A stretch of DNA of 64,000 bases from Heterodontus francisci (Eukaryota): the NCBI RefSeq assembly GCF_036365525.1, contig NC_090397.1:56398091-56462090 (forward strand), written 5' to 3'. The first letter of the stretch is position 1, and each line of letters begins with the position of its first letter. The notes beneath the pieces are model-generated. The model saw only the letters and a list, made by a program, of their open reading frames with translations, was not told where the DNA came from and made no database searches. Both the position numbers and the translations under genes were made by a program. Of this stretch, positions 1 through 64,000 are shown piece by piece.

Positions 1-2208
1 TTTGGCTTACATGTCACTCCAGATTCACAGCAATGTGGTTAACTGCCCTCTAAAACTCAGTTGTAATAAACCACGACAGAAGCATTGAAAGTCAACCTAT
101 GCCATGTAGACTGCAGCAGTTAATGAAGGTGGCTCACCACTGCCTTCTCAAGGACAATTAGGGATGGGCAATAAATGCTGCCTGTGATGCTCACATCCCA
201 AGAATAAATAAAAACAAAAGAACAGGGATAAATTTTTAAAAAATTAAAACAAAGCCAATTGAAAGAAGTTGAGAAGCACATTCAATATGCTGCTATAAAT
301 CAATAGAATTTTTTTCAATCCACTTCCATTAACAGTACTGTCCCTGGCTGCCATTTATGTGGATGGGTGGATGAACCAACACAGTAACCTGGATGCTAGG
401 TAGTGTACAAATTAGCACAGTAACTGGGTCCCCTTTAAATGTGCTAATGGATGAAACGGCCATGTACTAGTTTAAATGTTGGAAAGATTGTGTGCATGAG
501 AAAATGGCAGACGAGAATCAACCCACAAAGTAGTAGGCATAAAGCCCCGAATCCCTGCATTAACTGATATGTTTAACTATTACATTTGCATTTAACAAGC
601 TGCACAGAGATATGTGACTGATTACCGTGCAGATTCCTCAAAAAACGTTGCTTTACCTTAGCTACACTAAAAGCCTCTTTAATATTCTCAATCCCTGTGA
701 CACAATGGTAATCAAAATCCATGGCAGTGACAAACTGATCTAGTGTAAAATTATGGCATAGGAATCTCACACATCCAATTCTTCTTACAGTCAAAGCTGC
801 ATATAAACCAGTGGTCTAGCAACATTTGCATCTATTATGCCCTGCCACTAAGTGTCTTGTCCATGCGCTTTAACCCATTGCTTTTTATACTGAAGGGTAG
901 TCGGTTATGTCATAAGAAATAGGCTGAGCTGCGCTGGGGTTGTTGAGGGTTTCACAGGATGTAATCAGTTTGTCTGGTGATTGCTGACGAGTAACTTCAT
1001 CTATGTATGACATGGTGACATTATTCTGCCCTATTTTACAGCTGCTGTTGCACTTTACAGGTACGGGACACAAGGATAATATTTTAATCAAAGTTTGAAA
1101 ATCAAAGTTGGATAGACATTAAATTTGAAGCTGCAGCAGTAAATAACAATAACATGTGACAGTTATAGTGAATGATTACTTTGCCAGAAATGATCTGAAT
1201 TAATTGTCTTTCGTACTGTTTGAAGTTAATTTACATGATGACATGAATTTGGGTTACACATGATTTATTCTTCCACTGAGTTTTGGTATCACCGTTTTTC
1301 AAACTAGGATAGCAGTATTTTAGTTTTACCTAAACCAGCGCTGTCTAATATATTTTCACACATATAATTACGTGATAATTTTTACTGATGCTTAATTTCC
1401 ACCTGATTTTATTCCCAATTTTTAATTTCATTGTGTAGCATGCCTCAGCCTGCCTACATTACAAAAGTGACTACACTTCAAAAGCACTTCATAGACTCTA
1501 AAGCACTTTAAGACGTCCCGTGGTCGTGAAAAGTGCTACATAAATGCAAGTTTTGTCTTTTCACTGTATCTGTGCTGATAAATGCAGCTAAATCTGTGAA
1601 ATACTGAACTAAACTTTCCAAATAAGCATTGTACACGTCAGAAATTTGGTGATTTATATAAGGCTGCGTTTGCTGACAGCATTCCGTGCTTTGTATCCCT
1701 CATACATATTATCACTATAATGCACTTTTACTAAAATACCATAATATTCTCAGTTATTAGTGGGTACAGCTCATTTTTTCCCATTCTATACTATTATAGA
1801 TGTTACTATTATTTGGTGAGCAGCTCTGCTCACGCGGCACACATCGGGTACATTTTGAGATTGGTGGTGTTCTTATGCAGCACACAATCAGGTAATTTGT
1901 GACCATCTCTGTTCCCTTACGACTGTTTCACACGTTGTACAAAATTCCTCTGTTTGCTCTTATAACACCTGTAAGAGCATCTTTAAAATTATACCCCAAT
2001 AAAGATGAAAATGTGACATGATATTTTGTAACAGACACATTAACGTGAACACATAAAATGTTTTATCCTGTTTTTGAACAAAGTAATTAAATAGATTAAC
2101 CGCTCCAATGAAAATAGCGGAGCAGTTTCAAATACATTTCCATTCATTACTAATAATGCACAATGGGATCTTAACCCTCGTACATGACATTGTAATTACT
2201 TTTTCAAG

Positions 2209-2568
2209 ATGGACAGCGGATTGTTCTGGATTTACAGCAGCCTAATACTCTTTCTGTCGCAAGAGGAGACATGATCGTGTTAAATTGTTCGTATTCAATA
2301 CCTGATCTACAAAGGTTCGAAGCACGGTGGGTTTTTTATAACCATGATCGACGTTCTCCCAAGATCATCGCAAATTTATCGACCAATGTACCCCAAGTGA
2401 CTCATTCTCGATATTCTGCAATGCACAACTCCAGTCAGAAAGCATTCATCTTACGGATTGCTGATGTTCAAGTCAGTGACTCTGGAACTTATTGCTGTAG
2501 GATGTTCCGGACCGTACCTCCACCAAATGTTGAAAAAGTGGGAAACGGAACACTGCTGAATGTAACCG
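2209..2568 (+). CDS. Exon: Ig V-set domain with germline-joined J-like strand (receptor gene A; CD28/NKp30/SIRP-type VJ domain)
   Basis: Acceptor ttttcaag|AT, donor G|gtaatt, phase 1-1. Translation DGQRIVLDLQQPNTLSVARGDMIVLNCSY...ARWVF...LRIADVQVSDSGTYCCRMFRTVPPPNVEKVGNGTLLNVT has the B-strand Cys, C-strand Trp, DxGxYxC and GxGT. Leader exon not identified. Confidence 0.9.
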
Positions 2569-3939
2569 GTAATTATTTTATAACTTTATGAATTAGATTC
2601 TTTGGCAATATTGTTTGGAAAATTCATGCAAACTTTAGCAGCAATGAATTTTGTACAATTGTGTGTGTCGGTCATACAATTGTGAGACACCTTGGGTTTG
2701 ATCGTCTATGGTGAGTTAGCTGATCTTTGCCAGTATATGATGGGAGGAGGTTGACTTCAGTTCCCCAGAGCTTGCGCACCCTTAATCGTTATCACGTTTT
2801 TCAGATGGAAGTGCATATATATGAAATTGGTGGAGGACAGAATCGGGGTCTCAATGCGAGAGCAGCCTCGTGACACCCACTTCCCAGCATCGCAGATGAA
2901 GAACTTTCACAGGTGGAATGCTTGGGGGGGCTGGGGAACCTCTGGCACGGTATCCCAGCAAAGAGTCAGTGTTTTCAAGAAAGGAGAAAGGAAGAAAATG
3001 AGTGGAAAAAGGAAGCAAGAAAGAAATTAAGAAAATAAACATCACTGCAGCAGTCACATCAAGGATACAAGCTAGGAAAATTACTGTCTATTACTGTCAC
3101 ATTAATGGACTAGTTTGTCACTCAACCTTTTTTTCGGGGGGAGGGGTGGGGCTGTTGTGTTCACCAATGTTTTAGATAACAATGCTGGAATACTGGCAAC
3201 CAGTATCAGCATCAAATCACAATGCAGAGATTAAAATTCCCTCTACTCTACCCTAAAATGGACCGTACCTATCTCAATGGACTAACTTTAACAGAATTGA
3301 TAGAATTGAAAGGGTGAGGATAGTGCTAATATATTTTTTCCCATTACGAACCAAAGTCCATAACTTTCCTCCCACGTTTAACATATTGGAGTAATTGAAG
3401 CAAATGTTGCTTGACTTCTTAAAGGCTATCCTAAGTAGGAACAGCTAGAATTTCTCAACTTGAACTAATAAAATAAGTTTGGTTATTCTACAAAGCCATA
3501 TCACTCATCTTGTTCTCAACTCTTGGCTTTGGTAAAGACAGACATCAAGTACTTATTACATACCTCTGCTATGTTTTGATCATCAGTTACAAATTGACAA
3601 TCCTCTCGCTGGTTTCACCTCACTTTTAACAATTCTCTTTTTATTGATATACTTCAGTCTTCCTTTTGATGGTTTTTGAAATTTTTTGCTCATCCTGTTA
3701 GCACATTATTCATATATTACTTAAAGTAATAAAATTACTTATTTATTTCCCTTTTTAGTTCGCCCTAATAACTTTCTAGAGTCAGAAAACACTGTAAACA
3801 CTCAGCAGATCAGGCACAGCACAGACAAGTTAACGTTTCAAGTATAACTCTTCATCAGATTTCCTGCATCTGCAGTCTTTTGTTTTAATATTGTTCTTTG
3901 TGTACATTACTTTCACATATCAACAACTACAAAAACTAG

Positions 3940-5220
3940 AATTTCTCTAGAGCCTTTAACATAATAGAATGTCCCAAGGCTCTCCACAGGATCCTTATAA
4001 AGCCATCTTTGACACCAAGCCGCATAAGGAGATATTAAGGCAGATGACGAAAAACTTGGTCTAAGAGGTAGGTTTTAAGGAGATGCTTAAAGGATGTAAG
4101 AGAGGTAGAAAGATGGAGAGGTTTAGGGAGGGAATTCCAAAGCTTAGGGCCTTGACAGCTGAAGGCACAGACTCAATGGTTTAACACTTAAAATTGGGAA
4201 TGCTCAAGATGTCAGAATTAGAGGAGTGCAGCTATCTCGGAGGGTTGTGGGGCTGGAGGAGATTACAGACATAGGGAAGGGTGAAGCCTTAGAGGGATTT
4301 GAAAGCAAGGATGACAAATTTAAAATCAAAGCATTGCTTAACTGGGAACCAATGTAGGTCAGCAAGCACAGGGATGATGTGTGAACATGATGGCGTGAGT
4401 AAGGACACAGGCAGTAGAGTTTTGGATGACCTTACGGAGGGTAGAATGTGGGAGCCCAATCAGGAGTGCGTTGGAATCGTCATGCCTAGAGATGACAAAG
4501 GCATGAATGAGGGTTTCAACAGCAGATGAGGTGAGGCAGGAGCAGAATCAGGTGATGTTACAGAGGTGGAAATAGGCTGTCTTAGTGATGGCATGGATAT
4601 GTGGACAGCAGTTCACCTTGGGGTCAAATATGACACCAAGGTTGCAAACAGTCTGATTCTGCCTTGGACAGTTTCTGGGGAGAAGGATGGAGTCGGTAGC
4701 TAGGGAACAGAGTTGGTAGCGAGGACCAAAGACAATGGTTTTGGTATTCCCAATATTTATTTGGAGGAAATTTCAACTCATCCAATACTGGAAGTTGGCT
4801 AAGCAATCTGATTATTTAGAGACAATAGAGGAGTCATGAAAGGTGACGGTGAGGTAGAGCTGGGTGTCAGCAGTGTATATGTAAAAACTGGCGCTGGCAG
4901 AAACCTGATTAAAGGGACTTAAAAATGGCAGACAGAGGAAAATGAAAGTGGACTTGCACCCATTCAAAGTTGGGTTGAATTCCTGCAAATTCATTTCATC
5001 CACCATTAGCCAAAGAGGTCACTTTCATCCAGGAAAGATGGGTATGGATTTGAGAGGCGACAACACATTCAAGTACTTTCAATAGGAAAGGGAGGTTGGA
5101 GATGGGGTGGTAGTTTGCAAGAAGGGTGGGGTCAAGGGTTGGTTTTTTGAGAGGGGTGTTAACGGCAGATTAGGAGAGAGGGAGTGTACCTGAGGAGAGA
5201 AAACCGTTAATATTCGTTGG
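3940..5220 (-). mobile_element. L2-like LINE 3' fragment
   Basis: Similar to 56450-57100 and to the reverse complement of 42380-42995; decayed LHWLP/FKIL-type C-terminus. Confidence 0.7.
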
Positions 5221-5843
5221 ACGTTGGAGTTCATGGTAAAAAGGATAGCATAACCATCAATTCTGGTGATAACTTGAGGTTCTCTATTTACTTATATTTC
5301 TAAGCGATATTTACCTCATTATGGATTTTAATTTATTGGTAGCTTTTACTACTGTGAAAAATAAAGCAAGCTTAGTTTAGCCCAAATCAAACAGCAGTCA
5401 GGGAGAGCTGTTAGCAGTGTAAAGTTAAGGTTGTTCTGACAGTGTGGTCGGGATGTTGTCTGGGTTAAAGACAGGGTCACATTGCGATCCAGAATGGTTC
5501 TGTAGAGCTGCAGGCTGACAATGAGATCTAATCAAGCTGTCAGTTCGATCAGATGAAAGAGGTGGTAGCTCAGGGTCTGGGCTGACAACAAAGTCAAGGC
5601 TTACAGCTGAGTCAGGCCAGAATCCTGGTTAACAATTGTGTTGTATCAGGATTTGAATTAACAGAAGGATCTGGCCATGGTTCGGGAATGTCTTATTTTG
5701 AATTTATGGACCAGCTGAGGTTTGCTGCAGAGGCGAGTCTTTCTGTCCTCACATGAAGGCCATGGCTGCTTTGAATATACATAATTCCATGAAATGCATT
5801 TTGCAAGTTCCATTGTCAACCATCAGCTTTTTTCACATTTCAG

Positions 5844-6190
5844 ATGGATCTGTACAAATTGTGCCGTTAAACTATTCAAATGGCACTTTACTGTCTTAAA
5901 GGTGAGCGCTTATTGACTTTACTGCTAATCCAGCAGATTTGAAAATAAAGTAGTAGAAAGGAGAATCATGACACAAATGCCACTTTCAATTTCCTTCATT
6001 AAAATTTGCAAAGTGCAAGTGGTTCATTTATACTTGGCAGACAGTGGAAAATGAAAGTGGACTTGCACCCATTCAAAGTTGGGTTGAACTCCTGAAAACT
6101 CATTTCATCCACCATTAGCCAAAGAGGTCACTTTCATCCATTTCATCCCAGCTTAACCAATCCAATGCTTTCTGCACTGAGAATAATCCT
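5844..6190 (+). pseudogene. Probable decayed Ig C1-type exon of gene A
   Basis: Good phase-1 acceptor (tttttcacatttcag|AT). Residual C1-like pieces (NGTLL, LIDF..P.DLKIK, ENESGL..IQSWVEL, EVT, FHPSLTNP) are broken by several stops (first TAA at 5897) and frameshifts. The 3' end is approximate. Confidence 0.45.
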
Positions 6191-6458
6191 GAATAACTTC
6201 TCTTAGAAGATTCTTGGATATCGGGACCCTATACCCTGATGGTGTCTGAAGCCTGCCGACTGTGCAATCTTCCTAGAGGCGGCTTCCGGGAGCCACATCC
6301 AATGGGCAGTGGGCAGGCTCCACAGGCGGGCAGGCCAGTTGAAGCACCTGAGGCTGTGGGCGGCTGGCAGCCTCACCAGGAAAGGTGGGCGCTGCCGATG
6401 TAGGTGGGAGACTGCAAGGGCGCCTCAAGGTGGAGGCGCCTTCTGGGGGTTTCGTAAA

Positions 6459-7774
6459 CAAAGTGACTCCTGACAATGCAGCAGCCCGCTGATGTCATCA
6501 GAGTGTTCCAAGATACACAAATGCGCGGCCTACGTCTTGCCAGGACTAAGTGGCACCTGGGTAGGAGGATGTCATCGCGCAACGCCAACGTCATCGCGTA
6601 TCCGCGTCTGGTCCATCTTTGCGCAGGGGCATGCGCAATAAATCGTCATCGGGTATTCAGCCCCCCACTCGGCTGGAGGGAGCGGCTGATTGGGAGACTT
6701 TGCAGCTGAAGCTCGATCCCTGTCACTCGCTACCGCCCCACTAGCCGCTCTCCCCAGGGCTCAACACTTCCCCATCTCAGTCACTGGCTCCAGACCTCGC
6801 TGCTCCCCCCCACTCCCCTGGCCGATTGTTCCCCGTTCCTCGCCACCCAGCTGTCCAGCCACTCGTTCCTCCCTTCCCCACTCCCACTCCCCCCGCCACC
6901 CCGCTCTCTGGCCGCTCGCTCCCTGCTTTCCCGCACCCCCACCCCCCCCCGCCCCCAGCTGCTAGCACTAGGCCGCGCCTCTTCCCTCCTCTCGGCCACC
7001 CCCTCCTACGTCATCCATCACCCCTTGCGGCCCGCCTTGCTTCTTCAGGCGGGGGGGGGGGTGGGGGGTGGAAAATGATCAAATGTGGGAGTGAATGGCC
7101 GAGAGGAGGGAAGCGGTGCGGCCTATAACTAGCGGCTGGAGTGGGGGTAGTGGGGAACGAAAGGTTGGAAAGTGGGGTGGCACAAAGAGAGGAGTGGGGA
7201 ACAATCAGGTAGGGGAGTGAGGGGAGCAGCGAGGTCTGGAGTAAGCGGCTGAGGGGGGGAAGTGGGAGGAGGGAGGAAGGGGAGAAAGCGAGTTGCCGAG
7301 GGGGGAGAGTGGCCAGTGGGGCAGGAGCTAGTAGCTGCGCTCGGGTGAAATCAGTCCTGGTCAGTCATATAAAGCGTGGATAACAAATTGGCAGCACATT
7401 TTATACTCTGCCTGACTTTCTTCTCCATCGATCGGGGTGCCAATCTCCCAAAAGTATCAGAATGTGGAAATTCAATCATTAAATTCTTTTTGTATTTAAT
7501 ATGATTACTGGAATATTAAATGGATCTGAGGATTATAGTTAGTATCCTATACTATATACTAGTATATTACTGGGCTTCCATCCAACTTAATGTAAGGTTA
7601 GTTTGCTAGAATGATCTAGCCATAAGCATTTCCTGGGATAAATTGAGCAGCGCCATCTTTAATCCTGGCAGCTGCCTGAACGTCTCAGACACTGACACTC
7701 CAGTGGAAGAGGCTGCTTTTGCACATGTGCAAGTACTGTGCCACCTAGTGGTTGTGTTGTCAGCAAACGCAGTC
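6459..7774. mobile_element. Non-autonomous DNA transposon copy 1, 9-bp TSD (Mutator-like)
   Basis: Exact TSD TTTCGTAAA at 6450-6458 and 7775-7783. Ends CAAAGTGACTCCTGACAATGC... and ...TGTCAGCAAACGCAGTC are shared with the copies at 12083 and 36931. Confidence 0.8.
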
Positions 7775-9499
7775 TTTCGTAAATTATTAAAAGTGCGGCC
7801 ACAGCTGCCAGGCCATCATTGTGCAGTAGGAACCCTTTAAAGGAGACATCGATGGCCCCCTGGCCTGCTGCTGGTTGTCTCCATGAATCTGCCTGGCTTT
7901 AACCTCAACGAGGGACCGTCCGTTGTCAGGAAGATCCCAGCAGCGTTACCAATTTGCCCCCAAGTAAGCACAATTGAACTATTGAACTATTTGCCTACCT
8001 GGTGCTTCTGGGCAGGTAGTCAGTACCAGTTTGTCCCCACCTCCGACAAGATCACTCGGAGGCAGGAATGAGACAGGTGCTGCCCCAATGCGAGATTCCC
8101 CAATTTTGCTCCTGGCCCAAGCTAGCATGCACACATGATACACACATGCAAATAGGGACAGAAAAGAGCAGAAGAAAAATAGAATGGAGAGGTTTGAGGC
8201 AATATCAGAAGAGTTTCTTGTTTACTGTGCTTCGAGCTCACTGTAGTCCTTATGTGAGTAGGCTTGCTTTTCATTGGGGCCCAGTATTCTTCTTAAACCT
8301 TGTTCACTGTAGGAGACTTTTCTCTCTTGGGGTTCATGTGTCTTCAATGGTGAGAGCGAGATAAGAGCAGACAGGAAAGAGGTGTTCTCAATCCAGGAGA
8401 AAACAGCTTTCTGATTTCAAATTACTTGTTCGAAGTTCAAATTAAAAAAACTCCAACAGTCAGTTAGTCATGTGATCCAAACTGGTCCGACCACGTCTGT
8501 TTGTGTATTCGGCCATCTTAGCAGTTAACCTGGAATGCTAGCCTTTCTGCCTTCAATGTCTGGTAATCAAAAGTCCATTGTGGATTAAATTGGAGCAGGG
8601 AATAGCCCCTCGTCCTTTGAAGTGCTGTCTATTGATATGCTCATGTATCTCTCCAGCCAAAGTTTCCAATTGTTTTTTAAAGCAAGTTCTTTCTTCACTA
8701 ACAACAGTCCAAAATCAATACTCATGTGGCAGAATTAATTTTCCTCATTCTTGGCAGGTCGGGGGCTTGCCTGACACCACCCAGGGAAATGAAATTCTAT
8801 TTGGAAAAAAAGCACATTTCATTATAGGGTTTGAGACAAATATAAGATACAGAAAGAAAAACCATGCATTTCCCTCATTCATTTCCATTCATTCACCAAT
8901 CTTAAAGCTTATTAAAAATGGTCTTTTCAAGATGCCGGGACTGCTTTAGTTTCCCCTTTTTTTTCTCAGGAGAGTTAGTAGTGAGCAGGTCTATCCTGAA
9001 CGCTGAGTCATGCAAAGACTTTTGACTGCAGGGGATGGGTGGTTCCCTTTTCCTCTGACTGAGGGGGAGGATTCTTTGTTACTCTCCCCTTCTCTGGGAC
9101 ACTCCTACCTGCAGGTATTTGTGCAGAGTTGACTGCACTCTCCTGTGACACTACGACTAGGTGAGGCATCACCCTCACAGTTTCTGTGCCCTCTGGAGGT
9201 CTCCCTTTGTCTCTGCATGTTCATGTAAATGCTGTTAGCAACTCTGGTGGGGCGCTTCTAGAGTCTGCATTTACATAGGAGGATGTGGGGTCTAACTTTT
9301 CACATTTTTAGGGGTTGGCTGACCGGATAGTAGGGATTTTCAACTGGGATTCCTCCCGGACTTCCTTTAACCTTCCCACTTGGTCACTTTTTCCCCTTCT
9401 CTTTCTAAACTTTGGCCAGCCGTGTGCCTGCCTGTCCCCTTTTGTTCTCAGTGGGGGTCCCTTACAGTTCACCGGCCCTCTGCTAGAGGGTCCTCCTAA

Positions 9500-11875
9500 C
9501 ACCGGAACAAGACTTAGAGGTGCAGATATCACTGCAAGTTGGGGTTTCCCCTCAACCTGGCACATGTGGCAACTCCTGCAGTACTCCACCACAACCTTGT
9601 GGAGTTTTGGTCAGTCAAACTGCTGTCTTATGTGGGCTTTGGTCCTTCATATACTGGCATGTACAGCCACTGAAGTCTCGTGGACCCTTCTTAATATTTC
9701 TCCCTGGTACCTCTGCAGCACCACTAACTGGTGAACTACTGTCCACTCCTTGCCCTCAGATCTGTGAGGAGAATTCCATTTCCTCATCAGTACCTTATTC
9801 TTTAAATAGTAGCAGTCAGGGACTCCCTCTGCTTCACTTTCGGACTGGGCAGCCTGTGTTAACTCTCGCAATACTGGGTCGGCTCACTGAGCCTCAGCTG
9901 GGGAAAATCCATTTAATTCATTTCCTGGATCTCCTAACTTTCCAAAGAAAGTCTCGGACAGGCAGACCTCATGGTCATCTGCCTGCAGTGCCAATGCAGT
10001 CTCCTCTGGGGGAGCTGGTTTGATCATGGCCTGATCCACTACACATTCAGGGAAACTGCAGGGGACCGTCTCGTACCCGTGCCCTGTCTCTCTGACCTCC
10101 TGCAGTCTTTCTTTCACTACTGGGGGGGCTATCACCTTCACCCCCACCAGATCATTACCTAGGAGCAGGTCAACCCTGTCCACAGGCAAACTAGGGACAA
10201 TCCCGACGGTCACCAGTCCCAAAACTAGGTCGCACTCCAAGTGCACCCAGTGTACAGGTACAGGCATACACTGCCCTCCAATACCATTCACCACCATTTT
10301 GTTCACTGCACTCTCTGAGGGAAAGATCAGGCCTCTTACCAATAAAAGGGATCTGGTGGCTCCTGTGTCCCTGAGAATTACTATAGGCATGGTTGCCCCC
10401 CTCGAAGGATATGGGGTTACTTTCCCTTCAAATACCAACCCTGATAACCTTCAGGAATCCTATTGACTTTTCCTGCACTGGCCATAGTAAGCTTCCTGGG
10501 TTGCACTTTTACTGCAGTTAAAGCCACAGCTTGTTCTGTGTTTTCCATCAGGGTCCCGTCTGCACTGAGCGGGTGTGCCCTGATTAACCCTACCAGTTTT
10601 CCCTTTAGTTTCCAGCAGTCAGCTTTTAAATGCCCTGCCTGATTACAATGGAAACACATAGGTTTCCGGATCTCACTCTTGATCGCAGCACTTTTCATTT
10701 TGGCTGGAGGAGGGCCCCCTGTGTCTCCTGCTTTCCTTTCTCATCCAGGACTGTCTGGGCAATATCACCTTCCCACCCTTTGTCCTTTTTGGATTTGTGG
10801 TGGTGATTAGGAAAGATTTTCCCCTGGGAAACTGACTTATAAATTAAAGCAAACTCCTTGGCCAAAACGGCTGCTTGCCGGGCTCCTTGAAACCGCTGCT
10901 CCTCTACATGGGTTTTTATTGAGAGTGGGAGAGTTTTTAAATTCCTCGAACAGGATTACTTCCCTGAGAGTCTCAGAGCTGAGCTGTATTTTTAAAGCCC
11001 TCAGCCACTGGTCAAAAGCCAGCTACTTACTTCTTTCAAATTCCAGATAATTTTGATTAGTTTGCTTTTTAAGAGTTCTAAACTTTTGGCGGTAGGCTTC
11101 AAGTACTAATTCATATGCCCAGAGGATAGCATTTTTGGTCAGTTCATAATTTGATGAACTCTCATCTGACAACAAGGAATAAACCTCATGGGCTTTTCTA
11201 GTTAGTTTGCTTTGTATTAAAAGGGACCATGTCTCAGTTGGCCATTTTAGCTGCCTTGCCAGTTTCACGAAAAATGCTTCCACATCTTCCTCACTGAATT
11301 TTGGAATTAATTGAGCGAGTTTTAGCTATCTCGTACCCAGCCCTGAATTCTGCTCCTCCATATTGGCCATGCTTTCACTGGGGGTACTCTGTCACCCCCT
11401 AGTTAACTCAAGCCGCTTCAGCTCTCTTTCTTCGCATTCTTTCCGGAATATTCTTTCTCTCTCTCCTCTCTCTCTCTCGTTCCATCTCCTGTCTTTCTTT
11501 CTCTCTTTCCTCTCTCTCTATTTCTTCACGTTCCTTCTGGAAGGCTCTCTCTTACTCCCTCTCCTGCCTCCCTCTCTCTCTTTCTCTTTCCCTGTCTTCT
11601 AATTCAAGTTTCCTTTGTTCCAATTGTTTCTTTGCTAGCAGTACCCTGTCTGGGTCTGCTTTGAATCTTCCTTCTGCTTCTTCAGATTCAATAGAAAAAT
11701 GGTTGGCCACTAGCCTTAGGAGTTCAGACTTCCTAGCCTTGCCACGTACAGTGATCCCACACTGCTCAGCCATTTTCTTCAACTCCTCCATAGACAGTGC
11801 TTTTAACTTATCCCAAGTTACTTCACCCTCTCTTGGAGTGCCTCTAGCTTCAGTTGCAGACATGTTAGTATTCAA
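9500..11875 (-). pseudogene. Fragmented gag-protease-integrase N-terminus of the LTR element
   Basis: ORF fragments 11552-11875, 11023-11283, 10417-10698, 9884-10438, 9647-9871 and 9308-9592 in shifting frames. Confidence 0.85.
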
Positions 11876-12082
11876 TCACACACAACCACAAGAAAACCTG
11901 TATTGAAATTTTACTCTTTTTGATTGGGAACAATTTGGCTTCCCACTTCCAATTGCACTCGTTTGTCTGTGGGTAAAATTCCGGACGCTAGCACCCAAAT
12001 TTCTGTTACAACCAGGTGAGAAAGGTGTCTAGGGGTCTTTTACTGTCTTTACCTGGTCTTATTTTAACAGGGTTTTAATTTT

Positions 12083-15000
12083 GACCGCATTTGTTGACGA
12101 CGCGAATGGTAGGTGGCGCTGTTTTGGCACATGCGCAAATATAGCATATGCCATGAAAACGTCACAGATTGCGACTGTAGCAGCTGCCAGGGCTAAAGAT
12201 GGCGCTGCTCATAGAATCACACAGAGGAAACCTAACGAACACGTGGCAGTATACAATGGCCGCAGTGAGAGAGCAGCGCGGGGGCCGGGCCGGGCTGGGG
12301 AGAGCAGCGCGGGGGCCGGGGAGAGCAGCGCGGGGGCCGGGGAGAGCAGCGTTGAGGGTGTCGGGGGGGGGGGAGAAAGAGAAGGAGGGGGGGAGAAAGA
12401 GAGGGAGGGGTGGGGGGGGAAGAGAGGGAGGGGGGAAGAGAGGGAGGGGGGCAAGAGAGGGAGGGGGAGGGGGGGAAGAGAGGGAGGTGGAGGGAGAGGG
12501 GGGTGAGGGAGAAGGGGGGTGAGGGGAGAGGGGGGGTGAGGGGAGAGGGGGAGTGGGGGGTGAGGGAGATGGGGGGGGAGGGGAGAGGGGGGGAGGGCGG
12601 GAGTGGGGGAGAGTGGGGGTGGGGAGCAGCGGAGCAGAAGAGGAGTGCCTTTTTCTGTGCATGCGCCAGAAACACAACAGCAAAAGACTTACAGGCCAGT
12701 CCCTGCACCCGGCGACAACAAGGTCTTCGCACACTCACTCCCCGCAGCTCTCTACGGCCTCTCGCTTCCGGCCCTCTCCATTCAGCCGTTCCCTCCAGCT
12801 GCGGATGCCCAATCCAGTTGCTTCTCCCCTACTTCTCCACAGTACTTCAGGCATTGCAACTGTCTGGTCCCTGCATTTTGCATGCTCCCTCTCCCCACCC
12901 CTCCCTGCTCTCCCCACCCCTCCCCCCTCTCCATCTTCACCTCCACCTCTTCACCCAACCCTCAAATTACCCCGCTACCTCCACCCCTCCCTTGACCCCC
13001 CCTACCTCCACCCCTCCCTCTACCCCCCTACCTCCACCCCTCCACCACAGTTGAATATCTGAAGTGCAGTTGCAAAGTCAGGTAAATAGCATGCAAAACA
13101 AAGCCTCAACAATTCTGGGGTTAATTATTGAGAAGTTTTATTAAGTTCATTAAGCATCCGAGGCACTGCTGTGCATGGATACATGAGTGTTGTGTTTCCA
13201 GCATTCCCGTTAGACAGACAGGCCGAGTCTCTGCTATGCACAGCTAAAGAGATTGTTCCTGGAGAGCCTTGTGGTGAATGAACGCTTGGCTCTCTATTCC
13301 ACTACTGTATTGTCCATGTGAAGAAGGCAAAGTCACAAGAGTCTGAGCTCAGTCTATTCTTGGTGAATGTCCCCCAAGCGCATCCCAATGTGCATTCCCA
13401 ATTCATCCATAAACGCAATGTTCCTTTCCACATTGTGACGAGCTCCGCAGCATGATCCAGTTGCCTTCGTTGCTTGAATGCTGACCTTAAGTCTCAAGGA
13501 TTGTTTTCTCGACGGCATGTTTTACATGAAAAGACTGTTTCGCAGTCCAGAGGAGGTTGCGCTGAGGTGGTCGCCCAGCCATTGGTCTATCCAGGAAATC
13601 ACAACAAAGGCAGTCCGTAGACACGGGGGCGGTATGCGCGTGGCTTTGTGGGCACAGGATCTCACTGACGAGATGTATTGATACTGCAAATCTAATCTTG
13701 GTTCAATGCACATCAAGGAACAAGCGTATGGGTGCTCACTTTTTTAAATAGACTCCCCGTTGCCTGTAAGCACAACAGAAAAGCGCATTTAAATAGCATT
13801 GTTAACATAGTGAAACATAACAAGGCACATCACAGGATGTGCCTGCAGACCATGCTACCTGTTGAAACATCTCAAGTTTACTGCTGAAGTCATCATAACT
13901 CTCGAACTCCTGTGCTGTGAAGGTGGCAAGAAACTGCTCTGTGAAATCTACTGACGTTGCCATGATCGAAGTTTGAAGTTCAGGAAGGCTATTAAGGGAC
14001 CACACGGGAAACATGAGATGAGATAAGAAATACAGAATGCACTCCATTAAAACGTTACAAAAACGAAAGTGACCGTTTAGATGGTAGGTTGCAGCACATG
14101 TACTGCCTGCACACAGCAACTCACAACAGGGACTGGAGCACATGCGGTGCCCCAGACAATGGAAATGCTTTCAGAGCAGCTTACAACAGGGACTGGAGAA
14201 CATGCGGTGCCCCAGACAATGGAACTGTTTTCAGAGCAGCTTACAACAGGGACTGGAGAACATGCAGTGCCCCAGACAATGAAAATGTTTTCAGAGCAGC
14301 TTACAACAGGGACTGGAGCACATGCGGTGCCCCAGACAATGGAAATGCTTTCAGAGCAGCTTACAACAGGGACTGGAGAACATGCGGTGCCCCAGACAAT
14401 GGAACTGTTTTCAGAGCAGCTTACAACAGGGACTGGAGAACATGCGGTGCCCCAGACAATGAAAATGTTTTCAGAGCAGCTTACAACAGGGACTGGAGCA
14501 CATGCGGTGCCCCAGACAATGGAAATGCTTTCAGAGCAGCTTACAACAGGGACTGGAGAACATGCGGTGCCCCAGACAATGGAACTGTTTTCAGAGCAGC
14601 TTACAACAGGGACTGGAGAACATGCGGTGCCCCAGACAATGAAAATGTTTTCAGAGCAGCTTACAACAGGGACTGGAGAACATGCGGTGCCCCAGACAAT
14701 GGAAATGTTTTTAGAGCAGCTTACAACAGGGACTGGAGCACATGCGGTGCCCCAGACAATGGAAATGCTTTCAGAGCAGCTTACAACAGGGACTGGAGAA
14801 CATGCGGTGCCCCAGACAATGGAAATGTTTTCAAAGCAACTTACAAAGGCAGAGCAACTTACCTTGGAACAATCTCCTGTGTCTAATAAAAATGAAGCAA
14901 GTCTCCAAAACGACTAAATAATTCAGATAAAATGCGAGAAAATGCCCGACGAAACCTCTCCTCCTTCCACTTTCAAAAAGTCGCGCCGAAGCTTTGACGC

Positions 15001-15223
15001 ATGCGTGAATATCTGAAGATTGACGCATGCGCAGAGGCCAACCTGGCTCGTTGCCCGAGGAAGACGACGTAACGCGATGACGTCATCTGCGCATGCGCAA
15101 AGCGTCCGTGGCAAGCCGGACTGCAGCGCATGTGCAGAGATCAGGAGACCGTGTGCGCATGTGCGCACCACGGCGCATCCTGATGACGTCGGCGCTGACG
15201 AAGCGTTGTCATGAATCACTATG
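12083..15223 (-). mobile_element. Longer Mutator-like transposon copy 2, nested in an LTR
   Basis: Splits the LTR; TSD TTTAATTTT on both sides (12074-12082, 15224-15232). Same two termini as copy 1, in opposite orientation. Spliced minus-strand coding remnant from 13963: MATSVDF...EFESYDDFSSKLEMFQQ/ATGSLFKKVS. Confidence 0.8.
14113..14846. repeat. 60-bp tandem array (~12 units) with 180-bp higher-order periodicity
   Basis: Unit TCAGAGCAGCTTACAACAGGGACTGGAG(A/C)ACATGCGGTGCCCCAGACAAT plus a variable 10-mer that cycles GGAAATGCTT / GGAACTGTTT / GAAAATGTTT three times. Confidence 0.97.
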
Positions 15224-16182
15224 TTTAATTTTTAACACACTGTGTTTTGAGCTCTCCCTTTGGTGAATCCTTGTTCGCCACTTTCCAATTATAAGGCAAA
15301 GAAATGAGCATAAACAGACTTTCTTAGGTTTAAAGAAGAAGAATGAAATTTATTAAGCCTTAAACTTAAACTCTATTGCAGTTATCACCTACGGATATAC
15401 GATGCGCACACGCTAGCATGCACACGCGAGACACACATGCAAATACGGACAGAAAAGAGCAGAAGATAGAATGGAGAGGTTTGAGGCAATATCAGAAGAA
15501 TTTCTTGTTTACTCTGCTTCGAGCTCACTGTAGTCCTTTTGTAAGTAGGCTTGCTTTTCGTTGGGGCCCAGTATTCTTCTTAAACCTTGTTCACTGTAGG
15601 ACACTTTTCTCTCTTTGGGTTCACGTGTCTTCAATGGTTTTCGAAGCTGGTGAGAGCGAGACGAGAACAGACAGAAGAGTGGTCTTTTCAGTCCAAGAGC
15701 AAAGAGCTTTCTGAGTTCAAATTACTTGTTGGAAGTTCAAATTCAAAAAACTCCAACAGTCTGTTAGTCATGTGACCCAAACTGGTCCAACCACGTCTGT
15801 TTGTGTATTCGGCCATCTTAGCAGTTAACTTGGAATGCTAGCCTTTCCACCTTCCACATCTGGTAATCAAAAGTCCATTGTGGATTAAATTGGAGCAGGG
15901 GATAGCCCCCTCGTCCTTTGAAGTACTGTCTGTTGATATGCTAATGTCTCTCTCCAGGCAAAATCTCCAATTGTTTTTTAAAGCAACTTCTTTCTTCACT
16001 GACAACAGTCAAAAATCAATGTTCATGTGGTGAAATTAATTTTCCTCATTCTTGGCAGGTGGGGGGCTTGCCTGTCACTTGTTTTAGCAGGTTTGAAATC
16101 TGGGTGGTTCAATTGCACACTGATCTCACATCAGTCTGATTCCATTACTAATCCATCTCTCTGCCCTTCATTTCATAACCAG

Positions 16183-16497
16183 CTCGTCCTTCTCTTTGGC
16201 TACTTGCATCTTATGAAGAAACTGCTTCTTCACCTTCAGTTATTGTCACATGTTCAGCGTACAGGTTCTATCCAAATATCATCACAATGATGTTCCAAGC
16301 AACCTGCCTCACCAGCCAGCTCATCAGTGAAAGCAACACATCCAACCCCGATGGAACTTACAACCACACAGCTATCGTTAACGTCTCCACTGAAAACTGC
16401 ACCAACTTAGCTGAATTCACTTGTATAGTTCGACATCCAGCATCACAGTCCAAGATAAACCACACTATCCTCATTGTGGTACGCCAAAGAGGTGAAG
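16183..16497 (+). CDS. Exon: Ig C1-set domain (gene A)
   Basis: Acceptor cataaccag|CT, donor G|gtagga (alternative at 16491), phase 1-1. ARPSLWLL...VIVTCSAYRFYPNIITMMF...NPDGTYNHTA...FTCIVRHPAS contains the C1 hallmarks CxAxxFYP, NxDGTY and FTCxVxH. Confidence 0.9.
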
Positions 16498-16685
16498 GTA
16501 GGATATAACATTGTCAGCTTATTCAGTGTATCAATCTGCAAAAGTACTATTTGCTTTTAATATATAGTGGAAGAAGTGCTACAGGCAAGATAGATACAGA
16601 CAAGAAAGGCCAATCAATCCATCCATGGCTAAACTCTATAGTCCCTGAAACCGAGCACAGGTTCTTTTTAGTTTTTTTTTAGTTT

Positions 16686-17010
16686 TAGAGATACAGCACT
16701 GAAACAGGCCCTTAGGCCCACCGAGTCTGTGCCGACCATCAACCACCCATTTATACTAATCCTACATTCCTACCACATCCCCACCTGTCCCTATATTTCC
16801 CTACCACCTACCTATACTAGGGGCAATTTATAATGGCCAATTTACCTACCAACCTGCAAGTCTTTTGGCTTGTGGGAGGAAACCGGAGCACCCGGAGAAA
16901 ACCCACGCAGACACAGGGAGAACTTGCAAACTCCACACAGGCAGTACCCAGAATTGAACCCGGGTCGATGGAGCTGTGAGGCTGCAGTGCTAACCACTGC
17001 GCCACTGTGC
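16686..17010 (-). mobile_element. HE1-type tRNA-derived SINE
   Basis: Reverse complement of GCACAGTGGCGCAGTGGTTAGCAC...CCTGTTTCAGTGCTGTATCTCTAAA; six copies in the window. Confidence 0.88.
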
Positions 17011-17059
17011 TATATTTTGTTATATTTGCTATAATGTGTTATATTTTTAAATGATTGCA

Positions 17060-19970
17060 GGGTCCAGCCAGCGCTAACTGTTTTGTTGATTGGCTAGGCA
17101 CTGTTGCAGGGGGAAAATATCGTGAGTGGCTAACACCAGTTAAAGCTAACCTGCAACTCTTAAAGTGGAAGTGCATTGTGGCTAGAACAGGAGATTGCAG
17201 TCCTTTGTGAGCTGAATATGACCTGGGAAACTTTGAAGAATAGCACATGGGCAAGAATGGGCTCCAAGATTTTTTGAACACTGCATTGGAGGCCTTGGTG
17301 GTGGAGAGATGTCCGGTATCTGCAGGGGAGAGGAGGCCCTCCAAATACCTACTCAGAAGACAGTGGGAGCAGATATTCGTGGAGGTCAATACCAGGAGTC
17401 AAGCCCTGAAGACCTGGATGCAGTGCCGTAAGAAGTTCAATGACCTCACACGATTGGTAAAGGTCAGTGAATGGATTTTCAAATGCCATAACTTACCAAC
17501 AGCACTACTATCTTCAGATGCTGCTCAATTCACTGCACCCCATCACCTACCACCAATATATTTCATTCAAGACTCCTACGTGACATTCGTATGCTGCACC
17601 ACACCCTCACATACATAGCACTGCTGTGAGCCATACGTCCACAGCTCACAGGTTGCACACACTGGCAGCTATTCAACCATGACAGCCACATCAACCAAAC
17701 AGATTGCATGACACCCACTGACATATTTCCCTCTCTCTTGCAAGACAAGGTGGCACACAACCAGATGTAACTGGAGCGGGACAAGTGCACCTGCATGACC
17801 TAATCCTCATGGAGGAGATGGTGCTGGCCATTATTGGGACCCCAATTGCTGAGTTGTGGTCAGTGGAGGGGATGAAACCATAGAAGATGACAGTATCCTC
17901 ATACCCAATCCTCCTCCTCATGTCCCACCTACCCCTCATCCCACATTCTCTTCTCATTTACAAGCTGCAGATGGTGTAAGCATGCACCATTTACTTCCCC
18001 CTTCTCTCTGCACACAACCTTATCCTTGTTCCTTTCACCTTTCAGATACCCAAAAATTGTAACCTGGCCAGGTAGTGAAGGAACAGCAATAAGACAGTGA
18101 TGATAAAGACACTGCACCATCACACGATCTCACTTATAGCCACCAGCTTAGATGCTGACACTGCACATTATTTAGAGGATACCACAGAAGTGGGATCTGT
18201 ACATGGTGAGACACCAGGAATGAGTGGCCTGCAACCAGAGCAGAGGCAAGGAAAGCACAGATGCCGCCTCGCCGGAGGGTGAAGTGAAGTGGGGTTACAC
18301 ATGAGCTCTGCTGTAGAGGACTCAGATGAGCACGTCAATGGGGAACCCTACAGAGTATGTACAACAAATGCTGTGGATGCATTGAGAAGCCTGCCAGACA
18401 ACCTGCAGTCAATGTTGAGGAGCATGGAGGAGTTCAGCACCAACTTGGCACAGGGCTTTGCACAGAGCTTGGAACCCATCCTTTCAAGCATCCTTTCACT
18501 CCAGCACACACTTAAGGACTCAACCGTGATGCAGCATCTGCTGGCCGGTGTCTTTGCTTCCATTGCAGTACAAGCAACTTCCATCAAAAGTCTGATTGCT
18601 GTAGTCGGGCTGAAGTCATGCAAGGTCAGCTTGCTGCCATGCAAGCTCACACTGTTGTCATCGTGGCTGTGCATGACCATGTTCAAAGTGGCTTGCAGGG
18701 TGTTGCAGCAATCTGCCCTCCAACAAATGACTAGAATTTCTGAGGCACCACCCTAGGGGAGTGGCAGTGGCTCTATGGAACCCAAACTCCTGTCCTTTCT
18801 CAGGAAGACAGCACCCGTCCTCCCATCCCTGCCAGTTCACCATTGCCCTTGCTGTTGTCTGTCAGCCAGCCAGTCAAGACTGCTGCTGCCCATGCCGAGA
18901 TGGTGCAGTCCACAGCTGGGGCTTCTGGGCCCAGAGCTGCTTGAGGTCGTCCTTCAAGGCTATCTGCAGTTTCAACCACTGAAAGTCAGCAGCCCTTCAC
19001 CAGCCACGCTGCAGCCTCTGGGGTAGCACTGCATAGGAACTCTAGAACAGGCAACGGCAGATGGAATACAGGCACTAAGGGAATGCACAAGAATGATTAG
19101 TTGACATTTGTGTGGAATAATTTCATTTATAAATTAGGTTTGGAATGTTTATTTTGTGTTGGATTTTATTTTTACATTGTGGCCAAGCTGATGCTGTGAT
19201 GGTCAGTGATGGGGGGAAGGTTAGGAGTTGGACTGTTGACAACTTGGGAATTGGGGGTGCAGTTACTGATATCATGCTCGGATGAGATCACAGAATCTTT
19301 ACAACACAGGAGGCCATTCGGCCCATTGTGTATGCACCAGCTCTCCAAAAGAGCAGTTCATTTAGTGCCATGGCCCTGTTCTTCATGGACAGCTCACCAG
19401 AAAGGAGCTGCCCAGGTTGCCTCCTCGCTTCCTCCTCCTCCACTTCCTCAAGGTCCTGAATTGCTTGCCATATAGTAGTGGCAAGGGCAGTGCCCTCATG
19501 ATGGTGAAGTTGTGCAACACTCTGCCAAGTACTGGAAGGCTCCTCCAGATCAGTCCAGGCAGCCAATAGTCTGCTCTGCCATGTTTTGTGTGGCACACAC
19601 GTGCGTGGGTTGTGCACTGGAGTCATCAGCCACGTGGTCAGCAGACAGTCCTTGCTGCACAGAAGTCACTCTTTTGTTTGCCATGGTGGCTCAAATGCAG
19701 CTGGCACAGAAAATTGTCGCAGAATTAAGTTATCATGACTGCTGCTAGGATAGCAGGCATTTACCTCCATGCTTCTCTGCCTATGGTCACATAGCAGCTG
19801 GACGTTGAAGGAATGGAATCCCTTTCAGTTGTGGTATAGGCAGAATTGACAGGCGGCTGGAAAGTGATATGCATGCAGTCAATTGCACTGTGCAGCATGA
19901 GGACGCCTGCAATCCTCATGAAGCCATGTGTTTGTTCCGCCTGCTTCTCTCTGACAAGTGAGAACTAAAT
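17060..19970. mobile_element. Decayed PIF/Harbinger element (Myb/SANT-like ORF on +, nuclease remnants on -)
   Basis: 17247-17463 encodes ALEALV...RRQWEQIFVEVN...KTWMQCRKKFNDL (MSANTD/NAIF1-like); convergent decayed nuclease at ~19300-19960. Confidence 0.7.
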
Positions 19971-19974
19971 GTAC

Positions 19975-21340
19975 AAAAGCAAAATACTGCCGTTGCTGGA
20001 AATCTGAAATAAAAACAGAAAATGCTGGAAATACTCAGCAGATCTGGAAGAATCTGTTGCGAGAGAAACAGTTAATGTTTCAACTCTAACCTTTCATCAG
20101 AACTGGGAAAAGTTAGAAATGTAATAGATTTTGGAGGAGGGTGGGAAGAAGAACAAAAGGGAAGGTGTAATGGGGTGGGAGGTAGGAGAGATCAAATGAC
20201 ACAAGGTTTCATGGTGCAAGGCCAAAGGGAGTGGTAATGGTACAAGTTAAGAAACAAAACATGTGTCTAGGGGAGGTGTGAATGGCAGGATAGCTGGTGT
20301 CCGAACACAAACTAAAGGAAATAAGAGAGAAATGAGAGAAAAAAAGCAAACCAGCAAAGAAACACGAAACAAAATGGGGGCTGGGATTATGATCTAAAAT
20401 TGCTGAACTCAGTGTTGAGATTAGAAGGCTGTCAAGTGCCCAGTTGAAAGATGTGGTGCTGTTCCTCGAGCTTGCGTTGAGCTTCATTGGAACACTGTAG
20501 CAGGCCTAGGACAGAAAGGTCAGAGTGGGAGAATGGGAGCAAGGTAGAGAATTAAAATGACAGGCAACTGGAAGCTCAGGGTCATGCTTGCAGACTGAAC
20601 GAAGGTGTTCCACAAAGCGGTCTCCCCAGTGGTAGAGGAAACTAGATTATAAGCAGCAAATACAGTATACTAAATTTAAAGACGTACAAGTAAATTGCTG
20701 CATCACAGGAAGGACTGTTTGTGGCCTTGGACGGTGAGAAGGGAGGAGGTTAAAAGGGCAGGTTTTGCATCTCCTGTACTTGAATGGAAAGTTGCCATAG
20801 GAAAGGGACAGGGTATTGGGGGTGACTGAGGAGTGGGCCAGGATATCGCAGAGTGAACGGTCACTATGGAATGCTGAAAGGGGAGAAGAGAGGAAGGTGT
20901 GTTTGGTAGTGGCATCATGCTGGAGGTGGCGGAAATGGCAGAGGATAATCCGTTCAATATAGTGGCTGGTGGGGTGGAAGGTGAGAATAAGGGGAACCCT
21001 ATCGTGGTTCTGGAAGGGGAGGGGTGGAAGAGGTGAGATCAGAAGTGCGTTAAATAGAACAGGCATGGTCAAGGGCTGTGTAGACCATGGCGGGGGGAAT
21101 GTTCGGTTGAAGAAAAATGAAGACATAGCGGAAGTGCTAGTATGGAAGGTAACATTGTCTGAACAGACACAACGGAGACGGAGAAACTGGGAGAATGGAA
21201 TACAGTCCTTACAGGAAGTGGGGTGTAAGGAAGTGTAGTCATGGTAGTGTGGGAATCGGTGGGCTTTTAGTGAATATTGGTTGATTGTCTATCCCCAGAA
21301 ATGAAGACAAGGAAGGGAAGAGTCGGGGATGGACCTTGTG
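19975..21340 (-). mobile_element. Penelope-like (GIY-YIG) element 3' fragment
   Basis: RVPLILTFHP, FRHLQHD, FTCTSLNLVYCIC; terminal GAAAATGCTGGAAATACTCAGCAG motif. Confidence 0.8.
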
Positions 21341-21359
21341 AAGATGAGAGAAGGGTGGA

Positions 21360-24249
21360 CGTTGGAAGCACAGTTGATGAAGGCAACATCTGGCGGCTAT
21401 GCCACAGGCCATGCGCACCCATGAGCGGATGATGGATGAGTCCATCCAGGCCATGACAGCTGCCATGTCCCAGGCAAATGGCACACGGCTTCCTCCATGG
21501 AGAGGATGGTACCCGCATGGCGAGCCACATCCCACAGATGTGTGCTGGCCTGCAAACCATCGCCTCGGCCATGAGCTGGATGCAGTAGTGGCTAGGCAGG
21601 AAAGCGACCAAGGGGCCTGGACACCGTCTTTGCACCTGGTCCTTCTCAGGAGAGCAGCGAGGTTCCCATGACTCTTGAGAGGGATGAGGAGAGACAGACG
21701 CCCATATGTGGGGTCTTCCCTCAGGGCGATTCCAATGTGGACACCGGCTCCTCAGCCCCTCCACCGATGAGTCCAGCTCCAGCAAACACAATGTCTGAGG
21801 AGAGGCCTGCACTGGTCCAGAGGATGACAGCCCAAATCATCCAAAGCCAAAGGGCGTCCTGATCAGCAGCCTGCCTCTAGTAAAGCTGCTGGCGCAGAGG
21901 TTGCACAGCGAAAGAGTACCTGCAAGCGGCTAAAAGAAACAATGACACATACAGGTTATCATGGGTACAACGTATATGTTCTGTTAACTTCTCATTAAAT
22001 GTGTTTGTCCAACAGGTTTCTCCTTTTTACTATGTTAATGATGCATACCAACATGTGCCGACTATGTCTCCTCCCATGACATCATTGCCCTGGAGCAATG
22101 CCAATGTATAGAAAGACATCATCACCATGCCAGTATGCATGATGAATGCATTGCATGGGTGCAGTCACATGGGCAATGGCTCAGTCATCTGCTGCCAGTG
22201 ATAGTGGTGGCACTGATGTCACAGATGCAGGAGACTGCCTACTAAATGCAGCACAGTGCAGTGTGAGCTGGGGAGTATATTCTGCTCCTCAGAGATAGTG
22301 GAAGTGCTCAGCAATAAGGCGTTGCCGAGCATCCCTTGCTCTTTGCTCGCCCTGTCTGCCATGCCTCCATTATCTCCATCCTCCCATGCACGTATGCTGC
22401 TGCATCTCATCTATGTCTTCATCATACGAGCATGTCTCCTGCTCCTGTCTACTTTTCCTGCAAGGCCTCCCCCCTCTGTATTGCAAAGTTGTGCAGAGCA
22501 CATCACACAGCAACGATGCCCACTACCCTTTCTGGTCAGTACTGTACGGCCCCACCTGACTTGTGTAGGCAGTGGAAGCACATCTTGAGCATGCCGATGG
22601 CCTGCCTAATGGTAGCTCATGTCGAGCACTGGTAGGCGTTTTATCTCTCCTCCTCATTGCTGGTGGTGTTTCTCACCATGTCTGCAAGGGGTCACCCTTG
22701 TCCCCAAGAAGCCACCCCTGGATCTGAGCCAGTGCAGTGAAGAGCATTGACACCTGGGACTGGCGCAAAATGAATGAGTCATGGCAGCTGCCTGGAAAGC
22801 AGTCACACATTTGCATGAAGTTTCCTGTGGTCACAGACTAGCTGCAGGTTGATTGAGTAGAAGCCCTTTCTATTCAGGAATGCAGCTGGTTGGCCAACTG
22901 GAGCCTTGATGGCCACATGTGTGCAGTTGGTGATCCCTTGCAAATGTGGGAACCCTGTGATGCCCCAAATCCAACGGCCCTTTGGAACTGACTCTCAAAG
23001 TCTGCCCCAAAGCACACATATCCAGCGGCCCTCCTGTACAAGGCATCGGTGACCTCCCTGATACAGCTGTGCACTGGTGACTGTGAAACGCCATACCAGT
23101 CGCCGGTGGCTTCCTGGAACGATGCGGAGGTGCAGAAGGTAAGAGCCGTGGTGATGGAGCACCACAGGCATAGGATGTCCAGCAAATCCCATTGGCTGCA
23201 GCTCATCTTTCAGCAGGACACAGAGAGGCGTCTCCGCCTCTCTGGACATCCGCAGCCACCTCTGACACTGGCGCTCCGAGGCGTGCAGGTATGTCATGGG
23301 GGGCCTGTAGACCCGCTGTCTTCTCTGACTTCAAAAGCGCCTTGGTGGCTGTTGCTGCTTTCTTCCATGAGCATCCACATGGGTTGTGCCTGCCTGTTGT
23401 TCAGCCTCCGGCGGATATGGCTCCTGACAGCACTTGGATCAAGACAGACAGGATAGACCAGCCCCATGTGAACACTGCAGGTGAACTCGGTGCCTTCAGT
23501 GAATCAATAGGACCTATCAGGGCAGACAGTGATGTACATTGGTGCTTCAGCTACATTCCAGCATCACCTACATGGTATTGTATAACATCACCCATACTAG
23601 CATTGAATAAAAATGGGGCAGCATGACCACGGTCATGTTACTGACATTGCGATGATGCAACCATCGGCCACATCACCTTCGACCCCAGGCCATTTTTGGC
23701 CCATACCCCAAATAGAAGGGGTCATGGAGTGCTAATTTTCCCCCCTCCCCCAAACAGCATTGGCCGATTGCAGGGTCAGCCCCCTTCACCCACCCCTCCA
23801 CCACCCCGCCAAACGCTAGCGTGCGCAGTGACCCCCTTTACGGTAGCTGGGCACAGGGTCCCTCCCTTATTCCATGCAGAGTTATGTCCCAGTCATCAGA
23901 GACCCCCACCCACCTTTGCCTGGGCTGAGGGCTGGCACTTCATTGCCACCAGCTTTTCACGGACGTGGACATGAAGGCTCGTGAGTGCCACGCGTCCAAA
24001 TAAAGATTGAAACCTGTTGCCTGAATTGCTGCGGCTTGCATATTAATGCATGGTAAGTAGCCATTTACATATTTTAATGTGGGTCCCATCGCCGAGCGGC
24101 GGGGTGGCCGCCACAAGGCCTCGCCACCGCCGCCAAGATCAGTATGGGGCCTGCCGGTGTCGGGGTCGGTGGCGGGCCCCCTCCGTTACTACCTTCATTG
24201 CTCCCCTGCCACCGTTCCCAGCATCAGAGAGCCTTTAAAATACAACCCT
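21360..24249 (-). mobile_element. Decayed Harbinger element with HARBI1-like nuclease remnants
   Basis: Minus-strand fragments WLRMSRE...LKDELQP...PV, ALTF.SASFQEATGD.YGVSQSPVHSCIREVTDAL, HVAIKA, PGSCHDSFILR; TIR-like end AAAATACAACCC. Confidence 0.75.
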
Positions 24250-25404
24250 TTGTTTTAGTTGTTAAAAACACTCCTTTCATATGATTCAAAAGTAATCAAT
24301 TGGTTCTAAAATGTTTAAGGGAGATCCTGAGGAAATTAAAGATAATCTATAAACACAAGTCTTTCTTTTACAGTTCTGGCCACCCAATTATAGGAAGAAC
24401 AAAAAAAAGCACAGGATAAGACACAGATTCATCAGAATGTTTTCAGGGAAGGAGGTTTACAGTTCTTTCTTTCATTATTACCTTGAAGAATATGAAATTC
24501 AAAGGAATTTTTTTTTTGTTTTTGAAATGTTTGACATTAATTCCAGGACCTGAAGAATTCATTTGATTCTAAATTAAGTAGGCGATAAACAGATTGCATC
24601 ATATGTCACACAGGTTCAAAATATAAACTACTGCTAACTTTCACTCAAAGAAATTTCCATTTCCGTCCATTGGTGTAGTACTAAGCTGAAATTACACCTC
24701 TTACAGCCTCTAGTGCTAGAGTATAAGTATCTTGAGCTGAGCAGATTGCATTTCAGTTCATGTGAGACCAGGCGCTGGAGATTTAGGTCCCGCCGGGGGC
24801 AGGAATAGAGGTAGGCAGATGATGAAAATACAGACGTGCCGGTTTCCCATTGCCATTCCCACTGTCGGCAAGTTTCATCTGGGCAGTGGGAGGCCAGCCC
24901 CAAGAACACACTGATCCGCTAATGAGTGCAATTAAGATTGTTAAAGAGCTCATTGAGAGTTCGTTGAGGGACATGTTGAGATTTTGGTGAGCATACAGGG
25001 GCTGCACGTTGGGTCAGGGCAGATCAGGTGCATGGAGGCGGATACACAGCAGGGAGTCAGTCATGGCCGTCACATCAAATTAGGTAGGCGCATAAAAGGG
25101 AGAATGGCTGAGAGGGGCACTCAGCCTTTTGAACACAGGTGCTACTGGGTCTGTATAGGTTGCACTGGTGCAGCGCAGAGGATTGTCACCTTCCTGGCAT
25201 TATGAGGGCATAAGAGAAGAGGGCAAAGCTTCCAGACACAATTGGGAGATCACCTTGCTCAAAGCAGGCTGCAGCTGGCAATGACTCTCAGATTTCGGTT
25301 CCAGTGGTGACGAGGTGCAACATCCTCTGCAGGAAGGGTGGAGCCCCGGGCATGAGGGGCAGGAAGGCAATGGAGGCCATACCCTCAGCATAGGCTGAAG
25401 ATGG

Positions 25405-25710
25405 GGCGGCACAGTGGTTAGCACTGCAGTCTCACAGCTCCAGCGACCCGGGTTCGGTTCTGGGTACTGCCTGTGTGGAGTTTGCAAGTTCTCCCTGTGA
25501 CTGTGTGGGTTTCCGCCGGGTGCTCCAGTTTCCTCCCACAGCCAAAGACTTGCAGGTTGATAGGTAAATTGGCCATTGTAAATTGCCCCTAGTGTAGGTA
25601 GGTGGTAGGAGAATTGAGGGAAAGTGGAGATGGGGTAGGGAATATGGGATTAATGTAGGATTAGTATAAATGGGTGGTTGAAGGGCCTGTTTCAGTGCTG
25701 TATCTCTCTA
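25405..25710 (+). mobile_element. HE1-type SINE (inside Harbinger nuclease)
   Basis: Same consensus head and tail. Confidence 0.88.
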
Positions 25711-28184
25711 TGACTCTATGGAGCAACCTGGACATGTCAGAGAATCAGTGTTGCAGGAGACTGCACCTATCCAGGCAGATGGTCACTGAGATTTGTGCCC
25801 TCATGGCAGATGACCTCATACCTCGCAGCACTGGTCGCCATATCCTGCCAGTAGCCATCAAAGTCACTGTGGCCATGACCTTCTTCACCTCTGACTCCTT
25901 CCAAGGATCAGCTGCGGACCTTGGTGACATCTTGCACACCACTGCATTCACAGGTCATTGATGCCCTATTTGTGCAAGCTGGACAGTACATTCAATTACA
26001 GATAGACGGGGCCTCACAGACACACAGGGCAGTGGGTTTTGCCTCCATCACTGGATTCCCCCAGGTGCAGGGCATCATCGATTGCATCCATGTGGCCACC
26101 AAGGCAAATATACAAACTGGGTGGTTTTATTTTAATTTAAAAAAGTCAACAGATGAAATTTTTTGACTGTAAAAAAACATGTTTTTATTGTAAATAACAC
26201 CAAGAAATGGAGAGACAAGACCCCAGGACAGGGAGAATTGTCTCAGACTCTCCAAGCTGGCTTAATCAATGAAACAACCGTGCTTAAATATAAAAGTGTT
26301 CCTTCTGTCAAATCAAACCAGCTGGTCAGATTCATCAACAGGAAGTGCCTCCATTCCATCAACAAGAGCTTCCTGTGTGTGCACTTACGTTCCTGACAAC
26401 TGCCATGACTCCTTCATTCTCCGGCAGTCCAGGCTGCCGCAGCTCTTCATTCTACCCCACACACAAACTATGCGGTTGGATTCTAGATGGCTACTCACCC
26501 CTCTACGAGAACCCTAGACAGTGGCACAGAGGTTCTACAACTGAAGCCATCTGCTCACTAGAACCATCATCGAGCAGGCCATCGAGCCTCTGAAGATGCA
26601 GTTCCATTGCCTGGACCAGTCAGGCGGTGCCCTGCAGTACACTCCTGCTAGGGTCTGCTGCACTCTCCATAACATGGCCCTTCAGAGAAGTGTGGATCTT
26701 GAAGAGAGTGATGGGTTAGAAGAACACAGCTCATTGGAGGAAGAAGAGGAGCAGAAGGTGGAAGAGGAGGTGCAGAACACAGAGGTGCCCCTGTTGCACA
26801 GGCAGGTGGTCAGGCCCAACACTGGGCTCGAGGGTTGTCAGGGTGCAATCAATGTCAAGGATCATTTGATTCAGGCTTGTTTCAGCTGAGCCCCTCTAAC
26901 CCAGGAGGAACGGCAATGTATAGAACTCACTATCAACTGCCTGTGCAAACACTTGCATTGAAGATGCAGCCTGTAACAGATCAACTCATACCACCAATGA
27001 AGGATGCACATCTGCCCAGAGGTTTCGCTGTCACTGTGCATGGACTACTTCATCCCTCATTTTTTTTGTCCCGTCATAAATAAAAAGCTCATATGCCTGG
27101 CTTCATGTGTCAATATTTACATGGTGCTCAAAAAGATAAAAAGTGCACTGCTACAATGAAAGAAACCCCAGTGACCCACTCAGTGCTCTGCCCGATGCGA
27201 TGGCCTCCACTCTCAGCCACTTCTAAGCGGTTCTCCCCTTGTGGCCTTGGATGAGGTGGAGGCAGCCTGCTCACTTGTCTCTGCCTGTGGCTGAGATGCA
27301 CATGGCAGTTGTTCTAGTCGTGGAGATGCTAGTGGGAGCACCTCCAGAAGCTGCTGCACCAGTGTCATTACAGGGGCAGTCTCACTGGGCCCTGCTGCAC
27401 AGATGCTGCCTCCATCAGAGAGCCTAAGGAGGCTGCCGATGATGATGGCGCCCCTGAGGGGCGGCACCCTCATCCTCCACAGTGACTGCCTCAGCCCTTG
27501 GATGGCGCTCTGGATGGCTTGGGGGGAGCACCAGCTGTGGCTCAACTGCCATCCCCTCCAAACATCTCTGCGCCATCAGCACCACTGACCATTCAAGGCT
27601 ACATAGTGTGGCATTTATCCTTTGAACACAGTGCCCAGTTCCTACATGCACTCCGTGTGCAGTGCATAAGGCTGTCCATGAGGTTCGCCACTCTCTCTAT
27701 GAAGGAGCTCATGCGCTCAAAGCCCTGAGCCACGGTAGCACACCTGAGTTGAATGGACTCCTCCATTCTCAGCCCATGACCACGTACTACCTCAGCGGGC
27801 TCTGGCATGTGGGAGCACATCTCTTGCTGTTGATTTAAGTAGAGTCTCTTTTCCTGAGACTCCCAAGACCCTGCATCTGTGCCAGGCTGAGCAGGGTTGT
27901 GACAATCCTCTGAGGGAGGATTGCCCACACCTGCCTCTGCCTCTATCATCTCTTCCTGCACACTGGTGACATGTTCATCACCCAGTGCCACCCTAACTAT
28001 GCGCACGCGAGGACCAACTGAGGTGACTAAATCTGAACTGGTGGAGGGTGCGCTTATAAGGTGTGATGGTGCTTGCTCTGAGGTCTGCTCTGGCAGTGTC
28101 TGGCCCAGTGATGGTGCTGGAATCAGTCTTTGTGCTTTGACATCAGAACCTGTGAGAAACTCAGGAAGAGATCATGAAAATCAT

Positions 28185-28528
28185 GGGCGGCACAGTGGTG
28201 CAGTGGTTAGCACCGCAGCCTCACAGCACCAGCGACCCAGGTTCAATTCTGGGTACTGCCTGTGCGGAGTTTGCAAGTTCTCCCTGTGACCGCGTGGGTT
28301 TTCGCCGGGTGCTCCGGTTTCCTCCCACAGCCAAAGACTTGCAGGTTGATAGGTAAATTGGCCATTGCAAATTGCCCCTAGTTTAGGTAGGTGGTAGGGG
28401 AATATAGGGAAGGTGGGGACATGGTAGGAATATGGGATTAGTGTAGGATTAGTATAAATGGGTGGTTGATGGTCGGCACAGATTCGGTGGGCCGAAGGGC
28501 CTGTTTCAGTGCTGTATCTCTAAATAAA
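28185..28528 (+). mobile_element. HE1-type SINE
   Basis: Same consensus. Confidence 0.88.
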
Positions 28529-30279
28529 CACTGCAGTGCTGAGGCTTCTCAATGCAGCTTCATCTTCGGCATGCTGTCTATGGGGTGGAATGGAATGCAC
28601 CCCTTTAATCTACACATTTCAGTTTCTGTTCATCCTCTCCACCAGGGATGCCCATCTTGCTTTCCCTGACTTGCTCATGGTCAGTGACCCTGGTGATCTC
28701 CATGGATTCCTCATCCACGGCTCATATTCCTAAGAAGCTGCATTAATCAGTGTTGGCAAGTCCTCAACAGCACTATAACTCTTGCTGAGGAGTCAGTAAG
28801 TGCCCCGGGCACACACTTCTCCCATGTTCAGGAGCAGCATGCACCCTAAGGCACCTCAGCTGGAGTGTCTGCTGGAGTTGAATACCCAGAGGTCTATCCT
28901 GAGGGTCTGGTGTTGCTCTCACCTTGTCACAGCAAATAAGGTAATTGAACCTCTCCCTGCATTAGACTCAGTTCCTCTGCATCACCTCCATCACTTCAAT
29001 CCAGGTCTGGTTTGGGAGGATAGGCTTCTCTGCCTCTGGAAAGAGGACCTCCCTCCTCTCCCTCGCTTCCTTGAGGAGGATCTCCAGGTCAGCATCAGCA
29101 AAGCAAGGGCAAACCTCTCCCAGGTTCCTGCTCCATGTATAATACTGCAAGTAAATCTCTAAAACGACAGCCACAGTAATGGCTGCCGTGGTGGGTTTAA
29201 ATCGGGCCTGATCTCCTTCAGTCCATTTCCACCCACATGGCCACTAATTGGCCGCTCAACCCACCCTCCAGCCAATTAACAGTCCACCCCCGTGAAGGTA
29301 TTCGTATTACATAGAAGTTTGATATTAAAGCTTAGGACCTCACCAACAGAACAATTCATAAGAAAAACAGTTAGAAAGAAAAATTTATGAAATAAAAATG
29401 GAAATGAAAATCCACTATAAAACAAAAATGCTGGTACGACATGTCAACTCTGTAAAGAGGACTGATGGAGTCTTTAAGTGTGGTGACACTTGACAATTAC
29501 AAGCAAAAAATAAATAAAAGCAGCCATGTAAGCCCTTACCAAATAAAAAATACGGTTGCATAAATCAGAGGTTCTTCTGGAAAACACCCAGTGTAAGTTC
29601 AGCATGCAAACTTGGCTGCAACCTTGATACACAGGGTCTGACATGAGGATCATATGAGGATGGATCCTTTTCCACCTTGATGAGGTCTGGACCTGGGACT
29701 ACCTGGGTCAGGTCCCAGCATAGTTTTCACCAAGCACACCTAACCAAAACTGGCAGAAGTGGAGCTCACCTGGACTCCGAAAGAGATGAGAAGAATCATC
29801 TTTCCTAAAGCTCCTTGATACACCCCACTGCACTGGCTGTCCAGTATTTCATGTTCAACAAGGGGAATGCCCCATACCTATGAAGGCTCGCTACTTAAGG
29901 CCTCTTCCCCTGCCCCTACAAACTTCGTCAGGATCAACTGCAGAGATTCATGCCACGCTAAATCCCAGTGTAACTGTCTAGATTGCGCCACCATGGATTT
30001 TCAAAACCACATTTTTACTTTGAAAATACTTTGAGATTAATCTTGGTTCCTCACCCAGCAGACTGCATTTGAGCTTTTCAAATTAAAAAAAATAAGTTCA
30101 GAGGTCTTCACACTAGTTACAATCATACCACAACTTGTATAGAGTCCAAATAGGGTGAAAATACTCCTCAAAGTACCGAAAGTCAGATCAATTTCAGATT
30201 GATAATTCAAATAAGAATTATATGGAGCTTCATGCATTGATGCAATAAAAAAATTGCATCACAACAATACAGAAACTAT

Positions 30280-30938
30280 GGCTGGAATTTTTCGTTGGGC
30301 GGGAGGCCCCCTCCACTGGCCAAAAAGTCAGTGGTGAGCCTGGCTCTGCCAGGTCTGGGGAGCCATGCCGGGAATTTTCACGCCCAGGCCCTTAATTGGT
30401 CTTGGTGGGACTTCTACCACCTTGAGGCAGGATGTCCTGCCTAATGGAGCTGCCGGCCAAACATCGGGCCGGCAACTCTTAGTCCCTGCAGCGCCAATGG
30501 GAGTGGTGGCCATTGCTGGAACTACACCCAGCCATTGGAAGGAAGATGAAGGCGGCCCTGGAACGAAGGTCAGTTTTTAGGGCCTCACCAGGGGCAATCG
30601 TTTGAGCCCCAGTGAGGCAAGAGGGGGTCAGTTAGGGGGCTGAGTGGAGTGTTGTGCATTGGGGGCAAATGGGGCTTCGGGGGCAGCTCTCCATGGGGCA
30701 CAGGTGGGCTTTTTGAGGCCTCAGCTGCCCACCAGCCAGGGTAAAATACCCATGGCAGCAGGCGGACGTCCTTAAGTGCCAGTTAATTGGCCATTTAATG
30801 GCCTTGATTGGCCTGGGGTTGGCGGGCCGTTTCTTGCCACACTGGCCCGCGTAAAACCCCCCCCCACCTACCTCCCACTCAATTTTATGTCCGCCCCCAT
30901 CACCAACCTGCTCATTTGGGGAGCGTAAAATTCCGGCC
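30280..30938. mobile_element. Harbinger-type MITE
   Basis: TIR GGCTGGAATTTT / AAAATTCCGGCC with 3-bp TSD TAT. Confidence 0.8.
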
Positions 30939-31134
30939 TATGGATGATGAGCCATTCTTTAATAGTCCATTGATGGAGACAGGAAGGAGGATGGAGCTGG
31001 GAAATAATTGCTGTAAGAAGTCTGTTTGCATAATAAGGCTGAAATGTATCGAATTTGAAATGTACTGAATTTGAGTTTTGGGGACCGTCTGCATAATCCA
31101 TAGATATGGTGATTTTGCAATTCATATTTTACAG

Positions 31135-31242
31135 ATCGTGATGGACATCTCTGGATACCATTACTCATTTTACTTTCCATATGTGGCGGAACAGCTTGTA
31201 TTATTCCTCTTGCGCTCTTCCTTCTCATAAAATGCACATGTG
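31135..31242 (+). CDS. Exon: transmembrane segment (gene A)
   Basis: ttttacag|AT ... G|gtaagt, 108 nt, phase 1-1; DRDGHLWIPLLILLSICGGTACIIPLALFLLIKCTC, an uncharged hydrophobic helix. Confidence 0.85.
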
Positions 31243-32577
31243 GTAAGTGGCTTCCCAGCAAACTTAATAGTTCATTCCATGAGGAACAAAGTCTGTTTTC
31301 AAACTCTTATAATGACCCTGAGCCATAATCCTTCCTCCTCCTTCCCCGGAACCAGGTATCTACCAACTCCCCTCTAGGCTTAAGTGTTTACCTTCACTGA
31401 TTTGACTGTTACTGATATAAGTTATTATCTCAAGTACCAATAAAAAGCTCAAAGTTATACATCTCCCTAGCTTAGCACATCTCCATATTCTGCACAAACT
31501 ACCTTTCTACAATCACCTTATTGATTCTCTTTACTTGTTCAACTTCTTGGAATGTGCCATTTCCTCAACTGTTTTCTTCCCCAAAGAACAGATTTAGTCT
31601 ATAAACTCTCTTCATAAATTGATCTAATACCTGAATCTGTTTTTGATTCCCCCTTTGGGAATCCTGGCCAATACCTCTAATTACTGTTTCCATGGCCGGG
31701 TGCAATGTCCCAGTGCGAGGCCTCAGCACTGATTCATCCAGCATCCAGGAATGTGTAGCTACCTGGCATGTAAAAGACTGCAGTACTTTTTAAAAATCTT
31801 TTTGTTGTATTCCATATTCAGTATTTATCAGATAGTGAGATGGACTGAGAGATGGATTTCATTTCTCCAGTTTAGCTACATTTATTTGCTCATGAGCTGC
31901 TTTCAATTTGAACAATAATAGACCACATTACAGATTATGTATACAATAGTCATCATCATCACCTGACAATGCTCTAAATATTAGACTTCAAAGAGTTAAA
32001 AATACTCACTGACTAGAATTATATTTTCACTTGATATGAAAGGAATATACTTATAAATAAGTTAATTTCTCATGATGTAAGGGGAGTCTATACTGGCCGT
32101 GCATAAACACCATTACATCAAAGGTATGACATGATTAAATTTATAATATCTGATCCTAAGAGTACAGCTGCCAGCTGTGATCCTACTTTGGGCTTGGAGA
32201 AAACCATGCCATATCACAAAGTCTTCATTAGCAGCACATATATTTAGTGCTTTAGTTAGTATACATCAAATGGCTAACAGACATCAGCTCCTTTCTTTGC
32301 ATACTAATGAATATCCTATATTAAGAGGAGCTCATTTACTTGGTTAGCATGACCATCACAATAATATTTAAATAACGCTCACAGTCACCTATTTCAACCC
32401 AGGTCAATATCTTCACTTAGTAACCCCTTTGCATTGGGTGAACTCTCTGGATTAAAATGTACATTCCCTTTGATGCTCCTGCTGCTAGTGGTTTAGGAGC
32501 TCCCTGTCTGGGCAAGTTGCAAGTCTGCTGAAGTTCACAGGCATGTAACACAACCGGGACGACATCCTACGGTAATA

Positions 32578-32785
32578 TAAAAGCAAAGTACTGCGGATGC
32601 TGGAAATCTGAAATAAAAACAAGAAATGCTGGAAATACTCAGCAGGTCTGGCAGCATCTGTGGAAAGAGAAGCAGAGGTAACGGAGTTCCGAACAAGGGT
32701 CACTGACCCGAAATGTTAACTCTGCTTCTCTTTCCACAGATGCTGCCAGACCTGCTGAGTATTTCCAGCATTTCTTGTTTTTATT
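32578..32785. repeat. Short palindromic Penelope-terminus repeat
   Basis: AATAAAAACAAGAAATGCTGGAAATACTCAGCAGGTCTGGCAGCATCTGTGGAAAGAGAAGCAGAG followed by its reverse complement. Confidence 0.8.
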
Positions 32786-33050
32786 ATCGACATCTTACGG
32801 TATTGCAGTTGCTCACATTATCCCCCTGCCATCATGTTCCAGCTGCTTGCAGCGATGAGGAACTCTCTAGCTGGTCAGGAAGTGAGCTACCAAATAGAGT
32901 CCAAAGGTAAACATTTTTAATAAGCCGTTTTTCCATAATTTCTTTCACAAACACCAGCAGGCCTAACTTCTTTCGCCTAGCCCATTCATTGATATTAACA
33001 ACCTGCTAACCTGGATAGGTATTAACTGCTCTTTCTTAATAAAATACTAG

Positions 33051-33687
33051 GGGCTGGATTTTACCAGCCATCTGGAGATGAGCTGGGAGGCACAGGATAT
33101 TATCAATGATGGCAACAGTAGCAGCGCGGCCGCCCACCAACTGGAGGCCGGTGGCCAATTAGCAGCCACTTCCCACACCCGTCTGCATTTTACTGGTATT
33201 GGGAGGGGCCGCTGGTGCGTGGGGAGACTGCGGGATCCCTGGGGGAGGGGCCTTCTTTTATAGCCGCTCCATTGGCAACAGAAGAGCGCCCCCCCCCCCC
33301 CCCCCGCGGCAATGGCAGCCCCTACAGCTCCACTGCCGGAGGGTGTATCCCTACCATCGCCGAGGCATGCGCCTGGCCCCAGTACAGTGAGAAAAAACCT
33401 TAGTCAGCCTTTGAGGGCACCTCAAGGTGGAAGTGCCCTCTTTTTCCTGCAGCCTCAGCAGCGGTCATCTCTATCGGCGGCGTTGCCATGGCTGCCGATC
33501 CACTGATTGAGCCAGCAGCTCTGAGAGATGGACTGCCATCCTCAATTGGATGGCATCCTGGCGGTGGCCAATTAAGAGGCCGCTGCTGGTAAAATGCTGC
33601 CTTGGGTTCGATCATTTATCTGCACGGCTTGGGTCCTGCCCTTGGTCCCACTGGCGGGGCAACTTGCCTTTTGATAAAATTCCGGCC
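33051..33687. mobile_element. Harbinger-type MITE
   Basis: GGGCTGGATTTTA ... TAAAATTCCGGCC termini; GC-rich island in AT-rich intron. Confidence 0.65.
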
Positions 33688-34082
33688 TCTGTTTCAAATC
33701 TCACATCTCAACGATGGTGTTTAGTTTAACTCAGACTTTCAGAAGTCTCATTCCCTGTTACCTACTTCAATATTACTTTAATTAAATTTGAAGTGTTTCA
33801 GGGTTAATTGGTTCATTGGGCTAGCAATGGTCCTTAGCTGATAATTCAAAAGGTATTTCCCATTTGTGTTTAAGTCATTCTGTTACAAAGCACAAGTATT
33901 TGTTTGCACAGTTCCTTTCTTCTCACATTGGCCTTTGTTCTTGTAGTTTGTAACTAACTTTAAGTAATGATATTAAGTAAATATCAGATGATATAAAATA
34001 TATTATACATCATTGTGGGTCGCTGCACTACAACACATTTTACTACAATACATTATTGTCTCTCACTTGTTATTTTATATAG

Positions 34083-34156
34083 AAAAAAAGGGAACTCAAG
34101 AACGAAAAGGAACTCAAGCTAGTAATCGAAGATTGCACCGTAGGCAAGATAACATG
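34083..34156 (+). CDS. Exon: basic juxtamembrane cytoplasmic segment (gene A)
   Basis: tattttatatag|AA ... ATG|gtaaat, 74 nt, phase 1 to 0, the phase change needed between the TM and ITIM exons; EKKGTQERKGTQASNRRLHRRQDNM. Confidence 0.75.
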
Positions 34157-35197
34157 GTAAATGTAAATTAATGTTTCAAGTGTGAATATGTAACTCAGCG
34201 GCCTAACATCTGTTACTAGTTCAAAGCATGTGTCTGGCCTGCCCCTATTCAGGATTCTTTGGTGGCCAACAACCAAAGTTCTTTAATAAAAGCCCTTTAG
34301 TAAAAGCCACACCAGGCAAAGCAGACTGACCTGGTGTGAGAGGATATGGGCAGCCACATTATCAATGAGTTCAACTTTATGAAAGGTGGAAGATGGAAGC
34401 CTGGCCAGGAAAGTATTGCAATAGTCAAGTCTAGAGGTTTCAGCAGGTTACTAGAAGGGACTGACACCAGGGGTTTGCCAGCAGGAGCTGACACTGAAAG
34501 GATACATGGTGCTCTTGGGTTTGTTTACCAACAGGTTCTGACACAGGGAGGTTATACAGTGCTGTGATGGTCTGTAAAAGTCAACTAGAAAATGATAGAA
34601 TAATGTAGGTAAAAACAAATGAATCATATTCAGATGTGTTCTAGAACATTTCTAATCACAGATCCTTGCAATGGCTGAGGAATTTGGAGTTGAAGCTGTA
34701 CAATAAGACAAAACTCAGATCATTTTGATGGAACTAATTTAAGTTTTTATTTATTTATTCGTTTTCATGGGATGTGGGCGTCGCTGGCTAGGCCAGCATT
34801 TATTGCCAATCCCGAATTGCCCATGCGAAGGTAGTGGTGAGCTGCCTTCTTGAACTGCTGCAGTCCATGTGAGGTAGGTACACCCACAGTGCTGTTAGGA
34901 AGGGAGTTCCAGGATTTTGACCCAGCGACAGTGAATATATCAAAACATTAAAAAAATTTACAAATCAAAATCACTGCATTGTCTGCTTGGCTCAGTTGAA
35001 GAATTCTCTCATCGCAAACGGTTTTTCATTTATTGAGAAATCCAGGTGAAGTTGAAAAAAGAGAAAAAGTGAAATGAGTCGTAATCAAACCGTGCCAAGT
35101 TTAGGTTTTAAAAGTTGCAGATTGGATGGGGAAAGCAGGCTGAGGAAGGCAAGAACAGAAAAAGTCAATACATTTGTTTGTCTTTCTCATTTTGCAG

Positions 35198-35305
35198 GAT
35201 GACAGCAATGGGAATAATATCTGCTACACAGAACTGCAATTGGGAAACTTGCAGAAAGTAAGAAAAAAGGAAGAGGAGGTTGTCTATAGTGCAGTGCTTT
35301 GCTGA
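35198..35305 (+). CDS. Terminal exon with two ITIMs (gene A)
   Basis: Strong acceptor tctttctcattttgcag|, phase 0; DDSNGNNICYTELQLGNLQKVRKKEEEVVYSAVLC*. ICYTEL and VVYSAV both fit [ILVS]xYxx[LV]. Confidence 0.85.
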   Translation, partial: DDSNGNNICYTELQLGNLQKVRKKEEEVVYSAVLC

Positions 35306-35607
35306 AAGGCTGGTGGATAGGACACCTGGCAAATACTGACACAGATCATTACAATTAAACAAGAACATTCCGGAAAAGAATCTTGGATCAAACGGCTGCA
35401 TCCAAATGCTTCTTTGGGATCATTCTCACATAGTTTTCTCATTTACATTATCTTGTACTTGATCGGATAGTTGTGTGGCATATTTGTACATTAATGTATA
35501 TGTGCCTTTGTGCTCTGTTTGTGTGATTGTACTTGTTTGTATCAAGTCTCTCGCCTATATATGTGTACATGCTGTTTTTGTGCTCTATTTCCATTTGTGC
35601 TGTATAT

Positions 35608-36617
35608 TGTTATGACAGGGTGAGGAAGGGGTCTCAGGTACCCCTCTTGCCCCTTTCCTGGTTTGGCCGTAACAGGGTTTATCTTTTAAAACAGTGATTT
35701 TTTTTAGCTTCCCACCTGAGTGAGCCTTTGTTCACTGCACTCTAATTGTAATTGCAAATGAGACAATCAGACAGATTTTCTTGGGTTTAAACAAGAAAGA
35801 TGCAAGTTTATTAACCTTATCACGCTAACCTCGTTAAAATTACTAAAATACGTGACACAACCACGCTCGCATGCATACGAGAAACACACACACATAAATA
35901 GATACAGAAGGGAAGAAAGAATTGCAGTGGTGGTGGGGGGGGTGGGGGGTTGAAGTAGAGTTTGTAATAAATAATAAATGGAATACAGGTACTGTCTTTT
36001 GTCTTTGATGTAATGTTCTTGATTGAAGTTGAGGTCTTGGAGTTCTTGCTGGGGCCCAGTGCACAATTTCAGACTTGCTTCTCTGGCACCATATGCTTTG
36101 TCTGTAATCTTGCAGTTTACACTGCCACCATGGGTTTTCTGGGACTTTGCTGGAGAGAAAAAGAGAGAGAGAGAGAGGGACTTTTCCTTCTGCCAATCCA
36201 GTTGCAGTCTTTCTCCTTTCTGTGGCACAATTCAAAAAGCCCCCAGTCTTACCAGCAGGTAGGTCGTGTGACCATTTCTTTGTTTGAAACAACAACTTCT
36301 GGGAGGTTTGTTGGATTTCAGAGCCTCACAGATATACTCGGTGGGGGGGTGAAGTTTTGTCTCTTACAAAGTCAAAAGCTGTTGGTGTCTTTGGATCATC
36401 ACTATTGTCTAGACCAATCTTGTTAATTGAATCAAGGAGCACCCCCACTGTTTCTCCATTCATGTCTCTCAGAATGCAAATGTGCAACCAGGTTTTCAGC
36501 CGCTCAGTTCTGTTTTTTTAAACAAGTTCTTTGCAATGTCCGGTAAACAAGTTTCAGGTAGTATCCCATATGACAAAATTAATATGTTTCCATTTGGCAG
36601 GTGTGACTTCCATCACA
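35608..36617. mobile_element. Solo LTR
   Basis: TGTTATG...CATCACA termini with 4-bp TSD ATAT (35604-35607, 36618-36621); patchy similarity to the 12004/16077 LTR. Confidence 0.82.
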
Positions 36618-36930
36618 ATATGTATGTACCTGCTCTGTCTAACTATGTTTTCCTACTATGTATGTAGTTGATATATATGTGTACTTGCATGCCTTCCTGT
36701 TCTGTATGTGATGTGCATATTTGTGCACTGTGTGTGTTTATGTGCATGCACAATGTTTATGCTTAGATTTTAGTCAGTTTGTATACAGCTATTTTGCAAA
36801 TATAAAAAATATTTAAATTCTACAACTAAAATTTAATGTAAATTATTATGTAACAGACTTTGGCAGGATATTTCATTGGTTGTAAAGTAATCTGGGACCT
36901 TCTGAGGCACGAAAGGTGCGATACAAAATT

Positions 36931-37870
36931 CAAAATGATTCCTGACAACGCACCGGCCCACTGACGTCACCAGAGTGCACCAAGCTGCACATCTGCACAG
37001 CTACATCTTGCCAGGACTTAGTGGCACATGAGCAGGATGACATCATCCCGTATTCGGGCCAGGTCCATCTTCGCGCATACGTGATAAAGCGTCATCGGGT
37101 ATCCAGCCCCCACTTCGCTGGAGGAAGCGGCTGAATGGGAGACTTTGAGGCTGGAGCTCAATCCCCCCTTGGCAATCACTCCAGGCCTTGACACTTCCTC
37201 CCTCAGCCACTCGCTCCACTAGGTGGCGCAGTACTGGCACATGCGCAAATGTAGCCTCATTGACAGAAACCGCACTATCTGCAATGACAAAGGCAGCTGG
37301 CAGTAATAAAAATGGTGCTGCTATATTTGCCACAAAAAACGAATTGAACCCAAACGCCTCTCACCCCTCAATGGCTGCGATTGCCATCTCCAACCCCCCA
37401 AACCGAACCCTGCTCCCTCTCATGATTGCTGCTTCTGTTGCCCACTCCCTCCCACATCTTTCCTGCTCCCTCCCACTGTTCTCTCCTGCTCCCATCTGCT
37501 CGCCCCTCCCAAGTCTTCACCACTAGCCTCCCACTCGCTCTCCCTCCCCACCTTCCCCCGCCCCCCACCCCCCCCGCTTCTCTGGGTGGGGAGCAAGTGA
37601 TGGGAGGGAACAGCTGGATGGAGCAGCAAGAAGGCGGGTGCAAGAAGAAGCAGGGAAGAGTTGGGGGGGGGGGGTGGAGACAGTGATCGCATCCATTGAG
37701 GGATGAGGGGAGATTGAGTTCAATTAATTTTTTTGTCAAATTGAGCAGCACCAGTTTTATTACTGGCAACTGCCTGCGGCATCGCAGACAGTGACATTTC
37801 TGTCGAGGCTGCATTTGTGCATGTGCCAGTACTGCACCACCTACTGGTCGCATTGTCAGCAAACGCAGCC
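36931..37870. mobile_element. Mutator-like transposon copy 3 (rearranged)
   Basis: Starts CAAAATGATTCCTGACAACGC and ends TGTCAGCAAACGCAGCC; the left part resembles copy 1. No matching TSD. Internal inverted copy of the right subterminal region. Confidence 0.75.
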
Positions 37871-38063
37871 TATATGAAATACAGAGAATAAATATATAAA
37901 AACTGTAATGTTTTAGAATTTAAACGTAGAGGTGGATAAAAGCTGGATATGTAACTAACTGAATATCTGGTGCCCATTTCTGATTCCTACTTTTCCTGTG
38001 TTTTGTTAATCCACAGTAATAATACATATACTCATATTGAGAAATTACATTATTCTCATCCAG

Positions 38064-39160
38064 ATGCCAATCAAGGTTGCAAAACTCAACAGATTGCTTT
38101 GACAAGATGTCACATGAGAGGTCCAAAAGCAGCACAAGAACATAAGGAATAGGAGCAGGGGTAGGCCATTCGGCTCCTCAAGCCTGTTCCACCATTCAAT
38201 ATGATCATGGCTGATCTGATTGTGGCCTTAACTCCACTTCCTGTCTGACCCCACATAACCCTTGACTCTCTTGTAGCTCACTTGCCAGAATTGTGAATAT
38301 CATCTATCCAAATGAGTAGAGCATAATAGATGACATTATGAGGGCAAGTGCTTCCTATATTGTGAGAGAAGTGAAAGCTTCACAATTGCTGTCTTTGCCC
38401 CAGAAGGCTCCTTGAAACGGGCCCTGTTGGTAGGTGATGCAGGAGTGGGGAAAAGTTGGGCTGTGACTAGCATCCAGCAAGAGTGGGCGGCGTCTCAACT
38501 AAGTCAATCAGGTGCAGCATTGTTTTCAGATTCTGCAATTTAAATGGGATTGAAGGAAAGACCAGTCTACGGAAACTGCTGAAGAAGCAGTGAGCCATTG
38601 TCGTCAGTCCTAACAGAACTTCTGTGTAACCCTCAGGATGTGTTGATCATTCTGGATGAACTGGATGAATTTAATCATCAGTTGAAGTGGGATCCACCAG
38701 ACAGTGATTTTAACATGGACACTGAGGCTGAAGTAAATGTTCTCGTTTCCAAAATAATTTCTAGGGATCTCCTTCCAGCAGGTATTGGTTACCTCCCGAT
38801 GGAATTCCAAGCAAATAGATTCTAACAAAAAGTATTTTGATTGCATCCTTATTAATTCTGGGTTTACCAATCATCAACTGAGCAGATATTGTGAAATGTT
38901 TCTTCAGGAAAAGGAAAGAGCAGCAGAAAATGAAACCATCACCTGCCTGGCTTCGAATCCCCTCAACAGTTACATCCTGTGCAATATTTTGGACAGATGT
39001 AGCTGCTGTCCTGCGGCGATATGGATATGCCAATGACGCACAGCAATACATTCTTGCTGTTCCTTTACAGCCTGTTTAACTGCAATACAAATTCATCTGA
39101 AGAGATGGTAGTCGCTATCGATAACTCAGACTGAACAGGAAGTCAAATTACTTAAAGACA
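38064..39160 (+). pseudogene. Truncated, frameshifted NLR NACHT exon copy (paralog of 62467-~63484)
   Basis: Colinear with the intact copy, including the upstream intron (37871 onward vs ~62268 onward). Walker A GDAGVGKS and LIILDELDE are retained. Has 2-, 5- and 7-nt deletions, a repeat insertion at ~38135-38275, and ends at a Harbinger-derived element. Confidence 0.92.
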
Positions 39161-40030
39161 CTGGCCAGAATTTTACGCCACCCCAACGAGCAGCATGGTG
39201 GCAGGGGGGGCGTAAAGGGTTGATGTTGCATTTCACTGCTGTGACAGTGCTGGGCACCATTTTAACACCACAGCATCAGCGTTTATCTCAGACTTGCCCA
39301 TCATGCGTACCATTTCAAGGCAGCAGCCAAGCATTGATCATGCAGGGCTTCCACATTGCATCATGAGTACACAAAAAACCTCCCTTGGCACATAAACGAT
39401 TAGAAGAATGAGGAATGCCCCTTACCCGGGCAGAGCGAAGCAGGTCATTGAGGCGCTTGCGGCACTGTATCTACGTATGCCTCACTACGCCTTGGCTGCT
39501 GACCTCCTCTGCAACCTCCAGCCAGGCCCTCTTGGTCACTTTGGAGGGTCTCCTTCTCCCATCTGAACTGAATAGAATGTCTCTCCTCTCAACTGCCTGC
39601 AGAAGGATCTGCAGTGAATCGTCAGAGAATCGGGCAGCAACGCAATTGCTTCTGCCCTCCATCACCTCTACCAGTCATATTGTTATCTCCCAGTCTTACT
39701 GTGTTTCAAGGTATGGAGCCTTTGAAATCTCCAGAACTTATGACACTTGTATCTGCCTTGACATCCAATGAAGAACTCACTGCTCTGTTTAACTTCAATA
39801 CTCCTTTATATAGGGCTTACAATCAGCCTTCCGCGTATGTGGCCCCGCCCCCAATGATGCTGAAGTTCCCGCCCGCGCGCGCCATTTCTTCTTGGAGTTA
39901 CGCCGCGGGCCCGCTGATTAGGTGATCAGCTCGTGATACCGGTGGCCAGGCGACGTGGAGCGGGATCGGGGGCCTGATCCGCTTCGAGCGCATCGGCCCC
40001 GGAGCCACAGGTAAGCGCAAAATTCTGGCC
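39161..40030 (-). mobile_element. Deleted Harbinger element retaining a Myb/SANT-like fragment
   Basis: TIR GGCCAGAATTTT / AAAATTCTGGCC; ORF 39471-39665 ARFSDDSLQILLQAVERRDILF...KRAWLEVAEEVS. Confidence 0.8.
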
Positions 40031-40849
40031 AATGAGTCAGTATTCGACACAAAATGAAACTCTTTGAGATTCTGCAGTAAGTCTGAAATCCATTTGGTGT
40101 TGATGTTTAATTTAAACCAAGCTCCTATAGATGACATGTCAATGACTAACCCATTCCACCATCATGTCCCTAAGGTTGCCAGTTTTTGATTTTGCTCCCT
40201 ACAAATACCTGTGGTAGTTTGCATAATTAAAATCCATGTTACTTATTCATCAGCTTTCTGTGCCTTTGGTTGTCTTGCACCTCAGCCTCGTTTCTGCCTT
40301 TTTCTTTATATCCCTGCTGTACTGTTTCCCTGATACCCCCTCCCTCCCTCAGCTCGATATCTCTTCTATTTTCTACCTCACGATCTCCAGCCCCTTTTTT
40401 GCTGTGAGCTGGTTGTGAGGCCAGTGCATCTCCAAAGGGAAGCAGGAGGTCATCTCCCTCCCCAGGGAATTAGCTAGACGCCAGTTTGGATGGAAACTTT
40501 ACCGAAATCACAATTGATAATTTCAGCTTATCTCATGACTAAACGACGTTTGCTTAATTTAGATCACCTCAGCTCGAGTTGGCCTCTTTAAAGGAACAGA
40601 ACCCTGGGAGCAAGATTCCAACTTGGGTGGGGACGTGCAAAGGGTTCGGTTATAATACATCATGCCCAATTTTCCTTCAGGTTCTTTTTCTGTTTTCCTT
40701 TACCTTCAAGATTGCCAAGCTCAGGTGTCTCTGCCTGAAGTGAAGCTCACCAGCTCGGGACTTTCTTCCTGCTGGGTTGGTCTATGCTATACATGTGGAC
40801 GTTGGCTAAGAACAGCAAAGGGCTCAATTATCATGTGCCCCATGATAAA

Positions 40850-41520
40850 ATAGCGCGCCAAGACTCCCTAAGTTAAATTCTGCAATTGTGCGCTCTGAGC
40901 ATAGAGACAGCGGGCGGGCAGGCGGGCGCGGGGGAGACAGCGGGCGGGCGGGCGGGCGGGCAGGCGGGCGCGGGGGAGACAGCGGGCGGGCGGGCGGGCG
41001 GAGGAATGTGTTCCCGCACCCGCCGCTCTCTCGCTGACGTCATCAGACAGGTGATGGTGTAATGACCGGAAGTAGTCGGTGAGCGGTTGATGGCGCAGTT
41101 TGAACGGTTGTGTTTACAATATGAATTTGTCCGAATGACAGAATCAGGAAAGGAAGAGTAACATGGTATCGTGAATGTGTAACATTTGTAAAGTTTTCTG
41201 TCTGGTTGTCTATATTTTTTGTCAAGGATTAATGCTGAATATTTGTCTTGGGAGTGTTTCAAGTTAGTTTCACTTTTGCTCGCTCTTCCTCAAAAATATA
41301 ACAGTCGGCCCCGGATCCGCACCCACTTTCTCCCGGCTCTCTGTGCTCTCTTTCACACCCGTTTTCTATTTCTCGGGGGTTAGCGCCCGAAAATAAGATT
41401 GGGCAATTTATCGCTGAGTTCGTGCTTTTGTTGCGCCAGTAATCATTTTGATTGGGTTCTCCCGACAGGCCCCTCGTCCCAGTTCAGTTTTCAATTGCCA
41501 TTGGGCATATTGCACTGTCT
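40850..41520. promoter_or_regulatory. CpG-island promoter candidate, probably for gene B
   Basis: CpG-rich, not recognisably a TE. Tandem GGGCGG boxes at 40905-41001, CRE palindrome TGACGTCA at 41035-41042, ETS-like CCGGAAGT at 41066-41073 followed by donor-like gtgagc, three ATTGG boxes (41398, 41451, 41500). The gene B leader exon has an acceptor 3 nt before its ATG, so an upstream non-coding exon is expected. Confidence 0.65.
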
Positions 41521-42124
41521 TTGGAGTCTATGAGGAGGTGGTGGTTGGTGAGGGTTTTGTCTCTATGCTGTGGAGTGGGATCACACGTTTTGCACTTGGA
41601 TCTTTGAGGCCTTCCGCAACCAGTGGACACCACAGGTTAACTGTCTTATTGACCATGTTAATGTCGCTGTGAGTAGGTGTTAGCCATGGCTCAGGGGAAA
41701 TACCATCACCTTTGAGAAGGACGTGGCTGCAAACCCCATTCCAGAGGATTCAGTTCCTAATCTAGGCTGACAATCCGGTGCAGAACTGAGAGAGTGTTGC
41801 AAAAAAGGATTTGCATTTATATAGTGACTTTCACGATTCTAGGGCAAAGAACTTTACAGAAGTACTTTTTGAAATTTGTCACTGTTGTAATGTAGGAAAT
41901 GGGGCAGTCAATTTGAGCACAGTAAGCTCGTGCAAATGGCAATTTGACAATGACCAGATAATATATTTTTGTAATGATGATAGAGGAATAAACATTGGCC
42001 AGGATATCAGGGGGAACATCTTCATTGTTCTTCAAAATAGTGTCATGTGATCTCTTACATCCACTTTAGCAGAAGGGACTTTTATTTAACATCTCGTCCA
42101 AAAAAAACCTCTGACAGTTCAGCA

Positions 42125-42372
42125 CTCTACTCTATAATTACCTGGTTTATCCCTACTACCTTTCTTGAATAATGGTACCACATTCGCTGTCTTCCAGTCC
42201 TCTGGTACCTCTCCTATGGCCAAAGAGGATTTGAATATTTGTGTCAACGCCCCTGCTATCTCCTCTCTTGCCTCACATAGCCGCCTGGGATACATCTCAT
42301 CTGGGCCTGGGGATTTATCCACTTTTAAGCCCACTAAAACAGCTAATATTTCCGCCCTTTCAATGCTAACAT
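42125..42372 (-). mobile_element. CR1 LINE internal fragment
   Basis: LKVDKSPGPDEMYP...VPEDWKTANVVPLFKKG.RDKPGNYR. Confidence 0.85.
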
Positions 42373-42379
42373 GGCCTGA

Positions 42380-42995
42380 CTTCACCCCTGCCTCAGCTCA
42401 TCTGCTGCCGAAACCCTTAGCCATGCTTTTGATACCTCTAGACTTGGCTATTTCATTGCACTCTTGGCCGGCCTCCTACATTCTACCCTCCCTAAACTTG
42501 AGGTCACCCAAAACTGTGCTGTCCGTGTCCTAATTTGCACCAAGTCCTGTTCATCTCGCACCCTGTGCTCACTGAACTACATTGGCTTCCAGTTAATTAA
42601 TGTCTGGATTTTAAAAGACTCATCCTCGTTTTCAAGAACCTCTATGGCCTTGCCTCTCACTTTGTCTGTAATATCTTGCAGCTCCACAACCTCTGAGAAA
42701 TCTATGCTGCTCTAATTCTGACCTCTTGAGCATCCCTGCTTTTAATTGCTGCACCATTGGTGGCCGTGCTTTCAGCTGCATAGGCTCTAAGTTCTGGAAT
42801 TCCCTTCCTAAACCCCTCTACCTTGCTTTCCTCCTTTAAGACTATCTCTGAAACCTACCTCTTCGACAAAGATTTTGGTCATTCGCCCTAATATCTGCTT
42901 GAATGGTTTGGTGTCATATTTTGTTTTAAAATGTTCCTGTGAAAGCCCCTTGGGACGTTTTATTACGTTCGAGGCGCTATATAAATACAAGTTTT
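42380..42995 (+). mobile_element. L2-like LINE 3' fragment
   Basis: Tail ...GGCGCTATATAAATACAAGT; decayed QN.A.R, LHWLP remnants. Confidence 0.7.
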
Positions 42996-43179
42996 TGTTG
43001 GTGTTCTGGCTGTTAATTATCTGTCAACAAACATCATTAAAACAGATGATCTAGTCATATATCTCAATGCTGTTTGTGGGACTTCGCTGCGTGTAAATTG
43101 TCTGCTGCGTCTCTGAAATTACAGCATTAACTCCACTTCAAAAAGTACTTCAATGGCTCCCACCACTCTCAATGGCTTC

Positions 43180-43810
43180 TCCTTCTTAGGCGGTCCCTCG
43201 GGATCTAGGATAACTTGCTTCCACTCTGGTTCAGTGGGTTCTCAGATGGCTGGTAAGTCCAATGCGTGATCTGCAGGCTCTGTCACATGAGGGGCTGGTG
43301 GTGCTTGAACGGTCAGGTCGATGAGTAGTTTGCAGGTTTGTGCGGTCCCGCTGATGTTTCACCGTCACTTTCACATGTTCCTGACAAAGTCCCTCGAAGT
43401 GAATAATGCCTTCCCAAATGAGCTTTCTCCATCAAGGATGGTCATGAGCCAGGGGCACCCACAAGTTGACAGGGATGTTTGATCTCTTCAGGGATGCTTT
43501 GAGGACATCTCAGAAGCGTTCTCCTGGGAGTCTCCTGCTGTGACCAAGTTCTGCATAGAACAGCTGCTTCAGGAGTCTGGTGTCAGGCATGTGAACGACA
43601 TGTCGCACTCAGTGGAGCTGGTTTTGGGTGATTAGCTCCCTGATGCTGGGCAGGTTGGTTTGGGAGAGGACACTGCTGTTGGGTCGCCTTTCTTGCCACT
43701 GGATTTGAAGGATCTTGCAGAGGCACCTCTGGTGGTACTTCTCCAGTGCTTTGAGGTTTCTGCTGTAGGTTGTCCAAGTCTCCGAAACATATATAAACTC
43801 TCAACGGCAG
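43180..43810 (-). mobile_element. RTE-clade LINE 3' fragment
   Basis: Minus strand LEKYHQRCLCKILQIQWQERRPNSSVL...HVVHMPDTRLLKQLFYAEL. Confidence 0.7.
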
Positions 43811-44074
43811 TCTTTGATGAACAAAATGGGTCACCCAGCAGGATGCCCATGATTAAACACTCCGTTTCACCTGGTGATTCCTATAAGTTGGAGTAGCACA
43901 GCATTTACTCTTTTTAGATGAAGTCCTCAGCGAATTTCTGGACTAAATGTTTTTGAGTGTTAAAGTCTTGATAATGTTTCCCAAAATGAACACTAGCAGG
44001 CATTTTGAGTGGCAGTCAACCCCTTAACGAGCCTCTGAGTGGCCGTTCCTATTGCACACTTCAACTCCTTTAGC

Positions 44075-44705
44075 AAATGGTAGGTTGGCCTTCTTAGCAA
44101 GAGAATTCGAGTACAGGAGCAGCGATGTCTTGCTGCAATTATACAGGGCCTTGGTGAGGCCACACCTGGAATATTGTGTGCGGTTTTGGTCTCCTTATCT
44201 GAGGAAGGATGTTCTTGCAATAGAGGGAGTGCAGCGACGGGGGGTTACCAGACTGATTCCTGGGATGGCGGGACTGACATATGAGGAGAGATTGAGTCGG
44301 TTAGGATTATATTTGCTGGAGTTCAGAAGAGTGAGGGGGGAATCTCATAGAAACCTATAAAATTATAACAGGACTTGACAGGGTAGATGCAGGAAGGATG
44401 TTCCCAATGGTGGGGAGTCCAGAACCAGGGGTCATAGTCTAAGGATACAGGGTAAACCTTTCAGGACTGAGATGAGGAGAAATTTCTTCACCCAGAGAGT
44501 GGTGAGCCTGTGGAATTCGCTACCCCAGAAAGCAGTTAAGGCCGAAACATTGTATGTTTTCAAGAAGGAGTTAGATATAGCTCTTGAGGCGAAAGGGATC
44601 AAAGGATATGGGGGGAAAGCGGGAACAGGTTACTGAGTTGGATGATCAGCCATGATCATAGTGAATGGCGGAGCAGGATTGAAGGGCTGAATGGCCTCCT
44701 CCTAT
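44075..44705 (+). mobile_element. CR1 LINE 3' fragment
   Basis: LYRALVRPHLEYCVRFWSPY...YEERL and 3' tail. Confidence 0.88.
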
Positions 44706-45249
44706 TTTTTAATTTTTTTTATATTTTACGATGGTGTCTAGCGCTAAATGCAGGCTAAACTGGCATTTCAGCTCACGTCTCCAACTTACTCACCTCGGAG
44801 ACTTTAGCATCTCAACGCGCTGCTGAAAACCCCCCGTCCCACCCCACCCAACCCTTGTTTCTCCACCTCCCTCTCCTGTTTTAAGACAATCCTTAAAAAC
44901 TATCCGAACAAGCATTACTTCTGTGCCACCTCTTTTTGCTAGAACAATCCACAACTCACCCCACTTCTCTGCTCTCCTAGAATGGCTGATATTTCAGGCA
45001 GAGAACTATTGGCACTTTGACGTTAACCAACTGGAAAGGCTTTTCTGTTGCGCTCCACTCTTCAGGCACTTGGAGCTTTCTTAAGCTGCCAACAGTTTGC
45101 CAAATGTAACCATCCAAGGCAGCCACAGACCAATGCCCTGTGCCAATCCAAGACTGTCAACAGAGAGCCCTCAGAGGAGCTCCAAGAGCGAGTAAATCAG
45201 GCGAATAAACAGCAAGTAACTTACTTTCTTTAAGAAAAGCATTCTTCAT

Positions 45250-46840
45250 TCAGACAGCCTGTGGGCAACGGAGTGCGAGGAAATTAGTGAGTAGCTGGTG
45301 AGCTTTTTTTAATTGACGAGCAGGAGCTGAGAGCCAGATCAGAGATTTGAAAAGAGCAGTTTCTAAGGCTCTAAGCTAGGAAACTGTAACTTGCTATTAC
45401 TTTACTAAATAATTAACTTAAACTAGAAAAATTAATTAATATAACTAAATTAATAGATTCAGTTTTAAAAATTAATTAACTAATCAGATAAATAAAATTA
45501 ATAAGGTCAGACAGACATGGCAGGCCAGGTGGTCTGTTATAACTGCAGTATATGGGAGTTTGTGGTGAGCATTGCAATCCCTGACAACCATATCTGTGGT
45601 TAAATGTCTGAAGCTCGAGGAAGTTCAGCTCAGAGTTGTTGAGCTGGAGTCCAAGCAGCAGATATTGTGGAACATCAGGGAGGGGAAAGTTACCTGAACA
45701 CTTTGTTCCTGGAAGCAGGCACATTTCTTCCGTTAAGTAAAACATTAGAGTTGGTCAGTGGTCAGGTACAGATGGGTGTGACTGCGAGTCAGGCAGATAA
45801 GGAGTTCTAGGATATATTGATGAAGGACCCTTGGCTTTGACTACCAAGTATGAGATACTTGCTACCTCTGTGGATGTGACCAACGACTGAAGGATGAATG
45901 GGAAAACTGACCATAGCAGCATGGTGCAGGAGCACACTCAAGTGGGGGAGGTAAAAAGGAATATGATCGTGGTGGGGACAGTATAGACGGAAGAGTCTCT
46001 GCAGCAGCATTCAGGAGTTCCAAAGGTTGTGTTGCCTGCCTGTTGCCAGGTTTAAAGACATTACCTGTATCTCTAAACTAAACTACCTCGCAATTGGAAT
46101 GTGAGGGGGACGATCCAGTTGTTCTGGTCCATGTAGAAACCAATGACATAGGTAGAACAGATCAAATGGTTAAATGCTTGGCTGAAGGAGTGGTGGAGGA
46201 AGCAGTGGTTTTGCTTCATGGGCCACTGGCACCGGCATTGGGGAAAGACGGAGCTGTTCTGTCAGGATAGGCTCCACTTAAACCGGAATAGGACCAATGT
46301 CCTGGCAAATCGAATAACAAGGGCAGTAGACAGGCTTTAAATTAATAAAGGCGGCGGCAGGGGGTGAGCGGCGCAGGCCAGGTGGATTCAGGAATTAGTA
46401 AATTCAGAAGAGCAAGGGGACTGTCAAGGCTCTGGAGCATAACAGCGTTTTGGGTAAAAAAGCAGAGTGGGTCAGGATGAGAGAGAGCAACCAAGTTAAT
46501 AGGGCATTAGTGTCTAAGGTGACATCACGGAAAATTTAGAAAGATGTTAAAGCTAAAGGCAGTTTATCTGAATGCATGAAGGATTTGGAACAAATTAGAC
46601 GAATTAATAGCATATGGAGAAATTAATATGTTTGAGCTAATAGCCATTACGGAGACGTGGTTGCAAAGTGACCAAGATTGGGAACGAAATATTCCAGGAT
46701 ACTTATCTTTTAGAAGAGATAGGCAAAAGAGAAAAGGAGGAGGGGTATCCCTGATGAAGGGATGAAGACAGTAGACAGAAGGGATCTTAACTCAGAAGTA
46801 AAGTAGAATCAGTTTAGGTGGACGAAAGAAACAGCAAGCG
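45250..46840 (+). mobile_element. Decayed CR1 LINE 5' part (ORF1 and endonuclease start)
   Basis: Remnants: zinc-finger/coiled coil, VCCLP, VHV.TNDIG, LHLN..GT (SGNH-esterase-like), YLNA, IAITETWL, FRRDR...GGGV. Confidence 0.7.
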
Positions 46841-47011
46841 GGAGTGAACCTTTCGACTTAAGGCACCAGTGAAATTTGGCATTATGAAGCACCTATCATC
46901 TGCTCTTTATTATCAGTCACCTAGGATTCGCATTGCCAAAAATCTTGAAAAATGCTTGGAAATGAAATCTGGTAACTCATTCTATTTTCATGGGTTTTTA
47001 TTTTCCAGACA

Positions 47012-47072
47012 ATGGTAAATCCACTGTACAGCACACAGTTGTCACTTCTGTTTCTCCAGCAGTTTCTTTTAG
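47012..47072 (+). CDS. Exon: signal peptide (gene B)
   Basis: ttttccag|acaATG ... G|gtaagt; MVNPLYSTQLSLLFLQQFLL; phase 1 matches the V exon. Confidence 0.8.
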
Positions 47073-47274
47073 GTAAGTGCTTTGGCTTTATTGAGGAACT
47101 TTGTGTCAGTGTGTAATCCGCTGTCTGGTTGGTTGTCATAAGATATGCAGTTGACCTAAAGTCAATTATTTTTTTCTTTATTGGTTATTTATTGATTACT
47201 TCACAAATGTTCCTGCTGCCCAACAATATCATGAAGAATAATACTCTGTGGGCGTGTCTCCCTACTTACCCTGT

Positions 47275-47630
47275 GGGCGGCACAGTGGCGCAGTGGTTAG
47301 TACCGCAGTCTCACAGCTCCAGCGACCCTGGTTCAATTCTGGGTACTGCCTGCGTGGAGTTTGCAAGTTCTCCCTGTGTCTGCGTGGGTTTTCTCCGGGT
47401 GCTCTGGTTTCCTCCCACAAGCCAAAAGACTTGCAGGTTGGTAGGTAAATTGGCCATTATAAATTGTCCCTAGTATAGGTAGGTGGTAGGGAAATATAGG
47501 GACAGGTGGGGATGTGGTAGGAATATGAGATTAGTGTAGGATTAGTATAAATGGGTGGTTGATGGTCGGCACAGACTCGGTGTGCCGAAGGGCTTGATTC
47601 AGTGCTGTATCTCTAAACTAAACTAAACTA
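47275..47630 (+). mobile_element. HE1-type SINE
   Basis: Same consensus, (CTAAA)n tail. Confidence 0.88.
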
Positions 47631-48733
47631 CCCATTCTGTCCAGATTTATTCTTCTCTCCTGTTTTATTACTTAAGCTACTTTTACTTTATTTCTAACTA
47701 ATCAGCCTAATTCTAACATTACTTCATTTCTTTTGATTCATATGTTAAACATTATCTAATATAGACTGTGAATAGGAAGCAAGAGAAGATGGATATGAAA
47801 TCAGTGAGTCTGGAGAGAGGTTGAGGTCAGCAGAAATTCGTTTTGCACTGATTTATGAAATAGACGCCCAGAAAACCAGTTAATGCAATTTTTGATTCTT
47901 TCCTTCTAAAAGAACACAGGATAAATGCCTTTTGAACAATGGGGCTATAGGTTAAAAGGTTAAGCACAACTCTCGAAAGAACTTGCTTTTATATAGCACT
48001 GTATCACTTCTTTCCAGAAATCCTGAATGCTGAACATCCAGAGAGTTTTAAGGTGCAATCACTGTTCCTATGTGGACAAATGTGGCACCCAATTTCTGTA
48101 TAGCAAGATCCCACATACAGCACATGAGATGAATGACCAGTTAATGATGTTTTGTTGGTGTTGGTTAAAGGCAGAGAATTGCTCAAGACAGCAGGTGAAC
48201 TCCCTGTGTTCCTTCAGATTGTCTCTGGAAGCTTTTACATCCACTTGAATTGCCAAATCAAGTAGATAGGGCCTCAGTTTAATATCTGAATGACGGCATC
48301 TCTCTGTGATACACTAGAGTGTCAGCCTAGATTATGCACTCAAATCCTGAAATAGGATTTGTACCTGTGCATAGTGACCAAATACTCCACAACCCAAGTA
48401 CTGTTGGTACCGTGGTTGAGTAATTATGATGTTTCAGCTGGGTAGAGTTCAAAATGCAGATTGGGAGGTTGGATTAATGCTTTTCATTTTGACTTATTCC
48501 CTATAGTGGAGAGAGAGTTTTTACAGTTTTCTCTTGCAGATTGACCACCCTCAGGAGATAGAGTGGGTTGGGTGGAATCCATCACCCAACAGATTGCACA
48601 TGGAATGGACCAAATGACCATTTCTTGTTTCATGCTTCCTGTGGCTTCTGGAATCAATAAAAAAAAAGTGATTTTAGTGGCTTCACGCTTGTCTGTAAAA
48701 TAATGTATATTGTATGTCCTATATTTTTATTAG

Positions 48734-49081
48734 GTGATGGATCTCTCTCTCGGGCCTATGGAATTTTAGGTGAAGACACGATGCTGCCCTGCACCTTTCC
48801 TGCAGCAGCTATGTTCAATCTGCAGGATCTTGTCATCAACTGGCAACGGTCAGACAGTAGAACTGTGGTTCACAGCTTCTATAGTGAGGAAAACCATTCA
48901 AAGTATCAGGACCCAGCATTCAGGGGCCGGACTGAGCTGTTTCCGTGGGAATTCCCCAAAGGGAATGCTTCTCTTAAACTGAAAGGAGTGACTGTATCAG
49001 ATATGGGGAAGTATACCTGCTACGTGATTCAAGAGGACGGGAAGGGGTTCATTGAGAATGTGGTGGAACTGAAATTGCATG
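48734..49081 (+). CDS. Exon: B7/butyrophilin-family IgV domain (CD276/HHLA2/VTCN1-like) (gene B)
   Basis: tttttattag|GT ... G|gtgagc, phase 1-1; GILGEDTMLPCTF...LVINWQ...VVHSFY...YQDPAFRGRTELFPWEFPKGNASLKLKGVTVSDMGKYTCYV is the typical B7-family V signature. Confidence 0.93.
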
Positions 49082-49199
49082 GTGAGCACATGGACACCTC
49101 CCAACTGTCAATAAAAGGACATTTAGAGTTTTGTTCAGGGAATTGTGCTTGGGTCGGGAGTCAAAGACATCTGACATTTGTCCCCATAATCTAATTTAT

Positions 49200-49537
49200 G
49201 GGCGGCGCAGTGGTTAGCACCGCAGCCTCACAGCTCCAGCGACCTGGGTTCAATTCCGGGTACTGCTTGTGTGGAGTTTGCAAGTTCTCCCTGTGTCTGC
49301 GTGGGTTTCCTCCGGGTGCTCCGGTTTCCTCCCACAGCCAAAAGACTTGCAGGTTGATAGGTAAATTGGCCATTATAAATTGCCCCTAGTATAGGTAGGT
49401 GGTAGGGGAATATAGGGACAGGTGAGGTTGTGGTAGGAATACGGGATCAGTGTAGGATTAGTATAAATGGGTGGTTAATGGTCAGCACGGACTCGGTGGG
49501 CCGAAGGGCCTGTTTCAGTGCTGTATCTCTAAAATCT
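49200..49537 (+). mobile_element. HE1-type SINE
   Basis: Same consensus. Confidence 0.88.
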
Positions 49538-51799
49538 AAAAAAAAAATCTAGAAGGTGCTGCAAAGCTTTGATGTATTTTAAAGTGATCACACTTGGGCG
49601 AGATTCATGAGACTGGAGCTTGTTACATTGTGTAGTATAATTGGCTCATTCATATATGGAGCCACCTGTGTGCCATGCAGATGAAGTTCACTCCAGTCTG
49701 AGTAAAACATCAATTTAAAATAACCCTTTCCATTTGACTCGGGCCTCTCTTTTTCTAGTCTGAGAATAACATGAGTACCTTTAATCTGGTATTTAGGCTT
49801 TAAGTACTTTCCAACTTGACCTGAAGCTGCCCATATTTGCAGTTTATTAACAAGACTCCCAACGGACCCAGGGATGGGCCTGACACTATTGAATTCAAAA
49901 GCCCAGGTCTGCAGATCTGAGAGTCGTATAGCAAGGCTGTTAAATTCAAGATCTAGCTGCTGTCCAAATTAGCTTGGAAAAACCTCCACCTCTCATCCCT
50001 CTGCTGCCATCCTGGGAGGAAAAAAGCCTTGTTCCAGTCTCCAGGACATTGCTGCTTGCCACTCACCAATCAGAAGTGTAAGATGTGAGGACAACTTCTT
50101 TTGGAGATCCCTTCAAAGAGGGTGCCCCCCCCGATGCTGGTGGAGCAGGATGGGATGGGATTGCTGGTTACATGTTTGTCTACCTCATCACGTCCATAAG
50201 TACGAGAATCCAGCCCATCTCGGAAAACCCTGGCAATCCCAAGCAAAGTAATGTGGGTGAAGACTCAGCATTGCAAACTCCTCACCCCTTTTAGCCCTTC
50301 TTTGTACATGGGAACTGAGTTTACGAGAGGAAAATCAGACCCCATACTTGCCTTCCTAACTATCTGACATTTATGTTCTTGTTAGTTGCTCAGTGAAGCT
50401 GGTGGCCGGGGGTTGATCAACAATTTCTTGGTAATTCAATGCCCATCCTACCATTGCTGCCAGTCTCTGTAGCCTTTCCTTGAGAGTGTCCAGAGGTGAG
50501 CAACAAAGGCGATTCAAGGGATCAGGCATTTACAGGGAAAAAATTAAGGATCTCAGATTAGATTTGATTGGAAAGAGGAGACTTTAAGGCAACTGTTTCA
50601 ATTTGAAGTCTTGTAAAGACAGGCATGTATAGATTATTAAATGGAATAAGCTAGTTGGTATAATATAGAATTATAAAATATTACACCAGAATAACTGTTT
50701 TAGTTGTTGGATTCAAACACGTCAGACAAATGCAGATGTACTAGGCAGGCTCTCCAGCACAGCAGGAGTGAGTGTGAGAATGAAATGTCAGCTGCTGAAT
50801 GGACTTCAATGTAGAAAGAGAAAAAGTTCCTATGACAATAAATATCTGAAGAGATAAAGGCTTAAAGCGAAAGAGAATTATTATAAGTACATGCATGGTG
50901 AACATCCAGAGTGTGATAAACCCAAAATACATTAATTGACTGGTAAACTGAATGATGGCAACTGATTTCACAGTTAAATAAGCTGATGTATTAATTGACA
51001 GGAATGGTGTATTGGACCCAGCGGTTATCCTTATAAATATCGGTGACTGTTGTACTTGAGTGTTATTTCGAAGAGCAGGGGAGTTATCCCTGTGTCCTCG
51101 CCAATATCTGTCCCTCAAACAAACACAAAAAACCCAGATCATCTAGTGATTATCACATTGCTGTTTGTGGGAGCTGACTGTGTGCAAATTGGCTGCCACG
51201 TTCCCTATGTTCCAATAGTGACCACCCTTTGGGACGTCCTGCAGTAGTGAAAGGTGCTAAATAAATGCAAGTCTTTTTTGAGTAACTCTGCCTAATCTAT
51301 TCTGGGACTACTTGGAATCTGAACTGGATATCCTTCCATTTGCATAAGTCCCTAGATGCCCTTTTTCACTTTGCAACAGCTGACTGCGAGAACACTTAGT
51401 AAGATGAAGCTGGGTTTATATCATTCAGCTGGTTTATTTCACAGCAAGTGAATGCAGATCAACATTTATGATCAGATTCACGTAATTCAATGAGTACAAC
51501 TTATTTTTGCATTTTTATGCAAAGACAATGAGTATGTTATGCTTTCCAACATCAGTGGGTAGTCTTTATTGATTTAAACAAGACAATTAGTAATTACCCT
51601 CCTACGTTCTAACCTTCTAACTGTGGTAAATGCGTGCCTTGGCAATCTAGTTTTTTTTAAAAAATCATCAATGTGTCTTTCCCAATATGTATTATCCACA
51701 GGTGAGGGCAGGGCCTGTTGTGGACAAGCCCTGCAGAGCATGTCTGACCATGGACTTCCCAACACACTGGATGTGGCTGTTTATCAAATGTAGATAGTC

Positions 51800-53422
51800 T
51801 GGGTCATGTAGTTATCAAAAAGGAGGAGGTGTTGGGCGTCTTGCAAAGCATTAAGGTAGATAAGTCCCCAGGGCCTGATGGGATCTACCCCAGAATACTG
51901 AGGCAGGCAAGGGAAGAAATTGCTCGGGCCTTGACAGAAATCTTTGTATCCTCATTGGCTACAGGTGAGGTCCCAGAGGATTGGAGAATAGCCAATGTTG
52001 TTCCTTTGTTTAAGAAGGGTAGCAAGGATAATCCAGGAAATTATAGGCCGATGAGCCTTACATCAGTGGTAGGGAAATTATTGGAGAGGATTCTTCGGGA
52101 CAGGATTTACTCCCATTTGGACACAAATTAACTTATTAGCGAGAGGCAGCATTGTTTTGTGAAGGGGAGGTCGTGTCTCACTAACTTGATTGAGTTTTTT
52201 GAGGAAGTGACGAAGATGATTATGAAGGAAGGGCAATGGATGTTGTCTATATGGACTTCAATAACGCCTTTGACAAGGTCCCTCATGGCAGACTGGTACA
52301 AAAGGTGAAGTCACACGGGATCAGAGGTGAGCCGGTAAGATGGATACAGAACTGGCTCGGTCATAGAAGACAGAGGGTAGCAGTGGAAGGGTGCTTTTCT
52401 GAATGGAGGGATGTGACTAGTGGTGTTCCGCAGGGATCAGTGCCGGGACCTTTGCTATTTGTAGTATATATAAATGATTTGGAGGAAAATGTAGCTGGTC
52501 TGATTAGTTATTTTGCGGACGACACAAAGGTTGGTGGAGTTGCGGATAGTGATGAGGATTGTCAGAGGATACAGCAGGATATAGATTGGTTGGAGACTTG
52601 GGCGGAGAAATGGCAGATGGAGTTTAATCCGGACAAATGTGAGGTAATGCATTTTGGAAGGTCTAATAACGGTGGGAAGCATACAGTAAATGGCAGAACC
52701 CTTAGGAGTATTGACGGGCAGAGAGATCTGGGCGTCCATTCCACAGGTCACTGAAAGTGGCAACGCAGGTGGATAAGGTAGTCAAGAAGGCATACGGCAT
52801 GCTTGCCTTGATTGGTCGGGGCATAGAGTATAAAAATTGGCAAGTCATGTTGCAGCTGTACAGAACTTTAGTTAGGCCATACTTAGAATATTGTGTGCAA
52901 TTCTGGTCGCCACACTACCAGAAGCACGTGGAGGCTTTGGAGAGGGTAAAGAAGAGGTTTACCAGGATGTTGCCTGGTCTGGAGGGCGTTAGCTATGAGG
53001 AGAGGTTGGATAAACTCAGATTGTTTTCACTGGAACGACGGAGCTGGAGGGGCGACATGATAGAGGTTTACAAAGTTATGAGTGGCATGGACAGAGTGGA
53101 TAGTCAGAAACTTTTTCCCAGGGTGAAAGAGTCAGTTACTAGGGAACATAGGTTTAAGGCGCGAGGGGCACAGTTTAGAGGGGATGTGCGAGGCAAGTTC
53201 TTTACACAGAGGGTGGTGAGTGCCTGGAACTTGCTGCCGGGAGAGGTGGTGGTAGCAGGTATGATAGCGACGTTTAAGAGGCATCATGACAAATACATGA
53301 ATAGGATGGAAATAGAGGGATACGGTCCCCGGAAGTGCAGAAGGTTTTAGTTTAGACAGGCATCAAGAACGGTGCAGGCTTGGAGGGCCGAATGGCCTGT
53401 TCCTGTGCTATACTGTTCTTTG
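51800..53422 (+). mobile_element. 5'-truncated CR1-clade LINE (HER1-like) RT
   Basis: KSPGPDGIYP, PGNYRP, DFNNAFDKVPH, GVPQGS, FADDTK, LEYCVQFWSP; frameshifted; 3' tail GGCCTGTTCCTGTGCT. Confidence 0.93.
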
Positions 53423-53714
53423 TACTGAGACAGGCAATTGAATTGTTTGTTTTAAATCATGGAGAAACAACTGAACTATCTAGCACTTTAGCATTTAACC
53501 ATGTACCTCTGGTTTTTTAACCTTGTCTGAACACATGTTGCTTTAAAATCGCAACATTTCAATTCAGTATACAGTTTTGATCCTATTTTCGATAAATGCA
53601 ATTTATGGATCTTTGATTAATATCACTTGATTCAGTATACAGATCTTAAACTGGCATCTGGTACTTTTTACCAATCCTGTACCCGAATACTAACTAAAGT
53701 GGTGGGAAAAATTA

Positions 53715-54387
53715 TGGCGGTTATTTTGGCCAGAAGGTGAAAACCAGAGCTAAATGGGTGATGTGCTTCTCAGACACACCAGTTTGAAAATCTGGATTTA
53801 GCATATAGTTTTGGTCCTAATTGCTGATTACCATCATTTAGCTGGCCTGGAGGTGCTAAACCAGACATCTGTAGGTTTAGCACTGAAGTGCTGCGAAGAC
53901 GCAATTTTTGTGGAGCGGTGTAGGTGGGCTCCTCGCACCCACTCCACTGAAGGTGTGGCATGCACTAGCTAGCACACATAAGCATGTTGCTAGAGTGTTG
54001 GTGGAGTCTTGACAGTGTTCAAAAAAGTCTTGCAATGTGTTTCAGAGGTCCTCTTCACACCAACTGAACAAGAAATTGTGAATATCCCTTTACTTGCATT
54101 TGAAATCCACATCAATGTCTTTATTACTCCCAATTATCTGCTTGCTGTCAAGAGGGCATTAGAACAAGCGCTAACCATCAAGATGCCATAAAGCTTCCTT
54201 AATGAACGCTAGCAGGCATTTTAAGTGGCAATCAACCCCTTACTTAGCAAGCTTCCAGTGGCCGTTCCTGTTATTCACTTCCACCCCTTTAACAAGATGA
54301 CGTCTTGCTCTAAATCAGCATTTCAGCTCAAGACCTCACCGCGCTCAGAGGATAGTTAGCACCTGAACACACTGCCAAAAATCGCCC
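53715..54387. mobile_element. MITE-like repeat; related copy at ~43930-44835 is split by a CR1 insertion
   Basis: Imperfect TIRs GGCGGTTATTTTGGCCAG / CTGCCAAAAATCGCCC; shared blocks GCAGGCATTTT.AGTGGCA.TCAACCCCTT and GCATTTCAGCTCA. Confidence 0.55.
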
Positions 54388-54476
54388 ATTTTATAGGAAA
54401 TTTAGTGATCAATTCTCATCTCAGTTCTCAATGGAACGCTTTAACCATTTGGTCATTTTTATTCTAAATATCCTAG

Positions 54477-54638
54477 ATAAACTACTGGTTACTGGAACTG
54501 ATGTCCAAAATCAACCTTCAGAAAGAGAAAAGCAAAGAAATAGACTGATACCTTTCACTGTAGCTATGGTTGTTACAATTGGACTTGTAGTTGCATTTTG
54601 GAAAATGAGAAACGTGAAGCAACAAGATTCTGACGAGA
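54477..54638 (+). CDS. Exon: stalk + transmembrane + juxtamembrane (gene B)
   Basis: tcctag|AT ... A|gtgagt, 162 nt, phase 1-1; DKLLVTGTDVQNQPSEREKQRNRLIPFTVAMVVTIGLVVAFWKMRNVKQQDSDE. Confidence 0.82.
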
Positions 54639-55598
54639 GTGAGTAAAATGTTTAGAAATATTAGGCACTCCGATCTGTATAAATATAAATACGAATTTAG
54701 TACTTGGAAAGAATCTTTTATAACAATTGAATTACAAAATTCAGTATAAATATTCTTGAATATGTATGGGTTATAGGTTTTTTTTACATGGCTGTGAACT
54801 TATTACTTTTTATCCCACTTCTGTACTGGCTAAGCCTTAAAAATGATGTTGGTGTTTGCCACAAGACTGACAGCTTTATGGATATAAAATTGAGAATGTT
54901 ATAGGTGCAAGATGTGTAATATGATTGAGTCCTATAGATATATGATTTGTGATACGATTGTTAACTTATACTAAGGAAACCATGTTTAGTGTTGGATGAC
55001 TTAGTTACATTTATACTACAAACATAGTTTCATAGTGAAGTGATTTTTCTCCACATCAACATTAATAAGTTATAAGGGTAGATTTTCCAAATTCCCACTC
55101 CAAGCATGCAACCTCTTCACTGGGACTGCACATTTAAAAAAAATCTCCTCCTTAGTGTAAATTGAGAGTCAGGGGTTGACTTGACTGAGGATCAAGAGCT
55201 CCTTCTCCGGCGAAAGCTTCACCGTGGGCTCGAGTCAGCTCCTAACTCCAGTATTACACAACATCATAGTATCATTGAGAAGTGGAGCTACTTGACACCA
55301 GTGCTAAGATTCTAGTGTGAATGGAGTCTGAAACTGTGCTTCTGACTCACTGAGCAGCAAACCATTACACAATAAGGATCACAGAACACTGCTCCACACA
55401 TGCCTAGTCACTATAATCTCAGGTTGTGACTTGTGGAGAATCTTGTCAGATTTGTTGCCATTTAATCTCATCAAATGTTCTGTGCAGTATTAAATTTTAG
55501 ATATAGTATGTTGATGATTTCTACAGATTCCAGCTGCAGTAAGAGAAACCACTTGTTAAGAATCAGACACTAACTCGAACTTATTCTATATTTTTCAG

Positions 55599-55628
55599 AA
55601 ACACCTTTGCTAGGAGACGCTTTAGAAG
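55599..55628 (+). CDS. Short cytoplasmic linker exon (gene B)
   Basis: ctatatttttcag|AA ... G|gtattg, 30 nt, phase 1-1; KTPLLGDALE; no stop codon. Confidence 0.6.
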
Positions 55629-56223
55629 GTATTGACCTGAGTTCTGTTTTGTGTTCTTATTGGACTGTAGGATATGTAATGCAGCTGCATTAGCTACAGT
55701 AATAGACATGGCCTCTCTTAATTATTTTAATCCATCTGTACAAATAACCTCACCTAATCGTCAGAGACCTGTGATGACATATTTGCTTTTGTAATTTAGC
55801 TAGGCAAAGAATAGAAGTTTAATCATTAAGGAATTTGAAACATGGACACCATATGCCAAAGGAGATATAAAATAGAGACACATAAGTCAGGTTTAAGCTG
55901 TGAAAAATGATAAGATATTGAAAGACAATTTAGCTTATCAGGCTAACACCTTTCAGAAAATATGTACAGCCTAATAGGTATCTGCAGTTCAGTGTCCTCC
56001 AAGAGCTACCAGATAAGGCCACATTGATGGGGAGAATAGGAAGGGAGGTACCCCTTTAATACTTTGATACCATGTTGATGTCCCTTCCCACATTGCACAT
56101 TGATGAGGAGTCTGACTTGGTTTTCATCAGATGCTCCCATTAGATCTTCCAAAAAAATCTTTGGAATGCTGCACGAACTTTTCCTGTTAAAAACAGCAAC
56201 TTCAACAACGTATATTTATATAG

Positions 56224-56445
56224 AATAAAAACAAGAAATGCTGGAACCACTCAGCAGGTCTGGCAGCATCTGTGAAAAGAGAAGCAGAGTAAACGTTTCG
56301 GGTCATTGGTTCCGATGAAGGGTCACTGACCCGAAACGTTTACTCTGCTTCTCTTTTCACAGATGCTGCCAGACCTGCTGAGTGGTTCCAGCATTTCTTG
56401 TTTTTATTTCAGATTTCCAGCATCCGCAGTATTTTGCTTTTATTT
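56224..56445. repeat. Short palindromic Penelope-terminus repeat
   Basis: Near-perfect ~80-bp inverted arms (56224-56305, 56327-56408). Confidence 0.82.
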
Positions 56446-56449
56446 TAGT

Positions 56450-57100
56450 ATATTTATATAGCACCTTTAATGTAGTAAAACATCCCAATGTGCTTTGCAG
56501 GAGCATTATAAGACAAAGTATAGCTCTGAGCCACAAAAGGAGATATTGGGTCAGATGACCAAAGGTTTGGTCAAAGAGGTAGGATTTAAGGAGTGTCTTA
56601 AAGAAGGGAAGCAAGGTGGAGAGGTGCAGAGAGATTGGGGCCTAGGCAACTAAAGGCACAGCTACCAATGATGGAGTGATTAAATTCAGGGATGCACAAG
56701 AGGCCAGAGTTAGAGGAGCACAAGTATCTTGGAAGGTTGTGGGGCTGGAGGAGATTACAGAGGTCGGGAGTGGCAAGGTCATGGAGGGATTTGAAAACAA
56801 AGAGGAGAATTTTAAAATCAAGACATTGCTTGACGATGAGCCAGTGTAGGTCAGCAAGCACAGGGGTGATAGGGGAAAAGGACTTGGTGCGAGTTAAGAC
56901 ACGGGCAGCAGAGTTTTGGATGACCTCATGTTTACGGAGAGTAGTATGTGGGAGACCAGCCAGGAGGGCATTGGAATAGTCAAAGCTAGAGGTTACGAAG
57001 GCACAATTGAGGATTTCAGCAGCATATGGGCTAAGACGGGGTGAAGTCAGGTGATGTTATAGAAGTGGAAAAAGACAGTCTTGTGATGGCACGAATATGA
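56450..57100 (-). mobile_element. L2-like LINE 3' fragment
   Basis: LADLHWLIVKQCLDFKILLFVFKSLH and FKTLLKSYLF fragments. Confidence 0.78.
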
Positions 57101-57166
57101 GATCGTGTTCTGTTTAAATGCTGCTACAATTATTTCAGCATCAAGCACTAATTTAATTGAAGCACG

Positions 57167-59605
57167 AACAAGAAATGCTGGAAATACTCAGCAGGTCTGG
57201 CAGCATCTTTGGAGAGAGAAGCAGAGTTAACGTTTCAGGTCAGTGACCCTTCATCAGAACTGGCAGATATCGGAAATGTAAAAGGTTTTAAGCAAGTAAA
57301 GCGGGGGTGGGGCAAGAGATAACAAAAGAGGTGTTGATAGGACAAAGTCACAGAGAATAACCGACCAGAAGGTCATGGAGCAAAGGCAAACGGTAGTTAA
57401 TGGTGTTCTGAAAGACAAAGCATTAGTACAGAGAGGGTGTTAATGGACAGAGAAGTGAACAGCCTGGACCCAAGCACAAACATGAAAAAACAGTGGGTAG
57501 GCACAGTAGAAACAAACTAAAATAAAATAAACACATAAAAAAGAGAAAATAATTAAAAAGAAAAAGAGGGGCCCATCATGCTCTGAAATTATTGAACTCA
57601 ATGTTCAGTCCGGCAGGCAGTAGCGTGCCTAATCGGTAAATGAGATGCTGTCCCTCGAGCTTGCGTTGATGTTCACTGGAACACTGCAGCAAACCCAGGA
57701 CAGAGATGTGAGCATGAGAGCAGGGGGGGGGGGGGGGGGGAAGTGTTGAAATGGCCAGCAACCGGAAGATCAGGGTCATGCTTTTGGACTGAGCGGAGGT
57801 GTTCTGCAAAGCGGTCACCCAGTTTGCATTTGGTCTCCCCAATGTAGAGGAGACCACATTGTGAGCAGCGAATACTGTATACTAAATTGAAAGAAGTACA
57901 AGTAAATCGCTGCTTCACCTGAAAGGAATGTTTGGGGCCTTGGATATTGAGGAGAGAGGAGGTAAAGGGCAGGTATTATACCTCCTGTGATTGCAGGGGA
58001 AGGTGCCATGGGAAGGGGATGAGATTGTGGGGGTAATGGAGGAGTGGACCAGGGTGCAGCGGAGGGAACGGTCCCTTCGGAATGCTGACAGGGGAAGGGA
58101 GGGGAAGATGCATTTGGTAGTGGCAACACGCTGGAGGTGGCGAAAATGGCAGAGCATGATCCTTTGGATGTGGAGGCTGATGGGGTGGAAAGTGAGGGCA
58201 AGGGGAACCCTGTCGTGGTTCTGGGAGGGAGGGGAAGGGGTGAGGGTAGAGGTGCGGGAAATGGGCCAGACACGGTTGAGGGCCCTGAGAACCATAGTGG
58301 GGGAGATTCCTCGATTGAGGAAAAAGGAAGACATATCAGAAGCGCTGTTATGGAAGGTAGCATCATCAGAGCAGATGTGTCAGAGGCGGAGAAACTGGGA
58401 GAATGGAATGGAGTCCTTACAGGAGGCAGAGTGTTAAGAAGTGTAGTCGAGGTAGCTGTGGGAGTCGTTGGGTTTGTAATGAATATTAGTAGACAGCTTA
58501 TCCCCAGAGATGGAGACAGAGAAATCGAGGAAGGGAAGGGAAGGTTCCCCTTGTCCTCACATTCCACCCCACCAGCCTCCACATCCAAAGGATCATCCTC
58601 TGCCATTTCCGCCACCTCCAGCATGATGCCACTACCAAATGCATCTTTCCCTCCCTTCCCCTGTCAGCATTCTGAAGGGCGACACCCTGGTCCACTCCTC
58701 CATTACCCCCACCACCTCGTCCCCTTTCCACGGCACCTTCTCATGCAATCGCACGAGGAGTAATACCTCCCCATTTACCTCCTCTCTCCTCATTATCCAA
58801 GGCCCCAAACATTCCTTGCAGGTGAAGCAACAATTTACTTGTACATCTTTCAATGTCATATACTGTATTCGCTGCTCACAATGTGGTGGTCTCTTCATTG
58901 GTGAAATCAAACGCAGACTGGGTGACCGCTTTGCAGAACACCTCCGCTCAATCTGAAAGCATGGCCCCGATCTTCCGGTTGCTGGCCATTTCAACACTTC
59001 CCCCCCCCCACCCTGCTCTCATGCTCACATTTCTGGCCTGGGATTGCTGTAGTTTTCCAGTGAACATCAATGCAAGCTCGAGGAACAGCATCTCATTTAC
59101 CGATTAGGCACGCTACAACCTGCCGGACTGAACATTGAGTTCACTAATTTCAGAGCATGACGGGCTCCCCTTTTTCTTTTGAGATATGTTTTCTTTTTTA
59201 TGTGTTTATTTTATTTTAGTTTGTTTCTACTGTGCCTACCCACTGTTTTCATGTTTGTGCTTGGGGCCAGGCTGCTCTGTTTTCTGTCAATTAACAACCT
59301 CTCTGTACTAATGCTTTGTCTTTCACCACACCATTAACATACTGTTTGCCATTGCTCCATGACCACCTGATAGGACAAAGTCACAGTGAATAACCTATCA
59401 ACACCTCTTTTGTTATCTCTTGCCCCACCCCCGCTTTACTTGCTTAAAACCTTTTACATTTCCGATATCTGCCAGTTCTGATAAAATGTCACTGACCTGA
59501 AACGCTAACACTGCTTCTTTCTCCACAGATGCTGCCAGACCGGCTGGGTATTTCCAGCATTTCTTGTTTGTCAGATGTCCAGCATCTGCAGTATTTTGCT
59601 TTTAC
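57167..59605. mobile_element. Penelope-like element in inverted configuration (~1 kb arms)
   Basis: 57167-~58210 is the reverse complement of ~58543-59570; both arms encode FTCTSFN..Y.IRCSQCG.L.IGE.K..LGDRFAEHLRS (GIY-YIG). Confidence 0.88.
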
Positions 59606-59624
59606 TAATTTATTTTAATTTTTA

Positions 59625-60820
59625 GCTAATGTAACAGAGAAGGTCGATGAAGGGAATGTGGTGGATTTTGTTCATATTGATTTTAAGAAAGTGTTTTATC
59701 AGGTACCGCAGAAAAGGCTGGTTAACAAAATTGAGGCTCATGGAATAGGAGGGTCAGTGTCCAAATGGATTTTTAAAAAATTGGCTTAAGGAACAACGAG
59801 TCGTAATAAATGGTTGTTTTTCAGACTGGAGGATGATAGGCAGTGGTGTTCCCCAAGGGTCAGTGCCAGGACCACTTTTTTTTTGCTTGGATCTTTGAAT
59901 ACAGAGTAGCATCTCAAAATTTGCTGATGACACCAAAATTGGAGCTGTGAGAAACAGTGAGGATGGTATGAACTGCCTGCAACAGGACATATATAGGCTT
60001 GCAGAATGGGCAGACAGGTGGCAGATGGAATTTAATACTGACAGGTGTGAGGTGATGCATTTTGGCAGAAGGAATAGGGAGAGACAATATATACTTAGTG
60101 GCACAGTTCTGAAGAGTGTGCAGGAACAGAAGGACCTGGAGGTGCAAGAGCGTCGATCTTTGAAGGTGGCAGGACAGATTGAGAGAATGGTTAGTAAAGC
60201 ATGTGGGATCTTGGGTTTCATAAATGGAAACATTGAGTACAAAAGCGGGGAAGTTATGCTGAACTTTTATTGAGCTCTGGTTCGGCCCCATCTGGAGTAT
60301 TGCATCCAGTTCTGGTTACCACACTTTAGGAAGGAAGTGAGGGTCCTTGAGAGGGTGCAGAGGAGATTTACCAGAATGGTTCCAGGGATGGAGGATTTTA
60401 GTTACAAGGTTAAGTTGGAAAAGCTGGGTTTGTTCTCCTTAGAACAAAGGAGATTGAGGGGAGTTTTAATAGACGTATACAAAATTCTGACAGGCTTAGA
60501 TAAATTAGACAAGGAAAAGCTGTTCCCATTAACTCATGATACAAGGACTAGGGGACACAGATTGAAGGTTTTGGGCAAGAGATGTAGGAAGAAATTTTTA
60601 CGTAGCAGGTGGTAATGACCTCGAACTCACTGCCCACAAGAGTGGTGGAAGTGGAGACAATCGATGCTATCAAAATAAAATTGGTTGGCTACTTGAAGGA
60701 AATTGCAAGGCTACAGGGGTCAAGAGGGGGAGTGGAACTGACTGAATAGCTCCATGGGGAGCTGGCATGGGCTCGATGGGCCATATGGCCTCCTTCGGTG
60801 CCGTAAATGACTCTATGACA
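59625..60820 (+). mobile_element. Decayed CR1 LINE fragment
   Basis: GVPQGS, FADDTK, WQMEFN, LERVQRRFTRM fragments and 3' tail. Confidence 0.88.
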
Positions 60821-61067
60821 CTTATCTGTCCAGCATCTTCCATGTGTGTCACATAGATATAAATTGGGACTCAAGCAGTGAACCAAATCTAATGACCCTT
60901 TCTTACAACTTCCATTTGACAGCCTGGCTATGAACCCGTGATGGTCCTTCCATGTTGATTTGCAAGGTATTAATGACAGTCAGCACTGTGTGCCCAAATA
61001 GTCCATGCAGTGCAAAAGGGAGTAATCCATCAACTAGAGGTCATTTATTTGTTTTATTTTATTTTAT

Positions 61068-61372
61068 TTAGAGATACAGCACTGAAACAGGCCCTTCGGC
61101 CCACCGAGTCTGTGCCGATCAACAACCACCCATTTATACTAACCCTGCAGTAATCCCATATTCCCTACCACCTACCTACACTAAGGACAATTTACCATGG
61201 CCAATTTACCTATCACCTGCAAGTCTTTTGGCTTGTGGGAGGAAACCAGAGCACCCGGCGAAAACCCACGCAGACACAGGGAGAACTTGCAAACTCCGCA
61301 CAGGCAGTACCCAGAATCGAACCCGGGTCCATGGAGCTGTGAGGCTGCAGTGCTAACCACTGCGCCACTGTG
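61068..61372 (-). mobile_element. HE1-type SINE
   Basis: Reverse complement of the same consensus. Confidence 0.88.
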
Positions 61373-62466
61373 AAATCACCTCAATGTAGGAATATCTCAG
61401 ATAGCTGCACTCCAGTTCAGCTGCAGTTTTGTGATGGGAACCTGGCCACATAATTCCAACCAATTGTGTTCAGTGCCTACAAGGACTTTGGGTTCAACCA
61501 GAAGAGTTAGTGAACCCTTGAGTTTTGTGATTAATTATCCATACCTCCTTTGACATGTGGCTGGAAATGCTTTTTCATTTCATGCTGAGATCTCTTCGAT
61601 CTATCTTTTTCTGGATATTAATGTTCCATCCATTCGCCCATGTCTTTAAGTTTGAGGTTGGAATGCAGATACTAAATGAACCTGAGTCTTGTACTTTGTC
61701 TAAAACGTAACCGCTGAAACACATATTCTGAAGTATCCAAATTCTAAACAGAGACTTAAAAAGTTGATTTTTACTATGAGGCAGTTTCATTAATGACCGC
61801 ATCCTGCGCCAAGCTCAAGGATATTTATGGTTCCCAGTTGCCCCAATGCATACACACTCCAAGCAGCCTCACTCCAATTAAGGCTTCCTGCGCATCTTTG
61901 TTTCTCATTGTCTATCCATTGGTGGCTGTGCCTGCAGCTACCTAGGCCCCAAGTTCTGGAATTCCCTCCCTAAACTTCTCTCTCTCTCTCCCCTTTAAGA
62001 TGCTGCTTAAAACCAAAGTATTTGATCAAGCTGTCACCTGTTCTAGTATCTCTTTAATATGGCTTGGTGTCAAATTTTATTTGGTAATACTTCTGTGAAG
62101 CACCTTGGGGCATTTTACTGCATCAAAGGCACTATATAAATGTAAGATGTTGTTGCACATATACACTCATCAGGAGTTCCAAGTTTATCTTTCCGATGCA
62201 TCAAATTTTGTGAAATATTTTCATAATTACATCCAATATTCTAAGCTGTGTAATGAATTGCATACCATATATTAAATACAGAGAATGAACGTATAAATAC
62301 TGTAATGTTTTGGAATTTAAATGTAGAAAGAGTTGGGTATTTTTAAAAGCTGGATATGTAACTAACTGCCTGGTGCCCGTTTTCAATTCCTGCTTTTCCT
62401 GTGTTTTGTTAATCCACTGTAATAAAACACATACTCATATCAATAAATTCAACTATTCCCTTCCAG

Positions 62467-64000
62467 ATGCCATTCAAGGTTACAAAGAGTACATTTTGCA
62501 AATCTCAACAGCTTGCTTTGACAAGATGTCACATGGGATGTCCAAATACTGCAGCTCACTTACCAGAACCGTGCATGTCATCTATCCAAAGGAGCAGATC
62601 TCACCGGAGGACATTATGAGGGCAAGTGCTTCGGATATTGAGAGAGAAGTGAAAGCTTCACAATTGTTGTCTTTGCCCCAGAAGGAAAAGTGCTCCTTGA
62701 AACGGGCCCTGCTGGTAGGTGATACAGGAGTGGGGAAAAGCTGGGCTGTGACTAGCATCCAGCAAGAGTGGGCAGCGTCTCAATTAAGTCAGCCACTCAG
62801 ATGCATCATTGTTTTCAGATTCTACAACTTAAATGAGGTTGAAGGAAAGACCAGTCTACGGAAACTGCTGAAGAAGCAGTGTGAGCCATTGTCATCAGTC
62901 CTAACAGAACTTCTGTGTAACCCTCAGGATGTGTTGATCATTTTGGATGGACTGGATGAATTTAATCATCAGTTGAAGTGGGATCCACCAGATGGTGATT
63001 TTAACATGGACACTGAGGCGGAAGTAAATGTTCTCGTTTCCAAAATAATTTCTAGGGATCTCCTTCCAGTAGCACAGGTATTGGTTACCTCCCGATGGAA
63101 CTCCAAGCAAATAGAAGCTAACGAGAAGTATTTTGATTGCATCTTTATTATCTCTGGGTTTACCAATGTTCAGTTGAGAAGATATTGTGAAATGTTCCAT
63201 CAGGTAAAAGAAAGAACATCAGAAATGTATCAGTACTTTACAGAAAATGAAACCATTACCTGCCTGGCTTCAAATCCCCTCAACAGTTACATCCTGTGCA
63301 ATATTTTGGGCAGATGTAGCTGCTGTCCTGCAGTGATGATGAATATGCCAGTGACGCACAGCAAAATGTTTTCACTGTTCCTTTACAGCCTGCTTAACTG
63401 CAATACAAATTCATCTGAAGAGATTATGGTCACTATCAATAACTCTGAGACTGAACAGGAAGAGAAATTGTTAAAAGACACTGTCCTGAAATTGGGGGAA
63501 CTGTCCTTCAATAATTTGCTGTCAGGGAAACTTGAAATAAATGAAGATGATCTGGGTGCCTATGAAATAGACTCAGGAGTTCTTTCAAAGTATTTCTCCA
63601 ATCTTATCCTTGAAAAGAAGTGTAAAGGTCAATGTATCTTTGAATTCTACCATGTTGTGCTGAAGGACCAGTTTGCAGCTTTGTATTGTGCAACTTCACT
63701 GAAAGATGATGCTGAAGAGTTGGTCAAATGTCTGGATCTTTGGTGTTTTGGGAAAATGCCAAACAATCAAAAAAGCCAATATTATCTGAGATCATTTCAG
63801 CCTGAACACACAGAGAAACTGTACAATTTCATAAGGCTTCTTATGGGCTCCTTAACAACAGCAAGAGACAGCAAGTTGTGGAACTGTAGTGTTCCTCTCA
63901 CGCATTCTACAGCCAGAGCTCTTGTGAGATGGTTCAAAAATTGTCTCAAACGAGATATTAAGAAGTCAGAGTTGCTGAATTTAATGCATTGTCTTTCTGA
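62467..64000 (+). CDS. Large NLR-type NACHT (NTPase + helical/winged-helix) exon, open to the window edge; possibly the cytoplasmic part of gene B
   Basis: Acceptor cccttccag|AT, phase 1; I read it as open to position 64000 (no stop, hence absent from the ORF track). DAIQGYKEYILQ, Walker A GDTGVGKS, Walker B LIILDGLDE, LVTSR, SGF, NPL, FEFYHVVLKDQFAALY, LLNLMHCL. Confidence 0.93.

What the first reader, a model, noticed from the sequence alone, without database searches (positions are those of the whole stretch)
47012..64000. Candidate transmembrane NLR: signal peptide - B7-type IgV - TM - NACHT in one gene
Seen: leader, B7-like V, TM and 30-nt linker exons all end in phase 1 without a stop. 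The next coding exon I can find on that strand is an intact phase-1 NACHT exon. Joining them gives ...VAFWKMRNVKQQDSDE-K-TPLLGDALE-D-AIQGYKEYILQ...GDTGVGKS, in frame even if the linker exon is skipped. The 6.8 kb between is mostly TEs, and I see no CARD/PYD/death-fold exon, promoter or clear terminal exon. Established: characterised vertebrate NLRs are intracellular with N-terminal effector domains; butyrophilins couple B7-like ectodomains to a cytosolic B30.2 sensor. Inference: a butyrophilin-like design using a NACHT switch, where cytosolic sensing clusters a surface B7 domain or ectodomain ligation drives NACHT oligomerisation. I know of no characterised example, but cannot check databases.
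Basis: partly seen in the sequence, partly recalled or inferred. Interest (0 to 1): 0.93.

Follow-up and report, generated by a model that had tools for sequence, protein, structure and literature searches.

The report
Membrane-spanning NLR with B7-like ectodomain
This shark locus is one real gene that puts a B7-type immunoglobulin domain outside the membrane and an NLR innate-immune switch (NACHT plus leucine-rich repeats) inside; the design is conserved from sharks to amphibians, sits in databases under misleading names, and I found no paper describing it in vertebrates.

Summary
The five exons (47009-47072, 48734-49081, 54477-54638, 55599-55628, 62467 to the window end) translate exactly to residues 2-713 of this genome's own public protein model (P0242, 990 aa), including the four split codons.

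The same order, signal peptide, B7-like IgV, one TM helix, NACHT, LRR and a helical C-cap, is annotated in about 17 cartilaginous fishes, in gar and in many amphibians; coelacanth has in-clade but incomplete models. Transcript-sized contigs from a skate (3.3 kb for 982 aa) and a salamander encode it whole. The NACHT domains of these proteins form one strongly supported clade, so the fusion predates the shark/bony-vertebrate split.

The 30-nt "linker" exon is not a spacer. Together with the preceding codon it encodes a conserved acidic dileucine sorting motif, present in 25 of 27 members.

The ectodomain is among the most conserved parts. There is no CARD, PYD or TIR domain. Function is inferred: a membrane-tethered NACHT switch that travels the endocytic route.

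The closest characterised analogue is the sea cucumber AjNLRC4. No vertebrate description was found. Novelty: a new variant of a known kind.

The parts
47009..47072 (+). Signal-peptide exon (TMVNPLYSTQLSLLFLQQFLL, then a split G). It holds the in-frame ATG at 47012. The annotated Met1 comes from an upstream exon that was not located.
   Evidence: Translation equals P0242 residues 2-22. Acceptor TTTTCCAG, donor GTAAGT.
48734..49081 (+). B7-H3/B7-H4-like IgV exon (the whole ectodomain; there is no IgC exon).
   Evidence: Pfam V-set 4.3e-12. PDB sequence matches CD276 1.9e-31 and VTCN1 7e-19. Model residues 26-139 match B7-H3 at Z 18.1, rmsd 1.4, and B7-H4 at Z 17.9. Equals P0242 residues 24-138.
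54477..54638 (+). Stalk, single transmembrane helix (LIPFTVAMVVTIGLVVAFW) and polybasic/acidic juxtamembrane stretch (KMRNVKQQDSDE).
   Evidence: It is the only hydrophobic 19-mer above threshold in the 990-aa protein. The model shows a helix at 162-186. Equals P0242 residues 140-192.
55599..55628 (+). 30-nt exon that completes a conserved acidic dileucine motif (E-K-T-P-L-L).
   Evidence: [DE]xxxL[LIV] lies 9-19 residues after the TM helix in 25 of 27 family members, and gar has EGVPLI. Equals P0242 residues 194-202.
62467..64000 (+). First 1534 nt of the large exon: FISNA-like helix, NACHT NTPase (Walker A GDTGVGKS, Walker B LIILDGLDE), winged helix and HD2. It runs on beyond the window.
   Evidence: Pfam NACHT 2.8e-23, NOD2_WH and NLRC4_HD2. 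PDB sequence matches NLRP6/9/5/3. Fold matches NOD2 at Z 28.5 and NLRP3 at Z 27.4, starting at NLRP3 residue 131. Equals P0242 residues 204-713.
51829..53350 (+). LINE reverse-transcriptase remnant inside the V-to-TM intron (not coding for the gene).
   Evidence: RVT_1 7.4e-23 for 52236-52751.
57676..57918 (-). GIY-YIG endonuclease remnant (Penelope-type retroelement) inside the 6.8-kb intron.
   Evidence: Pfam GIY-YIG 1.8e-4, just under the curated cut-off. Mirror-image ORFs on both strands between 57.6 and 59.1 kb.

Best explanation
The region holds the 5' two thirds of one gene for a type I transmembrane NLR.

Shown:
- The mature protein (990 aa in this genome's public model) reads: signal peptide; a single B7-H3/H4-like IgV domain; a short stalk; one TM helix; a polybasic stretch plus an acidic dileucine motif; a FISNA-like helix; a NACHT NTPase with intact Walker A/B; winged helix; HD2; about six ribonuclease-inhibitor-type LRRs; and a three-helix C-terminal cap.
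- It belongs to an old jawed-vertebrate family: one copy per cartilaginous fish, with several paralogues in amphibians.

Inferred:
- The IgV domain faces the outside or the lumen of endocytic vesicles. The NACHT-LRR module sits on the cytosolic face, permanently tethered to the membrane.
- The dileucine signal makes the protein cycle through the endocytic or endolysosomal route.
- The single TM helix mechanically couples clustering of the conserved ectodomain (by a conserved partner) with ATP-driven NACHT oligomerisation.
- There is no death-fold or TIR domain, so output must go through partners of the NACHT/LRR/C-cap.

The direction of signalling is unresolved. I lean slightly to outside-in, an endocytic receptor (about 0.4). 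Inside-out, butyrophilin-like, gets about 0.3. Mere membrane addressing of an NLRC3/NLRX1-like regulator gets about 0.3.
For: Gene structure:
- Exon translations and split codons equal P0242 residues 2-713.
- P0174 and P0242 are this genome's own models.
- V-set plus NACHT models exist in 13 further cartilaginous fish species with P0001 as query. Cluster look-ups add Amblyraja, Leucoraja and Rhincodon.
- Logan contigs of 3341 bp (982 aa, skate) and 3.3-4.4 kb (995-1008 aa, salamander) leave no room for introns.
- All aligned models but one join the small exon to the NACHT exon at the same column.

Family:
- All 28 IgV-TM rows fall in one 40-row clade, FastTree support 100.
- In IQ-TREE that clade is one side of a branch with SH-aLRT 100.

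Topology and fold:
- One TM segment.
- AF2 model with pLDDT 76.9 and a confident IgV, NACHT, LRR and C-cap.
- Fold matches to NOD2, NLRP3, the NLRX1 C-terminal fragment, B7-H3 and B7-H4.

Constraint:
- The V-domain cysteines, W59, the GNAS sequon and Walker A/B are invariant.
- Shark-versus-bony-vertebrate identity: IgV 39.9%, LRR 44.8%, NBD 35.2%, stalk and TM 10-17%.

Sorting motif: present in 25 of 27 members.
Against:
- The Scyliorhinus canicula RefSeq model differs around the small exon, with a 30-aa read-through insert. So some models are partly ab initio.
- Public gene models are not independent of each other when made by one pipeline.
- Topology, glycosylation, sorting, ATPase activity and every partner are predictions.
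- No effector domain is visible, so the output is unknown.
- The dileucine motif is short, and its function here is inferred from general knowledge of [DE]xxxL[LI] signals.
Confidence: 0.8

Rival explanations
1. Inside-out, butyrophilin-like signalling. The cytosolic NACHT-LRR senses a ligand or a danger signal and oligomerises. This reorders or clusters the B7-like V domain at the cell surface, which is then read by a conserved counter-receptor on lymphocytes. This is the same gene, with the opposite direction of signalling.
For: - The V domain is closest to B7-H3, B7-H4, ICOS-L, PD-L1 and butyrophilins, which act as ligands for lymphocyte receptors.
- The ectodomain is as conserved as the ATPase core across about 450 My, which fits a conserved endogenous partner.
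- Butyrophilins pair such an ectodomain with a cytosolic sensor domain (established knowledge).
Against: - There is no IgC domain and only a short stalk.
- A conserved endocytic dileucine motif points to internalisation rather than stable surface display.
- No counter-receptor is known.
Confidence: 0.3
2. Address-tag model. The IgV-TM-dileucine module only delivers and anchors a regulatory NLR (NLRC3/NLRX1-like, with no effector domain) at endolysosomal or phagosomal membranes. There the NACHT-LRR meets ligands or signalling complexes, and the ectodomain does not itself signal.
For: - No CARD, PYD or TIR domain.
- The LRR plus three-helix cap resembles the NLRX1 C-terminal fragment (3un9, Z 22.7; Atlas lead).
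- A polybasic stretch and dileucine motif are present.
- Other NLRs need membranes through lipidation or PI4P binding (established knowledge).
Against: A mere anchor would not need an IgV domain kept at 40% identity between sharks and amphibians, with an invariant disulfide and glycosylation sequon. The stalk and TM, which only anchor, drift freely (10-17%).
Confidence: 0.3
3. Two separate genes, a small B7-like IgV-TM gene and a neighbouring NLR, wrongly merged by the reader and by annotation pipelines.
For: - Phase-1 compatibility is expected by chance between Ig and NLR exons.
- A 6.8-kb transposon-rich intron separates them.
- There is no read-level RNA evidence at this locus.
- One RefSeq model has an odd junction.
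Against: - The same order is seen in more than 25 species, including independent annotation projects.
- Intron-free contigs encode the whole protein.
- The juxtamembrane motif and the start of the NACHT exon are conserved as one contiguous stretch.
- The NACHT domains form one clade.
- No other 5' exon is used in this genome's models.
Confidence: 0.03
4. The locus is a decaying copy, transcribed or not, and no longer makes a working protein.
For: - A frame-shifted copy of the NACHT exon lies 24 kb upstream, so duplication and decay do occur here.
- The introns are full of transposons.
Against: - All five exons are open with canonical splice sites.
- The full model is 990 aa with invariant catalytic and structural residues.
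- The row sits on a short branch (0.13) among orthologues.
Confidence: 0.03

Closest known systems
AjNLRC4 of the sea cucumber Apostichopus japonicus (PMC8699970; also AjNLR-new, PMC13133943)
   Same: A membrane NLR with extracellular Ig domain(s), a transmembrane segment and an intracellular NACHT domain. It is experimentally a cell-surface receptor that is internalised after ligand binding.
   Different: As reported, AjNLRC4 has two Ig-type domains, two TM segments and no LRR. It binds microbes directly and acts through actin. The shark protein has one B7-type IgV, one TM helix, LRRs and a C-terminal helical cap. Common ancestry was not tested because I held no sequence; convergence is more likely.
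Butyrophilins (BTN3A1/BTN2A1) and the B7 family (B7-H3/CD276, B7-H4/VTCN1)
   Same: The V domain is of this type: CD276 1.9e-31, and B7-H3 Z 18.1 / B7-H4 Z 17.9. It is a type I membrane protein. As in butyrophilins, a B7-like ectodomain is tied to a cytosolic sensor-type domain.
   Different: There is no IgC domain and no B30.2. The cytosolic part is a complete NACHT-LRR module of about 800 residues.
Cytosolic vertebrate NLRs (NOD2, NLRP3, NLRP6, NLRC3, NLRX1)
   Same: The NACHT-WH-HD2-LRR core has the same fold: NOD2 Z 28.5 and NLRP3 Z 27.4, aligned from the start of NLRP3's FISNA region. The LRR plus three-helix cap resembles the NLRX1 C-terminal fragment, Z 22.7. Walker A/B are intact.
   Different: There is no CARD, PYD or BIR domain. 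The N-terminus is a secreted IgV plus a TM helix, so membrane attachment is built in rather than achieved by lipidation or lipid binding. In the trees the family is not orthologous to any named mammalian NLR.
Other annotated vertebrate Ig-TM-NACHT models
   Same: An Ig ectodomain, one TM segment, then a NACHT domain.
   Different: They carry V plus C ectodomains (butyrophilin-type IgC, or C1-set). Their NACHT domains fall outside this family's clade, so they look like independent fusions. They are gene models only and were not checked further.

Membership tests
NLR (NACHT-LRR) family | NACHT NTPase domain with Walker A and Walker B | tested here: met
   Pfam NACHT 2.8e-23. GDTGVGKS and LIILDGLDE are present. 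G290, G292, K293, S294 and D363 are invariant in 24 members.
NLR (NACHT-LRR) family | Winged-helix and HD2 modules after the NBD, with an overall NLR fold | tested here: met
   NOD2_WH and NLRC4_HD2. Foldseek match to NOD2 at 5.8e-32. VIA matches to NOD2 at Z 28.5 and NLRP3 at Z 27.4.
NLR (NACHT-LRR) family | C-terminal leucine-rich repeats | tested here: met
   LRR_6 1.2e-9 in P0242, residues about 723-888, which lie outside the window. The model shows repeated strand-helix units.
NLR (NACHT-LRR) family | N-terminal effector domain (CARD, PYD, BIR) and a soluble cytosolic protein | tested here: not met
   No such Pfam match at E up to 1. The N-terminus is signal peptide, IgV and TM.
B7 / butyrophilin family | B7-type IgV domain | tested here: met
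   CD276 1.9e-31, VTCN1 7e-19 and BTN3A1 5.5e-12. B7-H3 Z 18.1 at rmsd 1.4 and 34% identity.
B7 / butyrophilin family | Membrane-proximal IgC domain | tested here: not met
   There is no C-set match, and only about 22 residues lie between the V domain and the TM helix, in every member.
B7 / butyrophilin family | Short tail (B7) or B30.2 domain (butyrophilin) in the cytosol | tested here: not met
   The cytosolic part is NACHT-LRR.
Echinoderm membrane NLR (AjNLRC4 type) | Extracellular Ig, TM, intracellular NACHT | tested here: met
   Predicted architecture, compared with the description in PMC8699970.
Echinoderm membrane NLR (AjNLRC4 type) | Two TM segments, no LRR | tested here: not met
   One TM segment. 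LRRs are present.
Echinoderm membrane NLR (AjNLRC4 type) | Common descent with AjNLRC4 | not tested
   No AjNLRC4 sequence was available through the tools.
Jawed-vertebrate IgV-TM-NLR clade (unnamed; auto-annotated 'NLRC3-like', 'NLRP1 homolog' and so on) | NACHT domain inside the clade | tested here: met
   Within the 17-row cartilaginous-fish subclade (100) and the 40-row clade (100). In IQ-TREE the clade is one side of a branch with SH-aLRT 100.
Jawed-vertebrate IgV-TM-NLR clade (unnamed; auto-annotated 'NLRC3-like', 'NLRP1 homolog' and so on) | Same domain order, with the conserved juxtamembrane [DE]xxxL[LIV] motif | tested here: met
   Alignment A1. Motif EKTPLL in the window; present in 25 of 27 members.

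The most novel reading that the evidence does not exclude
Jawed vertebrates ancestrally had a surface or endosomal NLR in which a B7-type ectodomain is wired through one TM helix to a NACHT oligomerisation switch. It would be a functional bridge between B7/butyrophilin co-signalling molecules and NLR innate sensors. It is retained in cartilaginous fishes, gar, coelacanth and amphibians, and was not seen in teleosts or amniotes among the hits whose organism I could name (11 in-clade or near-clade rows stayed unnamed). Ig-TM-NACHT fusions arose at least three times in vertebrates. If the protein truly signals across the membrane, it would be the first transmembrane NLR of vertebrates.
Probability: 0.55. 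Interest if true: 0.85.

Novelty: new variant of a known kind. Interest (0 to 1): 0.74.

Why it matters
Textbooks treat vertebrate NLRs as soluble cytosolic sensors with death-fold effector domains, and treat B7/butyrophilin molecules as a separate world of surface co-signalling ligands. Here one conserved gene joins the two. It has stayed under purifying selection, ectodomain included, since before sharks and bony vertebrates split.

That makes several open questions directly testable in skate, gar, newt or frog:
- Can a NACHT switch be driven from, or report to, the outside of the cell?
- What does a B7-H3/H4-like V domain bind in basal vertebrates? The receptors of B7-H3 and B7-H4 are still disputed in mammals.
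- Why was this design apparently lost in teleosts and amniotes?

It also shows that automatic names such as 'NLRC3-like' and 'NLRP1 homolog' hide a distinct family.

Tried and rejected
No letters of 59186-59221 were sent to any search tool afterwards; I worked beside them.
The Logan contigs of P0172 and P0181 could therefore not be read; only their lengths are known.
- The PMSF mixture tree on 122 rows did not finish in two 300-s calls. I used FastTree on 122 rows and IQ-TREE LG+G4 on 63 rows instead.
- A profile search with alignment A2, meant to name the N-terminally truncated in-clade proteins (P0005-8, P0010, P0017, P0026, P0030, P0054, P0065), returned mostly teleost NLRs and did not name them.
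- The Atlas feature search of the C-terminal tail gave no usable hit. Its structure list only gave the NLRX1 lead.
- The elephant-shark transcript-derived entry V9KLB9 (P0246) covers only the C-terminal half, so it says nothing about the fusion.
- Literature searches for a vertebrate Ig-TM-NLR found nothing. Searches failed on term length.
- I did not build or search a joined spliced model. Exons were searched one by one by reference, and whole-protein work used the public proteins P0242 and P0174.
- Rejected: two merged genes, and a pseudogene (see rivals). Also rejected: the idea that the 30-nt exon is a mere spacer.

Full report
**The observation**

- Leader exon ending at 47072, with an in-frame ATG at 47012.
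- IgV exon at 48734-49081.
- Stalk/TM exon at 54477-54638.
- A 30-nt exon at 55599-55628.
- A long open exon from 62467 to the end of the window.

All of them end in phase 1. Pfam gives V-set (4.3e-12) for the second exon. For the last exon it gives NACHT (2.8e-23), NOD2_WH and NLRC4_HD2.

By sequence the V domain is closest to B7-H3 (CD276, 1.9e-31) and B7-H4 (7e-19), then to butyrophilins, MOG, ICOS-L and PD-L1. The NACHT exon is closest to NLRP6, NLRP9, NLRP5 and NLRP3.

The introns carry transposon remains: RVT_1 at 52236-52751 and a GIY-YIG piece at 57676-57918 on the minus strand.

Phase compatibility alone would not prove a join, so I looked for independent evidence.

**One gene or two**

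An exhaustive HMMER search with the NACHT exon against 1.84 billion representative proteins gave, as best hit, a 993-aa catshark protein (P0001, 69% identity). In it the NACHT part starts at residue 233. Pfam shows V-set plus NACHT plus LRR in that protein, and also in more distant hits of about 30% identity. Their sources are RefSeq or GenBank models from Scyliorhinus, Discoglossus, Pleurodeles, Hyperolius, Rhinatrema, Ambystoma and Lepisosteus.

A second search, with P0001 as query, found the same architecture in 13 further cartilaginous fishes: sharks, rays and the chimaera Callorhinchus. It also found it in newts. Cluster look-ups added Amblyraja, Leucoraja, Rhincodon, Latimeria (whose models are incomplete) and several frogs.

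Two hits carry no source name, which marks them as this genome's own proteins: P0174 (810 aa) and P0242 (990 aa). Translating the window exons one by one gives exactly P0242 residues 2-22, 24-138, 140-192, 194-202 and 204-713. Its Met1 is supplied by a further upstream exon ending in ATG, which I did not locate. A three-base coding contribution of that kind, and the existence of two isoforms, suggest transcript support, but that is inference.

Direct transcript evidence comes from relatives.
- P0172 (982 aa, the same length as the Leucoraja protein) is encoded on a Logan contig of only 3341 bp.
- Five salamander-type proteins of 995-1008 aa are on Logan contigs of 3.3-4.4 kb.

In this window the first 713 codons alone span 17 kb, so those contigs must be spliced mRNA.

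I could not obtain read-level evidence at this locus. I did not build or search a joined spliced model; exons were searched by reference and the public proteins served for whole-protein work.

**A family, and an old one**

I aligned the NACHT-to-HD2 region of 122 proteins. All 28 rows with IgV and TM fall into one clade of 40 rows with support 100. The other 12 rows in it either lack the N-terminus (for example they start at Walker A) or keep only the TM helix. In an IQ-TREE run on 63 rows, the clade is one side of a branch with SH-aLRT 100.

Inside it, the 17 cartilaginous-fish rows form a subclade that follows the species tree: chimaera, then sharks and rays, with one row per species among those sampled (Amblyraja has models on two contigs). 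Amphibians have several paralogues. The fusion therefore predates the split of cartilaginous and bony vertebrates.

Among the hits whose organism I could name I saw no teleost or amniote member. The nearest such proteins are CARD-bearing or NLRC3-type and lack the V domain. That is absence among named hits, not proof of loss.

**Anatomy**

An alignment of 24 full-length members, a hydropathy scan and an AlphaFold2 model built on that alignment (mean pLDDT 76.9) give the following layout.
- A signal peptide.
- An IgV domain at 25-139, with invariant cysteines, W59 and a GNAS glycosylation sequon.
- A disordered stalk.
- One TM helix at 162-186.
- A polybasic stretch.
- A helix starting at about residue 198, where the small exon ends and the big exon begins.
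- NBD, winged helix and HD2.
- About six LRRs.
- A confident three-helix cap at 903-988.

Fold comparison:

| Solved structure | Z | Model range |
|---|---|---|
| NOD2 | 28.5 | 195-939 |
| NLRP3 | 27.4 | 203-899 |
| NLRX1 C-terminal fragment | 22.7 | 717-971 |
| B7-H3 | 18.1 (rmsd 1.4) | 26-139 |
| B7-H4 | 17.9 | 26-139 |

In the NLRP3 match, model residue 203 aligns to NLRP3 residue 131, the start of its FISNA region.

No CARD, PYD, BIR or TIR domain is found, even at E up to 1.

**The small exon**

With the last codon of the TM exon it spells E-K-T-P-L-L. A [DE]xxxL[LIV] motif lies 9-19 residues after the TM helix in 25 of 27 members: sharks, rays, chimaera, frogs, salamanders and a caecilian. 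Gar has EGVPLI. This is the classical acidic dileucine signal read by AP adaptor complexes (established knowledge), so I infer endocytic or endolysosomal sorting. Skipping the exon keeps the frame and would delete the signal.

**Constraint**

Mean identity between cartilaginous fishes and bony vertebrates, by region:

| Region | Identity |
|---|---|
| LRR | 44.8% |
| IgV | 39.9% |
| NBD | 35.2% |
| HD2 | 30.7% |
| C-terminal tail | 29.8% |
| Stalk and TM | 10-17% |

The ectodomain is thus at least as constrained as the ATPase core. That fits a conserved binding partner better than a mere anchor or a fast-evolving pathogen binder.

**How it most likely works**

Shown: one gene, its domain order, the intact catalytic motifs and the family's age.

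Inferred:
- Type I topology with the V domain outside or in the lumen and the NACHT-LRR on the cytosolic face.
- Trafficking through the dileucine motif.
- Coupling of ectodomain clustering and NACHT oligomerisation through the single helix.

The direction of signalling is open. I give outside-in (endocytic receptor, as in the sea cucumber protein) about 0.4. Inside-out (butyrophilin-like) gets about 0.3. A membrane-addressed regulatory NLR gets about 0.3. The output is unknown because no effector domain is present; the C-terminal cap is the obvious candidate surface.

**Comparison with what is known**

The literature library held no description of a vertebrate Ig-TM-NLR. It is incomplete for subscription journals. 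The whale shark genome paper reports an expanded NLRP-related family but no such architecture.

Characterised precedents exist in an echinoderm. AjNLRC4 has extracellular Ig domains, two TM segments, an intracellular NACHT domain and no LRR, and it mediates Vibrio phagocytosis (PMC8699970). AjNLR-new is described with the opposite topology (PMC13133943).

The shark protein works like these in outline, but it fails two of their structural features, and common descent was not tested. It meets the core NLR criteria but not the N-terminal effector criterion. It meets the B7 V-domain criterion but has no IgC or B30.2 domain.

**Verdict**

The protein is already in public databases under misleading automatic names, and a functional analogue is known in an invertebrate. 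I therefore rate it a new variant of a known kind rather than categorically new. As a conserved, apparently undescribed vertebrate family it is of real interest (0.74).

Noticed in passing
window 38077-39173 (+): A decayed partial copy of the NACHT exon lies 24 kb upstream in the same orientation. It has 86.8% nucleotide identity to exon positions 84-1027, with 42 gap positions, at least two frameshifts, several stops and an insertion of about 145 bp. It ends abruptly at 39173.
   Followed up: partly
window 2271-2591 (+): Another open V-set exon (Pfam V-set 3.3e-14) with only generic TCR/NAR-type matches in the PDB. It has a 'VPPP' stretch before the G strand. It belongs to a different upstream gene that I did not identify.
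   Followed up: partly
P0118 and P0092 (Polypterus senegalus); P0072 (Narcine bancroftii): Other annotated Ig-TM-NACHT models. The bichir proteins have a butyrophilin-type IgV plus IgC, one TM and a NACHT domain. The electric ray protein has V-set plus C1-set, one TM, NACHT and LRR. Their NACHT domains lie outside the family described here, so these look like independent fusions.
   Followed up: partly
P0001 (Scyliorhinus canicula XP_038668161.1), residues about 196-232: This RefSeq model reads through the donor of the small exon and starts the NACHT exon early, which adds 30 residues that no other member has. The equivalent read-through in the window meets the TAG at 55691. It is probably a modelling artefact or a minor isoform.
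   Followed up: partly
P0004 (Rhinatrema isoform X2), P0011 (Ambystoma), P0030: Some models keep the TM helix and NACHT-LRR but replace the leader and V domain with a short alternative N-terminus. This hints at isoforms without an ectodomain.
   Followed up: no
window 47262-47448, 49198-49389, 61181-61373, also 25200-25487 and 28150-28289: Repeated SINE-like element: ORFs on both strands read '...AVVSTAASQLQRPGFNSGYCLCGVCKFSLCLRGF...'. Copies are scattered through the introns and upstream sequence in both orientations.
   Followed up: no
window 14081-14917 (+): Tandem repeat giving long repetitive ORFs (units such as 'EQLTTGTGEHAVPQTMEMFS') in two frames; probably a minisatellite.
   Followed up: no
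Nothing is implied about them, and they were not sent to any search tool afterwards.
   Followed up: no
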